Source: Spirochaetota bacterium
GTDB lineage: Bacteria > Spirochaetota > Spirochaetia > Treponematales > UBA12059
Length of the DNA stretch: 54,237 nucleotides
Direction of reading: 5' to 3'
NCBI GenBank assembly: GCA_029548805.1
Contig: JAKPMS010000010.1
Span: forward strand, 1 to 54,237
Shown here: positions 1-54,237 of the stretch, piece by piece
Layout of the letters: every line of letters starts with the position of its first letter
How positions within the stretch are numbered: the stretch's first letter is position 1
Made by a program: the position numbers and the translations under genes
Notes under the pieces: generated by a model
Databases searched by the model: none
What the model saw: only the letters and a program-made list of their open reading frames with translations
What the model was told of the DNA's origin: nothing

Positions 1-2
1 AA

Positions 3-371
3 AGCGCTTTTAAACCCGAATTCCTGAACCGCATAGACGAAACAGTCGTTTTTGAGCGGCTTAAGCCCAATGACATGACAGGAATTGTGGATATTCAGCT
101 GGCCTTGCTGCAAAAGCGGCTTATGGAACGCTCAGTCAGCATAGAAATGAGCAGGGAGGCAAAAGCTTTGCTTGTAAAAGAGGGTTATGATGAACATTTT
201 GGCGCCAGACCGCTAAAAAGACTTATTCAGACCAGCATACAAAACCCTTTGTCCAAAATGCTTATTGCCGGGGATATAAGAGACGGGGATGCTCTGACAG
301 TAAAACCGGCTGCTGGAAGCGAAAACCTGTTTTCTTTTGAAATAAAACACAATGGAAACAGCACTCACTGA
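3..371 (+). CDS. clpB: ClpB-type AAA+ chaperone, C-terminal fragment (5' end lies outside the window)
   Basis: The frame is open from the window edge. The translation SAFKPEFLNRIDETVVFERL...GARPLKRLIQ matches the conserved C-terminal small domain of ClpB/Hsp100. Confidence 0.8.
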   Translation, partial: SAFKPEFLNRIDETVVFERLKPNDMTGIVDIQLALLQKRLMERSVSIEMSREAKALLVKEGYDEHFGARPLKRLIQTSIQNPLSKMLIAGDIRDGDALTVKPAAGSENLFSFEIKHNGNSTH

Positions 372-1146
372 CAGCCATGCCCACCTGTCCTATGTGCTAG
401 AGCAGCAAGGGCAGGTGGCAATGGACGCCATTATAAAGACTTATTCCGCCCAGGGCTCAGAAGCCTTTATAATGGATATTGGCGTCGATTATGACGACTT
501 TCCTAATAGAAAAGCTCTTTTTGGTGCTTTTCCTTTTGTAAAGCTGTCTGCCGGAATATGGCCAGACCAAGACAGCCTGCAAAGCCAAAAGCATATAGAA
601 GAAAGAGTAAACGAGCTGAAAAACTGGGCAAAGGACGCTTCCTGCCTTGCAATTGGCGAATGCGGCTTGGACTACCATTGGATGAACGGCTCCCAAAAAG
701 CCCAGGAACTGCTGTTCAGGGCACAAGCAGACTTGGCTCTTAAGCTGGGCAAGGCACTTATAGTTCACTCGAGGGATGCCCACCCGGAAACCCTTGCTGT
801 GGTCAAAAGCTATGCGGTCAGCATTCCGGTAATAATCCATTGTTTTTCTTATAATGAAGAAGCTTGCCTGGACTATCTGTCTTGCGGCTGCTACATATCT
901 TTTGCAGGCAATCTTACATACAAAAACGCTGCCCCATTAAGGGCTGCCTGCTCCAAGGTGCCGCTTAATCGCCTTTTGCTGGAAACAGATTCTCCATATA
1001 TGAACCCGGAACCTTTAAGAGGCAAGCCTTCCAGTCCGCTGGACATAAAAAGGAACTATGAAATTGCAGCCGGGCTTAAAGCTTGCAATATCGAAAAACT
1101 GGTATATATCGTAAAAAACAATTTCAAAGATATACTGAACTTGTGA
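352..1146 (+). CDS. tatD: TatD-family metal-dependent hydrolase/DNase
   Basis: 264 aa with N-terminal TDSHAHL, an internal GECGLDYH motif and a C-terminal LLETDSPY motif, all typical of the TatD family. It overlaps the clpB end by 20 nt. Confidence 0.8.
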   Translation: METALTDSHAHLSYVLEQQGQVAMDAIIKTYSAQGSEAFIMDIGVDYDDFPNRKALFGAFPFVKLSAGIWPDQDSLQSQKHIEERVNELKNWAKDASCLAIGECGLDYHWMNGSQKAQELLFRAQADLALKLGKALIVHSRDAHPETLAVVKSYAVSIPVIIHCFSYNEEACLDYLSCGCYISFAGNLTYKNAAPLRAACSKVPLNRLLLETDSPYMNPEPLRGKPSSPLDIKRNYEIAAGLKACNIEKLVYIVKNNFKDILNL

Positions 1147-1264
1147 CAATCGGGCTGTACAGACCGGCAGTCTTTGCACTCTTTGCTGAAATTTCTACTT
1201 GACGGATTAAGCAGTAGTAATACACTATTAAACATGTATTATTAAAACCTGTTTAGGAGGCGGT

Positions 1265-2473
1265 ATGCAAAGATTTGCTAAGATTTTGGCGCTGGCTTTG
1301 GTTTTGTCCCTGGTAATGGGGGCTACAGCCTTTGCGGCTCCCAAAGCAACTTTCCACATTGGAATAGTAACTGGCACTGTATCCCAGTCCGAAGACGACC
1401 TGCGCGGCGCAGAGAAGCTTATTGAGCTTTACGGGTCTGTAAAAGATGGCGGTATGATCCAGCACATTACTTATCCTGATGACTTCATGTCACAGCAGGA
1501 AACAGTTATTTCCAATATTGTTTCTCTTGCGGATGACCCTCTTATGAAGGCCATTGTTGTAAACCAGTCCATTCCTGGCACAGCAGAAGCTTTTAAAAGG
1601 GTAAGGGAAAGGAACCCCAATATCCTGTTGCTGGCCGGCGAGCCGCATGAAGACCCTGATGTTATCCAGAAAGCTGCGGATCTGGCTGTAAACAGCGATT
1701 TTATTGCCCGCGGCTATACCATCATCTGGGCTGCAAAACAGCTTGGCGCAAAAACTTTTGTCCATATTTCGTTCCCAAGGCACATGTCCTACGAGACCCT
1801 TGGCCGCAGAAGAATGATTATGGAACAGGCTTGCAAGGACCTTGGACTCAACTTTGCGTTTGAAACAGCTCCCGACCCCACATCCGATGTGGGAATAGCC
1901 GGCGCACAGCAGTTCATACTGGAGAAGGTACCCCAGTGGATACAGAAATACGGCAAAGACACTGCATTCTTCTGCACCAACGATGCCCACACTGAACCCC
2001 TCCTAAAGCAGCTGCTCACCTATGGCGGCATGTTTGTAGAAGCCGACCTTCCTTCTCCGCTTATGGGCTATCCGGGAGCGCTTGGTATAGACCTGTCCAA
2101 GGAAGCCGGAGATTTCCCTGCCATACTCAAAAAGGTTGAAGCCGCAATCAAGGCAAAAGGCGGTGCAGGCCGCTTTGGCACCTGGGCATATTCTTATGGC
2201 TATACTGTTACAGCCGGACTTGGTGAACTTGCAAAGAACATAATCGAGAAAAAAGCCAAGATTAACAGTCTTAATGACCTGTACAAGGCTTTTGGCAAGT
2301 TTACCCCCGGAGCCAAATGGAACGGCGCTTATTTTGTGGACAATCTTACAGGTGTAAGGGCCACAGGACATGTGCTCGTATACATGGACACCTATGTTTT
2401 TGGCAAAGGCTATCTGCCTACTACACAGCAGAAGATAGATCCCAAATACTTTGCCATTAAATTTGTAAACTAA
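1265..2473 (+). CDS. Secreted periplasmic-binding-protein-like protein, probable substrate-binding component of the downstream ABC importer
   Basis: It has a signal peptide (MQRFAKILALALVLSLVMGATAFA), an AGGAGG RBS 4 nt upstream of the ATG, and sits first in an operon with an ABC ATPase and two permeases. I recall a resemblance to DUF3798-type binding proteins but have not verified it. Confidence 0.55.
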   Translation: MQRFAKILALALVLSLVMGATAFAAPKATFHIGIVTGTVSQSEDDLRGAEKLIELYGSVKDGGMIQHITYPDDFMSQQETVISNIVSLADDPLMKAIVVNQSIPGTAEAFKRVRERNPNILLLAGEPHEDPDVIQKAADLAVNSDFIARGYTIIWAAKQLGAKTFVHISFPRHMSYETLGRRRMIMEQACKDLGLNFAFETAPDPTSDVGIAGAQQFILEKVPQWIQKYGKDTAFFCTNDAHTEPLLKQLLTYGGMFVEADLPSPLMGYPGALGIDLSKEAGDFPAILKKVEAAIKAKGGAGRFGTWAYSYGYTVTAGLGELAKNIIEKKAKINSLNDLYKAFGKFTPGAKWNGAYFVDNLTGVRATGHVLVYMDTYVFGKGYLPTTQQKIDPKYFAIKFVN

Positions 2474-2495
2474 AAAGCCTGTTTGATTTTTAGTG

Positions 2496-2519
2496 GAGGG
2501 GCTTTTTGCCCCTCTTTTT
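2496..2519 (+). terminator. Intra-operon stem-loop with T-run (GAGGGGC-TTTTT-GCCCCTC-TTTTT)
   Basis: A perfect 7-bp GC-rich stem is followed by five T, directly after the binding-protein stop. A second 10-bp hairpin follows at 2530-2557. Confidence 0.6.
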
Positions 2520-2578
2520 CTACAACCCGCGCCTTCGGCCGAGTTAAGCCGAAGGCGTTTGTCTGATAGGGGTACTTA

Positions 2579-4186
2579 ATGGGACAGGACAGTCCGCTTT
2601 TATCCATACAACATGTATCCAAAGATTTTTATGGTAACGTTGTACTGCAGGATGTAAGCTTTGACATAAAACCGGGAGAGATAATAGGCCTTGTCGGCGA
2701 AAATGGCGCCGGCAAAACCACTCTCATGCGCATTTTATTTGGTATGCCGGTCATAACGGAAACTGGCGGGTATCAGGGTAAAATTGTATTTGATGGTCAT
2801 GAAACCAATTTTTCCAGCCCTTTTGATGCTCTGGATGCCGGAATAGGCATGGTCCACCAGGAATTCAGCCTTATTTCCGGCTTTACCACCACAGAAAATA
2901 TTTTGCTCAATAATGAATCCATGAAGCCCAATTTTTTGAATGAGGTTTTTGGGGACAGGATGAGTTTCCTTGACCGCTCTGATATGAAGCAAAGGGCAGT
3001 AAAAGCTATTCAAAAATTAGGCGTAAAGCTGAATCCAGATATGCTTATATCCGAAATGCCCATTGGTCACAGGCAGTTTACAGAAATAGCCAGGGAAATA
3101 AATCGGGAAAAAATAAAACTACTGGTTCTGGATGAGCCTACCGCAGTACTTACAGAAAGCGAAGCGGAAGTTCTTTTAACAAGTCTTAGAAACTTGGCCG
3201 CCAAGGGCATTTCCATAATTTTTATATCCCATCGTCTGCAGGAAGTGCTTTCTGTGGCAGACACCATAGTGGTTTTAAGGGATGGAAAGGCTGTAAAAAA
3301 CCTGCCATCCAAAGAATGCTCTATAAGGGATATAGCGTCATGGATGGTTGGAAGATCCATGACTTCAGAATCCGATGCTGAAGTAGCAAACAGAAAACTT
3401 GCAGATGAGTATTTCAGGGTTGAACATTTGTGGGTGGATATGCCCGGAGAAACAGTCAAGGATGTAAACTTTACTGTCAATAAAGGAGAGATTTTTGGAA
3501 TAGGCGGCCTTGCCGGCCAAGGCAAACTGGGCATTTCCAACGGAATAATGGGCCTTTACCCGGGAGGCGGCAAAGTTATATTTGACGGAAAGGAAGCCCC
3601 GCTAAATGATCCAAGAAAAGTCCTGGAGATAGGCTTTGCCTTTGTGTCCGAGGACAGGCGCGGAGTAGGGCTGCTTTTGGACGAAAGCCTGGAATGGAAT
3701 ATAGCTTTTACTTCCATGCAGATCAAAAACAGCCATTTAAAAAAAATGCTAAAGCTGGTCAAAATTAGGGATGATGCATCCATGAGAAAACTGACAGAGG
3801 AATATATAAAACTTCTGGACATAAAATGCACTGGCCCGTCACAAAAGGCAAAAGAGCTGTCTGGCGGAAACCAGCAAAAAATTTGCCTTGCCAAAGCTTT
3901 TGCCATGAAACCCAGCATACTTTTTGTATCGGAGCCCACACGAGGCATAGATGTCGGTGCCAAAAAGCTGGTTCTTGACACCCTTATAAGATATAACCGC
4001 GAATACGGCACCACAATAGTCATAGTATCCAGCGAACTGGAAGAGCTAAGGTCTTTATGCGACAGGATTGCCATAATAGACGAGGGCAGCGTTGCAGGAA
4101 TTTTGGAGCCTACTGCTCCTTTGGAAGAGTTTGGGATGCTTATGTCGGGAGCCTTTGAAAGCAACAAGGAGGCTAGCCATGCTTAA
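2579..4186 (+). CDS. Sugar-type ABC transporter ATP-binding protein with duplicated ATPase domains
   Basis: 535 aa. The first domain has Walker A GENGAGKT, and an LSGGNQQK signature sits in the second half. The RbsA/MglA-like two-domain layout is present. Confidence 0.9.
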   Translation: MGQDSPLLSIQHVSKDFYGNVVLQDVSFDIKPGEIIGLVGENGAGKTTLMRILFGMPVITETGGYQGKIVFDGHETNFSSPFDALDAGIGMVHQEFSLISGFTTTENILLNNESMKPNFLNEVFGDRMSFLDRSDMKQRAVKAIQKLGVKLNPDMLISEMPIGHRQFTEIAREINREKIKLLVLDEPTAVLTESEAEVLLTSLRNLAAKGISIIFISHRLQEVLSVADTIVVLRDGKAVKNLPSKECSIRDIASWMVGRSMTSESDAEVANRKLADEYFRVEHLWVDMPGETVKDVNFTVNKGEIFGIGGLAGQGKLGISNGIMGLYPGGGKVIFDGKEAPLNDPRKVLEIGFAFVSEDRRGVGLLLDESLEWNIAFTSMQIKNSHLKKMLKLVKIRDDASMRKLTEEYIKLLDIKCTGPSQKAKELSGGNQQKICLAKAFAMKPSILFVSEPTRGIDVGAKKLVLDTLIRYNREYGTTIVIVSSELEELRSLCDRIAIIDEGSVAGILEPTAPLEEFGMLMSGAFESNKEASHA

Positions 4187-5222
4187 AGTCAAAGAGTTTA
4201 TAAGGGATTTCGGCTGGCCGCGCCTTATAATTTTTTTCTTTCTGGTGTTCATGTTTATTGCCGCTCCTTTTGTGGGCGTCCGCCTGGATGCTTCCTTTTC
4301 GGATGTGCTGAACAGGTTCGGCATGAATGCCATTATGGTGCTGGCCATGGTACCCATGGTGCAAAGCGGCTGCGGTCTCAATTTTGGTTTGCCTTTGGGA
4401 ATCATTTCAGGCTTGCTGGGAGCGACTATTTCCATCCAACTTGGGGTAACAGGCTTTGGCGGCTTTTTGATCGCCGTATTTATAGCGCTTTTTTTTGCAA
4501 GCATTTTGGGCTGGCTTTACGGTCTTCTTCTTAACAAGGTAAAAGGAGAAGAGATGACCATAGCCATGTATGTTGGCTTTGCCAGCGTAATGTTCATGTC
4601 AATCATGTGGCTTGTATTGCCTTATAACAGCCCAAACATGGTATGGGGTTATGCAGGCAAAGGCCTTAGAACAACCATCACCGTAGAAGGCTACTGGTTA
4701 AGGGTTCTGAATAATTTTCTGGCCATAAAGTTTGGCGAATTTTTTGTAATTCCTACGGGACTTCTTCTTTTTGTGGCTTTGTGTGTTTTAATTGTTTATG
4801 TTTTTATGCGCACCAAAACCGGTACAGCCATGACTGCAGTAGGATCCAATCCGGATTTTGCCAGGGCCAGCGGAGTTTCTGTGGACAGAATGCGCGCCAT
4901 ATCGGTAATGCTGTCTACCATGCTTGGGGCTGTTGGTATAATTGTATATGAACAGAGCTTCGGCTTTATCCAGTTGTACACCGGGCCTTTGTATATGGCT
5001 TTTCCGGCGGTTGCCGCCATTCTTATTGGCGGGGCTTCTGTGAACAAGGCCAGCATGCTTAATGTTCTTGTGGGCACCTTCCTGTTTCAGGGTTTGCTGA
5101 CCATGACTCCGTCAGTAATTAACAGCCTGCTCCAAAATGACATGTCGGAAGTCATTCGTATAGTTGTGTCCAACGGCATGATTTTATATGCGCTTACGCG
5201 CAAAACAAAGGTAAGCAAATGA
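4179..5222 (+). CDS. ABC transporter permease
   Basis: Polytopic hydrophobic protein. I prefer the ATG at 4179 because AAGGAGG lies at 4166-4172 and the gene overlaps the upstream gene by 8 nt. The ORF-track start at 4092 lies inside the ATPase gene. Confidence 0.85.
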   Translation: MLKVKEFIRDFGWPRLIIFFFLVFMFIAAPFVGVRLDASFSDVLNRFGMNAIMVLAMVPMVQSGCGLNFGLPLGIISGLLGATISIQLGVTGFGGFLIAVFIALFFASILGWLYGLLLNKVKGEEMTIAMYVGFASVMFMSIMWLVLPYNSPNMVWGYAGKGLRTTITVEGYWLRVLNNFLAIKFGEFFVIPTGLLLFVALCVLIVYVFMRTKTGTAMTAVGSNPDFARASGVSVDRMRAISVMLSTMLGAVGIIVYEQSFGFIQLYTGPLYMAFPAVAAILIGGASVNKASMLNVLVGTFLFQGLLTMTPSVINSLLQNDMSEVIRIVVSNGMILYALTRKTKVSK

Positions 5223-6352
5223 GCGGCAAAAACAAACTTGGCCGCGTATTGGCAGACAACGCGGTAGTCATCCTTTTTATATTATTGTCTGTAATTGCAA
5301 TTCCGTTTTCGGGCTTCTCTGTTCAAAATATTTTGCAGGAAATGTTTACCAGACTTGGCAGAAACTCCTTCCTGGTACTTGCCCTGCTGCTGCCAATATA
5401 TGCTGGCATGGGCCTGAACTTTGGCATGACCCTGGGAGCCATGGCAGGCCAAATAGGACTTATCATGGCCATAGACTGGGGCATAGCCGGCTGGCGAGGG
5501 CTTGTGTTTGCGGCTCTTGTAGGCACACCCCTGTCAATCCTGCTTGGCTGGATATGCGGTGCGGTAATGAACCGTGCAAAAGGCAGAGAAATGGTTACCG
5601 GCTACATACTTGCCTTTTTTATGAATGGCGTATACATGTTTTTGGTGCTTTTCACAATGGGAGCCGTCATACCCGTACGCTCTGCAACCATTTTGCTTAC
5701 CAGGGGGTACGGTATACGCAATACCCTTAACCTGGATCTGGTGCGTGCTTCCTTGGACAAGCTGCTAATGCTAAGAATAGGCCCGTTTTTTATACCTGTA
5801 GCCACCTATCTTGTTATTGCAGTTCTGTGTGTTTTTATTGTCTGGTTCAAAAAAACAAAATTGGGCCAGGATATGAGGGCAGTAGGGCATGACCTGGTTG
5901 TGGCAGACTCGGCAGGTATTCCTGTAGAAAGAACAAGAATTATTGCAGTGGTAATTTCCACTGTTCTGGCTTGTTACGGACAAATTATATTTTTGCAGAA
6001 TATGGGCAATATGGCCACCTATAATGCACATGACCAGACAGGTTTTTTTGCTGTTGCAGCCATTTTGGTAGGCGGAGCTTCAGTTAAAAAAGCATCCCTC
6101 CTTAATGCATTTTTGGGGATTTTTCTGCTGCACCTTATGTTTTATGTATCTCCGCGAGCCGGACAGAACCTGTTTGGCTCGGCCATGATAGGTGAATACT
6201 TCAGGCAGTTTGTCGGTTACGGAGTAATAGCTTTGTCCCTGGTATTGTATGCATGGAAAACCAGGAGAGATGCAGTTTTTGCCAGGGAAGTACTAAAGAA
6301 CAATGGTTCCTCCGGGCACAGTGATGCCGCTAAAGAAGGAGCTGCCAAATGA
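5219..6352 (+). CDS. ABC transporter permease (second subunit)
   Basis: Polytopic membrane protein with an ATGA start/stop overlap onto the preceding permease. Confidence 0.85.
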   Translation: MSGKNKLGRVLADNAVVILFILLSVIAIPFSGFSVQNILQEMFTRLGRNSFLVLALLLPIYAGMGLNFGMTLGAMAGQIGLIMAIDWGIAGWRGLVFAALVGTPLSILLGWICGAVMNRAKGREMVTGYILAFFMNGVYMFLVLFTMGAVIPVRSATILLTRGYGIRNTLNLDLVRASLDKLLMLRIGPFFIPVATYLVIAVLCVFIVWFKKTKLGQDMRAVGHDLVVADSAGIPVERTRIIAVVISTVLACYGQIIFLQNMGNMATYNAHDQTGFFAVAAILVGGASVKKASLLNAFLGIFLLHLMFYVSPRAGQNLFGSAMIGEYFRQFVGYGVIALSLVLYAWKTRRDAVFAREVLKNNGSSGHSDAAKEGAAK

Positions 6353-6852
6353 AAATCAGCTTAAAAACTCCTAAAGAAAAACGGCGCTTTCTGATCAGGA
6401 TAGCTCTTGTTTTGTTGTATTTTTGCGTTACCATTTTTGTCCTTTTTAACGGAAGGGGTCACACAATTCTTATTGACAACAAAGATGCGGACGACCTGAG
6501 CTATGAAGCCGTGGATGGCATGGAAGTATCCATTGATTCCCAGGAAAGCGCCGAATACTGGCCGGGAGACAGGGACAAAGCCGTTGTCAGGGGTCAAAAA
6601 CATAAAATAAGGATTAGTTTTTTTGATGAAGAAATCCCCGAATTCGAGGCAACATTTACTGTACCTTTTTCTGTTGACATGCTTATTTTATCCGTTCCAA
6701 AAATGCTTGCCGGAATTGAACCATTCATAGAAACTTTTGTAGCACCTGATTTTGTGGACACTTTTGAAAAAGAAGAAAGCGCGGAAAGCTTTGACAGCTT
6801 TGAAGATATGTATGACGGCTTGCAGCAAGAGGATTATTATATAGGGTCATGA
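6349..6852 (+). CDS. Hypothetical membrane-anchored protein with an acidic C-terminus
   Basis: ATGA overlap with the permease gene, one N-terminal TM segment, and no motif I recognise. Confidence 0.55.
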   Translation: MKISLKTPKEKRRFLIRIALVLLYFCVTIFVLFNGRGHTILIDNKDADDLSYEAVDGMEVSIDSQESAEYWPGDRDKAVVRGQKHKIRISFFDEEIPEFEATFTVPFSVDMLILSVPKMLAGIEPFIETFVAPDFVDTFEKEESAESFDSFEDMYDGLQQEDYYIGS

Positions 6853-6873
6853 ATCCTAAAAACAATCAGTAAT

Positions 6874-6907
6874 AAAAAAAGCCTTCCGCACCCGGGAAGG
6901 CTTTTTT
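6874..6907. terminator. Bidirectional rho-independent terminator between convergent operons
   Basis: AAAAAAA-GCCTTCC-loop-GGAAGGC-TTTTTT, with an A-run and a T-run flanking a 7-bp GC-rich stem. Confidence 0.75.
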
Positions 6908-6929
6908 ATTATCAAGAGAAAAGCAATTT

Positions 6930-7667
6930 TTACCAGCCGTCCACCATGTCGTCTACATCCCTGCTGTCTTCTGCAAACAGGTCTGTTACCGCTCTAAGGT
7001 CGTCAAAATAAATATAATATGTGCCAAAGGCTTCCATTGGGTCGCATTCAATTTTAAAGCCGTGAACTTTTAGCCCCATCTGGTTGTTGTAATGGAAGTT
7101 CCTTTGAATAATGCCTGTTTTGCCATCGGGGTTCTGGGGGGGTATGGCCACAGACATTTTTTTCCAGCCCTGGAAGTTCAGCTTGCCAAGGGTCAATTCA
7201 AACTGGTTGTTAAAAAAATCCGAAACAATAAGCTTTAGCACATGATTATAGTTTCTTCCTGCTACCCATACCGATACGGTTTTGGCAATACCTTCTATGG
7301 GAATGGGTTTTTGAGCCATTACATAAACAGTATTGTAACCCCGTCTGAAAAACTCCACCTTGGCGCCGTAGCTGTAAATATCAGCAAGCTTTGGGTCTAT
7401 GCCTGTATAGCGCTCTTCGGATTTGGGTTCATCTGTTTTTGCGGCAGGACCGCCGGCAAACAATCTGCCGCTGGCTATTCCTTCGTCCCTTGAAATTTGT
7501 ACATTCCAAAAGCCTGCAGATTCAAATTTGTCAACAGTAACCGTCTGCAACTTTTGCTGAGCAGTGTCAACGCCGATAGCATTGGGATCAGGGCTTCCAA
7601 CTGTTTCCTGGGCAAAAGCTGCATACAAAACAGATAAAGCCAAAATAATGGTAAATATCTTTTTCAT
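6930..7667 (-). CDS. flaA: Flagellar filament outer layer (sheath) protein FlaA paralogue
   Basis: Signal peptide plus conserved FlaA-family blocks (FWNVQ..., GWKKMSV.IP, YIYFDDLR..TD). It lies 9 nt downstream of another flaA-like gene. Confidence 0.8.
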   Translation of the reverse strand: MKKIFTIILALSVLYAAFAQETVGSPDPNAIGVDTAQQKLQTVTVDKFESAGFWNVQISRDEGIASGRLFAGGPAAKTDEPKSEERYTGIDPKLADIYSYGAKVEFFRRGYNTVYVMAQKPIPIEGIAKTVSVWVAGRNYNHVLKLIVSDFFNNQFELTLGKLNFQGWKKMSVAIPPQNPDGKTGIIQRNFHYNNQMGLKVHGFKIECDPMEAFGTYYIYFDDLRAVTDLFAEDSRDVDDMVDGW

Positions 7668-7676
7668 GGTTTCCCC

Positions 7677-8465
7677 TTATTTGGACTCGCCGGAGCTGCC
7701 CCAAATTTCTTCAATTACCTTTGGATTGGTCAAGGAGTCGCCGTCAAAAAGGGATTCAAAGGTATCGGTAAGAACTTTAAGCTGGTCAAAGTAAAAATAA
7801 ACAGCCCTTTCCATAATACCCGCATCCGCTTTGGCGGGAGCTGCGACAACTTCAGTAGGGCGTGTCCAAATCCTGAACTTTACCAAACTAAGATTTTCCT
7901 TCTTGGGCAAGTACTTTTTGGACTGCGGGATGTTTGAAGGGATGTTTACCCTAAAGTTTTTCCATCCTATATGGTTTAGGTTGCCCATCGGCAATACATG
8001 CACTATACCCATGAAATCGCGTATATAGGCTTCCAGGTAATAGTCATAATTCCCGGACCAAATCCATAAATCCAGCATACGCACTCTGCCCGGCAAAGGT
8101 AGTTCTTTGGGCTCGTAGCTGACATCATCACCGGAGCCGGATTTACTGCCTGGAATAATATCCACCCAGTTGTACTCTTTTCTGTCAAATAAAAAAGCCA
8201 TACCCAGGCTTTTTAAATCCTTGTCCCCCGGGTCTGTTCCAAAAAGGGCAACCGGCCAGGTTTTTGCATATGCCATTTTTGGAAAATCTTTGGTGGCAAA
8301 CTTGCTTCCAATAAGGAACCAAGGCTGTTCTTCCGGTTCATCGAAACTCTGGACTATTATAGACTCCAGGTTTACTGTTTCATCGTCGGCAAAAACAATG
8401 TTCACCGCCAGCATGAAAACGATGACGAAAGACAGGCTGATCGCTTTTACGACGCGCTGTTTCAT
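7677..8465 (-). CDS. flaA: Flagellar filament outer layer protein FlaA paralogue
   Basis: Signal peptide and FlaA-like blocks (SFDEPE..W, GWKNFRVNIP, YFYFDQLKVLTD). An AAGGAG RBS lies 8 nt upstream. Confidence 0.8.
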   Translation of the reverse strand: MKQRVVKAISLSFVIVFMLAVNIVFADDETVNLESIIVQSFDEPEEQPWFLIGSKFATKDFPKMAYAKTWPVALFGTDPGDKDLKSLGMAFLFDRKEYNWVDIIPGSKSGSGDDVSYEPKELPLPGRVRMLDLWIWSGNYDYYLEAYIRDFMGIVHVLPMGNLNHIGWKNFRVNIPSNIPQSKKYLPKKENLSLVKFRIWTRPTEVVAAPAKADAGIMERAVYFYFDQLKVLTDTFESLFDGDSLTNPKVIEEIWGSSGESK

Positions 8466-8521
8466 CAGAACAACTCCTTAATTTTATACCACATTATAAA
8501 AAGTAATAATCCTATTGTGGA

Positions 8522-8550
8522 ATTATATTTTTAAGATCATTCTTTGTCAA
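8522..8550 (-). promoter_or_regulatory. Consensus sigma70-type promoter for the flaA-flaA operon
   Basis: The minus strand reads TTGACA-N17-TATAAT (TTGACAAAGAATGATCTTAAAAATATAAT), about 55 nt upstream of the start codon. Confidence 0.6.
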
Positions 8551-8596
8551 ATAAAATAGGACATTTCAGGCTCCTTGTAATATATCGATGCGGTTT

Positions 8597-9478
8597 TTAT
8601 GGTTTGCGGGCTTTTTTGTTGCCAGTTTGCACGGTTTTCCACTTGGCCTGACTTAAATTGCCGCTGTTTTGCTGGCGCATCCTGTCCAAGTCTATAAGGC
8701 TTTCCTGGATATCCCAACATATATAATACTGGAACAAAGCGTTTTGCGTTGGTTTTGCCAATGGGTATTCCGCAATCAAAAGAGTGTTTTTGTCAAAAGC
8801 GTTGGCAGCCCAATCATCAAGCTCCTGCAGCTCAGCCGATATGTATGCTGCTCTATAGTCGGAATTCTTGATATTTTGTGCGGCTTTTGAATTGTAGCCT
8901 CCGTAAATACGCTCCGTTACCAAACTGGCCCCAGGATTTTCGGATTCAAAAACAGAGCTGAAAAGTTCCGGCGCTGAACTCTGGGAGGCTTTGCCTGAAA
9001 AAATGGCAATGCAAAGAGGGTTTTCATTGTTGTGCTTTGCTTTTTTTATATATGAAGCCATAAGTCTGGCTCCAAGTTCGGCAGCTCCTTCAGAATAGAA
9101 AACAGACGAGAAAAGCCTTTTGTCCGGTTTTGGCTCTTGTGCTGACAAAAGGCAAATAACGGTATTTTCGTCTCTGGATAAAATGGCGGGAATTTCCGCT
9201 GACAGCAAAGGAGACAAAAAAATAGTTTTTGGTGAATGCATTTCTATTATGTCGTACAACTCTTCCTGTGTATTCTCTGATGATAATACAATCACTTTTT
9301 GGGCCACTTTTCTGTATGAATGGTCCGTTCCTGTATCCAGCTTGGCAAAGATGGGGTCAATAATTGCGATGGCATTATTTGAACAGGAGAATAATAAGAA
9401 AAATAAAAGGCTGTACGGGAATAAGTAATTGTTTTTCACAAGGCCTGGCATAATAACCGATTTTTTTTTATACAACAA
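8597..9478 (-). CDS. Hypothetical lipoprotein
   Basis: Hydrophobic N-terminus ending in the lipobox-like LLFSC. No recognisable catalytic motif. Confidence 0.55.
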   Translation of the reverse strand: MLYKKKSVIMPGLVKNNYLFPYSLLFFLLFSCSNNAIAIIDPIFAKLDTGTDHSYRKVAQKVIVLSSENTQEELYDIIEMHSPKTIFLSPLLSAEIPAILSRDENTVICLLSAQEPKPDKRLFSSVFYSEGAAELGARLMASYIKKAKHNNENPLCIAIFSGKASQSSAPELFSSVFESENPGASLVTERIYGGYNSKAAQNIKNSDYRAAYISAELQELDDWAANAFDKNTLLIAEYPLAKPTQNALFQYYICWDIQESLIDLDRMRQQNSGNLSQAKWKTVQTGNKKARKP

Positions 9479-9542
9479 GCCAGAGCATAAGGCTTTTGCC
9501 AGCTGTATAGCGCTTTTGCTTCTTGCCTATTGGCAAATACTA

Positions 9543-9571
9543 TTGACCTTGACCATAAGGGAACCTAGAAT
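9543..9571 (+). promoter_or_regulatory. Candidate sigma70-type promoter of fba
   Basis: TTGACC-N17-TAGAAT, ending 32 nt upstream of the fba start. Confidence 0.45.
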
Positions 9572-9603
9572 TGGTATCACAACAAACAATCAGGGAGAAA
9601 AAT

Positions 9604-10602
9604 ATGACCAGTTACAAGGTTTTAGGATTAACAAACAGTGTAGATTTGTTTAAAAAAGCCATAGCAGGAGCTTATGCCCTGCCTGCTTATAATTTTAACA
9701 ACATGGAGCAGATGCAGGCCATAATCCAGGCCTGTGTAGAAACCAGAAGCCCTGTTATTTTACAGGTATCCTCCGGCGCAAGAAAATACGCCAATGCCAA
9801 TCTGCTCAGAAACATGGCCAGAGGCGCTGTTGAATATGCTGCAGAATTGGGCTTCCCCATTCCGATCGTATTGCATCTTGACCATGGCGACAGCTATGAG
9901 CTTTGTGTCGATTGCATAGAAAACGGATTTTCCAGCGTTATGATAGACGGTTCCCACTTGCCATACGATAAAAACGTAGCTTTGACCAAAAAAGTATGTG
10001 ATTACGCTCACAGTCGTCCGGATTATGTGAGCGTGGAAGGCGAACTGGGTGTATTGGCAGGGGTAGAAGACGATGTATCTTCCGAGCATTCCCATTATAC
10101 CCAGCCGGAAGAAGTGGAAGACTTTGTCAAAAAGACTGGAGTGGATTCGCTTGCAATTTCCATAGGTACCAGTCACGGAAGAAGCAAGTTCAAGCCGGAG
10201 CAATGCAGCAGGGACTCCAATGGGCTGCTTGTTCCGCCTCCGTTGCGTTTTGATATTCTGGAAGAAATTGAAAAAAGGATACCCGGTTTTCCGATAGTGC
10301 TGCATGGTTCATCCAGTGTACCGCAGGAGTATATTGCCATTATTGAAAAGTTTGGAGGCAGGCTGAAAGACTCCATAGGAATACCCGAGGATCAACTCAG
10401 AAAAGCCGCTAAAAGTTCGGTTTGCAAAATAAATATTGATTCGGATGGGCGCCTGGCCATGACAGCCATGATACGCAAAGTTTTTGCGGAACATCCGGAA
10501 GAGTTTGATCCGCGCAAATACCTGGGTCCCGCCAGGGATGAGCTTAAAAAGCTGTATATGCATAAAAACATAGAGGTATTGGGCTCTGCAGGTAAAGCCT
10601 GA
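9604..10602 (+). CDS. fba: Class II fructose-1,6-bisphosphate aldolase
   Basis: VLHLDHGDS and SIGTSHG motifs are present. I prefer the ATG at 9604 (MTSYKVLGL...) because a GGGAG RBS precedes it. Confidence 0.9.
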   Translation: MTSYKVLGLTNSVDLFKKAIAGAYALPAYNFNNMEQMQAIIQACVETRSPVILQVSSGARKYANANLLRNMARGAVEYAAELGFPIPIVLHLDHGDSYELCVDCIENGFSSVMIDGSHLPYDKNVALTKKVCDYAHSRPDYVSVEGELGVLAGVEDDVSSEHSHYTQPEEVEDFVKKTGVDSLAISIGTSHGRSKFKPEQCSRDSNGLLVPPPLRFDILEEIEKRIPGFPIVLHGSSSVPQEYIAIIEKFGGRLKDSIGIPEDQLRKAAKSSVCKINIDSDGRLAMTAMIRKVFAEHPEEFDPRKYLGPARDELKKLYMHKNIEVLGSAGKA

Positions 10603-10611
10603 TATTTTAAG

Positions 10612-10650
10612 GGCATTACCAAGCACTGCGCCTGGTGATGCCTTTTTTTT
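10612..10650. terminator. Bidirectional terminator between fba and rnhA
   Basis: A 10-bp stem (GGCATTACCA / TGGTGATGCC, one G-U pair) is followed by T8. Confidence 0.7.
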
Positions 10651-10658
10651 ATATCAGC

Positions 10659-11135
10659 TCAGTACTGATTGTTGCATGCAGCGTTTTCTGCTGCCGTTTT
10701 TGCCAACTTGTCGCAATACTCGTTCCATTGCTCGCCTGAGTGGCCTTCTACCCAGGTCCATTCCGCGCCTGTTACTGCGGACAGGGCATCCAGCTCTTCC
10801 CATAATTCCCTGTTTTTGACCGGAGTTTTTGCGGAAGTTTTCCAGCCATTTCTTTTCCAGGAGTTTATCCATTTGGTTACTCCGTTTTTTACATATTGGG
10901 AATCTGTCCTGACTTCCATATCAGCTTTTTGTATTTCTCCGGATTTTACAAGCTTTTCAACAGCTTTTAGTCCTTCTATGGCAGCCTTCAATTCCATGCG
11001 ATTGTTTGTGGTATCGGATTCGCAGCCGGAGTTTTCCAAACTGCCTGTACCCGAAATACAAACCCATGCCCAGCCGCCGGGGCCAGGGTTTCCCGAGCAG
11101 GCTCCGTCACAATACAGTATATGCGTTTTTGACAT
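10659..11135 (-). CDS. rnhA: Ribonuclease HI
   Basis: YCDGACSGNPGPGGWA and ...VEGHSGEQWNEYCDKLA motifs are present. I prefer the start at 11135 (MSKTHILY) because a GAGGA RBS precedes it. Confidence 0.9.
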   Translation of the reverse strand: MSKTHILYCDGACSGNPGPGGWAWVCISGTGSLENSGCESDTTNNRMELKAAIEGLKAVEKLVKSGEIQKADMEVRTDSQYVKNGVTKWINSWKRNGWKTSAKTPVKNRELWEELDALSAVTGAEWTWVEGHSGEQWNEYCDKLAKTAAENAACNNQY

Positions 11136-11157
11136 AAAGTATCCTCTATAACGGTTT

Positions 11158-13044
11158 TTAGTTGAGAGCTGATGGCACAAAAACAAGGCTTAGCCATGGT
11201 ATCCAGGTTACAAGTGCCAAAACAGCCAACTGGGCTAGGAAAAACGGAAAAACATCTTTGTAAATACGCATAACCGGCTTGTTAAATGCATAGCTTGCAA
11301 GAAAAAGATTCATGCCTATGGGCGGAGTTAAAAAGCCTATAGACAGGTTGGCAATAAAAATTACCCCAAGATGTACCGGATGGACTCCATACACTGCTCC
11401 CAGGGGTATAACCATGGGAGAAACCACCAGGACCGCAGAAAAAATATCCATAAAACAGCCCACAACCAGCAACGCCAGGTTTAACAATAGAAGGAACATA
11501 AACCTGGAGCTTACTACATTGCTTATCCATTCGGTAAACAATTCCGGCAAACCAGCCATCATGGTATAAAAGGACAGAGCCCTGGCTGCGGCTATTATTA
11601 TTAACGCACCCCCGGCTACCGGTAAGGCTTTGGCTACAGCTCTCATAACTTCTTTTGGGCCAAGGTCCTTGCGGACGGGAGCCTCCAGAAGAATCACATA
11701 AACCAGAATGATGGCTCCGATTTCGGTAATGGTGGCAAATCCGCTCAGATAAAACACCAGTATTATGAATGGAATTATTATTTCTGGCAGGGCCTTCCAG
11801 AGAGCGGCAACGGCAGTCTTGCCGTTAAAAGCGTTTCTTGGAGAGCCGGATTTTATGCTTTTATTTACTCCAAAAGCTGCCATAGCCAAAACAAACATGA
11901 GTCCCGGCAAAATTCCGCCAAGAAACATGTCCCCAATTGTAAAAGCGGAGCTGCCCTGGACTATAAAAGTGGCGTTTATTGCGTAAATTATTACAGCCAT
12001 GCTGGGCGGAAACAATAAACCAATGGAAGAAGAAGCGGTCAAAAAGCCATGACTAAAATCCTCAGAGTAATTGCTGCTTTCCGTCAATACAAGGGACAAT
12101 ATGCCCCCGAGCGCCAATATTGCCACGCCGTTGGCCCCGGTAAAGGTAGTAAAAAAAGCACATACCAGTACAGCGGCAAAGGCTTCTCCTCCAGGCAGCC
12201 AGCTGAACCATTCCCTGAACACTGATACAAGGCGCTTTCCTGCGTCAGACTCGGACAGGACAAAGCCAGCCAATGTAAAAAGCGGAATAGCAGGCATGCT
12301 GTCGTTTCTTAAAAGATTATATGCCTCGCTTGGTATCAGCTCCAAGGCAGAAAAAGCTCCAAGAAACAACAGCATTGCAGAGCCGGAAATGACCGCATAA
12401 AGAGGCAAACCCAAAAAAGCCAGTATTATCAACAAAACAATAATAGGTATTTTTAGGATCAGCATGCTTGCCATAACAGTATCTGAAACCGAACCCAGAA
12501 GGTCGGGATACAGTCCAAAAAAACCGGATATATTCAATATAACTGGGCTGGAAAGGAGCACTGCGGCAATTATGCCAATAATGATGGTCAGAAAAGCTTT
12601 GCTGTCCCTAATATCTTGTACAGTCATAATAAACAGGCCAATGGCCATGGGGCTGGCAAATACTGCTTTGGACAGGTCGAAAATTTTGTCTCCAGGTTCA
12701 AAGCCGTTCAAAAGCAAAGATATGCTGGCAAAAAAAAGACACAAATCAATTGCTATTAGTATTCCGGTCTTTAGTTGGTTCAAAGCCCGTACAAAGCCGG
12801 CTTTGCTAACAGGGCTTTTGCCAAGGACCAGGTGTTTTCCTGTAAGGCTGGCTACAGCTGCGGCTAAAAAGGCAAGGGCAACAAGGCTGTGTTCCTGCAA
12901 CTGTGCAGCACTTGGGATACCTTTCCAGAAGACTCTGGCCAAAACTAAATCCAGAATGGGAACCAGGCTTAAAAAAGCCGCAGAAAGCAGCGCCATAAAA
13001 AAGGCAATATGGTGCAGTTTGTCCTTTTTTTCTGAACTGTTCAT
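11158..13044 (-). CDS. TRAP transporter fused small/large permease (TatQM-like DctQ-DctM fusion)
   Basis: 628-aa polytopic protein. Its start overlaps the stop of the upstream binding-protein gene by 1 nt (TAATG). Confidence 0.85.
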   Translation of the reverse strand: MNSSEKKDKLHHIAFFMALLSAAFLSLVPILDLVLARVFWKGIPSAAQLQEHSLVALAFLAAAVASLTGKHLVLGKSPVSKAGFVRALNQLKTGILIAIDLCLFFASISLLLNGFEPGDKIFDLSKAVFASPMAIGLFIMTVQDIRDSKAFLTIIIGIIAAVLLSSPVILNISGFFGLYPDLLGSVSDTVMASMLILKIPIIVLLIILAFLGLPLYAVISGSAMLLFLGAFSALELIPSEAYNLLRNDSMPAIPLFTLAGFVLSESDAGKRLVSVFREWFSWLPGGEAFAAVLVCAFFTTFTGANGVAILALGGILSLVLTESSNYSEDFSHGFLTASSSIGLLFPPSMAVIIYAINATFIVQGSSAFTIGDMFLGGILPGLMFVLAMAAFGVNKSIKSGSPRNAFNGKTAVAALWKALPEIIIPFIILVFYLSGFATITEIGAIILVYVILLEAPVRKDLGPKEVMRAVAKALPVAGGALIIIAAARALSFYTMMAGLPELFTEWISNVVSSRFMFLLLLNLALLVVGCFMDIFSAVLVVSPMVIPLGAVYGVHPVHLGVIFIANLSIGFLTPPIGMNLFLASYAFNKPVMRIYKDVFPFFLAQLAVLALVTWIPWLSLVFVPSALN

Positions 13045-14030
13045 TATCTGCCCGTAACTTTAAGGATGCTTTTGACAAAATCTTCCGAAAACCACTTTAT
13101 AACATCCGAGTTAAGCTTTTCATTATAAAAGTTGTTCCAGATCTTGTTGTTAAGCTCCGAGGCGGCTGAAACTGTCAAGCCATTAGCCTTCATTGTACCA
13201 ATAGCTTCCAATTCCAGCTTGCCCGACTGTTCTCCTATTTCCTTGAATACTTTTTCCGCGGAAGCAATCAGCCTGGCTTTCAGATCATCGGGGATTCTGT
13301 TCCAGGAACGGCTGTTTATGATTAAGGCACCAAAAAACGGTGCAAGAGGATAGGCTGTCATATGGCTAATTACCCTTTTGTACTGTGACCACAGGGCTGC
13401 TACAAACAGGGGGCTGGAATACATGGCATCCAAGGCTCCGGAATTGAATTGCAGCAGCGTGGAAGACGAGTCCGCTTTTACTGTTCTTACCCCTATGGAC
13501 TGGAATAATCTTGTTATATTTTCCATATTGCGGTTGACACCCATTCGCACTTTGCGTAAATCGTCAGGCGTGTTGATCTCCTGGTTGCTGAAAAAATAAA
13601 TCCAGCCGCCTTTGGCTGCAGCAATAAATTCGTACCTGTCTCCGATCTTGTTTTTTATGAGGGGTATGGCCGCATTCATTACCGTATCGTATTCGGAATT
13701 ATTGCGTATTACGCTTGGCATGGATAAAAAGTATGCATCGTTTTCTATAAGTCCTAAGCCTGTTGTATCCAGGATTACACCATCCAGATTAAATTTGAGT
13801 TTCTGAATAAGGTCTTCCTGACTGGAGCTGGACACGCTTTTAGGGAAGGCTATTTTTACCCTTCCGCCCGAAATAGACGACCACTCTGCAGCCAGTTTTT
13901 TTAAACCAAGATCCCAGGGGCTGTTGGCGGGGGCCGTTGATCCTATTTGCAGCACTATGTTTTGGGCAAAAACCATATTGGCTGTCAAACATAAAACTAG
14001 TGATATTATTAAAAGTTTGTACTTGTACAT
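13044..14030 (-). CDS. TRAP transporter substrate-binding protein (DctP/TatP-like)
   Basis: Signal peptide, DctP-like size (328 aa) and an operon position between the TPR protein and the permease. Confidence 0.8.
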   Translation of the reverse strand: MYKYKLLIISLVLCLTANMVFAQNIVLQIGSTAPANSPWDLGLKKLAAEWSSISGGRVKIAFPKSVSSSSQEDLIQKLKFNLDGVILDTTGLGLIENDAYFLSMPSVIRNNSEYDTVMNAAIPLIKNKIGDRYEFIAAAKGGWIYFFSNQEINTPDDLRKVRMGVNRNMENITRLFQSIGVRTVKADSSSTLLQFNSGALDAMYSSPLFVAALWSQYKRVISHMTAYPLAPFFGALIINSRSWNRIPDDLKARLIASAEKVFKEIGEQSGKLELEAIGTMKANGLTVSAASELNNKIWNNFYNEKLNSDVIKWFSEDFVKSILKVTGR

Positions 14031-14072
14031 GATTTACTCCATAAAATTATTGTCATACAGCGGGCTATTGCG

Positions 14073-14960
14073 CTAAAAATACAAGTCTATATCTTCTAAC
14101 AGTCTGGCTGCTTTTTGGGATGCTAGCACATCAGTCAAAGCGCTATCCTGCCGGACAGGAAGCCTTGCAGCCTGTTGCAGGGATTTTTCAAATTCAGCCC
14201 TGCTGCCTTCTAGGGTACTGATGTTTTTGGCATAAGCAAACAGTACAGATGCGGATTTGCCGCCGGTTTTAAGCATTGCAAGCTCATAAGCCTGTTTGGC
14301 TTTTTCTATATTGCCGCCCAGATCTTTTGGCAATGCAGCATATACTGTTATGGCCAGCTCATACAGGCTGCCATTGTTCCAGTCGGGGTCTATGGCATAA
14401 GCCCTTTCAAACAGGCTTAAGGCCAATGAAACCTTTGTTGCAGTGTTAAAATCCATAGGGTTGCTGGAAAAAGCGGATAAAATTGCTGCGCTTGTCCAAT
14501 ACAACAATGGTATGTCTTTGGCCTTGAAAGTATTCAAAGCTTTGTGGCTAATATCTATATCGCTTAAAAATGAATGTTTTGCTTTTTCTTCTATCACGGG
14601 CAACAAAATATCCACTGCGCGTAAATAAAGGGCATTGGCCCGCTTTGTAAGCCTTGCTTTTTCTTCATATTCTTCGTCATCCAGCAGAAAAGCTTCGTTT
14701 TCTAGGAAAGCATTGGCATACATGACATACAATTGGGCTGTCATTACAGCATTGCCATGGTTTTTTTTGTCAGCAAAATAAATGGCCTCGCTTGCCTTCA
14801 TCATGGTAGGAAGGGCAGCTTTGGCAAGCTCCGGATCCCGTTCCTGTATAAAAACCTGAGAAGCGTAAGAACCGGCTTTTATAATGGTACAGGAATTGAA
14901 AAAGACAAGTGTAAGCAAAAGATTAATTGCAAAAAATTGAAACCTGTTTTTAACTGCCAT
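14073..14960 (-). CDS. TPR lipoprotein TatT-like, accessory component of a TPR-protein-associated TRAP transporter
   Basis: Lipobox FFNSC and an all-helical TPR-like repeat sequence. It is first in an operon with the DctP-like and DctQM-like genes, matching the T. pallidum Tp0956-0958 arrangement as I recall it. Confidence 0.7.
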   Translation of the reverse strand: MAVKNRFQFFAINLLLTLVFFNSCTIIKAGSYASQVFIQERDPELAKAALPTMMKASEAIYFADKKNHGNAVMTAQLYVMYANAFLENEAFLLDDEEYEEKARLTKRANALYLRAVDILLPVIEEKAKHSFLSDIDISHKALNTFKAKDIPLLYWTSAAILSAFSSNPMDFNTATKVSLALSLFERAYAIDPDWNNGSLYELAITVYAALPKDLGGNIEKAKQAYELAMLKTGGKSASVLFAYAKNISTLEGSRAEFEKSLQQAARLPVRQDSALTDVLASQKAARLLEDIDLYF

Positions 14961-15051
14961 ATCATAAAAGTATCAGGGATAAATCCAAGTTTTGTCAATA
15001 TTGAAGCTTTGTGCAGTTGATAAAATATGACAGGGGGTTTAACATCCCGAA

Positions 15052-16806
15052 GTGCTCAAAACTTACAAAACGCTTTTTCCGTACATAAAAAAGCATAAAT
15101 ACAGGTACATAATCGGAATAGCCTGTCTGGTGGCTGTAGACAGCGCCCAACTTCTGTTGCCCCAGTATCTTCGTAAAGCCATAAACTCCATTTCCGAAGG
15201 CAAGACAGCTTTAACCGTTCTGGCTATAGCTTTGGTAATGGTGCTTACGGCTGCGGGCATAGCTATGGGCCGCTTTTTATGGCGCTTTTTTATACACGGT
15301 TCTTCAAGAAGAATAGAAACAGCATTAAGAGACAGGTACTTTTCCCGCTTGATGACATTGCCAGCCGCATATTTTGGCAACACTGCTGCAGGAGATTTGA
15401 TGGCCAGGGCAACCAATGATATGCAGGCTGTACGAATGGCCGTAGGCATGGCCTTTGTTGCGTTTGTGGATGGTGGCTATATGTCCATAGCCATTTTGGT
15501 AGCCATGTTTGCACAAAATGCAAGGACCACGCTTGCGGTTGTTATCCCTTTGCCATTATTGTCCCTGCTAATCATTTTTTTTGGCTCTCTTGTGGGCAAG
15601 CGCTTTAAAAAAATGCAGGAAATCTACTCCAGGCTAAGCGCACTGGTACAGGAAACCCTGCAGGGCATGAGGATTGTTCAGTCTTTTGTCAAAGAAGAAT
15701 ATTTTTCCGAACGCTTTGCCGCCATTAATGAAGATTACAAAAAAGCCTCAATGAACCTGGTCAAGATTGACGGTTTCTTTTTCCCTTTCATAAATTTTTT
15801 GGCAGGATTATCCACCCTTGCCCTTGTTTTGTCCGGAGGACTGGCCTTGCTGGAAAACAGGATGAGCCCTGGAGACCTGGCTGCCATGCTGGCTTATCTG
15901 GAAATGCTTATATGGCCAATGCTGGGCGCCGGTTTTATGGTGAACCTTATGCAAAGGGGCGCTGCCAGCTTAAAACGGATAAACGAGGTTTTGGCTGTTG
16001 ACTCCGAGCCCGAATTTGGCATGGGAATACAGAAAACAGAAACTGCTCCCAAAGGGGACATAGAATTCAAAAAGTTGAACATGGTTTTTAGCGATACTGG
16101 CAAGACAGTTTTAAGCGATATATCAATATTCCTGTCTGCCGGTAAAACTTTGGGCATTCTGGGCAGGGTTGGTTCCGGCAAAACTATCCTGTTAAAAACC
16201 CTGCCAAGGATAATAGAAGCACCTGCCTCAAGCGTATATTGGGGCGGGCATGATATAGCTTCTTATTCTTTGCAAGCATTAAGATCATCCATAGGTTTTG
16301 TACCCCAGGACAGCTTTTTGTTTTCCGACAGCATAAAAGAAAACATACTGTTTTCAGATCCATATTTGCCCAAAGAGCGCTTTGAAAAAGCTGTTTCCAT
16401 TGCCGCTCTGGACAAGGACCTGAGGCTTTTTGACAAGGGCTGGAATACCATAGTAGGAGAAAAGGGTTTGAGCTTGTCCGGCGGCCAAAAACAGAGAGTG
16501 GCCATAGCCAGGGCTGTTGCCCGTAACCCCGAGCTGCTCATACTGGATGATGCCTTGTCAGCTGTTGATACAGAAACAGAAGAAGAAATCATGGATGCTT
16601 TGCTGGAAGACAGAAAGGGTAAAACCAGCATCATAGTGTCCAATCGCGTATCCACGCTTGGGCGTGCTGACAAAATTGCGGTACTGGACAAAGGAAAACT
16701 GGTCCAATATGGCAGCCCTAATGAGCTGGCAACGCAAAAAGGCTTTTATTCCGAGATAGCAGCTATGCAAGCCCTGAGCCGGGCTCCGCAATTGGAGGCA
16801 AATTAG
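15052..16806 (+). CDS. ABC exporter, fused permease/ATPase (heterodimer half 1)
   Basis: 584 aa with a six-TM N-terminal half, Walker A GRVGSGKT, signature LSGGQKQR and Walker B LILDDA. The GTG start has no clear RBS, so the start is uncertain. Confidence 0.85.
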   Translation: MLKTYKTLFPYIKKHKYRYIIGIACLVAVDSAQLLLPQYLRKAINSISEGKTALTVLAIALVMVLTAAGIAMGRFLWRFFIHGSSRRIETALRDRYFSRLMTLPAAYFGNTAAGDLMARATNDMQAVRMAVGMAFVAFVDGGYMSIAILVAMFAQNARTTLAVVIPLPLLSLLIIFFGSLVGKRFKKMQEIYSRLSALVQETLQGMRIVQSFVKEEYFSERFAAINEDYKKASMNLVKIDGFFFPFINFLAGLSTLALVLSGGLALLENRMSPGDLAAMLAYLEMLIWPMLGAGFMVNLMQRGAASLKRINEVLAVDSEPEFGMGIQKTETAPKGDIEFKKLNMVFSDTGKTVLSDISIFLSAGKTLGILGRVGSGKTILLKTLPRIIEAPASSVYWGGHDIASYSLQALRSSIGFVPQDSFLFSDSIKENILFSDPYLPKERFEKAVSIAALDKDLRLFDKGWNTIVGEKGLSLSGGQKQRVAIARAVARNPELLILDDALSAVDTETEEEIMDALLEDRKGKTSIIVSNRVSTLGRADKIAVLDKGKLVQYGSPNELATQKGFYSEIAAMQALSRAPQLEAN

Positions 16807-18948
16807 GTGCCCGACTTTTTTGAAACAGATGAAATTGTAAAGGGCTTTGACAGCCTCATCCTTAAAAGAATTTTTTCCTATGTAAAGCCTTATAAAAAAC
16901 TTATGGCTATAGCTGCAATATCGCTCCTTTTTGCTACAGCCACGGAACTGCTGCTCCCGCTTATAATAAAAAACGTCATGGATGAAGCGCTTGTGGCCAG
17001 CTGGATCGCCGTTAAGGAAGAAGCCGAACCCTTGCTAGCCAAGGACGGCCTCAGTATTTCCGCCGATGCGCCAAGAATGTCCGGAAATATTTATATAAGA
17101 GAATCATCACTTAAGGGAATTCCGGAAGCGTCTAAAAGGCGGATGCAAGAAAACAATTTGCTGGACTACGGGCCTTATTATGTAACAGAATTGGCGGACG
17201 GAATTGACTTGCCCGAAAAAATCTTGAAGGATGTTAGCTCTGGCTCTGGGCCAGGCTCAAGGCCAGGCCTTAGGCCTATTATTCAGAACAGCCTCTTTGT
17301 TGCCCCGCTTTCTTATATGGAAAAACTTTCTCCTGCGGATGCAAAAATTGTAAGGGACAAAGACAGAAAAACAGTAGTCCAGTATACGGTTCTGTTTTTT
17401 ATTGTTTTGTGCCTTGCCTTGTTGTCCAGTTTCGGACAAGCCTGGTCAGCCAATTACATAGGGCAGCATGTCATGGTGGATTTGCGTAGAGAACTCTTTT
17501 TGCACACCAGCAGACAATCTATGGCCTTTTTGTCCAGGCAACCCGTTGGCAGGCTTGTTACCCGCCTGTCGGGTGATGTGGAAACCATAAACGAATTTTT
17601 TACCAGCGTTGTAGTGTCGTTTATAAAGGATGCCAGCATTATGGCCGGCTCCTTGTCGGTTCTGTTTGTCATGAGTCCAGGACTGGGCTTTGTTACCCTT
17701 CTTACCCTGCCGCCAGTTTTCATTGCAACGGCCATTTTCCGGCGTAAAGCCAGGGATGCCTTCAGGCGGCAGAGGACGTGGTTATCAAAAGTAAACTCTT
17801 TTATAGCCGAGCATATAGCCGGGGTGGTGATTGTAAAGCTTTTTGGCAAGGAAAAAGCGTCTGCAGAAGCTTTTAAAAAAGACAATGCCGAACTTATGAA
17901 GGCCAACCTAGGGGAGATGTACATTTTTGCAATTTTTAGGCCGTTGATAGAACTTTTTTCCTACAGCTCTATTGCAGCAGTTTTATGGTACGGAACAAAA
18001 ATGCATCACAACGGCCTTATAAGCCTTGGAGCCCTGATAGCTTTTGTAAACCTTATAAGAATGTTCTATTCTCCCTTGCAGGACATTTCAGAAAAATACA
18101 CCCTGTTGCAGAGTGCCATGGCTGGAGGAGAGCGTGTATTCCAGCTTCTTGACACGGACAATTGCATAGAAGACAAGGGCACACACAGCATACGGAAGAC
18201 AATAAAAAGCAATATAGAATTTGACCATGTATGGTTTGCATACAAGGCCGAAGACTGGGTGTTAAAGGATATAAGCTTTAGTCTAGAAGCGGGCAAGAGC
18301 CTGGCCATAGTAGGCTATAGCGGAGCCGGAAAAAGCACAATAGGAGCTTTGCTTAACAGAATGTGGGATCCGCAAAAGGGAGTAATCCGGCTGGACGGAG
18401 TAAATATCAGGGATATTCCTGTTAAAGATTTGCGCAGCACGATACAGCCTGTTATGCAGGATGTATTCATATTTTCTGGCAGCATAGCCGGCAATATAGC
18501 TTTGGGCAGAGACATTTCTATGGAACAAATAGAAAAAGCGGCCAGGACAGTACATGCACATGAGTTTATTGAACAACTGCCGCAAGGCTACGAAACAGTT
18601 TTGGGTGAGGGGGCGGCAAGCCTGTCTTCCGGGCAACGCCAGCTATTGTCCTTTGCCAGGGCAGTAGCCCACGAACCGTCCATAGTGGTGCTGGATGAGG
18701 CAACCAGCTCGGTAGACACGGAAACGGAACAGCTTTTGCAGAAGGGCCTGGCAGCCATTATGCAGGAAAGAACAACCATAGCCATAGCCCATCGCCTTTC
18801 CACCATAAAAAATGCCGACCAGATACTGGTTATAAATGACGGCAGGGTGGCAGAATACGGCAACCATGACAGTTTGATAAAAGCCGGAGGAATTTATTTT
18901 AACCTGTATAATTTGCAATATCAGGGCGAACTTATATCTGTTGAATGA
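16807..18948 (+). CDS. ABC exporter, fused permease/ATPase (heterodimer half 2) with a long TM1-TM2 insertion
   Basis: 713 aa with Walker A GYSGAGKS, signature LSSGQRQL and Walker B VVLDEA. The GTG start directly follows the upstream stop, with GGAGG 8 nt upstream. Confidence 0.85.
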   Translation: MPDFFETDEIVKGFDSLILKRIFSYVKPYKKLMAIAAISLLFATATELLLPLIIKNVMDEALVASWIAVKEEAEPLLAKDGLSISADAPRMSGNIYIRESSLKGIPEASKRRMQENNLLDYGPYYVTELADGIDLPEKILKDVSSGSGPGSRPGLRPIIQNSLFVAPLSYMEKLSPADAKIVRDKDRKTVVQYTVLFFIVLCLALLSSFGQAWSANYIGQHVMVDLRRELFLHTSRQSMAFLSRQPVGRLVTRLSGDVETINEFFTSVVVSFIKDASIMAGSLSVLFVMSPGLGFVTLLTLPPVFIATAIFRRKARDAFRRQRTWLSKVNSFIAEHIAGVVIVKLFGKEKASAEAFKKDNAELMKANLGEMYIFAIFRPLIELFSYSSIAAVLWYGTKMHHNGLISLGALIAFVNLIRMFYSPLQDISEKYTLLQSAMAGGERVFQLLDTDNCIEDKGTHSIRKTIKSNIEFDHVWFAYKAEDWVLKDISFSLEAGKSLAIVGYSGAGKSTIGALLNRMWDPQKGVIRLDGVNIRDIPVKDLRSTIQPVMQDVFIFSGSIAGNIALGRDISMEQIEKAARTVHAHEFIEQLPQGYETVLGEGAASLSSGQRQLLSFARAVAHEPSIVVLDEATSSVDTETEQLLQKGLAAIMQERTTIAIAHRLSTIKNADQILVINDGRVAEYGNHDSLIKAGGIYFNLYNLQYQGELISVE

Positions 18949-18977
18949 GTACGGGCAACAAACTGTTTTATTGCCAA

Positions 18978-19613
18978 TCAAAACTCGTCAAGAAAGCTGG
19001 ACCTTAGTATGTCTTCAATGGCCCTAAGCTCTTCCTTTGCAGACTTGAGCTTATAAAATGTTGCCATGTCCATGTATTTGACGGTTAACGGGCGTTCTAT
19101 GCTGACCCTGCTAATACTGTCATTCCACTGGCTTTCCTGAGGCGAAATGAGTTCTGGCTTGCCATATTTACGGCTCAAAGTGGTAAAAATGGAGTAGTGG
19201 TCTATTTCTTTTTCGTTCATTGCAAATATCATGATAAAAAGCTGGTCTTTGTAAAACTGGAAAAACGCGCGCCTTATAAAGGATGTGCCGCCTACTTCTA
19301 TCAGGCTTTCATCTGGCCTGGGCAATAAGCTTACATCGGGATCTCCCCTGTAAGAAAACAGGCTGTCCGATTTAAGAGCCTCTTTTACCTCTTCCATGCT
19401 CATACCAAGCTCCAGACCCCTAAAAGCCCTGGGAAGCATAGCGGCTTCAACACTGCTGGATGCATCCGCAGCCTGTAGCAGACTTGTAGCGCCAAATGGC
19501 TGGCTTTGTGCGCTTGCCATATTGGGCAGCAGCAACAAAAGCAGCACCAAAAAAGCGTAGCCAGCGGCTATATACCCGGATTTTGCAAAACTCGAAAAAT
19601 GTTTAGGCGTCAT
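18978..19613 (-). CDS. Hypothetical secreted protein
   Basis: N-terminal hydrophobic signal-like segment and no recognised motif. Confidence 0.5.
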   Translation of the reverse strand: MTPKHFSSFAKSGYIAAGYAFLVLLLLLLPNMASAQSQPFGATSLLQAADASSSVEAAMLPRAFRGLELGMSMEEVKEALKSDSLFSYRGDPDVSLLPRPDESLIEVGGTSFIRRAFFQFYKDQLFIMIFAMNEKEIDHYSIFTTLSRKYGKPELISPQESQWNDSISRVSIERPLTVKYMDMATFYKLKSAKEELRAIEDILRSSFLDEF

Positions 19614-19698
19614 TATTGTTTATATCGGTATTGTTCCTGTTCAAATTCATGCTTTAGTGCTATTGCACTATGCCTTTTTTATTGTATAGGCTGTTTTT

Positions 19699-20520
19699 AT
19701 GTTGACAACAGCATTGCAGGAGTATTTTTACCCGATAGATAACCCAAAAGTTGTTTTTGATGATCAGGGGCTTATTGTTGTGGCAAAACCCGCAGGAATG
19801 CATTGCAGCCCCGCGTCCAGGCAAGGCACGCTATGCCATTGGCTGTATTCGCAAGACCCGGAACCGGCATTGGTGCAAGGGCATTCAAAAGACGAGGGGG
19901 GCCTTCTTCACAGACTGGATGCTGCAACTTCCGGCTTGGTAGCTTTTGCCAGGAACGACAGCTCTTTTGCGTTCATGAAGGCTGCACAGGCCAATGGTTT
20001 GTTTTCAAAACATTATTATGCCATGGCAAAACCGGAAAATTATGGTTTGACCGGCTCTGTTCCCGTTTTGGCTATACCTTTGAACAGTTCCGGGTCAGAA
20101 TGGGCCAGGATCTTGCGCAACTGCGACATGGAAAAAATGGCAAGACTGCTGAATGGAGCCAAAATAACAAGCTGTTTCAGGCCCTTTGGCCCGGGAGCAA
20201 AAAGGGTGGCCTGTGCGCAAGCGGGCATAAAATTGCCTGGAGGAAAAGCCTGGGGCAAGACTGTTTATGAAAGCAGGATACTCAACACCGTAGTCTACGA
20301 CAAATACATGTTTCTGGAATTAAGCCTGGAAAAAGGCTACAGACACCAGCTTCGGGCCCATATGGCCTGGCTGGGGCTGCCTTTGCTAGGCGACAGCTTG
20401 TATGGTGAAGGCTTCCAGTCAGAAAAAGAACAGCTCTTTTCAGCTTCTCTTTACTTAAGGGCGTGCAAACTGGTTTTTCCTTCCCCTGTTGATGGTAAAA
20501 AAATTAGCATTGAAATTTGA
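19699..20520 (+). CDS. RluA-family pseudouridine synthase
   Basis: Catalytic HRLDAATSGL motif and RluA-like size. Confidence 0.8.
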   Translation: MLTTALQEYFYPIDNPKVVFDDQGLIVVAKPAGMHCSPASRQGTLCHWLYSQDPEPALVQGHSKDEGGLLHRLDAATSGLVAFARNDSSFAFMKAAQANGLFSKHYYAMAKPENYGLTGSVPVLAIPLNSSGSEWARILRNCDMEKMARLLNGAKITSCFRPFGPGAKRVACAQAGIKLPGGKAWGKTVYESRILNTVVYDKYMFLELSLEKGYRHQLRAHMAWLGLPLLGDSLYGEGFQSEKEQLFSASLYLRACKLVFPSPVDGKKISIEI

Positions 20521-20585
20521 CTTTTGACGCTTTTTTTATGCTTGAGCTTGCCAACAAGGGCAATGGCATATAGGATTATAATTGT

Positions 20586-22298
20586 ATGTCAAAAGAAACC
20601 ACTTTTGAGACTCTGGCACTGGAACTAAGCCCGGCAGAAAGAATGGACTTGCTGGACCGGCTTAAAAAAACATGTGTCGTATCCACCGAGCCCATGAATA
20701 AAAACGTTGGCAGGAAGAAAGTACAGATTGATTACAATGCTGTTTTTTTGTCATTGGGTTTTGTTGCCAGATTGCTCATTACTATCAAATCCATTTTCAG
20801 CAGGACGAGCAGGGATGAACTTGTCAAAGGCAAGATCATAAAGGAACTGGTAAAAAGCATTGATACGGACAGCCCCGGACTGATAGAAGGAAAAAGCAAA
20901 AGCCTTTCGGAAGTCTTTTACAGGGAGCTTTACAACTTGCGCACTGCAGCGCGTTATTTTTACGATATCCTTGACAAGACTCTGGAAAAAAACCGCATGG
21001 CCTTTTTTGCATTTCTTGCATCGCTGGAACTGGAAGATATTCATAGCGAACTTGCCAATGAAGCAGATCCGTACAGTTTTGCAGAAATGAACGAAGCTGC
21101 CAGCGATTCAGACATAAGAGTTGCGGTTTATTCGGCAATGGAGCAGGCTTTTGCCAAAATTGATGAAGAGAAACGCAAACATATTTATTACGATGTGCGA
21201 AGCCTGCATATTCTTAAAAAGCTGTCTGGATTTTTGTTTGACAGACTCTTGGGTTCTTTTGAAACCAGCCAGGCAGGTTTAAAAACTGTCCAAATGTACA
21301 GTGTACAGGAGCAGTTAGCCGAGCTATGTTCCATAGTCAGTTCGCTGGACCAGCCGCCATCCCGAAACCTGATGGAAGCCATTATAGGTTTTGCCCTTAA
21401 TGATGAAATCGGAAAAGAGAATTTCAATCTTGACGAGGCCGTGTCAGTAAATATTGCTGATGCGGAAAAGGCGCTGTCGGCAATACGAAACTTCAACGAC
21501 AAAGTCCCTTTGGAGTCCTTGCTCAAAATTGCCCATGATGATCCGGATTGGCAATGTTCCTCCAGTGGAGGGGGAGAAGACTGGTATGCCATTTACAAAA
21601 GCTATTGGAAGGACAGAATTGACAAGCGCTATCACAATCTTGTTTCTGAAAGGCGCCTCAAAGAGCTGGAGTCGGAAATAGAAAAACTGGTAGGCAGCCA
21701 AAAGCAGAGCTGGTTTATAAACCTGTCACAAAGCGGAAGCGAAACAAAAATTCCACTCAGATTGGCAAGTGCATTGTATTTTCTGGAAGCTTTTTATCAT
21801 CATTGTTTTTTGGTAGAACTGAACCGCTCGTTCAAACTGGTATTGCTTGAAGGCGAGTTTTACAGAAGAGATAACCGCCTTGATTTTACAGATGCCTATA
21901 ATGAACTTTTGCAGACCGGAGACAAGCTGAAACGCCTGGATTCCAGATTGGCTGCCAATGGCGAACTGGGTATGGCATATATACAGGCCAAGACTGAACT
22001 CAGTTCGGTATCCAGCAAACAGCGCAAAATTGAAGCAAGCATCAGGGCAGCAGAAAATGAGGCAGAAGCCTTGTTAACCAAATCAACTTTGGCTATAAAA
22101 AAGATGCTGGAAATTCTGGACGGCATTTTGGCAAGGGATATAAGGGGCCGCTTTGACTCTTTGTCCAATCTTGGCCAGATAGAAGGCAAGGCCAACAAGG
22201 ATTTTTTAAAAGGGCTTGAAGCAAGCAGGCTAAAGCTTGACAAAGCCGTGTACCTGATTGCAGAGCTTGTTAAAACTTCCTTGGGCAGCAAAATATGA
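20586..22298 (+). CDS. Hypothetical, largely helical/coiled-coil protein
   Basis: 570-aa ORF, first in a chain of overlapping genes. No motif recognised. Confidence 0.55.
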   Translation: MSKETTFETLALELSPAERMDLLDRLKKTCVVSTEPMNKNVGRKKVQIDYNAVFLSLGFVARLLITIKSIFSRTSRDELVKGKIIKELVKSIDTDSPGLIEGKSKSLSEVFYRELYNLRTAARYFYDILDKTLEKNRMAFFAFLASLELEDIHSELANEADPYSFAEMNEAASDSDIRVAVYSAMEQAFAKIDEEKRKHIYYDVRSLHILKKLSGFLFDRLLGSFETSQAGLKTVQMYSVQEQLAELCSIVSSLDQPPSRNLMEAIIGFALNDEIGKENFNLDEAVSVNIADAEKALSAIRNFNDKVPLESLLKIAHDDPDWQCSSSGGGEDWYAIYKSYWKDRIDKRYHNLVSERRLKELESEIEKLVGSQKQSWFINLSQSGSETKIPLRLASALYFLEAFYHHCFLVELNRSFKLVLLEGEFYRRDNRLDFTDAYNELLQTGDKLKRLDSRLAANGELGMAYIQAKTELSSVSSKQRKIEASIRAAENEAEALLTKSTLAIKKMLEILDGILARDIRGRFDSLSNLGQIEGKANKDFLKGLEASRLKLDKAVYLIAELVKTSLGSKI

Positions 22299-23038
22299 CA
22301 AAAGAAACCAGAGAAGAAAGCCTGGCCGGCAGCCTGGTTATGGGCTTTGGAAGCGCTGAGCCTACAGCGTTTATAAGCCTAGCATCCATGGGCGACATGG
22401 GCTTTGGCAATGAGAAAAACAGGGACAGGCGGCAAAAGTGGCTAAAAAGCCTTGACATTGATCCGGATTTTGCTGCCAGCGTGGACCTGGTGCACTCAAG
22501 AAGAGTAGTAGAAGCAGCTAGCCCCGACTCTTGCCTGGGAGTGGAGGCTGATGGTTTGTGCGCGGCTTACCCTGACAAAAGCGGAGCTACACGCTCCTTG
22601 ATCATAACAGTAGCTGACTGCATGCCCATTTTTATACTGGACCGCAACAGCGGAGCTATAGGCCTTTTGCATTCTGGTTGGGCGGGTACAGGAATTTTGG
22701 GCGAAGCAGCTAGCTTTATGGCCAGGCGTTACGGCACAAAAGCAGCAGATCTTGCTGCCATATTTGGACCATGCATAGGCCCATGCTGTTACATGGTGGA
22801 TGAGGCACGGGCTTCTGTTTTTGAAAACGAGTTTGGCTCTACTGCCGTTGTACGGAGCATGGATAAAACCTTTTTGGACTTGAGGGCTGCCAATAATACA
22901 ATTGCAGACAAGCTGGGCCTGGGCACTGTAATACAAGCACCATTCTGCACTTGTTGCGACGAACGCTTTGGCTCATACAGGCGGCAGGGAGCCGCATCCT
23001 TTACCCGTATGGCTGCCGTGCTGGCTTACAAACAATGA
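22295..23038 (+). CDS. pgeF: YfiH/PgeF (DUF152) family purine nucleoside phosphorylase / peptidoglycan editing factor
   Basis: HSGWAG and C..C....FGSYRR motifs, with an ATGA overlap onto the upstream gene. Confidence 0.8.
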   Translation: MTKETREESLAGSLVMGFGSAEPTAFISLASMGDMGFGNEKNRDRRQKWLKSLDIDPDFAASVDLVHSRRVVEAASPDSCLGVEADGLCAAYPDKSGATRSLIITVADCMPIFILDRNSGAIGLLHSGWAGTGILGEAASFMARRYGTKAADLAAIFGPCIGPCCYMVDEARASVFENEFGSTAVVRSMDKTFLDLRAANNTIADKLGLGTVIQAPFCTCCDERFGSYRRQGAASFTRMAAVLAYKQ

Positions 23039-24330
23039 AGTGTTTAAAGCCTGCTTTTGCGGTTTTGTTGTGTTTGTCAGCGACTGCCCTATATGCAGAA
23101 GAAAAGCCTGCGCTCTATAGCGCTATTCCTGACAGGATTATTATCAGCGAGCGCTCGGATTTCTCCAAATATGAAGGCGGCCGTTATATTGGGCATGTAT
23201 ATCGCGAAGCCAGGGTTGACATAAGGACGGTATCTGTCCTCGAAAACAGCATTGCTTACGAAGGGGACGCAATTGTATATGAAGAAACCCTTCGTGACCA
23301 AAGAAGCGCTGCCAAACTGGTGGACGATGTGCTGCCCATAGCTTTTACTATAGACAGCATTGGTAGCATGGATTTCAGTATAGATAAAGCCTATCCCATT
23401 TTGCGATCCATGCCCAAGCCTGTTCCCAAGGATGCAGTACCCGGAGACCGTTGGACCGGAGACGGAATTGTGGTTGTAAGGCCCAGGCCCGGCTTCCCGG
23501 CTACGAGGATAGCCGTACTAGCCGAATACCAATATCTTGGCCCGTCCAGCTATGCAGGGAAGGCAGCCCAAGCCATAAAGGCCCGTTATGCCATTCGTTA
23601 CAAAGGCAATGACAGGCTTGGAGATCTTGACATGAAATCTGCCAGCGGAGGCAGGACAGCAGACTTTCTGCTGGATGCGGAAAACGGCTCCGCCTTGTTT
23701 GTAAGAGAAAGCATTGACGAAAGCTATTCTTATACAGATGTACCTGACATAAGGCTTAAGGGCTTTATACTCCACTTTTACAGTAACAGCCTGCCCCAAG
23801 ATCAATTGAGGATAGCCAGACTTATAGATCCCTTGACTCAAAAGGACATGCTTGGCCTGGAAGGCAGCCTGCCAGGCCAAACGGATTTGCCCAATTCCAT
23901 AACTGTTCCCGAGCCGCCAACAGGAAAAGACCATTTTGTACCAGAGCCTTCGGAAGCCCTGCCCTTTGAGCTGGCAAGAGGCAACAAAGGCCTCGTGCTT
24001 CTGCTTTTTGACCTAAGGTTTATAGCTGACAGCGAGCAGCTATTGTCATCAGAAAAAGGCAGGCTGGACTCAATTGCAGATGCGTTAAAAAAGCTGCCTG
24101 ACAAAAACTTTCTTGTAGAAGGGCATACTGCAGAGCTTGGCAGGGCTGCCGGGCAGCTGGAACTGTCCAGACAAAGGGCCAAAAAAATTGTGGACGAATT
24201 GATAGCCCGGGGTATAGACCCAGGCCGGCTTGTTTACAGAGGCCTTGGAGCTGATAAGCCCATAGCCTCAAATGAAAGCGAAGAAGGAAAAGCACGTAAT
24301 CGCAGAGTAGAAATAACCATCCTGGACTAA
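23035..24330 (+). CDS. OmpA-domain protein
   Basis: I prefer the start at 23035 (MKCLKPAFAVLL..., ATGA overlap). The C-terminus carries an OmpA-like peptidoglycan-binding domain (FLVEGHT...NRRVEITIL). Confidence 0.75.
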   Translation: MKCLKPAFAVLLCLSATALYAEEKPALYSAIPDRIIISERSDFSKYEGGRYIGHVYREARVDIRTVSVLENSIAYEGDAIVYEETLRDQRSAAKLVDDVLPIAFTIDSIGSMDFSIDKAYPILRSMPKPVPKDAVPGDRWTGDGIVVVRPRPGFPATRIAVLAEYQYLGPSSYAGKAAQAIKARYAIRYKGNDRLGDLDMKSASGGRTADFLLDAENGSALFVRESIDESYSYTDVPDIRLKGFILHFYSNSLPQDQLRIARLIDPLTQKDMLGLEGSLPGQTDLPNSITVPEPPTGKDHFVPEPSEALPFELARGNKGLVLLLFDLRFIADSEQLLSSEKGRLDSIADALKKLPDKNFLVEGHTAELGRAAGQLELSRQRAKKIVDELIARGIDPGRLVYRGLGADKPIASNESEEGKARNRRVEITILD

Positions 24331-24372
24331 AATTAACTTGAATTAGCATGACAAAGGGTTTACAGTAGCCGG

Positions 24373-24984
24373 ATGACCAGAAAAGAATATCTGCGTTACC
24401 TTTTCAGAAGCCCTTTTGGCTTTGTTTTAATGGTTTTGTCTTTGCTTGCCGGCTTTTTTGGCGGAATAAAGCTTGGCTTTTTAGCTGCTTTTGCATCTGG
24501 CTTTGGCATGTTTGCATTTGTTTTTATACTGGCTTCCGTTTCGGGCTTGGGTTCCCGCTTGGCTGTAAAAGAACAGGAAGCCGGGCACTGGGTAGAAACA
24601 AAAAAGGCTCTTCTTAAAACAAAAGAGGCAAGAAAGAAACTGGCCAGCCTGCGTTTTCCCGATCCGGATGTTCAGGAACTTTTGCAATTGGCCGCCATGA
24701 AGGGCTTGTCCTACCTGTCAGCCTGCGAAAGCGCAAAAACAAGAGAGCCGCGCGCCTGCAACGCTTTGTCAGAATGTCTTGAAATAAGCGATATGTATTT
24801 GCATGAGCTGGACGGCAGCTCGACAGAAAAACGCTTTAATATTGCCGACCAGGATCCTTTTCTGGATGCAAAGCATAGAACCCTGAATGCCCTGAAAGAA
24901 CGCATAAAGATAATAGACGAGGCCATTACTTTGTTGCGGGGAGGGCTCCCGTCCATGCGGATGGAAATAAAGGAAACTTTATGA
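24373..24984 (+). CDS. Hypothetical membrane protein (two N-terminal TM helices plus a helical soluble domain)
   Basis: 203-aa ORF whose stop overlaps the next start (ATGA). There is no strong RBS at 24373, so the start is uncertain. Confidence 0.6.
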   Translation: MTRKEYLRYLFRSPFGFVLMVLSLLAGFFGGIKLGFLAAFASGFGMFAFVFILASVSGLGSRLAVKEQEAGHWVETKKALLKTKEARKKLASLRFPDPDVQELLQLAAMKGLSYLSACESAKTREPRACNALSECLEISDMYLHELDGSSTEKRFNIADQDPFLDAKHRTLNALKERIKIIDEAITLLRGGLPSMRMEIKETL

Positions 24985-26714
24985 AAGGCAAAAAACATAA
25001 GCATTTCAGCCAGAACGCTGCCGCTGCCATATTTGTTTTGGCCATGCTGTTTCTGGCCAAAAATACAGCTGCAGCCCTGTCAACCGATCTTGAATCCGTT
25101 GACATAACTGTCAACCTGAGAAAAGACGCCAAGGCAGAAGTTTACTACAGCATCAAATGGCGCACCCTGTCCGGTACCATGAGCGGCTTTTATTTTGAGG
25201 GAGAGGCCTTTAAGCCTGTGTGGAATCCTTCCGCTTGCTACGCTGATCTTGATAATGGCAGTCGTGTTCCGCTTGAAATTATAGAAATGAAAGGCAACAA
25301 CAAGTATGACATAATACTTGCAGGCGGAAAGCGTTTTTCGGGCAGTGCATACTATTTTCTGAATTATGCCGGAGACTTTTCGGAAAACGGGCTGATTGGA
25401 TACACAAAGCACCCCGAGCATGGAGAGTTGGAGTTTTTTGACTGGGCGCCTGTTGAATGGGATGAGGAGCTTGACTACAGGGCTGTGCGCATTGTCTTTC
25501 CAGTAAAAGTATCCGGAGAAGTTTTAAGCAAAGAAGAAAAAGCAAATTTGCCATTGCGCACAGAAGACTGGGTAAACGCAGACAACAAAATTGATTACTA
25601 TGGCTCCCCTGGCAGTGACGGCTATTATTTGACCCTGCTTTTTTACCAGGACAAACCCGCTGCTTATGCCAGCCAAAGACTGCTTTTTTATTTTCCCCGC
25701 GGCTTTTTGGGCTTTGATGCAGAGCTGTATGAATACAGCTTTTCTTATTCCGAAGATGATATTCCTGACGACGAATACTTGGCTAACAATAGCTATTCCA
25801 ACGATTACGATAAAAAACCAGATGTTAAAGCGGCCAGGGCATGGGCAGCAAAACCCGCGGCAGCCTTTGCAGTTTTTACTGCAGTAATTGTCTTTTCCAT
25901 CCTGCTGTATCTCAGGCGTTTCAGACAGCACCAAAAAAACATAGAAGCTGTCAAGGCTATAGCTTGGGCAGGGGATTCCTGGATCCCGCCAAAACTGTAC
26001 ACGGGAAGCTATCAGGTGGAAGGTAAAATAGCAGAAAACCTGCACCCTGTAGAAGCAGCTATACTCCTGGAATTGTCCTTTCCTAGAATTGTTTCCATAA
26101 TGATGGAAGGCTTGAGCGCCCAGGGGATTATTCAAATGGAGCGAGAAGACCCTCTTAAAATTTCCATTGTTTCCGAGAAAAAAGCAGTGGACCCAATGGA
26201 AGAACGGTTTTTGGCCTCTTTCGACTCAAACGGAGAAGTCATGCCGGGCCTCTTGGCAGACTTTTTTGACCAGCTGATAGCTGAGCTGCAGGAAAAAATA
26301 TGGGATTGCGATATAGAAGCCACCAAGGCATATTACAAAAACAAGCTTTTGAGCAGCCGGGAAGAAGCCGAAAAAACCATGAGCATGGAAAACGATGAAC
26401 TTCGGGCTTATTACAGCAGAAACAGAGACCGTATTTACTGGCATAGTTATAATATAATAACGGCCAATCCGCAGCGCTTTGGCGGAATCTCCTTGCCAAA
26501 AGGCATGCAGGGCTCTTTTACCGACTTCATGCGCTCCGCATCCTGTTATTCCGGCTGTTTTTCTCCTGCAAAGGCGGTGTCCACCGTGGATGCTTGCCAC
26601 TCGGCCTGCCATAATGCCTGCCACGATGCTTGCCATTCGGCCTGTCATTCCGCTTGCCACTCGGCCTGCCATTCCGCTTGCCACTCGGCCTGTGTTTCCG
26701 GGAGTTCGCACTGA
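24981..26714 (+). CDS. Bitopic membrane protein with a DUF2207-like ectodomain and a cytoplasmic C-terminal CXXX-repeat (C-H-x-A) tail
   Basis: Signal/anchor at aa 14-33 and a TM at about aa 292-311, followed by RRFRQHQK (positive-inside). The LHPVEAAILLE...GLSAQGII block resembles DUF2207. The C-terminus reads CYSGCFSP...ACHSACHNACHDACHSACHSACHSACHSACHSACVSGSSH. Confidence 0.75.
   Translation: MKGKKHKHFSQNAAAAIFVLAMLFLAKNTAAALSTDLESVDITVNLRKDAKAEVYYSIKWRTLSGTMSGFYFEGEAFKPVWNPSACYADLDNGSRVPLEIIEMKGNNKYDIILAGGKRFSGSAYYFLNYAGDFSENGLIGYTKHPEHGELEFFDWAPVEWDEELDYRAVRIVFPVKVSGEVLSKEEKANLPLRTEDWVNADNKIDYYGSPGSDGYYLTLLFYQDKPAAYASQRLLFYFPRGFLGFDAELYEYSFSYSEDDIPDDEYLANNSYSNDYDKKPDVKAARAWAAKPAAAFAVFTAVIVFSILLYLRRFRQHQKNIEAVKAIAWAGDSWIPPKLYTGSYQVEGKIAENLHPVEAAILLELSFPRIVSIMMEGLSAQGIIQMEREDPLKISIVSEKKAVDPMEERFLASFDSNGEVMPGLLADFFDQLIAELQEKIWDCDIEATKAYYKNKLLSSREEAEKTMSMENDELRAYYSRNRDRIYWHSYNIITANPQRFGGISLPKGMQGSFTDFMRSASCYSGCFSPAKAVSTVDACHSACHNACHDACHSACHSACHSACHSACHSACVSGSSH
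26595..26702 (+). repeat. Nine tandem 12-nt coding repeats (TGY-CAY-NNN-GCN) with a 24-nt higher-order unit
   Basis: Read directly: units start at 26595, 26607, ... 26691. TGCCACTCGGCC alternates with TGCCATTCCGCT, and the last unit is degenerate (TGTGTTTCCGGG). Confidence 0.95.
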
Positions 26715-28060
26715 TGTCTGCTGAATTGAAAGATAAACTGGACAGTCTGGACTGGATATACTCCTTCTGGAACAGCTTGTCTCCCTATGCCTATGCAAGG
26801 GCAGAAGACGATGTGGTTATTTTGCCTCCCAACCTGGTATATAAAACCAACCGTAGCGGCGTGCAAATACTGGACTTCTTGTCCAAAGGCGGCAGGCTGA
26901 AGGATATACCGGGTTTTGATTACCAAAAAGCCTGTCAGGTTGAAAGCTTTTTCCTGTCCCTTAAAGCAGCATACGAAGGCGACTCTTCCGGTCTTGAAAA
27001 AGTAAAGTACGATTTTTGTTTTACAAAGCTTCCTGTCCTTGGAGAAATAGCGCTGACCTATCGCTGCAACAACCGTTGCCGTTTCTGTTATGCCGGCTGC
27101 GGAGATGATGAACTCAATTACTGCAATATAAAAGCAAATGAGTGCCCTGAGCTTGATACAGATGGCTTTAAAAAAATAATAGATGTTTTTAAAAACGAAG
27201 CCAAAATTCCGTTTTTCTCATTTACTGGCGGCGAACCTTTGTTAAGAACTGATCTAGAAGAACTGGCAGCTTATGCATGCTCTTTGGGCTTAAGGGTAAA
27301 TTTGGTCAGCAATGGCAGACTTGCAAACCCGGAACGAGCTGCTTCTATCTTTGCTTCCGGCATAAAAACAGCCCAGGTAAGCCTGGAAGCTCCAACGGCA
27401 GAATTGCATGACTATTTATGTGATGCTCCCGGAGCTTTTGACGATACCGTAGCCGGTATAAAAGCCATGCTGGACGCAGGCATAGCTGTACAGACCAATT
27501 CCACCCTCACCAGCGCCAACCGGGCTGCATTGCTGGATTTGCCATCCTTTGTGGCCAGCCTGGGCGTCAGGCGTATTTCCATGAACCTTTTTATTCCGGT
27601 GGGCAGCGGGGCTTCTGAGCAAAAGCTTGTAGTGCCCTATAAAGAAGCAGGCAGCTTTATTGACAAGGCAAGACAGAAGGCAATGCAGGCGGGGCTTGAG
27701 TTTTTCTGGTATTCGCCCATTCCCATGTGCATTTACAACCCTGTAGCCAGGGGGCTTGGAAACAAAAGCTGCGCTGCCTGCGACGGGCTATTGTCTGTGG
27801 CACCGGACGGCGGGCTGTTGCCTTGTTCTTCCTGGCCTGAACCAGTAGGCAATATATTAAAGGACGGATTTACAAAACTATGGTTTTCTGAAAAGGCTTC
27901 CTGGTTCAAGAACAAGCTGTATGCGCCGGAGCCTTGCAAAAGCTGTTCTGCGTTCAGCGCCTGCCAGGCCGCCTGCCCCCTGTACTGGAACAGCATGGGC
28001 TGCGCGGAACTTAAAGACAAAAAAGCCCGGAAAAACAAGTGGCTTGACACAGCAGTATGA
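26714..28060 (+). CDS. Radical SAM/SPASM-domain enzyme with an N-terminal PqqD/RRE-like region (peptide-maturase architecture)
   Basis: I prefer the start at 26714 (MSAELKDKLD), which overlaps the upstream stop as TGATG. CX3CX2C is CNNRCRFC at 27065-27088. The C-terminus has CAACDGLLSVAPDGGLLPC plus CKSCSAFSACQAAC (CX2CX5CX3C). Confidence 0.88.
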   Translation: MSAELKDKLDSLDWIYSFWNSLSPYAYARAEDDVVILPPNLVYKTNRSGVQILDFLSKGGRLKDIPGFDYQKACQVESFFLSLKAAYEGDSSGLEKVKYDFCFTKLPVLGEIALTYRCNNRCRFCYAGCGDDELNYCNIKANECPELDTDGFKKIIDVFKNEAKIPFFSFTGGEPLLRTDLEELAAYACSLGLRVNLVSNGRLANPERAASIFASGIKTAQVSLEAPTAELHDYLCDAPGAFDDTVAGIKAMLDAGIAVQTNSTLTSANRAALLDLPSFVASLGVRRISMNLFIPVGSGASEQKLVVPYKEAGSFIDKARQKAMQAGLEFFWYSPIPMCIYNPVARGLGNKSCAACDGLLSVAPDGGLLPCSSWPEPVGNILKDGFTKLWFSEKASWFKNKLYAPEPCKSCSAFSACQAACPLYWNSMGCAELKDKKARKNKWLDTAV

Positions 28061-28075
28061 CAAGGAGGAACGGCA

Positions 28076-28975
28076 GTGAATGATGTTTTTAAGTTTTTAA
28101 AACTTGGGCTTGTCCCCAGACTTGCATTTGCCGTTCTCCTTTATTGTGTAGCGCTTGTTGCGGAGATAATGACCGGCAATATGCTGCCCGGCTTGCCTTT
28201 CATTTTTGCCGCATGGTTTTTACTGGCCTTAAAACCGGCCAGCAACAAGCCAAAAGATATAGGCCTGGAAGAATGGCGGCCCGTAAGTGACGGAGAAGTA
28301 AACCGTATATCGGACAGTCTCCTAAGGTCCCGCAAACTTGGAAGATCTGGCAAGTCCAAAACGGCAGCTAGTGTTTTTCTTGTTGTTCTGTTGTTGTTTT
28401 TTTCTTTTGTGCTTACTGTTTCAAGAAACCCTGCCGGACCCGTTTTGTCCAAGCTGGCTTTTTTTGCAGTGCCTGGGTTGTTTTTTGGCAAAATTCGTGT
28501 TCATACACCCTTTGAATTGTCCAAAAAAATGCCCCGCATCCAGACTCTTTTGTCCCAGCCTTTAGGCAAAAACTACAGCTTTACTCCTTACCTGCGTTTT
28601 GACAAGGATACCGAGCAAAGGGACATTCCGGAAGACATAAGGCTGATGCTGGAAGCCAGGCAAAAACAGCAAGACTTTATCGGTGTTCAGTTTCAAATTT
28701 CCATCAACAATGGCGCAAACGGGCCGGTTCCGTACATGTACGCGGTGGTGCTTACCAAAGGCAGCAAAGGCACCAGTTACCAGTACTTTTCAAGGATGAA
28801 AACCAAAGGCTTTGTGCTGGAAGCAAGCGGGGGTTCAGAGTATGGTACGGTAGTTATCAGACAGAATACCGGAGGCCAGGGCTACCATACGACAGACATG
28901 GATTGTATAAGGCTGTTTGACCTTGTAATGGGGGGCTTGAAGGAGCTCGAACCAGGCAGTAAAGCCACAGCTTGA
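28076..28975 (+). CDS. Hypothetical polytopic membrane protein with a C-terminal soluble domain
   Basis: GTG start with AAGGAGG 7 nt upstream and a 15-nt gap after the rSAM gene. About four hydrophobic helices are followed by a ~150-aa soluble region. No motif recognised. Confidence 0.65.
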   Translation: MNDVFKFLKLGLVPRLAFAVLLYCVALVAEIMTGNMLPGLPFIFAAWFLLALKPASNKPKDIGLEEWRPVSDGEVNRISDSLLRSRKLGRSGKSKTAASVFLVVLLLFFSFVLTVSRNPAGPVLSKLAFFAVPGLFFGKIRVHTPFELSKKMPRIQTLLSQPLGKNYSFTPYLRFDKDTEQRDIPEDIRLMLEARQKQQDFIGVQFQISINNGANGPVPYMYAVVLTKGSKGTSYQYFSRMKTKGFVLEASGGSEYGTVVIRQNTGGQGYHTTDMDCIRLFDLVMGGLKELEPGSKATA

Positions 28976-29288
28976 GCTTGCAGCCTCCAAAAGCCCAAAA
29001 ATCCCCCAACAGAAGCATAAAATGGAAAAACAAAGGCGGAACTAAAACCAACAATGCTCAAAATAGCTGCAGCCTCCAGCCCCGGCTTGAAGGCCCAGGC
29101 AAAACCCCAATCAAAAGAACAAAAATATTGTATGCTGCCAGTACGAACATGTTGTCCCAGGCAATATAAAAAGTTTTTTTAAGAAAAAACCTGAACATAT
29201 CTTTACACTACCCTTTTGCCTGGCACCGGGCAAGCGCCATTAGCTGTATTTATGGCCCAATATCATGCATCTTGCTGCTTTAACAGTA

Positions 29289-29316
29289 TTGCAGTTCTGT
29301 ATTTATTGCATATACT
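29289..29316 (+). promoter_or_regulatory. Candidate sigma70-type promoter of the sugar ABC operon
   Basis: TTGCAG-N16-TATACT, about 40 nt upstream of the 29355 start. Confidence 0.35.
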
Positions 29317-29354
29317 TGCAATCAGGAAGAAAGTTTCTTTTATAGGAGGATTTA

Positions 29355-30653
29355 ATGAAACGTATTATTGCTTTTCTTTTGGTGCTTACCATTGCCCTGC
29401 CATTGTTTGCACAGGCTCCGGCAGTAGCAGCCCTTAAAGGTAAAAAGGTGGAAGTGGTCATCTGGACCCATGAGGATGCCAACAGGACAGCCCTGGAAAA
29501 ACGCCTGATAGACGAATTTGTAAAAGCAAACCCAGGGGTTACTGTTCAATATGTTACCCAGCCTTCCAGCAAGCTCAAAGATCTCTTGATAGCAGCCTTT
29601 GCTGCTAATGCCGGCCCGGATATTTTTAACCTTGAAATAAACGATGAGTATCCTTATATCGAACAGAAAAGGGTAGCCGAGGTTGATTACAAACTGGCAG
29701 GTTTCAAGGACATGAAGGATATGCAGGCAAAATATATGTCCGGCATGCTGGATCCGGTTACGGTCAAAAACAAAATTTATGGTTTGCCTCTGGAATTGAC
29801 CAATTGGGCCATTTATCTCAATAAAAAAATATTCAGGGATGCAGGACTTGACCCAGAAAAAGACTATCCCAAAACCTGGGAAGATGTAATGGCTGTCTCT
29901 GAAAAAATTGTAAAAAGAAACGGCCAAATCATTACCCGCCGTGGTTTTGACTTCCGTTATCCCTATTATCTTATTTCTGTTATGCCCATGGTGGAACAGC
30001 TAGGAGGAGAGCTGGTTTCCAAAGACGGCAAGAATGTTGTAACAAATGATGCAGCCTGGCTCAAGGTATTCAACTATTTCAAGGAATTTGGCCCTAACGG
30101 AAAAAACCTTGGTTCTCCAACCTATACTGCAGCCAGAAAAATTTTTGACAACGACAAAGATGAAATAGCCATGTCCCTGTCCGGGTTGTATCAGGAAGCC
30201 CGAATGAGAGAAGCCAATCCGGCTTTCTTTTCTTCTGGCGAATGGATGGTTATTCCGTACCCGCAGTGGAAAAATGCCGTAAAAAAAGTGCCCAACAACT
30301 ACTATGGCCATTATTACATGGTCAATATACAGGCTTCCAAACTAAAACAGCAGGCTTCCTGGGCTCTTCTTGGTTATATGCTAAGCCATGGAGAAGAATA
30401 TCTTAAAACTGTAGCTATTGTCCAACCCACGAAAGCCCTGTTTGAATCAAAAACCTTTAAAGACATGCCTTATTCCAGTGTTTTTGCACAAGACATGGCT
30501 GACGGGCACATTGTATATTACAGCGATGCAAGCCCAAAAATTGATGCTCTTCTTAAGGATGCCTTTGAGTCGGTTATGCTTTCAGGTGTAGATCCCAATG
30601 CTGCCCTGATCAAGCTGCGCAAAGAGGTAAAGGCAGCATTGGAAGATTTGTAA
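29355..30653 (+). CDS. Extracellular solute-binding protein of a carbohydrate ABC importer (family 1)
   Basis: Signal peptide and a TAGGAGGA RBS. It is 432 aa and is followed by two MalF/MalG-type permease genes. Confidence 0.85.
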   Translation: MKRIIAFLLVLTIALPLFAQAPAVAALKGKKVEVVIWTHEDANRTALEKRLIDEFVKANPGVTVQYVTQPSSKLKDLLIAAFAANAGPDIFNLEINDEYPYIEQKRVAEVDYKLAGFKDMKDMQAKYMSGMLDPVTVKNKIYGLPLELTNWAIYLNKKIFRDAGLDPEKDYPKTWEDVMAVSEKIVKRNGQIITRRGFDFRYPYYLISVMPMVEQLGGELVSKDGKNVVTNDAAWLKVFNYFKEFGPNGKNLGSPTYTAARKIFDNDKDEIAMSLSGLYQEARMREANPAFFSSGEWMVIPYPQWKNAVKKVPNNYYGHYYMVNIQASKLKQQASWALLGYMLSHGEEYLKTVAIVQPTKALFESKTFKDMPYSSVFAQDMADGHIVYYSDASPKIDALLKDAFESVMLSGVDPNAALIKLRKEVKAALEDL

Positions 30654-30754
30654 AATTGACTCTAAGCCTGAACCCATGAGATGATTGTTCCATCAGGAAG
30701 CAATGAAACAGTACTTGTTTTGTTGCTTCCTTTTGGTTTTTATGAAGGACCAAA

Positions 30755-31666
30755 ATGCAAAGAAAAAAAACTGCCATTGGTTTAGAAACCAAACTTGCCC
30801 GCTGGGGTTGGGTTTTTGTGGCACCAGGCCTGCTGTTTTTTGCCCTGTTTTCCTTTTATCCTATAGCCAATGCCATCTGGACAAGTTTTTTTAATAAAAA
30901 ACTGTTGTCTCTGGCTGCGCCTAAATTCATTGGCCTAGCAAATTATATCAGGGTATTGACTTCTGACGACTTCTGGAATTCAGCGCGAGCTACAATCACC
31001 TTTACTATAGGTGTTTTCATACCTATGTTTGTCATGAGCCTTTTGTTTGCCGCCATCATTACTTCCATGAAAAAAGGCAAAAGAATTTTTCAGGCAGCCT
31101 TGTATTCTCCTGCCGTTTTGTCTTCTGTTGTGGCAGCCCTTATTTGGCTTTTGATGCTTGACCCCAGGGGTCTTGCCAACCAATTCATGAACTGGCTGAG
31201 CATGAAACCGGGGACTGACTGGAAGTGGTTGGCTGATGCAAAAATGGTCCAGATATCCACAATGCTCGTATATATCTGGAAGTACCTTGGGTACTTTACC
31301 ATTTTGTTTGTTACTGGTATAGGAAAAATCCCCGAATCGGTAAATGAGGCCGCAATTATTGACGGAGCCGGTTCAATTAAACGATTTTTTTACATAACCC
31401 TGCCATTACTTAGGCCAACCATAGTACTGGTGGCTGTCATGATACTCATACAATGCATGAAAACTTTCAGCACACAGTATCTTTTTACTCAAAACGGGGC
31501 TCCTTTGGGGCCAATAAATGTAATTACACTCAATATTTACAATACCGCCATGAGGGATCTTAACATAGGCCGCGCAAGTGTAATGAGTACGCTTTTGTTC
31601 CTGTTGATGCTTGGCCTTACCTGGGTACAGCTAAGGCTGTCAAGAAAGAGCGAGGACAATTTATGA
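30755..31666 (+). CDS. Carbohydrate ABC transporter permease (MalF/UgpA-like)
   Basis: Six-TM protein with an EAA-loop-like motif (VNEAAIIDGAGSIKRFFYITLP). Confidence 0.9.
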   Translation: MQRKKTAIGLETKLARWGWVFVAPGLLFFALFSFYPIANAIWTSFFNKKLLSLAAPKFIGLANYIRVLTSDDFWNSARATITFTIGVFIPMFVMSLLFAAIITSMKKGKRIFQAALYSPAVLSSVVAALIWLLMLDPRGLANQFMNWLSMKPGTDWKWLADAKMVQISTMLVYIWKYLGYFTILFVTGIGKIPESVNEAAIIDGAGSIKRFFYITLPLLRPTIVLVAVMILIQCMKTFSTQYLFTQNGAPLGPINVITLNIYNTAMRDLNIGRASVMSTLLFLLMLGLTWVQLRLSRKSEDNL

Positions 31667-32517
31667 AGCTGACCAAGTCTGCTAGAGACCTGGCAAAAGC
31701 CATGCCCGGCATAATTGTTTTGCTGCTTGCCTGCACCATAGTTCTTATGCCCATGGTCTTCATGCTGACAGCATCCTTCATGCCAGCCTTGGATATAATG
31801 AGCATGCCGTATCCATGGTGGCCAAAGACCTGGAAGTTTGCAAATTATTTAAAAGCTATGGCCGGTAATGACGGCAACTGGATATTTATCAGAAATATTT
31901 TGAACTCGGTAATTGTGTCTACTACTATAGCCGTCACTACAGTAGTTCTTTCTTCCATGGTTGGTTATGGCCTGGCCAAGTTTCGTTTTAAGGGTAGAAA
32001 TGCTGTTTTTATGGTCATTATGGGAACCATGATGATACCCTTTGAAACCATCATGATTCCGCTATACCTTATTGTGGTTAAAATAAGGATACACGACAGC
32101 TATGCCGGCCTTATATTGCCTTTTTTGATGAATGCTTTTGGTGTCTTTATTATGAGGCAATACCTGGTTAGTTTTCCGGATCAGATACTGGACGCTGCCC
32201 GTATTGACGGCTGTTCAGAGCCAAAAATCTTTTGGGATATGGTTTTTAAAAATTCGGGTCCGGCCATTGCAACCTTGGCAGTTTTGTCTTTTAGGCAGCA
32301 ATGGGACAATCTCCTGTGGCCGCTTTTGGTGGCCCAGTCCGAAAAAATGAAAACTATTCCCGCATATATTGTAAAGTTTACAGCAGAAAAACATACTGAC
32401 GAAGGAGCCATGATGGCAGTTGCTGTTATAGCTTCCCTGCCCATATTTGCCTTGTTTTTCTTTTTGTCCAAATATTTTCTTGGGGGCTCGTCAGTTTATC
32501 AAGCCGGAAAGGAATAA
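31663..32517 (+). CDS. Carbohydrate ABC transporter permease (MalG/UgpE-like)
   Basis: ATGA overlap with the upstream gene and an EAA-loop-like motif (LDAARIDGCSEPKIFWDMV). Confidence 0.9.
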   Translation: MKLTKSARDLAKAMPGIIVLLLACTIVLMPMVFMLTASFMPALDIMSMPYPWWPKTWKFANYLKAMAGNDGNWIFIRNILNSVIVSTTIAVTTVVLSSMVGYGLAKFRFKGRNAVFMVIMGTMMIPFETIMIPLYLIVVKIRIHDSYAGLILPFLMNAFGVFIMRQYLVSFPDQILDAARIDGCSEPKIFWDMVFKNSGPAIATLAVLSFRQQWDNLLWPLLVAQSEKMKTIPAYIVKFTAEKHTDEGAMMAVAVIASLPIFALFFFLSKYFLGGSSVYQAGKE

Positions 32518-32664
32518 GCATTTATCAGAAGCTTTACCTAAATACTGTAGTTACTGCCCCAAAGCTTATTGTTACAGCTTTTTTCTACAAAAACGCTGCT
32601 ATATAGCGTATAGGACTGGGCACCTTTATACGATATATAATGCTTGTCCAGAAAAACACTAGGG

Positions 32665-32772
32665 GACCTCTAAAAACTTCAGTTTTTAGAGGTCTACCAC
32701 TATGTAAGTGTAAATCCTGTAAGGATTTACAAAGGGCACCTCGAAAAATTAAACGAGTTTTTAGAGGTGCCC
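32665..32772. repeat. Cluster of three intergenic hairpins, two of which are copies of a palindromic element
   Basis: Stems: 13 bp at 32665-32677/32682-32694, 10 bp at 32709-32718/32722-32731, and 15 bp with one mismatch at 32734-32748/32758-32772. The first and third share CCTCTAAAAA...TTTTTAGAGG. Confidence 0.8.
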
Positions 32773-32799
32773 GCTAATCTTTGGGGAAATACACATGAA

Positions 32800-34629
32800 T
32801 CAGCGCTCTCCAAGCAGACTTTTAAGTTCCTGAATATCCTTGACCAGCCTTGAGCGGTCCAGGTTTTGGAAGCGCTTTGGCACCATTTCCTTGCTTGTAC
32901 ACTCAATTACTGCTACCAGATTTTGAAGCTCAATTTCGTGCGGGTATGCTGGAGGAACAAAGTCGTTCATGGTTTCCTCAAGGTCCTCCCTGGTCACAAA
33001 GGTTCTGTTATCCATGGTTGCCCTTAGCTTGGCTCTTATCAGTACTGCTTCCAGGTCGGCCCCGGAAAACTCATGCTTGAAGCGTTTGAACAGTTCAGAA
33101 ATCGGAAATTTCCTGATGGAAAGATCCAGTTTTCTGGTAAGTACCTCAAAAAGCTCTTCCTTGTCCTTTTCGCTATCCGGATAGAAAAGAGCCAGATGCT
33201 CTTCGGCACGCCCTTGTCGTTTCATGTCTATAGGAAGCAAGTCTGGGCGGCAGGTTATTAGAAACCATATAATTTTGCCGCGATATTCGGTATTTCCCAT
33301 AAAGCTTGCCAGTTGGGCAAATATCCGGTTTGAGGTACCGGAGTCGCCATCCTGATCCCTGTCGCCAAGAAATGCATCAGCTTCATCTATCATTACAGCC
33401 ACTGGAGCCATGGCTTTAAGGATGGTAAGCACTTTCTCCAGATTGGATTCGGTAACCCCCTGCCATTTTGACCTGAAGTTTTTGAATTTGACCATGGGTA
33501 CGCCTATTTCGCCCGCAAAGGCGGATACCATAAAGCTTTTACCGGTACCAACCGGACCGGCTATCAGATAACCCATGGGTAACACATCCAGGCGGCCTTG
33601 CTTCAATGCTCGTGCGGCATACCTGAAGCGTTTTTTTACAAAATCATGACCGGACACAAAAGACAAGTTATGCTCTGTATCCAGGAATTCCAACAAGCCT
33701 CCGGCTTCCCCTTCAATTATTTCCCGCTTTTTGGCTTTGAGATAGTCCATGGAAATGGCTTTGTCTTCTTGCCAGCTTTCGGCTGCCAGCCTGTTAAGGT
33801 TTACCAGGTTAAGTCCTGATGTTATTGCTCCCACAGAGCCTGGACGAAGCCCTTTTTCCAGAAGCAGGGTTCCTTGGCTTTCTATAAATTCCAGAAAGGA
33901 GCTTCTTACTGTTTCATCGGGTATGGGAATTTCCAGTTTTATTGTAGACGGGCTGGCTACAATGCGAGGATTAAGATCCGATAGGTTTTCCGACAAAAGC
34001 AGGATGGAAACGTCTCCCTTGGTAAAAATCGGATCATGAGACCAGCGGTTCAGGGTCACAAAGGAGTAGCGGTCAGATTCGTCCATCTTGGACAAATCCG
34101 AAGCAGGAAGGACTGTTTCAGCATAATCTATTATAAGCACTATGCGTTTTTTTTCGGGGATATTCAAAAGGAAATACCGTTCCAGCATTTTAAAGGCTGT
34201 AAGCGGGTCGCTTGACAACAAGTCTTCTTCATCAAGGTCTGGGAAACGTTCCCTCATCATTTTAAGATACGCTTTGCGCATTTCCGGCAGGCAAAAAGAA
34301 ATACCGCTGGAGCGATCCCAAAAAATAATTATATCCCTGTTGCCGAACAATACTTCAGAAATGTAATCTTGTATTTTTACAAAGGTGAATTCGCCCTCAT
34401 TCATTTTGTGCGGCAAAAAATCCCTTATATTTCCATGAACAATGTATAAATTGGCCGTTTTTGAGCAATATTTGTATGAAAGCTCTTGGGCCCATGCAGG
34501 CAAGATTTTTATAAAAGGCAGGTTTTTTACTATTAACTGGTCTTTCATTTTCTCCTCTGGAACATAGTATTGGTTTAATTGAAACCAGGCAATAAGCTTT
34601 TGCTTTTCCTGTAAAAAGTCAGGACCCAT
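32800..34629 (-). CDS. AAA+ family ATPase with a ~330-aa N-terminal region of unknown function
   Basis: Walker A GPVGTGKS, Walker B VAVMIDEADAF and a classic-clade AAA module lie in the C-terminal half. Confidence 0.8.
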   Translation of the reverse strand: MGPDFLQEKQKLIAWFQLNQYYVPEEKMKDQLIVKNLPFIKILPAWAQELSYKYCSKTANLYIVHGNIRDFLPHKMNEGEFTFVKIQDYISEVLFGNRDIIIFWDRSSGISFCLPEMRKAYLKMMRERFPDLDEEDLLSSDPLTAFKMLERYFLLNIPEKKRIVLIIDYAETVLPASDLSKMDESDRYSFVTLNRWSHDPIFTKGDVSILLLSENLSDLNPRIVASPSTIKLEIPIPDETVRSSFLEFIESQGTLLLEKGLRPGSVGAITSGLNLVNLNRLAAESWQEDKAISMDYLKAKKREIIEGEAGGLLEFLDTEHNLSFVSGHDFVKKRFRYAARALKQGRLDVLPMGYLIAGPVGTGKSFMVSAFAGEIGVPMVKFKNFRSKWQGVTESNLEKVLTILKAMAPVAVMIDEADAFLGDRDQDGDSGTSNRIFAQLASFMGNTEYRGKIIWFLITCRPDLLPIDMKRQGRAEEHLALFYPDSEKDKEELFEVLTRKLDLSIRKFPISELFKRFKHEFSGADLEAVLIRAKLRATMDNRTFVTREDLEETMNDFVPPAYPHEIELQNLVAVIECTSKEMVPKRFQNLDRSRLVKDIQELKSLLGER

Positions 34630-34698
34630 ATACGTATTGAGTCAATTGCAGCATATATGTTAAAGTAATTTTGATTTCAAGTAAAAGGAGCTTGTATT

Positions 34699-34869
34699 AT
34701 GGCATACAAGGTTACCGATGCCTGCGTAAACTGCGGAGCATGTGATCCTGAATGTCCGGTTGAGGCTATCAGCGAAAAGGATGGCTTTCGCTGGATTGAT
34801 CCGGACAAATGCACTGACTGTGGTTCTTGCGCAGCAGTTTGCCCCACGGAGGCAATAATCCAGGGCTAA
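34699..34869 (+). CDS. fdx: 2x[4Fe-4S] ferredoxin (56 aa), absent from the ORF track
   Basis: Hand translation gives MAYKVTDACVNCGACDPECPVEAISEKDGFRWIDPDKCTDCGSCAAVCPTEAIIQG, with two CxxCxxCxxxCP motifs. An AAGGAG RBS lies upstream and a terminator downstream. Confidence 0.85.
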   Translation: MAYKVTDACVNCGACDPECPVEAISEKDGFRWIDPDKCTDCGSCAAVCPTEAIIQG

Positions 34870-34903
34870 GCCCCGAGCATAGCCAGGGCTATGCCCGATA
34901 ATG

Positions 34904-34934
34904 AGCCCCAGGCAAAAAGCTTGGGGCTTTTTTT
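34904..34934. terminator. Bidirectional terminator shared by the ferredoxin gene and arcA
   Basis: AGCCCCAGGC-AAAAA-GCTTGGGGCT followed by T7. Confidence 0.75.
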
Positions 34935-36174
34935 ATTCTCTTTCAATCGGGCAAGTCATGCAACGTGCGCCGCCGCCGCCTCTGGCCAGCTCTATTCCGT
35001 CAAAGCCTACAGCCAGCCGTCCGTATGACAGCGGATCCTCCTTTTTTTCCAAAAAATTTTTTGCAGACTTAATTTCAAATCCGGCTCTATGCAATGCTTC
35101 CAGTGTATATACATTGCATGAGTACATTATTATTTTCCCGGGAGCAAAGGCAAAGGAGTTGGCTCCGGACATCCATTGCTCCCTTTCCTGTCTTAAAGGA
35201 TCACTGCCGCCAGTCAGTACGGGCTGCAGGTCCATCCCGCAGGATTTCAAGCCGGATAACAGTGAGTCGGCTTCTGATATTATTGTGTTTTTGCCCGGGG
35301 CAATATCCATTCTTAAAACCCTGGCCCTTTTTGGGCCCAGAATTAGAGGCTCATAAACAAGACAGGCGTCACTGTCAATTACTGTAAAAACCATATCCAG
35401 GTGAATTGTAGCTCTGGCTACAGGCAGAATAACTGCAAAAATTGTAACTTCTTCTCCAAAAATCTCCGCTATGGCTTTGGCGAGCAGATCCAGAGCTGCA
35501 GCACTTGTCCTTTCAGACACACCTATAGCCAGCAGTTTGCCGGAAATTGCCTGAAAATCACCGCCTTCCAAAGAAAAACCGTCTTTTACCAAAGAAGGCC
35601 CATCCAGCAGCATCCCGCCTCCTTTAAAATCAGGGTGATTCTCAAAAACAAAACGGTTAATTAGCGCTTCAGCACGCCTTACAGGAAAACGCATGGAGGA
35701 AAAAATGGACCTGTTCTTAAAAACCATGACAGCATCACGCATAAAATACATATTGGGCAGGGGCAAAATATCATGCTCCCTGTTGCTTAAAAAATCTGTC
35801 AAACTGGAATGCCTGGCAAGCAAACCGCTTATGGATATTTGGGCCAGTGTTTTGGCATCCATGTCTGCCAGCTCCTCCTGCCTTCTATCCTGTTTATAAT
35901 GGCTGCTTAAAAGTTTTGAAAATTCCTTTCTTTGTGCGGGCTTGCTTAATACTTCAGTTAAAAGGTCCTTTAGTTCGTAAACATCAGAAACTATGCCCAG
36001 AAATTGTTTTAACTCTTCATGCTCCTTTTTTACAATTTCAAGCGGAATGATATCATTATACAGTTCTTCTTCAGCCATGCTGGGGCGCATAGCCTCTACT
36101 TCTGCCCCCGGACTATGGACAATTACTCTGCGCAATCGTCCGGTTTCAGAAAGAATGTTCAGCTTTCTAGCCAT
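34933..36174 (-). CDS. arcA: Arginine deiminase
   Basis: C-terminal GGGGARCMTCPIERE contains the catalytic Cys. I prefer the start at 36174 (MARKLNILSETGRLRRVIVHSPG) because an AAAGGGGG RBS precedes it. The ORF-track N-terminal extension runs into a duplicated segment. Confidence 0.9.
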   Translation of the reverse strand: MARKLNILSETGRLRRVIVHSPGAEVEAMRPSMAEEELYNDIIPLEIVKKEHEELKQFLGIVSDVYELKDLLTEVLSKPAQRKEFSKLLSSHYKQDRRQEELADMDAKTLAQISISGLLARHSSLTDFLSNREHDILPLPNMYFMRDAVMVFKNRSIFSSMRFPVRRAEALINRFVFENHPDFKGGGMLLDGPSLVKDGFSLEGGDFQAISGKLLAIGVSERTSAAALDLLAKAIAEIFGEEVTIFAVILPVARATIHLDMVFTVIDSDACLVYEPLILGPKRARVLRMDIAPGKNTIISEADSLLSGLKSCGMDLQPVLTGGSDPLRQEREQWMSGANSFAFAPGKIIMYSCNVYTLEALHRAGFEIKSAKNFLEKKEDPLSYGRLAVGFDGIELARGGGGARCMTCPIERE

Positions 36175-36225
36175 TACAATAGCCCCCTTTTTCACAGCAT
36201 AACAACAGTAACAAAACAGAACAAG

Positions 36226-36298
36226 CTCAAGTGCGAAACCGCTGCCACAGTAACTTAGCGAACTTTTATTAAGAACAGCCGGTTGTACTCCCGCAGGT
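36226..36298. repeat. Direct repeat copy A (duplicate of the nrdJ 3' end plus 43 nt of downstream sequence)
   Basis: 71 of 73 nt are identical to 36359-36431, at an offset of 133 nt. Confidence 0.95.
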
Positions 36299-36358
36299 CT
36301 CATCGCCAAGCTACACTTGGCGTGTCAATTCCGGTTCCGGAATTGCGTTTGCTTCAGC

Positions 36359-36431
36359 CTCAAGTGCGAAACCGCTGCCACAGTAACTCAGCGACCTTTT
36401 ATTAAGAACAGCCGGTTGTACTCCCGCAGGT
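36359..36431. repeat. Direct repeat copy B, spanning the nrdJ stop codon
   Basis: Includes the last 30 nt of nrdJ. It lies within a perfect 16-bp inverted repeat (36358-36373 / 36429-36444). Confidence 0.95.
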
Positions 36432-39400
36432 TTCGCACTTGAGGCAGGTGCCGTTGCGAACCAGGGTAAGATGGCCGCAGACGGGGCAGGGGTCACCTTC
36501 GTAACCACGCATTCTTGCCTTTTTTGCTTCGTCTTTAGGCAATACGTTTTTTTTTGCTTCTGTTTTGGGCGCTTCCGGTGCAAAAGCCAGTCTTTCTGCC
36601 ATTCTCCTGGCTTTGCCATTTTGGGTATTGGTAGATTTTAAGTCTTCGGGATTGACCTGCCCTAGATCAAAACGGTCCTGGTAACTGATGGCCAGATCCC
36701 GGAATACGTAATCAAGCACGCTGGTGGCCATTTTTATGTATTCGTGTCCCTGTACCATTCCGTTTGGTTCAAAACGGCTGAAAGTAAATGCGTCGGTATA
36801 TTCTTCCAGAGGCACGCCATACTGCAAGCCCAAAGAGACGGCTATAGCAAATGAGTTTAGCAGGCTTCTGAAAGCGGCTCCTTCTTTGTGCATGTCCAGG
36901 AATATTTCTCCAAGCCGCCCGTCGTCATATTCTCCGGTTCTTACAAATACGGAATGCCCTCCGATTTTGGCTTTTTGCGTATAGCCAAGGCGCCTGTTGG
37001 GCAGGGGCTCCCTTGTTTTCTGGGCAGTTTGGGCAAGATTATCCAGCAGAATATTTTCCTGGTTTAGTCCGGCAGGTTCCGACTGAAGATCAAGCAGCTG
37101 CTCCGCAAGCGGGTCTGCATTGGCAGCAATGGACGACAAGGGTTGTGACAGCTTGGATCCGTCCCTGTAAAGCGCAATGGATTTGAGCATGCTTTTCCAT
37201 GCGCTCATGTAAGCGCCTTTGACATCCTCAAAAGTGGAAGAATTGGGCATGTTTATGGTTTTGGAAATTGCCCCTGAAATAAATGGCTGGGAAGCTGCCA
37301 TCATGGCGATGTGGGCCTGCCATGCTATGGATCTTTGCGCATTTTTTCCAGAAGCCGTGGCTGTATCAAAAACGGGGTAATCCGCTTTTTTCAAGTGGGG
37401 GGCACCTTCTATGCCCATGGTTCCGCAAGTCCAGGTTTCAGCGGCTTCGATTTCTTCCTGGCTAAAACCCATATAGCTCAACAAATCAAAACCTGCTTCG
37501 TTCCTCGCATCAATATCTGCGCCCAAAGAATCCAGTTCTTCCGTGCCCAGAATGCCGGGGTTAAAAACAGAATCCAGGCTCATGGCCGTTTTTAATGCGG
37601 CTTCCGCTTTGGTTAAGGCTGTATCGGAAAAACCCTTGGCTTTTAATGTTTCTAGATTGATAACAGGCGCGTTTTTAAGGGTTCCCGAGCCAAGCATGTA
37701 TAACTTTATGTCTTCTATCTGATTTTCTTTGTACCCTAACGTTTTTAAAGCCGGAACAACTGATGCATTTACAATTTTAAAATATCCGCCGCCGGCCAGT
37801 TTTTTAAACTTGACCAATGCAAAGTCCGGCTCAATGCCGGTAGTATCGCAATCCATTAAAAGGCCTATGGTCCCTGTTGGCGCCACAGCTGTTGTTTGTG
37901 CATTGCGGTAACCGTGTTTTTCTCCCAGGGAAAGGGCTTCGTCCCAGGCATTTCTGGCAGCTTCCAGCAAATATCCCGGCGTTTTATGGGCATCAATGCC
38001 CTTGGGTACAACACTGAGGGCTTCGTACTCGTTGGATTCGGCATTGTAGGCAGCCCTTCTGTGATTGCGCATAACCCTTAACATATACTCCGCATTTGCC
38101 CCGTAACGTGCAAAAGGGCCCAGTTCTTTTGCCATTCTTGCTGACTGGGCATAAGCTTCTCCAGTCATTATGGCACTAAGAGCGGCAGTGATATTGCGCC
38201 CTTCTTCTGAGTCATAGGCCAAACCCATGGTCATTAAAAGTGCCCCCAAGTTGGCATAGCCAAGGCCCAAAGTCCTGTAGTCGTAACTTTTTCTGGCTAT
38301 GGCTTTTGAAGGGAATTGGGCCATCAAGACGGAAATTTCGAGCGTTAGGGTCCACAACCTAACAGCATGACGATAAGCTTCGTTGTCAAACCTTTGCTTT
38401 GCAGCATCATAAAATGACAATAAATTGAGGGATGCCAGGTTGCATGCAGTGTCATCAAGAAACATGTATTCTGAGCATGGGTTGGAAGCCCTGATGGGGC
38501 CGTCGGCGGCACAACAATGCCATTCATTTATGGTTGTATGAAATTGCAGGCCTGGATCGGCGCATTGCCATGCAGACTTTGCAATTCTGTCCCACAAAGT
38601 CCTGGCCTTTACAGTTTTTATTGTTTTGGAATTTTTCCTGGCGGTCAAAGGCCAGTCTTTGTTTTTTGCTATGGCTTCCATAAAATCATTGCTTAGTCTT
38701 ACGGAATTGTTGGAAGCCTGGCCCGAAACAGTATTGTAAGCCTCTCCTTCCCAGGATAAATCAAACAGGGGGCCCAAAATGTCGCTGTCACCATCGGCTA
38801 TCCGCCTTAACAGCTGATAGAGGTATGGGCCGGGCACTCCGGCAGCCAGGGCTGACTTAATGGCTTTGCGCAAATAGGGGTTGGACTCCAATGACAATCT
38901 GTCAGTTGCTGGGATATCGCTCCTGGCTGCCGAATCTTTTATTGCAATGGCATGTTGTCTGAGTGACTTTGATCCTGTGGCCAGGCAGGCTACCTTGTAT
39001 TCTTCTCCGGTTTTCCAGTCTATAAAAGCTTCTATGTCTGGGTGATCCGCGTCCAGGATGACCATTTTTGCAGCACGGCGTGTGGTTCCGCCAGATTTTA
39101 TGGCAGAAGCGGATCGGTCCGCGATTTTTAAAAAGGACAATAGTCCGCTGGATACGCCTCCGCCGGAAAGGTTTTCATTTATGGCCCTGATTTTAGAAAA
39201 GTTGGAACCTGTCCCGGAGCCGTATTTGAAAAGCCTGGCTTCTCTTTCTACAAGATCCATTATGCCGCCCTCGTTTACGAGGTCATCCTCTACATCCAGA
39301 ATAAAGCAGGCATGGGGTTGTGGCCTTTCGTATGCATTTACAGAAGCTTTCAATTCTCCGCTTTTAGGTTCGACATAATAATGCCCCTGGGCCGGCCCTT

Positions 39401-39875
39401 CCAGGCCGTAAACGGCATGAAGGCCCGTGTTAAACCATTGAGGGCTGTTGGGGGCAGCCATCTGCAGCGCAAGCATCCTGCAGCTTTCGTCGTAAAAGGC
39501 TTTTTCATCTTCTTCAGTGTCAAAATATGCCATGGATTTGCCCCAGCTTAGCCAGGTATAAGCCAGCCGATGAAAAACCTGCCGGGCATCATGCTCCGAA
39601 CCGGGGATAGGAGAAGGGTTGGAAGACGCTTGCTGGGATGCCGGAACCCATGCCTTCCAGTCCTCAGCCTTGTCTGCAGGAACCCCTGCTTTTCTTAAAT
39701 ACTTTTGTGCCAATATATCCGTGGCAATTTGGCTCCAGCTGGATGGTACTATAACGCCATCCATGCGGAATACTATGCTGCCGTCACTTGCCCTGATTTC
39801 TGACACACGTTTTTCCCATTTTATTCCCTCATAGGGGCCTTGTCCTGACTTGGTAAACTTGCGATCAACTTTCAT
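36402..39875 (-). CDS. nrdJ: Adenosylcobalamin-dependent (class II) ribonucleotide reductase
   Basis: About 1157 aa with the active-site region ...SNPCSEY..., a TVAPTGTI block and a Cys-rich C-terminal tail (CPVCGH...CLKCETCGSTTGCS). I prefer the start at 39875 (MKVDRKF) because a GGAGG RBS precedes it. Confidence 0.9.
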   Translation of the reverse strand: MKVDRKFTKSGQGPYEGIKWEKRVSEIRASDGSIVFRMDGVIVPSSWSQIATDILAQKYLRKAGVPADKAEDWKAWVPASQQASSNPSPIPGSEHDARQVFHRLAYTWLSWGKSMAYFDTEEDEKAFYDESCRMLALQMAAPNSPQWFNTGLHAVYGLEGPAQGHYYVEPKSGELKASVNAYERPQPHACFILDVEDDLVNEGGIMDLVEREARLFKYGSGTGSNFSKIRAINENLSGGGVSSGLLSFLKIADRSASAIKSGGTTRRAAKMVILDADHPDIEAFIDWKTGEEYKVACLATGSKSLRQHAIAIKDSAARSDIPATDRLSLESNPYLRKAIKSALAAGVPGPYLYQLLRRIADGDSDILGPLFDLSWEGEAYNTVSGQASNNSVRLSNDFMEAIAKNKDWPLTARKNSKTIKTVKARTLWDRIAKSAWQCADPGLQFHTTINEWHCCAADGPIRASNPCSEYMFLDDTACNLASLNLLSFYDAAKQRFDNEAYRHAVRLWTLTLEISVLMAQFPSKAIARKSYDYRTLGLGYANLGALLMTMGLAYDSEEGRNITAALSAIMTGEAYAQSARMAKELGPFARYGANAEYMLRVMRNHRRAAYNAESNEYEALSVVPKGIDAHKTPGYLLEAARNAWDEALSLGEKHGYRNAQTTAVAPTGTIGLLMDCDTTGIEPDFALVKFKKLAGGGYFKIVNASVVPALKTLGYKENQIEDIKLYMLGSGTLKNAPVINLETLKAKGFSDTALTKAEAALKTAMSLDSVFNPGILGTEELDSLGADIDARNEAGFDLLSYMGFSQEEIEAAETWTCGTMGIEGAPHLKKADYPVFDTATASGKNAQRSIAWQAHIAMMAASQPFISGAISKTINMPNSSTFEDVKGAYMSAWKSMLKSIALYRDGSKLSQPLSSIAANADPLAEQLLDLQSEPAGLNQENILLDNLAQTAQKTREPLPNRRLGYTQKAKIGGHSVFVRTGEYDDGRLGEIFLDMHKEGAAFRSLLNSFAIAVSLGLQYGVPLEEYTDAFTFSRFEPNGMVQGHEYIKMATSVLDYVFRDLAISYQDRFDLGQVNPEDLKSTNTQNGKARRMAERLAFAPEAPKTEAKKNVLPKDEAKKARMRGYEGDPCPVCGHLTLVRNGTCLKCETCGSTTGCS

Positions 39876-40007
39876 AAAACCTCCAGAAACACATGACCCA
39901 TACCATTGATGGTATGGCCAAGCCAATCTAACGCAATATACTGTACCTGTCTAGTATTAATTTGTAATTAATGGCCTTCATTTTTAAATCCGATATTAAA
40001 GGGGAGT

Positions 40008-41519
40008 ATGAAAAACCTAGCCGTTATCAACGCCATAAACCTAAAGCCTTATGCTCTAAAACCCCTGTTTGACGGAAAAAGTGCTTTTTCCATGGTTCAG
40101 GATTATTGCAAAAGCCTGGCAAGCGACATACTTGTCCTGGCTGGCAAAGATTTTCCGGTAAAAGGCATAGCTGCGCTGGAGCTGGAAAACAGCAATATGA
40201 GTACGCTGCTGGCAGCAATAAACAAGGAAGCCGGCAAACGACCGGATATAGACACCATTTTGTATGTTCATTGTGATACTCCCTTTCTGGATTTGGACTT
40301 GGGCAGGGAACTTTTGGACATGCATAAGCGTTACCGGGCTGAATACAGTTTTGCCGACGGTTATCCAAGCGGATTTGCTCCGGAAATTCTGAACAAACGC
40401 TGTATTCCCAATCTGCATTTGCTTGCAGAGCGCCATGACTGTAATGCCGGCAAAGACGGATTGTTTGCAGTAATACAGAATGACATAAATTCGTTCGATA
40501 TTGAAACAAAATTGTCCTCTCTGGATTTGCGGGTTTACAGGCTTAAGCCCGTTTGTGACACAAAAATAAACACTTTTTTGGCAGAAAAACTGTGGAGCCT
40601 GGGTGTCAGGTCTGCTATTGATGCCATTAAGCTCATTCCTGCCCATCTGGAACTATTAAGGAATATCCCCGCATTTTTAAGCATCCAGACCAACGAAGCT
40701 TGCCCCCAAGCCTGCAACTATTGCCCTTATCCTCGTATGGCAGGCAACCCGCTCGGGCTAAAAGCCTTTATGAGTATAGACAGGTTTGAACGCATAATGG
40801 CAGAAGCCAAAAACTTGTGGGATGAGCTTGTTGTGGATATTTCTCTTTGGGGCGAGCTTGCTTTGCACCCTGACCCGGCAGCAATTGTGGAATCCGTAAT
40901 GGACAAGGAAGGTTTCAGCCTGATAATCGAAACTTCCGGCTTGGGCTGGAAACCCGGACTTGCAGAGCAGCTTGCAGAAAAATGGGGCAGCAGGATTCAG
41001 TGGATTGTTTCATTGGATGATATAGAAGAAAAAGAATACGAAAAGCTGCGTGATAAAGGCTGGGAAGAAGCCAGTGTTTTTGCAAAAAACATGCTTAAAT
41101 CAGCTAAAGAAAATGTCCATATCCAGGCAGTCAGGATGAAGGAAAACGAGCCAAGGCTGGAAAGCTTTTATCGTTTCTGGAAGCAAGAAGCCAACAATGT
41201 TATAATACAGAAATATGATTCCTTTTCCGGAAGCCTGCCTGACAAAGCTGTAGCCAATCTTGCTCCTATTAAACGTCTGCCTTGCTGGCACCTGGCCAGA
41301 GATATGTCCATTTTACTGGATGGCAGCGTACCAAGCTGCAAACACAGTCTGCTGCAAAAGGGAAGGGTGCTTGGCTACGCGGAAATAGCGGCAAATGTAT
41401 TTGATGACGGCCTTGATACTGCGTGGCAAAGCCTGGGGGGCTGGTTCAAGCGTCATGTGGATGAGGATTATCCAGAAACATGCAGGCATTGCGATGAATA
41501 CTATACCTTTAACGCTTGA
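40008..41519 (+). CDS. Spiro-SPASM-type radical SAM protein with an N-terminal nucleotidyltransferase-like region
   Basis: CX3CX2C is CPQACNYC at 40701-40724. The C-terminal Cys motifs are CWHLARDMSILLDGSVPSC and CRHC. As I recall, this layout matches the spirochaete-restricted spiro-SPASM family. Confidence 0.7.
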   Translation: MKNLAVINAINLKPYALKPLFDGKSAFSMVQDYCKSLASDILVLAGKDFPVKGIAALELENSNMSTLLAAINKEAGKRPDIDTILYVHCDTPFLDLDLGRELLDMHKRYRAEYSFADGYPSGFAPEILNKRCIPNLHLLAERHDCNAGKDGLFAVIQNDINSFDIETKLSSLDLRVYRLKPVCDTKINTFLAEKLWSLGVRSAIDAIKLIPAHLELLRNIPAFLSIQTNEACPQACNYCPYPRMAGNPLGLKAFMSIDRFERIMAEAKNLWDELVVDISLWGELALHPDPAAIVESVMDKEGFSLIIETSGLGWKPGLAEQLAEKWGSRIQWIVSLDDIEEKEYEKLRDKGWEEASVFAKNMLKSAKENVHIQAVRMKENEPRLESFYRFWKQEANNVIIQKYDSFSGSLPDKAVANLAPIKRLPCWHLARDMSILLDGSVPSCKHSLLQKGRVLGYAEIAANVFDDGLDTAWQSLGGWFKRHVDEDYPETCRHCDEYYTFNA

Positions 41520-42456
41520 TTCATACCGTCCCACATATACTGTTATTGGCGGAAGCCGCATAGCACAGAGTACAGAGCATCACCCTGTTTCCATACTGCT
41601 TATAAACAGGGGCCCCCGGCCTTACAGAAGCGCAGCCATTACAGAGCTGCTAAAGGCCGGTTTTCATTCCATCGTATCCATAGAAACGGGAGCCGATACC
41701 CCCGAGCTGGAAGCCATTGCGTCCAGGACTCCTGCGCTAAGGTATATATGCATGCATGAAGAGCATAATCCCGGTATATGCATAAATATAGGTATAAGGG
41801 AATCCCTTGCCCCTTATGTGCTGGTTCTGTGGAATGACATGAGGCTGGCCAGCAGTGCCTTGTCCAGCCGCTTTTTTGAGCGCGTTCTGGAGTTGGACCA
41901 TGCCTGTCTGGCTCCAATGTTTTTTGATTCGGACGGAGCTGTTGTTCCGTCTGTTACCCATCCGGCCCAATCTGGAAAAGCGTTCAGGGTGGTACAGCTT
42001 AACCCGCTAAAGGATGGAGAAAAAAGCCTTTTTCCTTTTGACTATTCAGGTATTTATTCCAGGGAAAAATTCATTATGCTTGGGGGCTATGACTGGACAC
42101 TGCAAAATCCGTATTGGCAGAAACTGGATTTTGGCTTGCGTTGCTGGCTTTGGGGAGAAACAATAAGCCATGTTCAGGCCCTGAAAATAAAATTTGAAGG
42201 AAGCTTGGCTGTAGAAGACCATAGCTATGACGAGGACTATGACAAATTCTGGCTTAAAAACCTTGCCCCGGTGTACAGGGGGGACTCCGCATATATACCT
42301 TTGTCAAAGTTTTTTGGATATATGTGGAGCTCCAAAAAGCACTTAAGCGCTTCTGTAATGGATTTTTCCGCTGCCAGAAATTGGGTAAAAGCCTGTTCTT
42401 ATCGTTTTAAGGCGGATGCTTCCTGTTTGGCAGGCTTGTGGGATCCTATGCCATGA
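41494..42456 (+). CDS. Hypothetical protein, GT-A (family 2) glycosyltransferase-like
   Basis: VSILLINRG...NPGICINIGIRESLAPYVLVLWNDMRL resembles the GT2 N-terminal pattern. The start at 41494 overlaps the upstream gene by 26 nt and is uncertain. Confidence 0.45.
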   Translation: MNTIPLTLDSYRPTYTVIGGSRIAQSTEHHPVSILLINRGPRPYRSAAITELLKAGFHSIVSIETGADTPELEAIASRTPALRYICMHEEHNPGICINIGIRESLAPYVLVLWNDMRLASSALSSRFFERVLELDHACLAPMFFDSDGAVVPSVTHPAQSGKAFRVVQLNPLKDGEKSLFPFDYSGIYSREKFIMLGGYDWTLQNPYWQKLDFGLRCWLWGETISHVQALKIKFEGSLAVEDHSYDEDYDKFWLKNLAPVYRGDSAYIPLSKFFGYMWSSKKHLSASVMDFSAARNWVKACSYRFKADASCLAGLWDPMP

Positions 42457-43133
42457 AGACCGGTTTGATAGTTCAAATGCGCCTGGATTCAAAACGTCTG
42501 CCGCGCAAAGCGCTGCTGCCTTTTGCGGATACCGTGTTGGCAGGATATGTGCTGGAACGGCTTAAAAGGCTTGTGGCGGATGAATACATATTGGCTTGCC
42601 CCGAAGACTCGGCCAAAGAGCTGGCTCCTTATGCTGCTGCTAGCGGTTTTGATATATTTACAGGCCCAAAAGAAGATGTCCTGGCCCGCTATGCATTGGC
42701 TGTAAAAAAATACAGGCTGGATACAGTAATAAGGGCTACAGGCGACAATCCTTTTGTATCCATTCCTTTGGCAAGAATGGCGCTGTCTTTTAAAAATGAT
42801 GCTGATTATATAGCCATTACGGGCATGCCTTTGGGCATGGGTGTAGAAGTGGTAAATGCAAAAGCATTACTGGATGCATACGCTAAGGCAGAAGATCCAT
42901 TTGACAGGGAACATGTATGCCCGTATTTGTATAAAAGGCCAGAATTGTATAAAATTCTGAAACCGGATTGTCCATCCGAGTATTTTTATCCCGATGGACG
43001 ATTGACTATAGATACAGAACAGGATTATCAAAATGCAATACAGCTGCTAGATGCATTGGGCATGGATTGCAGCGATTTTTCAATTCTGTCATGGTTAAAA
43101 TCGTGTGGTGATAAAAAAAGGCAAAACCTGTGA
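42453..43133 (+). CDS. SpsF/PseF-like cytidylyltransferase (acylneuraminate cytidylyltransferase family)
   Basis: MKTGLIVQMRLDSKRLPRKAL... is the typical N-terminal nucleotide-binding motif. I prefer the ATGA-overlap start at 42453. Confidence 0.75.
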   Translation: MKTGLIVQMRLDSKRLPRKALLPFADTVLAGYVLERLKRLVADEYILACPEDSAKELAPYAAASGFDIFTGPKEDVLARYALAVKKYRLDTVIRATGDNPFVSIPLARMALSFKNDADYIAITGMPLGMGVEVVNAKALLDAYAKAEDPFDREHVCPYLYKRPELYKILKPDCPSEYFYPDGRLTIDTEQDYQNAIQLLDALGMDCSDFSILSWLKSCGDKKRQNL

Positions 43134-44872
43134 CAGAAATACTGTTGGTGCCTTCCCTTAGAAAAGGCAATGGCTCCGGACATCTTCAACGCTGTTTTTC
43201 CATTTTGGCGGGCCTTGGCAACAAAGCTGCAATATATTTGCCATCCAGGCCGGAATACGGAAGCTGGTCCAGTGCCGAGTTGAAACTGGCTTTTCCAAAA
43301 CAAACAACCGGAATCAGCATTATCGAATCCATAACGCCGGAGTCAAGCTTCAAGCTTGTAGTGCTGGACAACAGGTTTACACAAAATGATGTTTTGGAGT
43401 TTTGGTCAAGCAAAGGCCCGGTTGCGGCATTGGACGAGTCTGGTCCAGCCAGAAACTTTGCAGACTATATAATTGACATACTTCCCAGCAGGGCCTATAT
43501 GACCAAAGCCAATCTTGCAGGCCTGGGCTATCTGTTTTTGCCAAAAAACAGGAGAACAGCACCGGAAAAGCTGAAACGGGTTTTGGTCAGCTTTGGGGGA
43601 GAAGACCCTGCTGGCCTTGGCAACGCATTTCTTAAAGCTGCCACCGGTATTATTAGGCCGCAAGATATAAGTGTGGTCAGCGGAGCTCTTTCTGCTGCCA
43701 TCAAGTCATACCCCGGTATCATCACCCTTGGGCCAGTGCAAGACCTTAAGGAAAAGCTTTATGCCTATGACCTGGTAGTTTGCCAGTTTGGCTTGACTGC
43801 CTACGAAGCTGCATGGGCAGGCTGTGCCGTGCTTTTGTTAAGCCCAAGCCGGCTGCATGAAGATTTGGGCAAGCAGGCAGGCTTTGTAAGCCTGGGGCTC
43901 GGAAAGCCAACAAAACAGGCTTTACTGGCTGCCCTGTCCAATCCGCAAGTACTCATAGAGTCGAGTAAAAAGGCTGCGCCGCAAGTATCATTAAATTTGT
44001 CTGAAAAAATAGACAGCCTGGAAGCCGACTGTTATTCGGAATGCCCTTTTTGCCGCCAAGGCAAGCTGCCCGCAATTTTCAGAAATGAAATAAAAACCTA
44101 CCGCAGCTGTCCTGAATGCAATACTGTGCTTTTGAGTTCTTTTAGCAGTAAAAAACCTGAATACACGGACGATTCATACTTTTTTGAAGAATATAAAAAG
44201 CAATATGGGCGAACTTACATAGAAGATATTCCCAATATAAGGGAAATGGCTGCGAAGCGCTTAAAAATAATGGAACATATTCAAAATGGCAAAAAGGGCA
44301 GGCTGCTGGATATTGGATGCGCTTATGGAGCTTTTGCTGCAGAAGCACAAGACCGGGGTTGGGAAGCAAGCGGGGCGGATATATCTGCGCAAGCTGTTGA
44401 ATATGTAAAAAAAACCTTCAATCTGCCTGCTTTTGTGGCCGACTTTCAGCTGCCTGCCGCAGACGGCTTTTATCCCAGAAACCTGGATTGTATAAGCATG
44501 TGGTATGTAATTGAGCATTTCAAGGATATAGACAGGGTATTGCAGCGGGCTTCCCATTTGTTAAAGCCAGGAGGGCTGCTGGCTTTTTCCACACCATCTT
44601 TGTCCGGCATATCCGGCAAAAAAAACCCGGAAAAGTTTCTAGAGGCTTCTCCCCTGGACCATTATACTATTTGGAGCCCCAAAAGCGCCCGCCTTATATT
44701 AAAGCGTTATGGCTTTTATATAAAAAAGATCAGGGTTAGCGGTCATCACCCCGAGCGTTTTACTCTTTTTACTTCAAAAGCTGGTACTATTCCGTATAAA
44801 ATCACAATGCTAATATCCAAATTGTTTAAGCTTGGTGATACCTTTGAGTGTTATGCCATTTTAAAAAAATAA
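43130..44872 (+). CDS. Fusion protein: PseG-like glycosyltransferase/hydrolase domain, 4-Cys zinc ribbon, class I SAM-dependent methyltransferase
   Basis: GTGA-overlap start. N-terminal GNGSGHLQRC resembles the PseG GTGHxxRC motif. CPFC...CPEC lies at 44042-44119, and methyltransferase motif I is LLDIGCAYGAF. Confidence 0.6.
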   Translation: MTEILLVPSLRKGNGSGHLQRCFSILAGLGNKAAIYLPSRPEYGSWSSAELKLAFPKQTTGISIIESITPESSFKLVVLDNRFTQNDVLEFWSSKGPVAALDESGPARNFADYIIDILPSRAYMTKANLAGLGYLFLPKNRRTAPEKLKRVLVSFGGEDPAGLGNAFLKAATGIIRPQDISVVSGALSAAIKSYPGIITLGPVQDLKEKLYAYDLVVCQFGLTAYEAAWAGCAVLLLSPSRLHEDLGKQAGFVSLGLGKPTKQALLAALSNPQVLIESSKKAAPQVSLNLSEKIDSLEADCYSECPFCRQGKLPAIFRNEIKTYRSCPECNTVLLSSFSSKKPEYTDDSYFFEEYKKQYGRTYIEDIPNIREMAAKRLKIMEHIQNGKKGRLLDIGCAYGAFAAEAQDRGWEASGADISAQAVEYVKKTFNLPAFVADFQLPAADGFYPRNLDCISMWYVIEHFKDIDRVLQRASHLLKPGGLLAFSTPSLSGISGKKNPEKFLEASPLDHYTIWSPKSARLILKRYGFYIKKIRVSGHHPERFTLFTSKAGTIPYKITMLISKLFKLGDTFECYAILKK

Positions 44873-44933
44873 GAGTATAAAAGTTTCAAAAATGGTGTTT
44901 ATAAATAGACCTGAAACTTTTGTTGGAGATAAA

Positions 44934-46505
44934 ATGAATTCTGTTCTTATTCTTGGGGCCGGGTTTATGCAGGGGCCGGCCATACGAATTGCAAAGCAAA
45001 AAGGCCTAAAAGTATATGCAGCCGATGCAAATCCTGCGGCTGTATGTGCCAAAGAAGCCGATGTTTTTCTGCATATCGACCTGAAAGACAAGGAAGGGCT
45101 TGCAGAAGCCGCCATGAAAATTCCAGCTTTGCTTGGGGTTTTTACCGCAGGAACGGATTTTTCAGCATCCGTAGCATGGGTAGCAGAAAAATTGGCTTTG
45201 CCGGGGCCTTCCTACCAAGCAGCGCTGAACGCGTCCGACAAAAGCAGGATGCGAAAGGTTTTAAAAGAAGCCGGAATCCCGGTACCAGCTTTTGCCAATG
45301 CTTCCGCAGATTCTGACCCGCTAGAATTGGCAAAGAAAGTTGGCCCTCTTCCTTTGGTGGTAAAACCGGTAGACAGTATGGGTTCCAGGGGCTGCCGCCT
45401 GGCCAGAAATGCAAATGAATTAAAAGAAGGCTGGGCTGCAGCCATAAACAGTTCCAACTCCAAAAGGGCCATACTAGAAGAATACCTTAATGGCCCAGAA
45501 TTCAGCCTTGATGCCCTGGTATACGAGGGGCAGGTGCATATAAGGGGAATTGCTGATCGTTTTGTATATTTTGAGCCATATTTTGTAGAGATGGGGCATA
45601 CCATGCCATCATCCTATAATGCCGAAATACTAAAGGAAGTTGAGGATATTTTTGTAAAAGGCATAAAAGCTTTGGGAATAGACAACGGCGCTGCCAAAGG
45701 TGACATAAAATATACACGAAACGGCGCTTTTGTGGGCGAAATTGCAGCCAGACTATCCGGAGGCTATATGTCCGGCTGGACTTACCCCTATTCAAGCGGC
45801 ATAAACCTTACAGGAGAAGCCTTGGATATAGCTTGTGGGAAGAAACCGGGTTTTGCTAAACCCACCACAAAAATGAGTTCATCTGAAAGAGCCTGGATAA
45901 GTATACCAGGCAAGGTGGAATCTATATTTGGCCTTGAAAAGGCTAACATAAAAACTTTTGTAAAAAATGTTTTTCCCATAGCGGAAGTTGGCAGTACAGT
46001 TGTATTCCCAAGCAATAATGTACAGAAATGCGGTAATATTATAGCTGTTGCGACCAGTCAACTGGTAGCGGATGCCGTAGCAGAAGCTACAGCCAGAGAT
46101 ATACTCCTAAAGCTAGCTATTGATAATGACTCAACCATGGCTTTTATCAACAAAAACAAGGAATGGGCTTGGGTCAGGGACGCTTTTTCCGGTTTATCCG
46201 CCATGACTTTGGCTTCCCTGGATAAAATGCCTGATATACTAAAATTGCCAGAAAATACAAAAGCGGCTCCACGTGTTACTATTGCTCCTTTGCCAGGCAT
46301 AGATGCAGAAGAAGCCAGGGACTGGCAAGACAGAAGTATAAGCGATGCACTGGAAGCAGTAAAACTTTTGTGCAAAGCTTCAGTGGGTATGGATGGTGAT
46401 CTGGTTATTGGAGCCGGGTTTTGGAAGGCGTTTTTAAGGGGGGGATATCAGGGCGGGGTTTGGGCCATAGACAGGGTATTACACAAGGTGTTACACGGGG
46501 TGTAG
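44934..46505 (+). CDS. ATP-grasp domain protein with a ~200-aa C-terminal extension
   Basis: MNSVLILGAGFMQ...PLVVKPVDSMGSRG...ILEEYLNGPEFS is an ATP-grasp pattern. I prefer the start at 44934 because GGAG lies upstream. Confidence 0.75.
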   Translation: MNSVLILGAGFMQGPAIRIAKQKGLKVYAADANPAAVCAKEADVFLHIDLKDKEGLAEAAMKIPALLGVFTAGTDFSASVAWVAEKLALPGPSYQAALNASDKSRMRKVLKEAGIPVPAFANASADSDPLELAKKVGPLPLVVKPVDSMGSRGCRLARNANELKEGWAAAINSSNSKRAILEEYLNGPEFSLDALVYEGQVHIRGIADRFVYFEPYFVEMGHTMPSSYNAEILKEVEDIFVKGIKALGIDNGAAKGDIKYTRNGAFVGEIAARLSGGYMSGWTYPYSSGINLTGEALDIACGKKPGFAKPTTKMSSSERAWISIPGKVESIFGLEKANIKTFVKNVFPIAEVGSTVVFPSNNVQKCGNIIAVATSQLVADAVAEATARDILLKLAIDNDSTMAFINKNKEWAWVRDAFSGLSAMTLASLDKMPDILKLPENTKAAPRVTIAPLPGIDAEEARDWQDRSISDALEAVKLLCKASVGMDGDLVIGAGFWKAFLRGGYQGGVWAIDRVLHKVLHGV

Positions 46506-46506
46506 C

Positions 46507-47577
46507 ATGAGAATTATAAAACTTGAGCCCTTGTTTTTAGCAAAAAAAGTCCTGTTATTGGCCTCGTTTTTAATTATTCCATTAATTATACTTAATGCGG
46601 AAGAAAATATTCCGCTTTCTGAAGCGGCCGCAAAATGGAAGGCCGTTTTTTCTTATGACCCTTTGACCCAAACAGGTTATATATTAAGAAACAAGGACCT
46701 GGTACGTTTTAAAAAAAGCTATCCGGTATTTTTATTGGGAAAAGACAATGCTTTGCATGCAGAAGCTATTATTGACAATTCAAAGGGTCTTTTTATTCCG
46801 GAATCCACATTTAATGCCATTTCTGCATATTTTGAAGAAAAGGACAAGGAAAGGACAAGCCACTTCAGAATTGCTGCCATAATTATAGATCCCGGGCACG
46901 GCGGCAAAGACCCGGGAGCAATCGGAGAATTCGGATCGGGCAAGGACAAGTTCAAAATTCAGGAAAAAGACATAGCATTGGCGGTTGGAAAGGATGTGTA
47001 CTCAAGCTTGCAAGAAAAATGGCCGGAAAAAAGCATACTCATTACCAGAAACAGCGATGTATATCCATCTCTTGATGAAAGGGTGGATATGGCAAATATC
47101 ATGGAGCTGGGAATAAACGAAGCCATCATTTTTATTTCCATTCATGCAAATGCTTCCTTCAACAAGTCGGCATCGGGTTATGAAGTATGGTATCTTAACC
47201 CTGATTATCGCAGAACGGTTATGGACGACAAAAAATCTGTCGGAGTTGATTCCCAGGTACTGCCCATACTCAATGCAATGCTGGAAGAAGAGTATACTAC
47301 AGAAAGCATTTTTCTTGCCAAAAACATACTTTCTGGCATGAAAAAAACACTTAGTCCGGATATACCGGACAGGGGCTTAAGGGCGGAAGAATGGTTTGTG
47401 GTACGAAATGCCAAAATGCCATCAGTACTAGTTGAGCTGGGTTTTGTTACAAATGAAGCAGAAGCCAGACGTTTGGCTGACCCGGCTTACTTGAAAAGCC
47501 TGTCCGAAGGCATTTATAATGGAATAAGCGATTTTATTGAGTATTTTGAAAACCGAAAGGGCAATCCATTACATTGA
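46507..47577 (+). CDS. N-acetylmuramoyl-L-alanine amidase (Amidase_3/AmiC type)
   Basis: IIIDPGHGGKDPGA and ISIHANA motifs, with an N-terminal TM/signal segment. Confidence 0.85.
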   Translation: MRIIKLEPLFLAKKVLLLASFLIIPLIILNAEENIPLSEAAAKWKAVFSYDPLTQTGYILRNKDLVRFKKSYPVFLLGKDNALHAEAIIDNSKGLFIPESTFNAISAYFEEKDKERTSHFRIAAIIIDPGHGGKDPGAIGEFGSGKDKFKIQEKDIALAVGKDVYSSLQEKWPEKSILITRNSDVYPSLDERVDMANIMELGINEAIIFISIHANASFNKSASGYEVWYLNPDYRRTVMDDKKSVGVDSQVLPILNAMLEEEYTTESIFLAKNILSGMKKTLSPDIPDRGLRAEEWFVVRNAKMPSVLVELGFVTNEAEARRLADPAYLKSLSEGIYNGISDFIEYFENRKGNPLH

Positions 47578-48095
47578 AACCATTTTTTGAGACATTGGCC
47601 GCAAGCGCTGACAAGTTTTTGCATATTGTATTGAGGCCAAAATATCTGCTGCCGGCAATTTTATGCCTTTTTTTCCTGATTTCCGCAATATTTCTTTTTA
47701 TAAAACCTGCCAGGACAGCTGTCAGCCTTTGGTACCCGGATAGCCGTATTAACAGCAAAGCCTTGAATGCAGAACTTCGCTTTATTCCATATAACAAAGA
47801 TCCGGCAATGTTTGCAGAAAGCTTGCTGGAAGAACTGATTCTGGGGCCTGCCAATTCCGCCAGTCGGGCATTTGTTCCTTCCAGCACCAGGGTTAGCAGG
47901 GTTATTGCATCAAACAAGGTTTTGTATATTGATATTTCTCCCGATTTTTTATTTGGCAATCATAATGATATGGGTGTTTACAGCTTGCCGGATTATGAAC
48001 CGTCACGGGCAATAGACTTAATTAAAAAGAATCTTTCATGGAATTTGAAAAAATTTAACATAATATTGACAGTATCAGGGCAGGAGCCTTGGTAA
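47574..48095 (+). CDS. Membrane-anchored GerMN-like domain protein
   Basis: The TTG start overlaps the amidase stop (TTGA). It has an N-terminal TM segment and an LLEELILGP motif reminiscent of GerMN domains. An amidase-GerMN pairing is common. Confidence 0.45.
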   Translation: MKPFFETLAASADKFLHIVLRPKYLLPAILCLFFLISAIFLFIKPARTAVSLWYPDSRINSKALNAELRFIPYNKDPAMFAESLLEELILGPANSASRAFVPSSTRVSRVIASNKVLYIDISPDFLFGNHNDMGVYSLPDYEPSRAIDLIKKNLSWNLKKFNIILTVSGQEPW

Positions 48096-48140
48096 AAACG
48101 CAGTTTTTTTGCATAAAATGCAAATTAAAGAATTAAATAA

Positions 48141-48168
48141 TTGACAAAGAATATGGCTTCGCTATAAT
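48141..48168 (+). promoter_or_regulatory. Consensus sigma70-type promoter of the third flaA gene
   Basis: TTGACA-N16-TATAAT (TTGACAAAGAATATGGCTTCGCTATAAT). Confidence 0.6.
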
Positions 48169-48217
48169 CAATTAAAATTGACTAAATTGTACGCGCATTA
48201 TGGAAAGGAGCAATTTA

Positions 48218-49300
48218 ATGAGAAGGCCGTTAGCTCTGATCATCGCAGCACTGCTAATAGCAGGCAGCTCGCTTGTTATTGCCGATGAAGCCGTACTGAT
48301 CGACTTTGCGTTGCTCGGGGCAGATATTATCGAAGATCCAATCGATAATTCTTTGACCCAGAATCGTGCAACAATGATGGACTTTTCCACTGTTGCCGGA
48401 GCAAGCTATACGGAAGATCAGAAAAAGCAGATGGCTATATCCCTGGCCATACCCAATTGGGATGTAGTTCTTGCATCATCTTCCAGAACAGGAAGCAGAC
48501 AGGCGCTTTCCTATACCAGGGAAGCAAAACTGGCACAGGAAGCCAAGCAATTTCCTGGCGCCACTGTTATGGGTATCAGGATAAACTTCCCACTGGAGCC
48601 TTTCAACTCCTGGGCTAGAATTCAACCACCTTTTGAAGTTCCCGCTTTTGAACCCAAGGCTGATATTAATGACGATGGCGTTATAAGCGTAAAACAGAAT
48701 GCCCAGGGTGATGATCCGGTTAATGCCCGGCTTACCCGCTTTGAAGGCAGCTATAATGCTGATACCAAGATTACAACAGCGTTGGGAGTTGTCAAAAATG
48801 TCGGAGTTATCAAATCCATAGCAGTAAATGTCAAAGGGCTCAACTTTCCCCATGGCTTGTCCCTAATTTTAAAGGACAACGACAACGTAGAGCATGTTAT
48901 GTTCATGGGCTACCTAAACTTTGACGGATGGAGAGAGCTCAGGTGGGATAACCCCCAGTACATCAGCGATGTTAGGAACAGAGAACTCAGGATTGACCCT
49001 CTGTATCCCCGGTCTACTCCTTTTGTAAAGTTCGGCGGATTTGTTATCAACAGGGATGCAGCAGCTCCCGGCGGAGACTTTATAGCCTATGTAAAGGATG
49101 TAAAGATTCTTTATGACAAAGCCGTACTTGAGCCTGTACACGATATAGATGATGAAGCAATCTGGGGTATAGTTGGCAAAAAAGAGGATGACCGCAAAAA
49201 ACTCGAAAGCCAGCGCTTTGGATCTTCACAAGTTATGCGCTATATAGAAAGAATGAAACAGGAAACCAGGACTGAATTTACAGAAGAAAAGAACGACTGA
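48218..49300 (+). CDS. flaA: Flagellar filament outer layer protein FlaA paralogue
   Basis: I prefer the start at 48218 (MRRPLALIIAALLIAG...) because AAGGAG lies 7 nt upstream. FlaA-like blocks include GWRELRWDNP and the IAYVKDVKILYD-type C-terminus. Confidence 0.8.
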   Translation: MRRPLALIIAALLIAGSSLVIADEAVLIDFALLGADIIEDPIDNSLTQNRATMMDFSTVAGASYTEDQKKQMAISLAIPNWDVVLASSSRTGSRQALSYTREAKLAQEAKQFPGATVMGIRINFPLEPFNSWARIQPPFEVPAFEPKADINDDGVISVKQNAQGDDPVNARLTRFEGSYNADTKITTALGVVKNVGVIKSIAVNVKGLNFPHGLSLILKDNDNVEHVMFMGYLNFDGWRELRWDNPQYISDVRNRELRIDPLYPRSTPFVKFGGFVINRDAAAPGGDFIAYVKDVKILYDKAVLEPVHDIDDEAIWGIVGKKEDDRKKLESQRFGSSQVMRYIERMKQETRTEFTEEKND

Positions 49301-49326
49301 TCATAGTGCGTGACTAGGAATAATCT

Positions 49327-49365
49327 GGACTGTCCAGAAAATAAAATTTTTGGACAGTCCTTTTT
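49327..49365 (+). terminator. Rho-independent terminator of flaA
   Basis: A 10-bp stem (GGACTGTCCA / TGGACAGTCC) followed by T5. Confidence 0.75.
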
Positions 49366-49405
49366 GTGTGTCGTACAAAATTAAACAAAAGGAATTTTCT
49401 TTTAT

Positions 49406-50647
49406 ATGTCTGATGCAGAAGCCATAAGCAGGATTTCTCTAGAAAAGATATATAAACAGGAAAAAAAAACCATGGAGGCTGTCCTAACCAATATGGTCAA
49501 ACTGATACAGGAAAAAATATCTTTGGAAGGCATGTTTCCTGCCTACAAAAGCAGGTTAAAGTCGTTTCAAAGCTTTTTTTCCAAAAAAATTAAGTTTGCC
49601 CGTGATGCTACAATTCAGGGGAGTGTACCTCTCCCGATAAGTGATATTCTGGCTGTAAGAATTATATGCCCTTTTATAAGCGACATAGAAAAGATAGAAA
49701 AAATTCTTTCTGAAAATTTTATAATCCGTGAAATAGAAAGAAAAGGCTTGGACAGGTCATTCAAGGAATTCGGTTATGAATCCATACACCTGCTGCTTGT
49801 CATACCAGAGGATATGCTTGCCGGTATAAGCTTTATAAACCCTCCTGTTTGTGAGGTCCAGATTCGCACCATTTTACAGGACGCCTGGGCAGAAGTTGAA
49901 CATGAACTCGTTTACAAAGCGGAATTTACTCCATTTGATGATCCCATGAAGCGAAAATTGGCTGCTTTGAACGCAAATCTTACCCTTTCTGATATGCTTT
50001 TTCAGGAAATACGAGATTACCAACATCAGCTAAGCAACGAATTGGCCAAAAGGCGTGTAGCCTTTTTTAAAAAAATTGAAAATTCAATTGACAACGAAAT
50101 GTACAAAAATATTAAAGCGGAGGATAAAAAGGCGGATCCGGGCAGCAGTCAGCCTGCCTGGCTGGAATCACTCAAGTCTCTGGATGACCTTCTGCTTGAA
50201 GCGCTGAATGCCCATAACAGGGCAGATTACTTAAGGGCCATAAATATATACTCTTATATATTGAGCCTTGATCCCAAAGCGGATATAAAAACCCTTATTT
50301 TCAAGCATCGCGGCATGGCATATTTTTCCGAAAGCAAATATGACGAAGCCCTGAATGATTTTTCTTCAGCCCTGGAAATGGATGGCAAATGTTATAAAGC
50401 TGCCTATTACCGCGGAGTGGTACACAGTGTTAAGCAAAATTATGCTTCTGCCGTAGACGATTTTAGCAGAGCCTTACTGCTCCATCCTTACCATTTTTAT
50501 TCCATTTACAGAAGAGCCCAGGCTTATTTTCATATAGAAGATTACCCAATGGCTTTAGCTGATTGTGATACTGCCATGGAACTGGATCCATACAACGAAG
50601 GCCTCAAAAAGTTAAAAGCCCTGGTTATGAAAAAATTGCGTATGTAG
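49406..50647 (+). CDS. Small alarmone synthetase (RelA/SpoT nucleotidyltransferase domain) fused to C-terminal TPR repeats
   Basis: The GYESIHLL...EVQIRTILQDAWAEVEHELVYK synthetase motif is present. The C-terminal ~160 aa carry TPR-like repeats (A..Y..AL..DP...). Confidence 0.8.
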   Translation: MSDAEAISRISLEKIYKQEKKTMEAVLTNMVKLIQEKISLEGMFPAYKSRLKSFQSFFSKKIKFARDATIQGSVPLPISDILAVRIICPFISDIEKIEKILSENFIIREIERKGLDRSFKEFGYESIHLLLVIPEDMLAGISFINPPVCEVQIRTILQDAWAEVEHELVYKAEFTPFDDPMKRKLAALNANLTLSDMLFQEIRDYQHQLSNELAKRRVAFFKKIENSIDNEMYKNIKAEDKKADPGSSQPAWLESLKSLDDLLLEALNAHNRADYLRAINIYSYILSLDPKADIKTLIFKHRGMAYFSESKYDEALNDFSSALEMDGKCYKAAYYRGVVHSVKQNYASAVDDFSRALLLHPYHFYSIYRRAQAYFHIEDYPMALADCDTAMELDPYNEGLKKLKALVMKKLRM

Positions 50648-50661
50648 CCAAGCTATATGCA

Positions 50662-50691
50662 TTGACACTATAGAGCCATTTTTGCTATTCT
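50662..50691 (+). promoter_or_regulatory. Candidate promoter of tRNA-Glu
   Basis: TTGACA-N18-TATTCT, ending 13 nt before the mature tRNA 5' end. Confidence 0.35.
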
Positions 50692-50704
50692 AAGCCTGTT
50701 GTTT

Positions 50705-50776
50705 GTCCCCTTCGTCTAGTGGTTAGGACACCGGGTTTTCATCCCGGCAACGGGGGTTCAATTCCCCCAGGGGATG
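50705..50776 (+). tRNA. tRNA-Glu (anticodon UUC)
   Basis: Hand-folded cloverleaf: acceptor GTCCCCT/AGGGGAT, D stem GTCT/GGAC, anticodon stem CCGGG/CCCGG with loop TTTTCAT, T arm GGGGG-TTCAATT-CCCCC. CCA is not encoded. Confidence 0.93.
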
Positions 50777-50778
50777 CT

Positions 50779-50814
50779 AAAAGTTGTTCAGTGCATGCTG
50801 AACAACTTTTTTTT
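50779..50814 (+). terminator. Rho-independent terminator after tRNA-Glu
   Basis: A 13-bp perfect stem (AAAAGTTGTTCAG / CTGAACAACTTTT) running into T8. Confidence 0.8.
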
Positions 50815-50820
50815 GTTTTC

Positions 50821-50849
50821 TTTACTTTGGCGCATTACATTGGTATAAT
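50821..50849 (+). promoter_or_regulatory. Candidate extended -10 promoter
   Basis: TTTACT-N17-TATAAT with TGg immediately upstream of the -10, about 28 nt before the 50878 start. Confidence 0.4.
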
Positions 50850-50877
50850 TGGCTGATCAATTAATTTTGGAGGATAA

Positions 50878-51345
50878 ATGAAAACAAAAATCTTTGTTGT
50901 TTCCCTTCTGCTGCTGACGCTTGTTGCGGTGCCGGCTGTTTTTGCTACAGGCATTGGCGTTTCTGCAGGACTGCCCTTCGGTGCTGGTCTGCCAGGCTCC
51001 AACGTTTTGCTTTCTCTCAAGTTGGACCAATTACCGTTTTTAATGGGCGTGGGTTTTGCTTTTGGGCAAAACACTTTTTCTTTCGGGTTTACTGCTGATT
51101 GGTGGATTCTTAACAAACCATTGGTTTCTTTTTTGAATTACTACCTTGGCCCCGGCTTGTATCTGGGTTACAGCAACGCTCTTGCTATTGGCGGCAGATT
51201 CCCTATTGGTTTAAATGCTTTTCCGCTTAAAAACCTGGAACTGTTTTTGGAAGTAGCTCCAACCTTGGCTGTAGGTTTGGGTGATCCTATTACCTTCCCA
51301 CTGTTTGGAGCCCAGAGTGCCTTTGGCTTGCGCTTCTGGTTCTAG
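50878..51345 (+). CDS. Small secreted protein, possibly an outer-membrane beta-barrel
   Basis: GGAGG RBS, signal peptide, Gly/aromatic-rich alternating sequence and a C-terminal ...FGLRFWF ending in Phe. Confidence 0.5.
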   Translation: MKTKIFVVSLLLLTLVAVPAVFATGIGVSAGLPFGAGLPGSNVLLSLKLDQLPFLMGVGFAFGQNTFSFGFTADWWILNKPLVSFLNYYLGPGLYLGYSNALAIGGRFPIGLNAFPLKNLELFLEVAPTLAVGLGDPITFPLFGAQSAFGLRFWF

Positions 51346-51371
51346 TTTATAGCTGTTTGTTTCATACTTTT

Positions 51372-51405
51372 CCGTTACTGCGCTTTTGCAGTAACGGTTT
51401 TTTTT
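51372..51405 (+). terminator. Rho-independent terminator
   Basis: A 10-bp stem (CCGTTACTGC / GCAGTAACGG) followed by T8. Confidence 0.8.
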
Positions 51406-51417
51406 AGGGGCTAAGGC

Positions 51418-52653
51418 TTGCTTATTGATATTCTGTGCAAAGTTGTAGACAATTTTGGAGATATCGGCTTTGTGTATCGCCTCGCAAAGGCTATCTATGC
51501 TAGTGACAGCAAATTGCGCTTAAGGCTTGTTGTGGATGGCCTGGATGCTTTTTCAAAACTGGAACCCAGAATAGACCCGGGGCAGCTATACCAGAAACTT
51601 GACAAGCTGGAAGTCTACTCCTGGAATATGCCCAAAAATAATGACAGTCCAGAAGCATATTTTCTTGATCCTCCGCTTATTGTGCTTGAATGCTTTGCCT
51701 GCGGCCGGCCGGACTGGTTAGAGGCTATACTTTTTGATGATAAAAATTACGAAGCAAATGGCCAGCCAAAATACAGGCATATAATAAATATTGAATATTT
51801 GACTGCAGAAAGCTATGCAGAAGAATTCTATCTAATGCCTTCGCTTACCCGTTCAGAGTATGTAAAAAAGCATTTTTTTATGCCGGGCTTTACAGATAAA
51901 ACAGGATCATTGATAGCAGCTTCATGTTCGGAAAAACTAAAAAATGATGGGGTTAAAAACCCCTGTTTGTCTGACAGAATGGAACTTTTAAACAGCTTAA
52001 GCCCGGGAATCGGCATGACAGGCAAGGAAGATGTTATTAAAAAAGCATGCAACAGCTTTTGGATAACGCTGTTCACTTACGAGATGAATTACAGCCCCAT
52101 AATAAAAGCTTTGGATGAATTTTCAAAAACACGGGAAGTATTGGTTTTTGCTGCATCCGGGCTTAGCCAAAGCTGCTTTACTAAAGCATGGCTAAAAAAT
52201 AATAAGGCTTTTACTGTCATTTTTTTGCCTTTTTTACCCCAAAGCTTATGGGACAGGCTTTTAAATTGCTCTGATTTTGCTTTGGTTAGGGGAGAAGACA
52301 GCTGGGCTAGGGCAGTTTTGGCCGGGAAGCCATTTGTATGGCAGGCTTATGTCCAGGATGACAACTACCAACTTGTAAAAGTAAAGGCCTTTCTGGATTT
52401 TATAAAAAATTTTAATAACTCGATAAAAGACGATGTGGACGTAGACGCATTTAATACCTTTGCTCAGCTTACTCTTGCCATAAACAGCATCGATGATCCT
52501 TCACTAATTAGCCGTCAGTCCGGATTGCTTTTGGACTTTTTACAAAATTATAGCAGATGGCTGCCATTTTTTACAAAGCTTTCAAAAAAAATTGCGGAAA
52601 ATGGCAGCCTTGAACAAAAGCTGCTGGCTTTCTTGCAAAAACTGGCTGTTTAG
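51418..52653 (+). CDS. earP: EF-P arginine-32 rhamnosyltransferase EarP
   Basis: The N-terminal DILCKVVDNFGDIGFVYRLA hallmark is present. It is about 410 aa and lies immediately upstream of efp. The TTG start is uncertain. Confidence 0.75.
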   Translation: MLIDILCKVVDNFGDIGFVYRLAKAIYASDSKLRLRLVVDGLDAFSKLEPRIDPGQLYQKLDKLEVYSWNMPKNNDSPEAYFLDPPLIVLECFACGRPDWLEAILFDDKNYEANGQPKYRHIINIEYLTAESYAEEFYLMPSLTRSEYVKKHFFMPGFTDKTGSLIAASCSEKLKNDGVKNPCLSDRMELLNSLSPGIGMTGKEDVIKKACNSFWITLFTYEMNYSPIIKALDEFSKTREVLVFAASGLSQSCFTKAWLKNNKAFTVIFLPFLPQSLWDRLLNCSDFALVRGEDSWARAVLAGKPFVWQAYVQDDNYQLVKVKAFLDFIKNFNNSIKDDVDVDAFNTFAQLTLAINSIDDPSLISRQSGLLLDFLQNYSRWLPFFTKLSKKIAENGSLEQKLLAFLQKLAV

Positions 52654-52706
52654 TATAGTATCAGAGACGGTGTTTTATTCTGTTATTTTATTTTTTGGAG
52701 TGGTAT

Positions 52707-53273
52707 ATGCTGTTGACTCACGAACTTAGGGTAGGTTCCATTTTTAAATCCGGCAAGGATATAGTCATTGTTCAAAGGATGTTGGGCAACAAGGGCGGCA
52801 GGAGCGGAGTAGTGGTCCGGATGAGGGTAAAAAACTTGTTGACAGGCTCTACTTCAGACCTGGCACTGGATTCTGGCGAAAAATTTGAGCAAGTAAGCCT
52901 CGATGTGCACAAGATGAAGCTTTCCTATATTGACGGCGACAATTATGTTTTTCTGGACCAGGAAACTTTTGAGCAATATGAACTGAGCAAGGATGACATT
53001 GGTGACAATATAAATTATATAACGCCTGAAGACGACTTTGATGTGGAAATTACCTTTTATGAAGGCAAACCTGTGGGTATTCAATTGCCTATCTCCATAG
53101 AAAGAACCATTGCCTATTGTGAACCTGGTATAAAGGGTGACACTTCCGGCAAGGCAAGCAAGCCGGCCACCCTGGATTCGGGTTACGAGCTTCAGGTACC
53201 CTTGTTCTGTGAAATTGGAACCCGTATCAAGATAGACACCAGGGACGGCAGTTTTCAGGAAAGGGTCAGGTAA
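52707..53273 (+). CDS. efp: Translation elongation factor P (Arg32 type)
   Basis: I prefer the ATG at 52707 because a GGAG RBS precedes it. The loop sequence GNKGGRSGVVVRMRVKNLLTG places Arg at residue 32 (codon 52800-52802). The C-terminus reads GDTSGKASKPATL. Confidence 0.9.
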   Translation: MLLTHELRVGSIFKSGKDIVIVQRMLGNKGGRSGVVVRMRVKNLLTGSTSDLALDSGEKFEQVSLDVHKMKLSYIDGDNYVFLDQETFEQYELSKDDIGDNINYITPEDDFDVEITFYEGKPVGIQLPISIERTIAYCEPGIKGDTSGKASKPATLDSGYELQVPLFCEIGTRIKIDTRDGSFQERVR

Positions 53274-53314
53274 AGCCTTAATTACATAGCTTTTTAAAAT
53301 TGTTATAAGAGGAT

Positions 53315-53344
53315 CTTTAAAAACTTCAGTTTTTAGAGGTGCCC
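53315..53344. repeat. Third copy of the palindromic intergenic element
   Basis: TAAAAACTTCAGTTTTTAGAGGT (53318-53340) is identical to 32671-32693. TTTTTAGAGGTGCCC (53330-53344) is identical to 32758-32772. Confidence 0.8.
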
Positions 53345-53418
53345 ATAATATGGAGCAGATCAAGTTTCCAATAATCTTTGAGGAGTAACAGGTGGCGGAA
53401 CAAAACAGGGCAGTTACA

Positions 53419-54237
53419 ATGGAAAAAATTACATCGCTTGCAAAACGCAGGGGTTTTGTTTTTCAGAGTTCCGAAATATACGGCGGCCAGGCTGGCGCAT
53501 GGGATTACGGTCCCCTGGGAATAGAACTAAAAAACAGGATACAGCGTTTTTGGTGGAAAGAAATGACCCAGCTGCATGATGACATAGTCGGCCTTGATGC
53601 GGCCATACTTATGCATCCACGAACCTGGGAAGCTTCCGGCCATGTAGAAAACTTTTCCGACCCTCTTGTGGATTGCAAAAAATGCAAACAGCGCTTCAGG
53701 GCAGACCTTCTGGAACCTGTTAAACTTGAAAAAAAAGAATGCCCCGAATGCGGCGGCGAACTTACAGATACACGCAAGTTTAATCTTATGTTCAAAACCA
53801 ATATAGGGGCAATAGACGACGGTACTGGACTTATTTATCTAAGGCCAGAAACAGCACAAGGCATCTATGTAAACTATAAAAATGTGGTGCAAAGCAACCG
53901 CATGAAAATCCCCTTCGGCATTGCGCAGGTTGGCAAGGCTTTCAGAAACGAAATTGTTACAAAAAACTTCATATTCCGTACCTGCGAATTTGAGCAGATG
54001 GAAATGCAGTATTTTGTAAAACCCGGCGAAGACGACAAGTTTTTTGAATACTGGAAAGAGCAGCGCTGGAACTATTATAAAAAACTGGGCATCCGCATGA
54101 ACAAATTGAGGTGGCATCAGCATGGGGCTGACGAGCTGGCCCATTATGCAAAAGATGCATACGATATCGAGTACGAGTTTCCTATGGGCTTCAAGGAACT
54201 TGAAGGCGTACATAATCGCACGGATTATGACCTTAAA
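53419..54237 (+). CDS. glyQS: Glycine--tRNA ligase (dimeric GlyQS type), N-terminal part; 3' end lies outside the window
   Basis: Hand translation gives [49 protein letters not shown]...; the frame stays open to the window end. It is absent from the ORF track because no stop codon is reached. Confidence 0.9.

Follow-up and report, generated by a model that had tools for sequence, protein, structure and literature searches.

The window, the whole 54,237-nt stretch of DNA analyzed here, contains a cassette of four genes on the forward strand, designated A to D. Gene A (24373 to 24984), the first in the cassette, encodes a 203-aa protein with two N-terminal transmembrane (TM) helices and a helical C-terminal part, for which no match was found in Pfam, NCBIfam, PHROG, or PADLOC. 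The stop of gene A and the start of gene B overlap by 4 nt. Gene B (24981 to 26714), delineated by its open reading frame and hydropathy, encodes a 577-aa DUF2207-like membrane protein that ends in a Cys-His repeat tail. Gene C (26714 to 28060; ATG at 26714, TGA at 28058 to 28060) encodes a 448-aa radical SAM/SPASM enzyme. Gene D (28076 to 28975), the last in the cassette, encodes a membrane protein of 299 aa that comprises at least three hydrophobic segments and, at its C terminus, a soluble domain of ∼170 aa; conserved sequence motifs are present in its family, and searches with gene D yielded no family or structure match.

The system is present in more than 200 bacterial species. Among 84 loci, gene B precedes the radical SAM gene in 81, gene D follows gene C in 75, and gene A is located directly upstream of gene B in 53 (tblastn). 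Only A, B, C, and D make up the conserved cassette, and the outer neighbors vary between loci. The cassette includes no conserved protease or exporter and no conserved metal transporter or chaperone among the loci compared, nor does it include sulfatase or amine dehydrogenase genes. Neither a curated family nor a paper describing the system was found, and the tail of gene B together with gene C looks like an undescribed protein-tail modification system.

Gene B, its repeat tail, and the junction with gene C

The gene B protein consists of a signal or anchor segment (residues 13 to 35), an ectodomain, one TM helix (residues ∼289 to 314), a conserved domain, and the Cys-His repeat tail. From hydropathy and the counts of flanking Lys and Arg residues, we infer that the post-TM domain and the tail are cytoplasmic. 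A Pfam search with the gene B protein of the window gave no match at E ≤ 10, DUF2207 (PF09972) included. The DUF2207 profile does match an ortholog that is 44% identical to gene B (P0125; 31 bits against a gathering threshold of 24.4), scores below that threshold in two others (P0126, 22.3 bits; P0122, 18.7 bits), and is the NCBI name carried by two partial homologs.

The tail itself (26592 to 26711) reads ACHS-ACHN-ACHD-ACHS-ACHS-ACHS-ACHS-ACHS-ACVSGSSH, that is, nine Cys at a period of 4 residues and eight Cys-His dyads, and follows the family pattern (A-C-H-x)x9-VSGGxH; in the repeat upstream of gene C, GCNTGYCAYNNNGCNTGYCAY has 7 matches compared to 0 in 100 shuffles. A near-identical tail is found directly upstream of gene C in 80 of the 84 loci (81 of 87 in the overall count of related loci); the four loci without it comprise three with no match to gene B on the stretch covered and one, L018, for which that stretch contains only the end of the tail. 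Near-identical tails span several phyla, even where the proteins are only 25 to 30% identical, and the tail recurs in two distant loci, L085 and L086, in which the N-terminal domain shows no more than 22 to 33% identity. The copy number of the repeat is nearly fixed (8 to 11), the Cys and His do not vary even among very distant orthologs, and the Ala is as invariant as the Cys. By contrast, some repeat units of L085 have Gly or Ala at the fourth position, so that a side-chain acceptor at this position is not universal. The tail is under strong purifying selection. About 10 residues ahead of the repeat lies a further motif, FMRSASCYSGCF (26526 to 26561; consensus FMRSxxC[FY]SGC[FY]). This candidate recognition sequence is conserved in nearly all loci but missing from L057 and from the two distant ones, L085 and L086.

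The junction between genes B and C (26700 to 26716) is compact. A Shine-Dalgarno sequence, GGGAG (26700 to 26704), sits inside the VSG codons of gene B, and the stop of gene B (TGA, 26712 to 26714) and the start of gene C (ATG, 26714 to 26716) have one base in common (TGATG, 26712 to 26716), as an earlier note on this DNA had pointed out. Such overlaps are common throughout the family: of 79 junctions analyzed, 61 show a 4-nt overlap (TTGA/ATGA) and 12 the 1-nt overlap (TGATG), making a stop/start overlap in 73, and the remaining 6 have a gap of 0 to 3 nt. Genes B and C are translationally coupled; the “stoichiometric co-production” that the earlier note derived from the shared nucleotide goes further than coupling warrants. 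The same note had dismissed a 28-aa N-terminal extension of gene C, starting at TTG 26630, as an artefact, and the comparison of loci bears this out. The extension is the +1 frame of the gene B tail, and the tail frame is the one under purifying selection, because codon-position entropy in that frame is 0.20/0.17/1.14. The radical SAM frame contains a stop no more than 125 nt upstream of the junction, inside the tail-coding part, in 40 of 78 loci, and conservation among gene C homologs starts only at about residue 12. On these patterns of conservation, the extension is an artefact.

Domains and family placement of the radical SAM enzyme

The radical SAM core of gene C (27035 to 27703; residues ∼108 to 330) is recognized by Pfam Radical_SAM (PF04055; E = 2.4e-22, 80.3 bits against a gathering threshold of 29.5). 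The sequence CNNRCRFC (27065 to 27088) supplies the CX3CX2C motif (C118/C122/C125), in which all three Cys are invariant among 49 homologs; in the same set, the core contains an extra invariant Cys, C129 (27098 to 27100), and an invariant TGGEP (residues 171 to 175), so that the glycine-rich, SAM-binding GGE motif is present. With a profile score above gathering and the cluster motif in place, the radical SAM identity proposed for 26714 to 28060 is secure. The AlphaFold model (mean pLDDT 86.9, mostly above 90 in the core) shows alternating β and α elements in the core, and Foldseek matches it to many radical SAM structures. The top matches are maturases of RiPPs (ribosomally made, post-translationally modified peptides), namely, SkfB (E = 7.8e-17) and SuiB, the latter aligning over the full length (449 to 465 columns); further structural matches include anSME, PqqE, TigE, and ChlB. 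Hydropathy analysis identified no hydrophobic segment in gene C.

The N-terminal domain (26714 to 27013; residues 1 to 100), delimited with AlphaFold and hhalign, is divergent. Its first ∼95 aa had been taken for a PqqD-type recognition element, a reading that holds at the level of profiles and finds no direct match in Pfam or Foldseek. In both AlphaFold models, DSSP assigns two opening helices (residues 3 to 11 and 14 to 22), followed by β27-29, β34-37, β41-44, α47-57, a turn at 61 to 64, and α70-87; the predicted topology is β-β-β-α-α-α. In hhalign, a broad family profile (A4) aligned in register with a genuine PqqD alignment over 54 columns (probability 80.6%, P = 1.3e-5) and a narrow family profile gave P = 4.9e-4, compared to P values of 0.24 and 0.36 for negative controls. 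Weak Pfam PqqD matches (E ≤ 0.1) were detected in 12 of 40 distant relatives, P0210 reached 22.5 bits against a gathering threshold of 23.4, and the sub-threshold PDB matches include TfuB1 and PqqD. Conversely, a search of Pfam and NCBIfam with residues 1 to 109 gave no match even at E ≤ 10, PqqD (PF05402) included, a family profile run against 1.84 billion representative proteins recovered only its own family, and Foldseek found nothing significant for the isolated model, the best match being a ToxR winged helix (E = 2.2). Because direct Pfam PqqD and Foldseek matches are lacking, the assignment rests on profile-profile and transitive evidence, according to which the domain probably represents a divergent recognition element of the PqqD type.

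The SPASM domain (27728 to 27988; residues 339 to 425), defined by Pfam PF13186 (E = 3.2e-8, 34.2 bits against a gathering threshold of 21.5) and invariant columns, includes KSCAACDGLLSVAPDGGLLPC (residues 351 to 371) and CKSCSAFSACQAAC, which contains C408/C411/C417/C421. Seven Cys in this region are invariant among the 49 homologs (C339, C353, C371, C408, C411, C417, and C421), with the spacings C353-x12-G366-x4-C371 and C408-x2-C411-x5-C417-x3-C421, which fit a CX9-15GX4C hairpin followed by CX2CX5CX3C. The earlier note had given the latter spacing exactly, and all four of its Cys are invariant; the “full seven-Cys SPASM” of the same note has to be revised. C356 is variable, being Ala or Met in many homologs, and no Cys downstream of C421 is conserved among the 49 homologs, so that the canonical terminal Cys is absent: C430 is replaced by Tyr or another residue in most homologs, and the invariant residue close by is E432. 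The number of invariant Cys in the region is still seven because the upstream C339 is invariant. The SPASM Cys motifs align with the cluster-binding motifs of CteB, anSME, TigE, and BtrN, and the cluster Cys of CteB align with C353, C371, C408, C411, C417, and C421. The domain is predicted to hold two auxiliary [4Fe-4S] clusters. Cluster I may be fully Cys-ligated via C339, as the alignment with anSME and CteB suggests; for cluster II, the usual fourth Cys is missing from the sequence.

None of the curated NCBIfam radical SAM/SPASM equivalogs scores above its cut-off on gene C. The best scores are those of AhbD (121 bits) and NirJ2 (112 bits), with cut-offs of 500 each, followed by GeoRSP (94.5 against 400), StsB (82 against 625), PqqE (81 against 381), MftC (80 against 265), ACGX (TIGR04340; 73 against 400), HxsC (62 against 268), AlbA (56 against 850), and PapB (53 against 340). 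The two top scores would fit a small-molecule or cofactor enzyme of the AhbD/NirJ heme type, with the adjacent tail reflecting either heme-type attachment or coincidence, and the overlapping C-H-S-A-C-H units of the tail do read CX3CH, similar to variant heme c attachment motifs. However, these scores amount to about a quarter of the cut-offs, the AhbD match covers residues 114 to 308 only, that is, the radical SAM core, and both matches begin at residue 114, whereas gene C has an N-terminal PqqD-like domain. Furthermore, cytochrome c is matured outside the cytoplasm, whereas the tail is probably cytoplasmic, and coincidence does not account for an adjacency seen in ∼80 loci of several phyla. 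We therefore regard a heme-type enzyme as very improbable. The earlier note had left the subgroup to profile searches, and these assign gene C to no small-molecule family; its architecture is of the peptide- or protein-modifying type. We best explain gene C as a cytoplasmic maturase of three domains, in which the radical SAM core is flanked by the divergent PqqD-like domain and the SPASM domain.

The tail as presumed substrate and its possible chemistry

Given its near-universal adjacency to gene C across the loci, the tail of gene B is very likely the substrate of the enzyme. The earlier note had presumed as much of the upstream repeat, and this part stands, with the qualification that the repeat does not belong to a small precursor peptide but forms the C-terminal tail of a 577-aa membrane protein. 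The term RiPP is only an analogy here, because the presumed substrate is a membrane-protein tail and the cassette is without a conserved protease or exporter; the A-B-C-D arrangement differs from a RiPP cluster, which combines a short leader-core precursor with a protease and/or an exporter. One locus, L063, contains an additional B'-D' pair, whose B' ends in the same tail, but a single radical SAM gene, which fits gene C acting in trans on that tail.

The reading that we favor, and consider reasonably probable, is that gene C is a maturase that, guided by its recognition domain, installs multiple Cys-based crosslinks on the tail. The recognition domain would dock the C-terminal region of B; the enzyme would reductively cleave SAM, and the resulting 5'-deoxyadenosyl radical would abstract a hydrogen in each repeat unit, leading to a series of intramolecular crosslinks through the invariant Cys. 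By precedent, the crosslinks would most likely be thioethers (sactionine or ranthionine). Because the cassette is without a protease or exporter, the modified tail would stay attached to B and would function, together with A and D as conserved partners, in a membrane assembly. Several observations count against crosslinking: simple thioether chemistry leaves unexplained why the His is as invariant as the Cys; the tail is carried by a 577-aa membrane protein instead of a leader-core peptide; and gene C combines a possibly C339-ligated cluster I and a missing cluster II Cys with membership in no curated family.

The composition of the tail can also be read as that of a metal or Fe-S module, for example a helix lined with Cys and His, involved in storage or relay of Fe-S, Cu, Zn, or Ni. 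Gene C would then either not modify the tail covalently or help to assemble or insert a metallocofactor on it, making the tail a scaffold and not a crosslinked peptide. The nine Cys and eight neighboring His in a strict period of 4, both invariant and in 8 to 11 copies, are what a defined set of metal sites would be expected to produce, and thioether chemistry leaves the invariance of the His unexplained; that the product remains on a membrane protein, accompanied by two further conserved membrane proteins, is compatible with this function as well. A metal-binding tail, however, requires no dedicated, coupled radical SAM/SPASM enzyme bearing a recognition-type domain, the nearest structural relatives of gene C modify peptides and proteins, and the cassette is without a conserved metal transporter or chaperone. 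On balance, we consider a metal module unlikely.

The invariance of His and Ala, equal to that of Cys, would also be consistent with chemistry on the tail other than thioether formation, such as His crosslinks (a triceptide-type cyclophane on H-S-A, or Cys-S-imidazole), the oxidation of Cys to formylglycine that anSME carries out, or epimerization. The anSME enzymes, which act on full-length proteins, are among both the structural and the sequence matches of gene C, C339 may correspond in the alignment to the additional Cys by which auxiliary cluster I of anSME is fully ligated, and there is weak NCBIfam similarity to the His-Xaa-Ser enzymes HxsC and HxsC4 (62 to 68 bits). All these family matches nevertheless represent generic superfamily similarity, far under the cut-offs; the anSME target motif is missing from the tail, and the Ala Cβ would be a poor site of hydrogen abstraction for a cyclophane. 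Such chemistry appears quite unlikely.

A broader proposal, rather unlikely as we judge it, is that gene C turns the (Ala-Cys-His-x)x9 tail into a new protein-anchored cofactor, either a ladder of Cys/His crosslinks or a metal/Fe-S chain. If so, the cofactor tail would endow the DUF2207-like complex of A, B, and D with a redox, metal-handling, or sensing function. This would assign a function to a DUF2207-type protein for the first time and add a new class to the protein-derived cofactors.

Comparison with known systems

The closest counterparts of gene C are RiPP maturases with a fused recognition element, which give both the best structural and the best PDB profile matches. SkfB, CteB, SuiB, AlbA, PapB, and TigE have the same domain order (PqqD-like domain, CX3CX2C core, and SPASM or twitch domain). 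Compared to these enzymes, gene C has a very divergent recognition domain with a short α2 and two extra helices, lacks the last SPASM Cys, and possesses the extra invariant C129 and C339; it presumably acts on the tail of a 577-aa membrane protein, and no protease or exporter accompanies it. CteB, SkfB, AlbA, PapB, and QhpD make Cys thioethers, which in PapB are formed on tandem CX3D units and in QhpD are introduced in several copies on one protein subunit. Several fused maturases act on Cys-rich or tandem-repeat cores, and in the case of TvgB and TigE, short tandem repeats are modified at each of their units. The sactisynthase CteB has an open coordination site at auxiliary cluster I, unlike the possible C339 ligation in gene C.

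A four-residue Cys period beside a radical SAM/SPASM gene, as in the gene B tail, also characterizes two of Haft's predicted targets, TIGR04117 (a Cys-Xaa-Xaa-Xaa repeat) and ACGX (the target of the TIGR04340 enzyme). TIGR04117 is the sole NCBIfam match of gene B, made through the tail and far below threshold (11.6 bits against a cut-off of 50, E = 0.23). Neither family name was found together with “radical SAM” in the literature searched. The A-C-G-X of the ACGX family name shares the A-C-x-x frame with the A-C-H-S of gene B, but the targets in these two families are short peptides of ∼100 aa, unlike DUF2207 membrane proteins. As for DUF2207 (PF09972) itself, its N-terminal domain matches the gene B ectodomain in orthologs, with the gene B of the window falling below detection. 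To our knowledge, DUF2207 has no known function, and we know of no ordinary DUF2207 gene with a Cys-His repeat tail or a coupled radical SAM gene.

A final comparison concerns the fate of the product. The anSME enzymes (AtsB family) align with gene C over the SPASM motifs, with sequence similarity at the superfamily level only, and, unlike gene C, have no recognition domain; their target is one Cys or Ser within the sequence C/S-x-P/A-x-R. Nevertheless, both anSME and QhpD modify a full-length protein or subunit that stays functional, not a secreted peptide, which is the mode of action that we propose for gene C.

The radical SAM enzyme and its cysteines

The gene designated C (26714-28060, + strand) encodes a protein of 448 aa in which both the Pfam Radical_SAM domain (residues 114-262, E 2.4e-22) and the Pfam SPASM domain (residues 353-411, E 3.2e-8) are detected above the gathering thresholds. 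The protein is cytoplasmic, having no hydrophobic segment. A protein search with C retrieved more than 100 full-length homologues of 54-96% identity, nearly all of them from Spirochaetota, and 49 of these were aligned. The radical SAM cluster motif CNNRCRFC is found in the sequence where the earlier note had placed it (27065-27088, +), and its three cysteines, C118, C122 and C125, are invariant in the alignment, as is TGGEP at residues 171-175. An extra invariant cysteine, C129 (27098-27100), extends the pattern to CX3CX2CX3C. C129 is located three residues past the radical SAM motif (CRFCYAGC), and the insert that follows it varies widely in length among the homologues, often with further cysteines within.

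In the C-terminal domain, C339, C353, G366, C371, C408, C411, C417 and C421 are invariant. C356, one of the cysteines counted in the earlier note, is replaced by Ala or Met in many homologues, and C430 is variable, with an invariant E432 close by. Because C430 is not conserved, the canonical downstream seventh SPASM cysteine is absent from C. The strings KSCAACDGLLSVAPDGGLLPC and CKSCSAFSACQAAC, on which the earlier description of a full seven-Cys SPASM domain was built, are present, but the SPASM motif is noncanonical. In alignments with the solved enzymes CteB, anSME and TigE, C353 and C371 fall on the hairpin cysteines, and C408, C411, C417 and C421 fall on CX2CX5CX3C; this correspondence makes two auxiliary clusters in C a plausible prediction from sequence. 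Auxiliary cluster II would be held by three cysteines and one further ligand, and C339 may complete auxiliary cluster I.

The searches did not assign C to a subgroup acting on small molecules, an outcome that would have refuted the earlier reading. No NCBIfam equivalog came near its cut-off; the best, AhbD, scored 121 bits against a required 500 and covered residues 114-308 only. Identification of C as AhbD or NirJ was rejected because both NCBIfam scores are far below the cut-off.

The N-terminal domain

The first ~95 aa of C had been read as a PqqD-type RiPP recognition element. Direct searches drew a blank: residues 1-109 had no Pfam or NCBIfam match even at E ≤ 10, a narrow family profile of the domain found nothing relevant among PDB sequences, and a HMMER profile of the domain run against 1.84 billion representative proteins returned 122 matches, all from its own family. 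The link to PqqD was reached through distant family members and hhalign. Pfam PqqD was detected at E ≤ 0.1 in 12 of 40 distant relatives, and one distant relative from the 1.84-billion search, P0210, scored 22.5 bits against a gathering threshold of 23.4. A broad alignment of the N-terminal domain gave sub-threshold matches in the PDB that include PqqD (3g2b) and TfuB1, which serves in the recognition of lasso peptides. Compared by hhalign with an alignment of genuine PqqD proteins, that is, proteins named as PqqD by NCBI and containing PF05402, the broad alignment gave a probability of 80.6% and a P value of 1.3e-5, with 54 columns in register and the family stretch EDDVVILPPNLVYKTNRSGVQILDFLSKGG opposite a 30-residue PqqD stretch. 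The narrow family alignment gave P 4.9e-4 against genuine PqqD, and two unrelated control comparisons gave P 0.24 and 0.36.

In the AlphaFold models (mean pLDDT, 86.9 for full-length C and 76.6 for the N-terminal domain alone), the domain begins with two helices and continues as beta-beta-beta-alpha-(turn)-alpha; secondary structure is arranged in this order in recognition elements of the PqqD type. The isolated domain model had no significant Foldseek match. The full-length model aligned over 449-465 columns with SuiB, which has a PqqD-type domain, and its top structural match overall was SkfB. On the strength of remote homology rather than of a direct match, we regard the N-terminal domain as a probable recognition element of a divergent PqqD-like kind, in which the second helix is shortened and two helices are added at the N-terminus.

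The repeat tail of B and its junction with C

Immediately upstream of C, ORF B (24981-26714, +) encodes a 577-aa DUF2207-like membrane protein. An N-terminal signal/anchor segment and an ectodomain precede its single transmembrane helix, which is flanked by basic residues on the C-terminal side; the remaining ~260 aa, tail included, we infer to be cytoplasmic. The protein ends in ...FMRSASCYSGCF, followed by 10 residues and the tail ACHS ACHN ACHD ACHS ACHS ACHS ACHS ACHS ACVSGSSH. A homologue search with B yielded only 11 matches, an outcome probably due to candidates having been picked mostly on words from the repeat, and orthologs were taken from fetched loci instead. Among orthologs of B, P0125 matches Pfam DUF2207 with 31 bits against 24.4. 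P0125 is encoded on a 2.5-kb contig, and its VSG is preceded by no more than four A-C-x-x units; this short tail may be a repeat collapsed in short-read assembly rather than a real one.

Related loci were fetched by exact-protein look-up (n = 4), by scanning a single genome for each species (n = 80; 207 stretches in the scan encoded a relative), and for very distant relatives (n = 3). Of the 84 loci obtained in the first two ways, 80 have an ORF directly upstream of C that ends in the same tail; among the four loci counted as lacking it, three have no match to B on the stretch examined, and the fetched stretch of locus L018 covers the tail end only. The tail contains nine cysteines, with the exception of three loci with 8, one with 10, and L085 with 11, and each unit keeps its own residue in fourth position (S, N, D, S, S, ...) across loci, just as the ACVSGGxH ending is conserved. 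The tail is also kept in L085 and L086, loci whose enzymes are only 22-33% identical in the N-terminal domain, and its fourth position is Gly or Ala at places in L085. A recent, unstable DNA repeat expansion was rejected, given that different phyla share both the number of copies and the residues specific to each unit.

As the earlier note had observed, the stop codon of B (TGA, 26712-26714) and the start codon of C (ATG, 26714-26716) have one base in common. Across loci, 61 junctions have a 4-nt overlap, 12 have a 1-nt overlap, and 6 have a gap of 0-3 nt. The Shine-Dalgarno sequence of C, GGGAG (26700-26704, +), lies 9 nt 5' of the ATG; in related loci, too, this element (GGGAG or GGAGG) falls within the conserved Val-Ser-Gly-Gly codons that end B, and the ribosome-binding site may be partly behind the conservation of the last residues of the tail. 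The stoichiometric co-production of enzyme and substrate that had been deduced from this arrangement does not follow, because translational coupling does not imply it.

A longer ORF for C, of 476 aa, can be opened at TTG 26630, but its 28-aa extension crosses the upstream repeat in another frame. Among 57 distinct tail DNA sequences, which encode only 23 protein sequences, the entropy in the B frame is 0.20 at the first, 0.17 at the second and 1.14 at the third codon position. Furthermore, the reading frame of C meets a stop at most 125 nt upstream of the junction, inside the tail-coding part, in 40 of 78 loci, and conservation among the homologues of C begins at about residue 12. The longer ORF was therefore rejected, and the extension is an artefact, as originally proposed. 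The public gene calls of several C homologues (P0011, P0016, P0026, P0068, P0093 and P0116) begin inside the upstream repeat, at MPFGLPLGLRLR..., and the start-site artefact has thus spread in databases. Other frames through the repeat lack stops as well, giving rise to spurious ORFs at 26479-26724 (+), 26226-26798 (-) and 26645-26926 (-).

Gene neighborhood, proposed function and likeness to known systems

Two further membrane-protein genes complete the cassette: A (24373-24984, +), present in 53 loci, and D (28076-28975, +), present in 75. A, B and D had no match in PADLOC, PHROGs or PDB, and no known family or structure was matched by D. After its second hydrophobic segment, D contains a conserved N-x-P-x-D-x-G-x-E. 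The motifs conserved in the C-terminal domain of D are TP.L.FD, PED, G.Q.Q, VPY.Y and RQ.T...GYHT, and no cysteine is conserved there. A role of the cassette in anti-phage defence was rejected, the only PADLOC matches of C reflecting generic similarity to viperin. No protease or exporter is conserved at the cassette loci, where the flanking genes vary. Carriers found in the one-genome-per-species scan are mostly Spirochaetota; the others include metagenome-assembled genomes labelled Myxococcota, rumen "Proteobacteria" and Holophagaceae, and one Bacteroidaceae bin. In a metagenome-assembled genome from the rumen (L063, 4250-11171), B-C-D is followed by a second pair, B'-D', without a second radical SAM gene, which indicates that B and D travel as a pair. 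The tail of B' has the same (ACHx)9 and ends in VSGGGR, and a single enzyme may serve both tails.

Synteny extends from the cassette to three upstream genes (20586-24330) in 22-25 of 84 loci, mostly of Spirochaetota: a DUF5312-like gene (20586-22298), a Cu-oxidase_4/PgeF-like gene (22295-23038), and an OmpA-domain gene (22951-24330). The TTG listed as start of the last gene probably lies 5' of the true one; a start at the Met of MKCLKPAFAVLL..., at ~23035, would overlap the preceding stop by a few bases. An AAA ATPase gene (32800-34629, -) often lies just 3' of the cassette, in the opposite orientation. With 79-86% identity across 10 related loci, it is far more conserved than the cassette genes (50-70% for C). 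The search of the window for RNA families yielded a tRNA-Glu (anticodon ttc; 50705-50777) and nothing else.

The best-supported model is that C, a maturase guided by its recognition domain, would modify each A-C-H-x unit of the B tail, since the enzyme is cytoplasmic, the tail is inferred to be so, the two genes are coupled, and the private N-terminal domain of C occurs only in the company of this tail. That the tail is the substrate of C appears very likely. The precedents of CteB, SkfB, AlbA, PapB and QhpD make a set of Cys thioether crosslinks the most likely product, a chemistry to which we assign slightly less than an even chance. In view of the invariance of His and Ala in the tail, and of the Gly or Ala that L085 has in fourth position, the chemistry may be a different one, such as Cys-His or His-centred crosslinks, or the tail may have a metal-binding role. 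The earlier observation is thereby confirmed, and its interpretation, right in its main thrust, is corrected in four respects: the SPASM motif departs from the canonical one, the recognition element is seen through remote homology, coupling says nothing on stoichiometry, and the presumed substrate is the tail of a protein instead of a peptide.

Radical SAM/SPASM maturases are a major source of new peptide chemistry, and new enzyme-substrate pairs of this type have tended to yield new crosslinks. C and the tail form an unusually well-defined pair, with one enzyme family, its own recognition domain, and nearly throughout one tail sequence, almost unchanged over Spirochaetota, Myxococcota and other lineages. 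The outcome of work on this pair could also open a first way into the function of DUF2207 proteins. No description of the system turned up in the literature, which was searched for radical SAM together with ACGX, CXXX repeat or DUF2207 and for the tail sequence itself; a Methanococcus proteomics paper proved unrelated to it.

The architecture of C is that of RiPP maturases combining a recognition element with radical SAM and SPASM domains, but C belongs to no curated family. The sole NCBIfam match of the tail, far below threshold (11.6 bits against 50), is TIGR04117, "Cys-Xaa-Xaa-Xaa repeat radical SAM target protein"; through this resemblance, a four-residue Cys period beside a radical SAM enzyme is a known, predicted theme. 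With a large DUF2207-like membrane protein as its presumed target, the system is closer in logic to anSME and QhpD. Because of that target, and because no export or cleavage partner is conserved, the system would mature a cellular protein post-translationally, in the manner of anSME and QhpD, rather than produce an antibiotic peptide.

Follow-up and report, generated by a model that had tools for sequence, protein, structure and literature searches.

Conserved gene cluster of sugar-nucleotide type, headed by a spiro-SPASM gene and located upstream of flaA in spirochaetes

Which function does a spiro-SPASM protein serve at the head of a cluster of sugar-modification-like genes, and why is this cluster located next to the flagellar gene flaA? 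The question is raised by a 54,237-nt window of DNA from a Spirochaetota bacterium, in which all junctions of the run from g1 to g6 were read directly from the nucleotide sequence, and all genes considered are on the + strand. The spiro-SPASM gene g1 (40008..41519, 503 aa) is preceded by an AGGGGAG ribosome-binding site and ends in a dual-coding overlap of 26 nt (41494..41519), which codes for CDEYYTFNA and the stop in the g1 frame and for MNTIPLT in the frame of g2 (41494..42456, 320 aa, ATG start at 41494). The stop of g2 and the start of g3 (42453..43133, 226 aa) share the ATGA at 42453-42456, and the stop of g3 and the GTG start of g4 (43130..44872, 580 aa) share the GTGA at 43130-43133; these boundaries are as given in the initial annotation. 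For g5 (44892..46505), the true start is more probably 44934, with a GGAG ribosome-binding site and the N-terminus MNSVLILGAG, than 44892. The span 40008-46505 had been credited with six genes, but contains five, the sixth being the amidase gene g6 (46507..47577), whose ATG at 46507 is separated by one base from the g5 stop ending at 46505. The compactness of g1-g5 counts for a single-pathway reading, and a single operon with translational coupling is its best explanation.

The g6 stop lies in a 4-nt overlap with the start of g7 (47574..48095), which encodes a small GerMN (Germane) protein. A sigma-70 consensus TTGACA-16-TATAAT (48141..48168), a pattern match perfect at 12/12 positions in the consensus scan, sits 32 nt upstream of g8 (48200..49300), the gene for the flagellar filament outer-layer (sheath) protein FlaA. 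A terminator-like hairpin with a 14-bp stem was detected 3' of flaA by a terminator scan (49327-49360), followed by g9 (49406..50647), encoding a RelA/SpoT-domain protein (PF04607) with TPR repeats.

Conservation of the array was assessed in 82 species-level loci of Spirochaetales and Treponematales, in which g1 identity goes down to 37%. Order and strand of g1-g2-g3-g4-g5-amidase-GerMN-FlaA are kept in every sufficiently long locus (about 50-60 of the 82), and in 76 of the 82 loci g1 and g2 overlap by exactly 26 nt; such constancy goes far beyond what chance would give. The linkage of spiro-SPASM genes to sugar-nucleotide genes in other spirochaetes, on which the proposed pathway had been made to depend, is thereby found wherever the locus is long enough. 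Gene calls combined with Pfam searches confirmed the array in loci L088, L089, L091 (cultured Treponema zioleckii) and L092-L095. The g5-amidase-GerMN order is kept in at least 55 loci, FlaA lies downstream in every locus long enough to cover the region, and g9 is a conserved downstream neighbour, located behind flaA in 19 loci as well as in T. denticola. A single fusion protein of 807-843 aa takes the place of g3 and g4 in gut and rumen Treponema, which is a Rosetta-stone link of the cytidylyltransferase, PseG-like and methyltransferase activities.

By its match to TIGR04321 (473.8 bits; cutoff 250), g1 is a bona fide member of the uncharacterised spiro-SPASM family. It also exceeds the cutoff of the radical-SAM model PF04055 (33.9 bits; cutoff 29.5), while NTP_transf_3 (19.4 bits) stays below threshold. 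Three domains are recognized: a degenerate SpsF-like cytidylyltransferase domain (residues 1-200), a radical-SAM barrel (residues ~221-400) with the CX3CX2C triad at residues 232-239 (nt 40701-40724), where the sequence CPQACNYC is present as initially described, and a 4-Cys Fe-S domain of the twitch type (residues ~421-503; C426, C444, C492, C495), invariant residues being taken from the alignment. The AlphaFold2 model (pLDDT 90, pTM 0.86) retrieved SuiB, CteB, anSME and BtrN in Foldseek, together with the Leptospira cytidylyltransferase 6oew; profile searches of the PDB gave BtrN (4e-7) and 6oew (1e-4). BtrN is matched by the barrel and the 4-Cys C-terminus in both approaches, and the earlier description of a twitch-like C-terminus can be specified as a BtrN-type twitch domain, for which the SPASM model itself scores sub-cutoff (19.9 bits). 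The N-terminal half of g1 aligned with g3 at an hhalign probability of 96% (E = 2.6e-9) and does not have the invariant R/S/R/K CTP motif of g3; it is a degenerate paralogue of that cytidylyltransferase. The HMM assignments bear out the domain calls for g3, g4 and g5 as well as for g1.

No Pfam or NCBIfam model matched g2, and its 474 homologues are all unnamed. The structure model (pLDDT 81, pTM 0.84), with polypeptide GalNAc-transferases as top Foldseek matches (E = 1.4e-12, TMq 0.64), predicts a GT-A fold closest to that of protein O-GalNAc transferases; the GT-A-like character ascribed to g2 is upheld by the model, with no family match. The alignment reveals no DxD motif; a single invariant Asp, D115 in WNDM, is found at the DxD position. 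A GT-A protein without DxD is as expected with a monophosphate donor.

The g3 product is a cytidylyltransferase of the SpsF type (PF02348, CTP_transf_3; E = 4.9e-28), whose closest structure is the L. borgpetersenii enzyme 6oew (4e-26) and whose N-terminal R10/S13/R15/K19 motif is invariant. Enzymes of the CTP_transf_3 family are mostly CMP-ulosonic-acid synthetases. The g4 product combines a PseG/GT28-like GT-B domain (residues 1-~290) with invariant G-x-G-H-x-x-R (G15, G17, H18, R21), FGGED (155-159) and G-x-T-x-x-E (G221, T223, E226) motifs, a 4-Cys zinc ribbon (residues 305-330, nt 44042-44119; C305, C308, C327, C330) and a class I SAM methyltransferase (residues ~371-531; Methyltransf_23, E = 2.3e-24). 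Judged by profile matches to KijD1 and TcaB9 (~1e-11; UbiG ~1e-12), the zinc ribbon and methyltransferase resemble NDP-sugar C-methyltransferases, KijD1 and TcaB9 themselves being sugar C3-methyltransferases. Of the initial designations, SpsF-like and methyltransferase stand, but PseF gave no match to g3 in the profile search (KdsB-type matches reached at most 30 bits), and PseG TIGR03590 matched g4 weakly (26 bits; cutoff 153.6). The N-terminal half of g4 found only GT28 (0.019) and the PseG structure 3hbm (0.41) in the PDB. The low PseG score, the E-value of 3hbm and the lack of a PseF-level match speak against a nonulosonic acid.

For g5, the domains ATP-grasp_4, ATP-grasp_3 and LAL_C2, and the PDB matches 4dim (4.5e-22), L-amino acid ligase 3vot (2.4e-21) and BacD, predict a carboxylate-amine ligase of the L-amino-acid-ligase type. 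The likeness extends to D-Ala-D-Ala ligases, and a conserved C-terminal extension of ~130 aa is present.

From these components a cytoplasmic pathway may be proposed, with a chance somewhat short of even, in which g1-g5 would synthesize and modify a CMP-activated acidic sugar, most likely a derivative of a nonulosonic acid of the Pse/Leg type, for the periplasmic flagellar filament. The core enzymes (dehydratase, aminotransferase, synthase) would be encoded elsewhere in the genome; as noted initially, the 54-kb window contains no Pse core genes, and PseB, PseC, PseH, PseI and Maf were found neither there nor within the 10-kb flanks of those loci for which gene calls were examined. The N-terminal domain of g4 would act as an SpsG/PseG-type UDP-sugar hydrolase or a GT28-like transferase, g3 would form the CMP-sugar, g5 would add a side chain by amide linkage between a carboxylate and the sugar amino group, and the C-terminal domain of g4 would methylate the sugar. 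The catalytically degenerate cytidylyltransferase-like domain of g1 would hold the CMP-sugar or sugar acid and present it to the BtrN-like twitch radical-SAM barrel for oxidation, epimerisation or deoxygenation at one carbon. The g2:g1 ratio would be fixed through the 26-nt overlap, and g2 would transfer or further process the g1 product.

The pairing of g3 with g4, which is of the SpsF/SpsG type, makes a link to nonulosonic acids and flagellins plausible; in B. subtilis, SpsF and SpsG are both genetically required for the display of legionaminic acid. Among spirochaetes, the structure of the flagellin glycan has been solved only for T. denticola, where a Pse-type sugar carries an amide-linked 2-methoxy-4,5,6-trihydroxyhexanoyl group, a structure for which a methyltransferase and an amide-forming ligase would be needed; a flagellin glycosyltransferase of the Maf type has also been reported. 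In the T. denticola flaA operon, the place of g1-g5 is taken by pgk and a glyoxalase-like gene, while the amidase orthologue and the amidase-GerMN-FlaA order are retained, and PseI (TDE0960) is located outside this operon. Of the nonulosonic-acid and flagellar pathway put forward initially, the conserved sugar-nucleotide operon with its SpsF/SpsG-type pair has held, but the PseF and PseG models failed and the flaA operon of T. denticola is without g1-g5. The position of PseI and this g1-g5-free operon speak against a flagellar role. FlaA, being Sec-exported, is unlikely as a substrate of cytoplasmic enzymes.

The radical step itself was examined across the family. Of 144 spiro-SPASM representatives (50%-identity set), 71 lack the CX3CX2C triad, as do 89 of the 120 Treponema-like hits, cultured T. 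zioleckii among them. The whole operon is intact beside the triad-less g1; the radical step is therefore dispensable for the operon's job in those lineages. The initially suggested radical-SAM step agrees with the triad of the g1 in the window, but it is not the conserved role of the family. One may ask if that role is instead non-radical, g1 being a putative ligand-binding, Fe-S-containing partner or scaffold of g2, in which the cytidylyltransferase-like domain and the barrel are binding modules, the C-terminal cluster serves structure or redox sensing, and the triad of the window lineage is ancestral baggage or an optional extra modification. Such a role would fit the retention of the C-terminal 4-Cys motif at a level of at least 97% and the 84-100% conservation of other barrel residues in triad-less proteins (G282, E283, E308, T309, G311, D337, Q373, R376, K402); the exact overlap suggests a fixed stoichiometry of g1 and g2, and a precedent exists in the NCBIfam 'pseudo-SAM/SPASM' family TIGR04347. 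It is nevertheless rather doubtful, since the g1 of the window and all 118 close relatives retain the triad together with SLWGE, a GGE-type motif, which points to purifying selection for a functional radical-SAM site within this lineage, and loss of the triad elsewhere could reflect a simpler glycan.

The downstream genes raise the envelope, not flagellin, as an alternative destination. The g6 product is an amidase (Amidase_3, 1.9e-47; N-acetylmuramoyl-L-alanine amidase), g7 matches PF10646 just above cutoff (3.6e-5, 24.8 bits; cutoff 23), both have an N-terminal hydrophobic segment and a conserved position, and g8 is FlaA (PF04620, 1.6e-71; 50% identity to T. denticola FlaA on L084). According to this alternative, peptidoglycan or a glycoconjugate of the periplasm would receive its precursor, a nucleotide-activated sugar or an amino-acid-bearing compound, from g1-g5. 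Together with the co-translated amidase and GerMN protein, these gene products would reshape the cell wall near the periplasmic flagella, and the proximity of FlaA would be due to coordination of sheath assembly with wall remodelling. The tight g5-amidase-GerMN junctions and their conserved order, the resemblance of g5 to D-Ala-D-Ala ligases, GT28 (the MurG family) as sole significant PDB match of the N-terminal half of g4, and the promoter apparently belonging to flaA itself are in line with it. It is still judged unlikely: the cluster has no Mur-ligase, flippase or lipid-carrier enzyme, the family of g3 points to ulosonic acids, and the two halves are separable, amidase-GerMN-FlaA occurring without g1-g5 in T. 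denticola. In T. pallidum, a g1-g4-like run (TP0284-0289), which from the literature and the annotation appears to be numbered apart from flaA, would likewise separate them. For that reduced genome, a similar run, which counts for the nonulosonic-acid pathway, is suggested by the naming of TP0285 as SPASM and TP0289 as SAM methyltransferase and by the resequencing fusions TP0284_285, TP0286_287 and TP0288_289; one spiro-SPASM family member bears the JGI name 'uncharacterized protein TP_0285'.

Adjacency need not mean shared function, since flaA is preceded by a promoter-like site of its own and, in T. denticola, is called an 'orphan flagellar gene', co-transcribed with the unrelated housekeeping genes pgk and glyoxalase-like; yet a merely inherited gene order, in which the glycan made by g1-g5 would be a general one for the surface or for storage (glycolipid, capsule-like polymer or small molecule) and would have no connection with motility, is improbable, even if flaA also has its own terminator and the RelA/SpoT-TPR, exonuclease VII or class II RNR neighbours are equally conserved with no obvious link, because unrelated genes would not usually keep an eight-gene arrangement in two orders with protein identity at 37%, FlaA lies downstream in all loci of sufficient length, and T. 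pallidum, if the literature is read correctly, keeps the g1-g4 run in 1.1 Mb. To our knowledge, T. pallidum has no LPS or capsule.

Summarizing, the data support a real, deeply conserved operon of the sugar-nucleotide type, physically tied to flaA. We infer from its gene content that its substrates may be nonulosonic acids, its target the flagellum and the chemistry of g1 a radical modification of the sugar.

The spiro-SPASM gene g1 certainly heads a deeply conserved, translationally coupled operon, which encodes enzymes of the nucleotide-sugar type and abuts an amidase-GerMN-FlaA unit. Five genes on the forward strand make up its sugar-modification part (40008-46505), coding for the spiro-SPASM protein (g1, 40008-41519, with the ribosome-binding site AGGGGAG upstream), a GT-A-fold protein (g2), a cytidylyltransferase (g3), a PseG-like/methyltransferase protein (g4), and an ATP-grasp ligase (g5). 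As read directly from the sequence, the ATG of g2 lies at 41494, within g1, and the final 26 nt of g1 are coding in two frames, giving CDEYYTFNA and the stop in the frame of g1 and MNTIPLT as the beginning of g2. The stop of g2 and the start of g3 share an ATGA at 42453, those of g3 and g4 a GTGA at 43130. Translation of g5 more likely starts at 44934 than at 44892, with a GGAG site 7 nt upstream and a product beginning with MNSVLILGAG; the gene ends at 46505, and the ATG of the amidase gene follows at 46507. The gene boundaries described in the initial annotation are all present; of the six genes it counted between 40008 and 46505, five are located there, the "sixth" being the amidase gene at 46507. 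By domain search, the genes downstream encode an Amidase_3 protein (g6, 46507-47577), a Germane-domain protein (GerMN, g7, 47574-48095), and FlaA (g8, 48200-49300). The products of g1 to g5 are of cytoplasmic appearance upon inspection of their N-termini. In Rfam and tRNA scans, the surroundings of the cluster yielded no regulatory RNA, and a single RNA gene was detected in the whole window, a tRNA-Glu (UUC) at 50705-50777 (+), flanked by the RelA/SpoT-TPR gene (49406-50647, +) and a small ORF of hydrophobic character.

When one genome per GTDB species was scanned, at least 585 contigs proved to encode a relative of g1; the best 80 of these, which derive without exception from MAGs or environmental taxa, were retained with flanks of 10 kb. 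The closest relative is 97% identical and derives from an uncultured "Spirochaetota bacterium"; the next shares 67%, and identities are 57% or less thereafter. When the window proteins were aligned by tblastn with these best 80 of at least 585 relatives, the order g1-g2-g3-g4-g5-amidase-GerMN-FlaA was found on one strand in every locus long enough, with g1 identities down to 37%, and each missing gene is explained by a contig end. In 76 of 82 loci, g1 and g2 overlap by exactly 26 nt; the remaining junctions overlap or abut, and the sole regular gap in these 82 loci, with a median of about 65 nt, precedes flaA. The RelA/SpoT-TPR gene downstream of flaA is conserved as well. Upstream, the window's lineage (31 loci) has a divergently transcribed gene for a class II ribonucleotide reductase, in place of which other lineages have exonuclease VII; in the window, the B12-dependent reductase (36402-39926, -) comprises 1174 amino acids, with a TSCPD domain at the C-terminus and a tail rich in Cys. 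The array has a single exception, locus L061, where 5.6 kb of unrelated opposite-strand genes separate g1 from g2; inspection of this insert for Pse genes was uninformative, since it encodes a racemase, a cyclase, and transporters instead. Gene calls combined with Pfam confirmed the array in two large environmental contigs, in the cultured Treponema zioleckii, and in four more gut or rumen Treponema genomes. The mid-operon functions cytidylyltransferase, PseG-like domain, and methyltransferase reside in one protein of 807-843 amino acids, equivalent to g3 plus g4, in gut and rumen Treponema (L091-L095), in two proteins in the window, and in three in the environmental locus L089, where g4 is split into a 357-amino acid PseG-like protein and a 190-amino acid methyltransferase (13126-14923). 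The fusion of g3 and g4 ties the three activities to one pathway. The linkage of the spiro-SPASM gene to sugar-nucleotide genes, from which a radical SAM step in a spirochaete-specific glycan or flagellar modification pathway had been proposed at the outset, therefore stands, as it recurs in all spirochaete loci of sufficient length. In the gut Treponema contig ERZ15610136 NODE_2 (L090, 11940-21632), a phage-type integrase, a reverse transcriptase, and small ORFs directly follow g1, in the place of g2; the operon was apparently interrupted by a mobile element just behind a spiro-SPASM gene that lacks the cluster cysteines discussed below.

The g1 protein matches the NCBIfam model TIGR04321 with 473.8 bits (cutoff 250), residues 4-503 aligning with positions 2-510 of 510. 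The family thus bears an NCBIfam name, spiro-SPASM, but has no assigned function, and a full-text literature search found no paper naming it. Its motif CPQACNYC at residues 232-239 (C232, C236, and C239), which corresponds to the CX3CX2C triad of radical SAM enzymes, and the GGE-type SAM motif S-L-W-G-E at 279-283 are invariant among window-like relatives, and PF04055 is matched with 33.9 bits (gathering score 29.5). By motif and score g1 is a predicted member of the radical SAM superfamily, with SAM cleavage as its predicted activity. Toward the C-terminus only four cysteines are conserved (C426, C444, C492, and C495; spacing C-x17-C-x47-C-x2-C), in contrast to the seven to eight of full two-cluster SPASM enzymes, and PF13186 (SPASM) scores 19.9 bits on g1, below its cutoff of 21.5. 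This fits the one-cluster "twitch" arrangement of the 2-deoxy-scyllo-inosamine dehydrogenase BtrN, as the partial SPASM/twitch-like label of the initial annotation had foreseen; the spacing of the four cysteines is similar to that around the single auxiliary cluster of BtrN.

In the structure model of g1 (pLDDT 90, pTM 0.86), the C-terminal two thirds are matched by Foldseek to SuiB, CteB, anSME, BtrN, and SkfB (6.5e-11 to 1e-7), with which g1 shares CX3CX2C, a partial TIM barrel, and a C-terminal auxiliary-cluster domain; the best PDB sequence-profile match of the barrel is again BtrN (4e-7). What sets g1 apart from all of these enzymes is an N-terminal degenerate cytidylyltransferase domain of 200 amino acids. 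For the N-terminal third, both structure and profile point to the Leptospira borgpetersenii cytidylyltransferase 6oew, and Foldseek also to MobA and GlmU. Residues 8-198 are a paralogue of g3 (profile-profile probability 96%, E = 2.6e-9), with the motifs D-x-P and A-[DE]-Y...G-x-P-x-G in common but without the R10/S13/R15/K19 motif that is invariant in g3, which suggests that the domain would bind the substrate or product of g3 rather than catalyze cytidylyl transfer. An assignment of g1 to MoaA or MobA relatives was rejected, the scores being generic (24-35 bits versus cutoffs above 230). A peptide-modifying (RiPP) role, as might be read from the SuiB, CteB, and SkfB matches, was likewise rejected for want of a precursor-like small ORF and an RRE domain, and is further disfavored by the nucleotidyltransferase fold of the N-terminal domain.

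The window contains a second radical SAM/SPASM gene at 26630-28060 (+), encoding 476 amino acids, the best NCBIfam matches of which are AhbD and NirJ at 112-121 bits, far below cutoffs. As listed, this ORF overlaps the preceding one by about 85 nt. It is situated amid three ORFs without Pfam or NCBIfam match (24373-24984, 24981-26714, and 28076-28975, all +), and 24373-28975 may represent an uncharacterized maturase cassette.

A loss of the radical SAM triad was first seen in a Treponema-centered alignment, in which many members are devoid of cysteines at the CX3CX2C position. In a family survey, 1.84 billion representatives were searched and 490 spiro-SPASM clusters obtained at E ≤ 1e-30. Among the 144 near-full-length representatives of the 150 listed, 71 are without triad, 68 carry the canonical triad, and 5 a CXnCX2C variant; this sets the family apart from the twitch and SPASM enzymes, as half of it is without the SAM-cluster cysteines. 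The triad is canonical in all 118 window-like hits, whereas among 120 Treponema-like hits it is missing from 89, including cultured T. zioleckii, and canonical in the other 31, with no variant. The Treponema-centered search and the cluster look-ups reached gut and rumen Treponema, not oral or pathogenic species. Loss of the triad leaves barrel, C-terminal cluster, and pseudo-cytidylyltransferase domain as well as the complete operon in place: the four-Cys motif is present in at least 97% of each set, the barrel residues G282/E283, E308, T309, G311, D337, Q373, R376, and K402 are still 84-100% conserved, the N-terminal motifs are conserved too, and triad-less g1 genes occur within the fully intact operon. 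Since half of the representatives are triad-less with the operon retained, the family-wide function cannot require SAM-radical chemistry. A non-radical scaffold or binding role of the spiro-SPASM protein is a rival, if less probable, explanation for the family at large; in the window's lineage, the invariance of the triad site indicates that it is clearly under selection. A named precedent for a radical SAM/SPASM-derived family without the canonical site is, to judge from its name, the haloarchaeal "pseudo-SAM/SPASM" family TIGR04347, which belongs to another lineage and context; in contrast to it, the loss in spiro-SPASM is partial (approximately 50%), and both types of members occur in one operon architecture.

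The translationally coupled partner g2 has no Pfam or NCBIfam match, none of its 474 homologues carries a Pfam domain or an informative name, and searching the PDB with its profile returned nothing; the fold is seen in the structure model alone. In the AF2 model (pLDDT 81), g2 is predicted to adopt a GT-A Rossmann-like fold, with 320 Foldseek matches at E ≤ 0.001, headed by polypeptide GalNAc-transferases of family GT27 (E = 1.4e-12, TMq 0.64), on the catalytic domain of which it superposes over about 320 columns. By eye, the stretch FPFDYCGIY..E.F...GGFD and the helix WQKLDFGFR are shared with GT2 enzymes. Differences from GT27 and GT2 are a sequence identity of 9-13%, the lack of a Pfam model and of a lectin domain, and the absence of DxD or DxH, D115 of W-N-D-M being the sole invariant Asp, with position 114 variable and 116 Met. 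As metal-independent GT-A-like enzymes that use CMP-sugars exist, the lack of DxD is compatible with a CMP donor, without being proof of it.

Among the following enzymes, g3 matches PF02348 (CTP_transf_3) with 98.9 bits (4.9e-28), but no PseF or NeuA model of NCBIfam at E ≤ 0.01, the best being the KdsB subfamily with 30 bits versus cutoffs of 193-255; its closest structure by far is the uncharacterized Leptospira cytidylyltransferase 6oew (4e-26). In the N-terminal GT-B domain of g4, the PseG model TIGR03590 is matched only over residues 129-235 (26.4 bits, below the cutoff of 153.55), and profile matches in the PDB are marginal, with a GT28 glycosyltransferase at 0.019 and PseG (3hbm) at 0.41, so the domain was not called PseG. 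The earlier PseF- and PseG-like labels hence hold as far as CTP_transf_3 and a weak PseG match are concerned, but not at the level of the PseF and PseG models themselves; the other domain calls put forward for checking by HMM (TIGR04321, CTP_transf_3, methyltransferase, and ATP-grasp) were all matched. The GT-B domain carries three invariant motifs, G-x-G-H-x-x-R, FGGED, and G-x-T-x-x-E; G15, G17, H18, and R21 are invariant in 33 orthologues in a region weakly aligned to residues 4-83 of 3hbm, and H18 is presumably the counterpart of the catalytic His of PseG from Campylobacter jejuni. Behind this domain follow a zinc ribbon of four invariant cysteines (C305, C308, C327, and C330) and a C-terminal methyltransferase (Methyltransf_23, 2.3e-24). 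The NDP-sugar C3-methyltransferases TcaB9, KijD1, and TylC3 likewise have a class I SAM methyltransferase behind a zinc ribbon of four Cys (profile matches 1e-11 to 7e-5; KijD1 at 1.2e-11, TcaB9 at 4.5e-11), but g4 does not have the C-terminal domain found in TcaB9 and its family, its methyltransferase comes after a GT-B domain in one chain, and UbiG-type O-methyltransferases are matched equally well (1.6e-12). The ligase g5 has the profile of an ATP-grasp L-amino-acid ligase, with PF13535 (55 bits), PF02655 (46 bits), and PF18603 (36.6 bits) all above cutoffs and the PDB matches 3vot (L-amino-acid ligase, 2.4e-21) and BacD (3e-11), D-Ala-D-Ala ligases being more distant.

An SpsF-type cytidylyltransferase together with a protein of SpsG/PseG type is the signature of the legionaminic-acid pathway of Bacillus subtilis, for which SpsF and SpsG are genetically required. 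With this sps pathway and the Pse pathways of Campylobacter and Helicobacter, the latter (PseB, C, H, G, I, F) associated with the flagellar filament, the cluster has in common cytoplasmic enzymes and a CTP_transf_3 cytidylyltransferase beside a PseG/GT28-like GT-B protein. It differs from them in that g3 and g4 fall outside the PseF and PseG equivalog models, in that the PseG-like domain is joined with a methyltransferase bearing a zinc ribbon and, in Treponema, with the cytidylyltransferase as well, and in that further genes encode a radical SAM/twitch protein, an ATP-grasp ligase, and a GT-A protein that is novel. It also differs in that dehydratase, aminotransferase, N-acetyltransferase, and NeuB-type synthase are found neither in the cluster nor in the window; Pfam scans of 35 selected non-overlapping window ORFs outside the cluster detected no PseB, PseC, PseH, or PseI domains, in accordance with what had been noted for the core synthase, aminotransferase, and dehydratase. 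The gene-called g1 flanks of seven other loci (L088 and L090-L095) are likewise free of Pse core domains, and the only such ORF in the flank of L089, truncated and located at the far end, matches PF01370 (Epimerase/NAD_binding). No MAF_flag10 or FlmG-like protein was detected among the window ORFs scanned by Pfam, and no Maf in the inspected flanks. Maf and FlmG are cytoplasmic as well and would put CMP-activated nonulosonic acids on Ser/Thr of flagellin, but g2 has a predicted GT-A fold and is neither a Maf nor a TPR-GT-B protein.

In T. denticola, the core of the flagellin bears an unusual glycan of the nonulosonic-acid type, which is essential for filament assembly; the FlaB proteins carry a nonulosonic acid of Pse configuration, to which a 2-methoxy-4,5,6-trihydroxyhexanoyl group is attached by an amide bond. 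For its methoxy and amide groups, a methyltransferase and an amide-forming ligase would be needed; no description of the enzymes building this side chain was found in the literature covered, the primary glycan paper lying outside its scope. The cytoplasmic look of the g1 to g5 products would suit the modification of flagellins that are exported via the flagellar type III system. Most likely, if still tentatively, g1 to g5 would act late in the synthesis of a CMP-activated sugar of the nonulosonic type and decorate this sugar, which would be used on the periplasmic flagellar filament, the gene-by-gene roles being putative. A bolder and rather doubtful extension is that the spiro-SPASM protein and its coupled GT-A partner form a two-protein machine of spirochaetes, not recognized before, that acts on a CMP-sugar for the periplasmic flagellum, with the family in transition from a radical SAM enzyme to a non-radical Fe-S and ligand-binding protein. 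Alternatively, the operon could serve an envelope or peptidoglycan-linked product, a less probable rival explanation tied to the co-translated amidase.

The T. denticola flaA locus was retrieved by a metagenome scan with a published primer (L084, ODVE01000336.1), and 11 of the 12 published primers tested, all but P8, match it exactly. Amidase, GerMN-like protein, FlaA, and RelA/SpoT-TPR protein are in the same order there as in the window; the T. denticola flaA operon is described in PMC9481697. No homologues of g1 to g5 were found on this contig by tblastn; upstream of the amidase, translations inspected by eye identified a glyoxalase/VOC-like protein of 125 amino acids and phosphoglycerate kinase (6951-8677, -), which are TDE1716 and TDE1715, heading the T. 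denticola flaA operon. In T. denticola, housekeeping genes are thus in the position held by g1 to g5 in most other Spirochaetia; its PseI (TDE0960) is encoded at another locus than flaA, and Maf has been reported in this organism. In the window, pattern matching revealed a perfect sigma-70 consensus, TTGACA-16-TATAAT, 32 nt upstream of flaA (48141-48168, +) and a terminator-like hairpin with a 14-bp stem and a T-run after it (49327-49360, +), from which flaA may be transcribed alone, apart from g1 to g7, unlike the T. denticola gene, which is co-transcribed with four upstream genes. Mere inherited adjacency of g1 to g5 to flaA is the remaining and least probable rival explanation, to be weighed against the gene order kept across distant relatives.

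Regarding T. pallidum, a SPASM Fe-S protein has been predicted for TPASS_0285 and a SAM methyltransferase for TPASS_0289, and upon resequencing TP0284+0285, TP0286+0287, and TP0288+0289 were merged to three genes. This matches g1, g2, and a g3-g4 fusion as in gut Treponema. The JGI label of one family member reads "uncharacterized protein TP_0285", and TP0288 is annotated as spsF. From the literature tables, the JGI name, and this annotation, T. pallidum appears to keep the genes.

Further flagellar genes of the window are two shorter FlaA-family genes in tandem (6930-7667 and 7677-8465, both -; PF04620 2.9e-46 and 7.8e-22), which recall FlaA1 and FlaA2 (TDE1408 and TDE1409), minor sheath proteins that were recently reported from T. 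denticola; next comes an ORF of 293 amino acids without family match (8597-9478, -). A TRAP transporter (11158-14960, -) consists of a fused DctQM-like gene and DctP together with a TAtT "T-component" TPR protein (PF16811, 7.3e-58), a type that was originally reported from T. pallidum. The gene for an EarP-like arginine rhamnosyltransferase of EF-P immediately precedes that of EF-P itself (51418-53273, +; PF10093 2.3e-74; TIGR03837 233 bits, below the cutoff of 347); an EF-P modification system of the EarP type is noteworthy for a spirochaete.

Summarizing, the family and its parts are of known kinds, and what is new, to our knowledge, is their combination; we know of no description of a pseudo-cytidylyltransferase/twitch radical SAM fusion with an obligate GT-A partner, a PseG-like/methyltransferase fusion, and a widespread loss of the radical SAM site. 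For radical SAM enzymology, the degenerate cytidylyltransferase fusion and the repeated loss of the triad with conserved barrel offer a natural case in which changes of enzyme function could be studied. Spirochaete motility relies on periplasmic flagella, and the spiro-SPASM protein now has fixed genomic partners beside flaA, namely, the products of g2 (GT-A protein), g3 (cytidylyltransferase), g4 (PseG-like/methyltransferase protein), and g5 (ATP-grasp ligase). This partnership provides a concrete, testable hypothesis for a conserved pathway that is possibly of relevance in pathogens.
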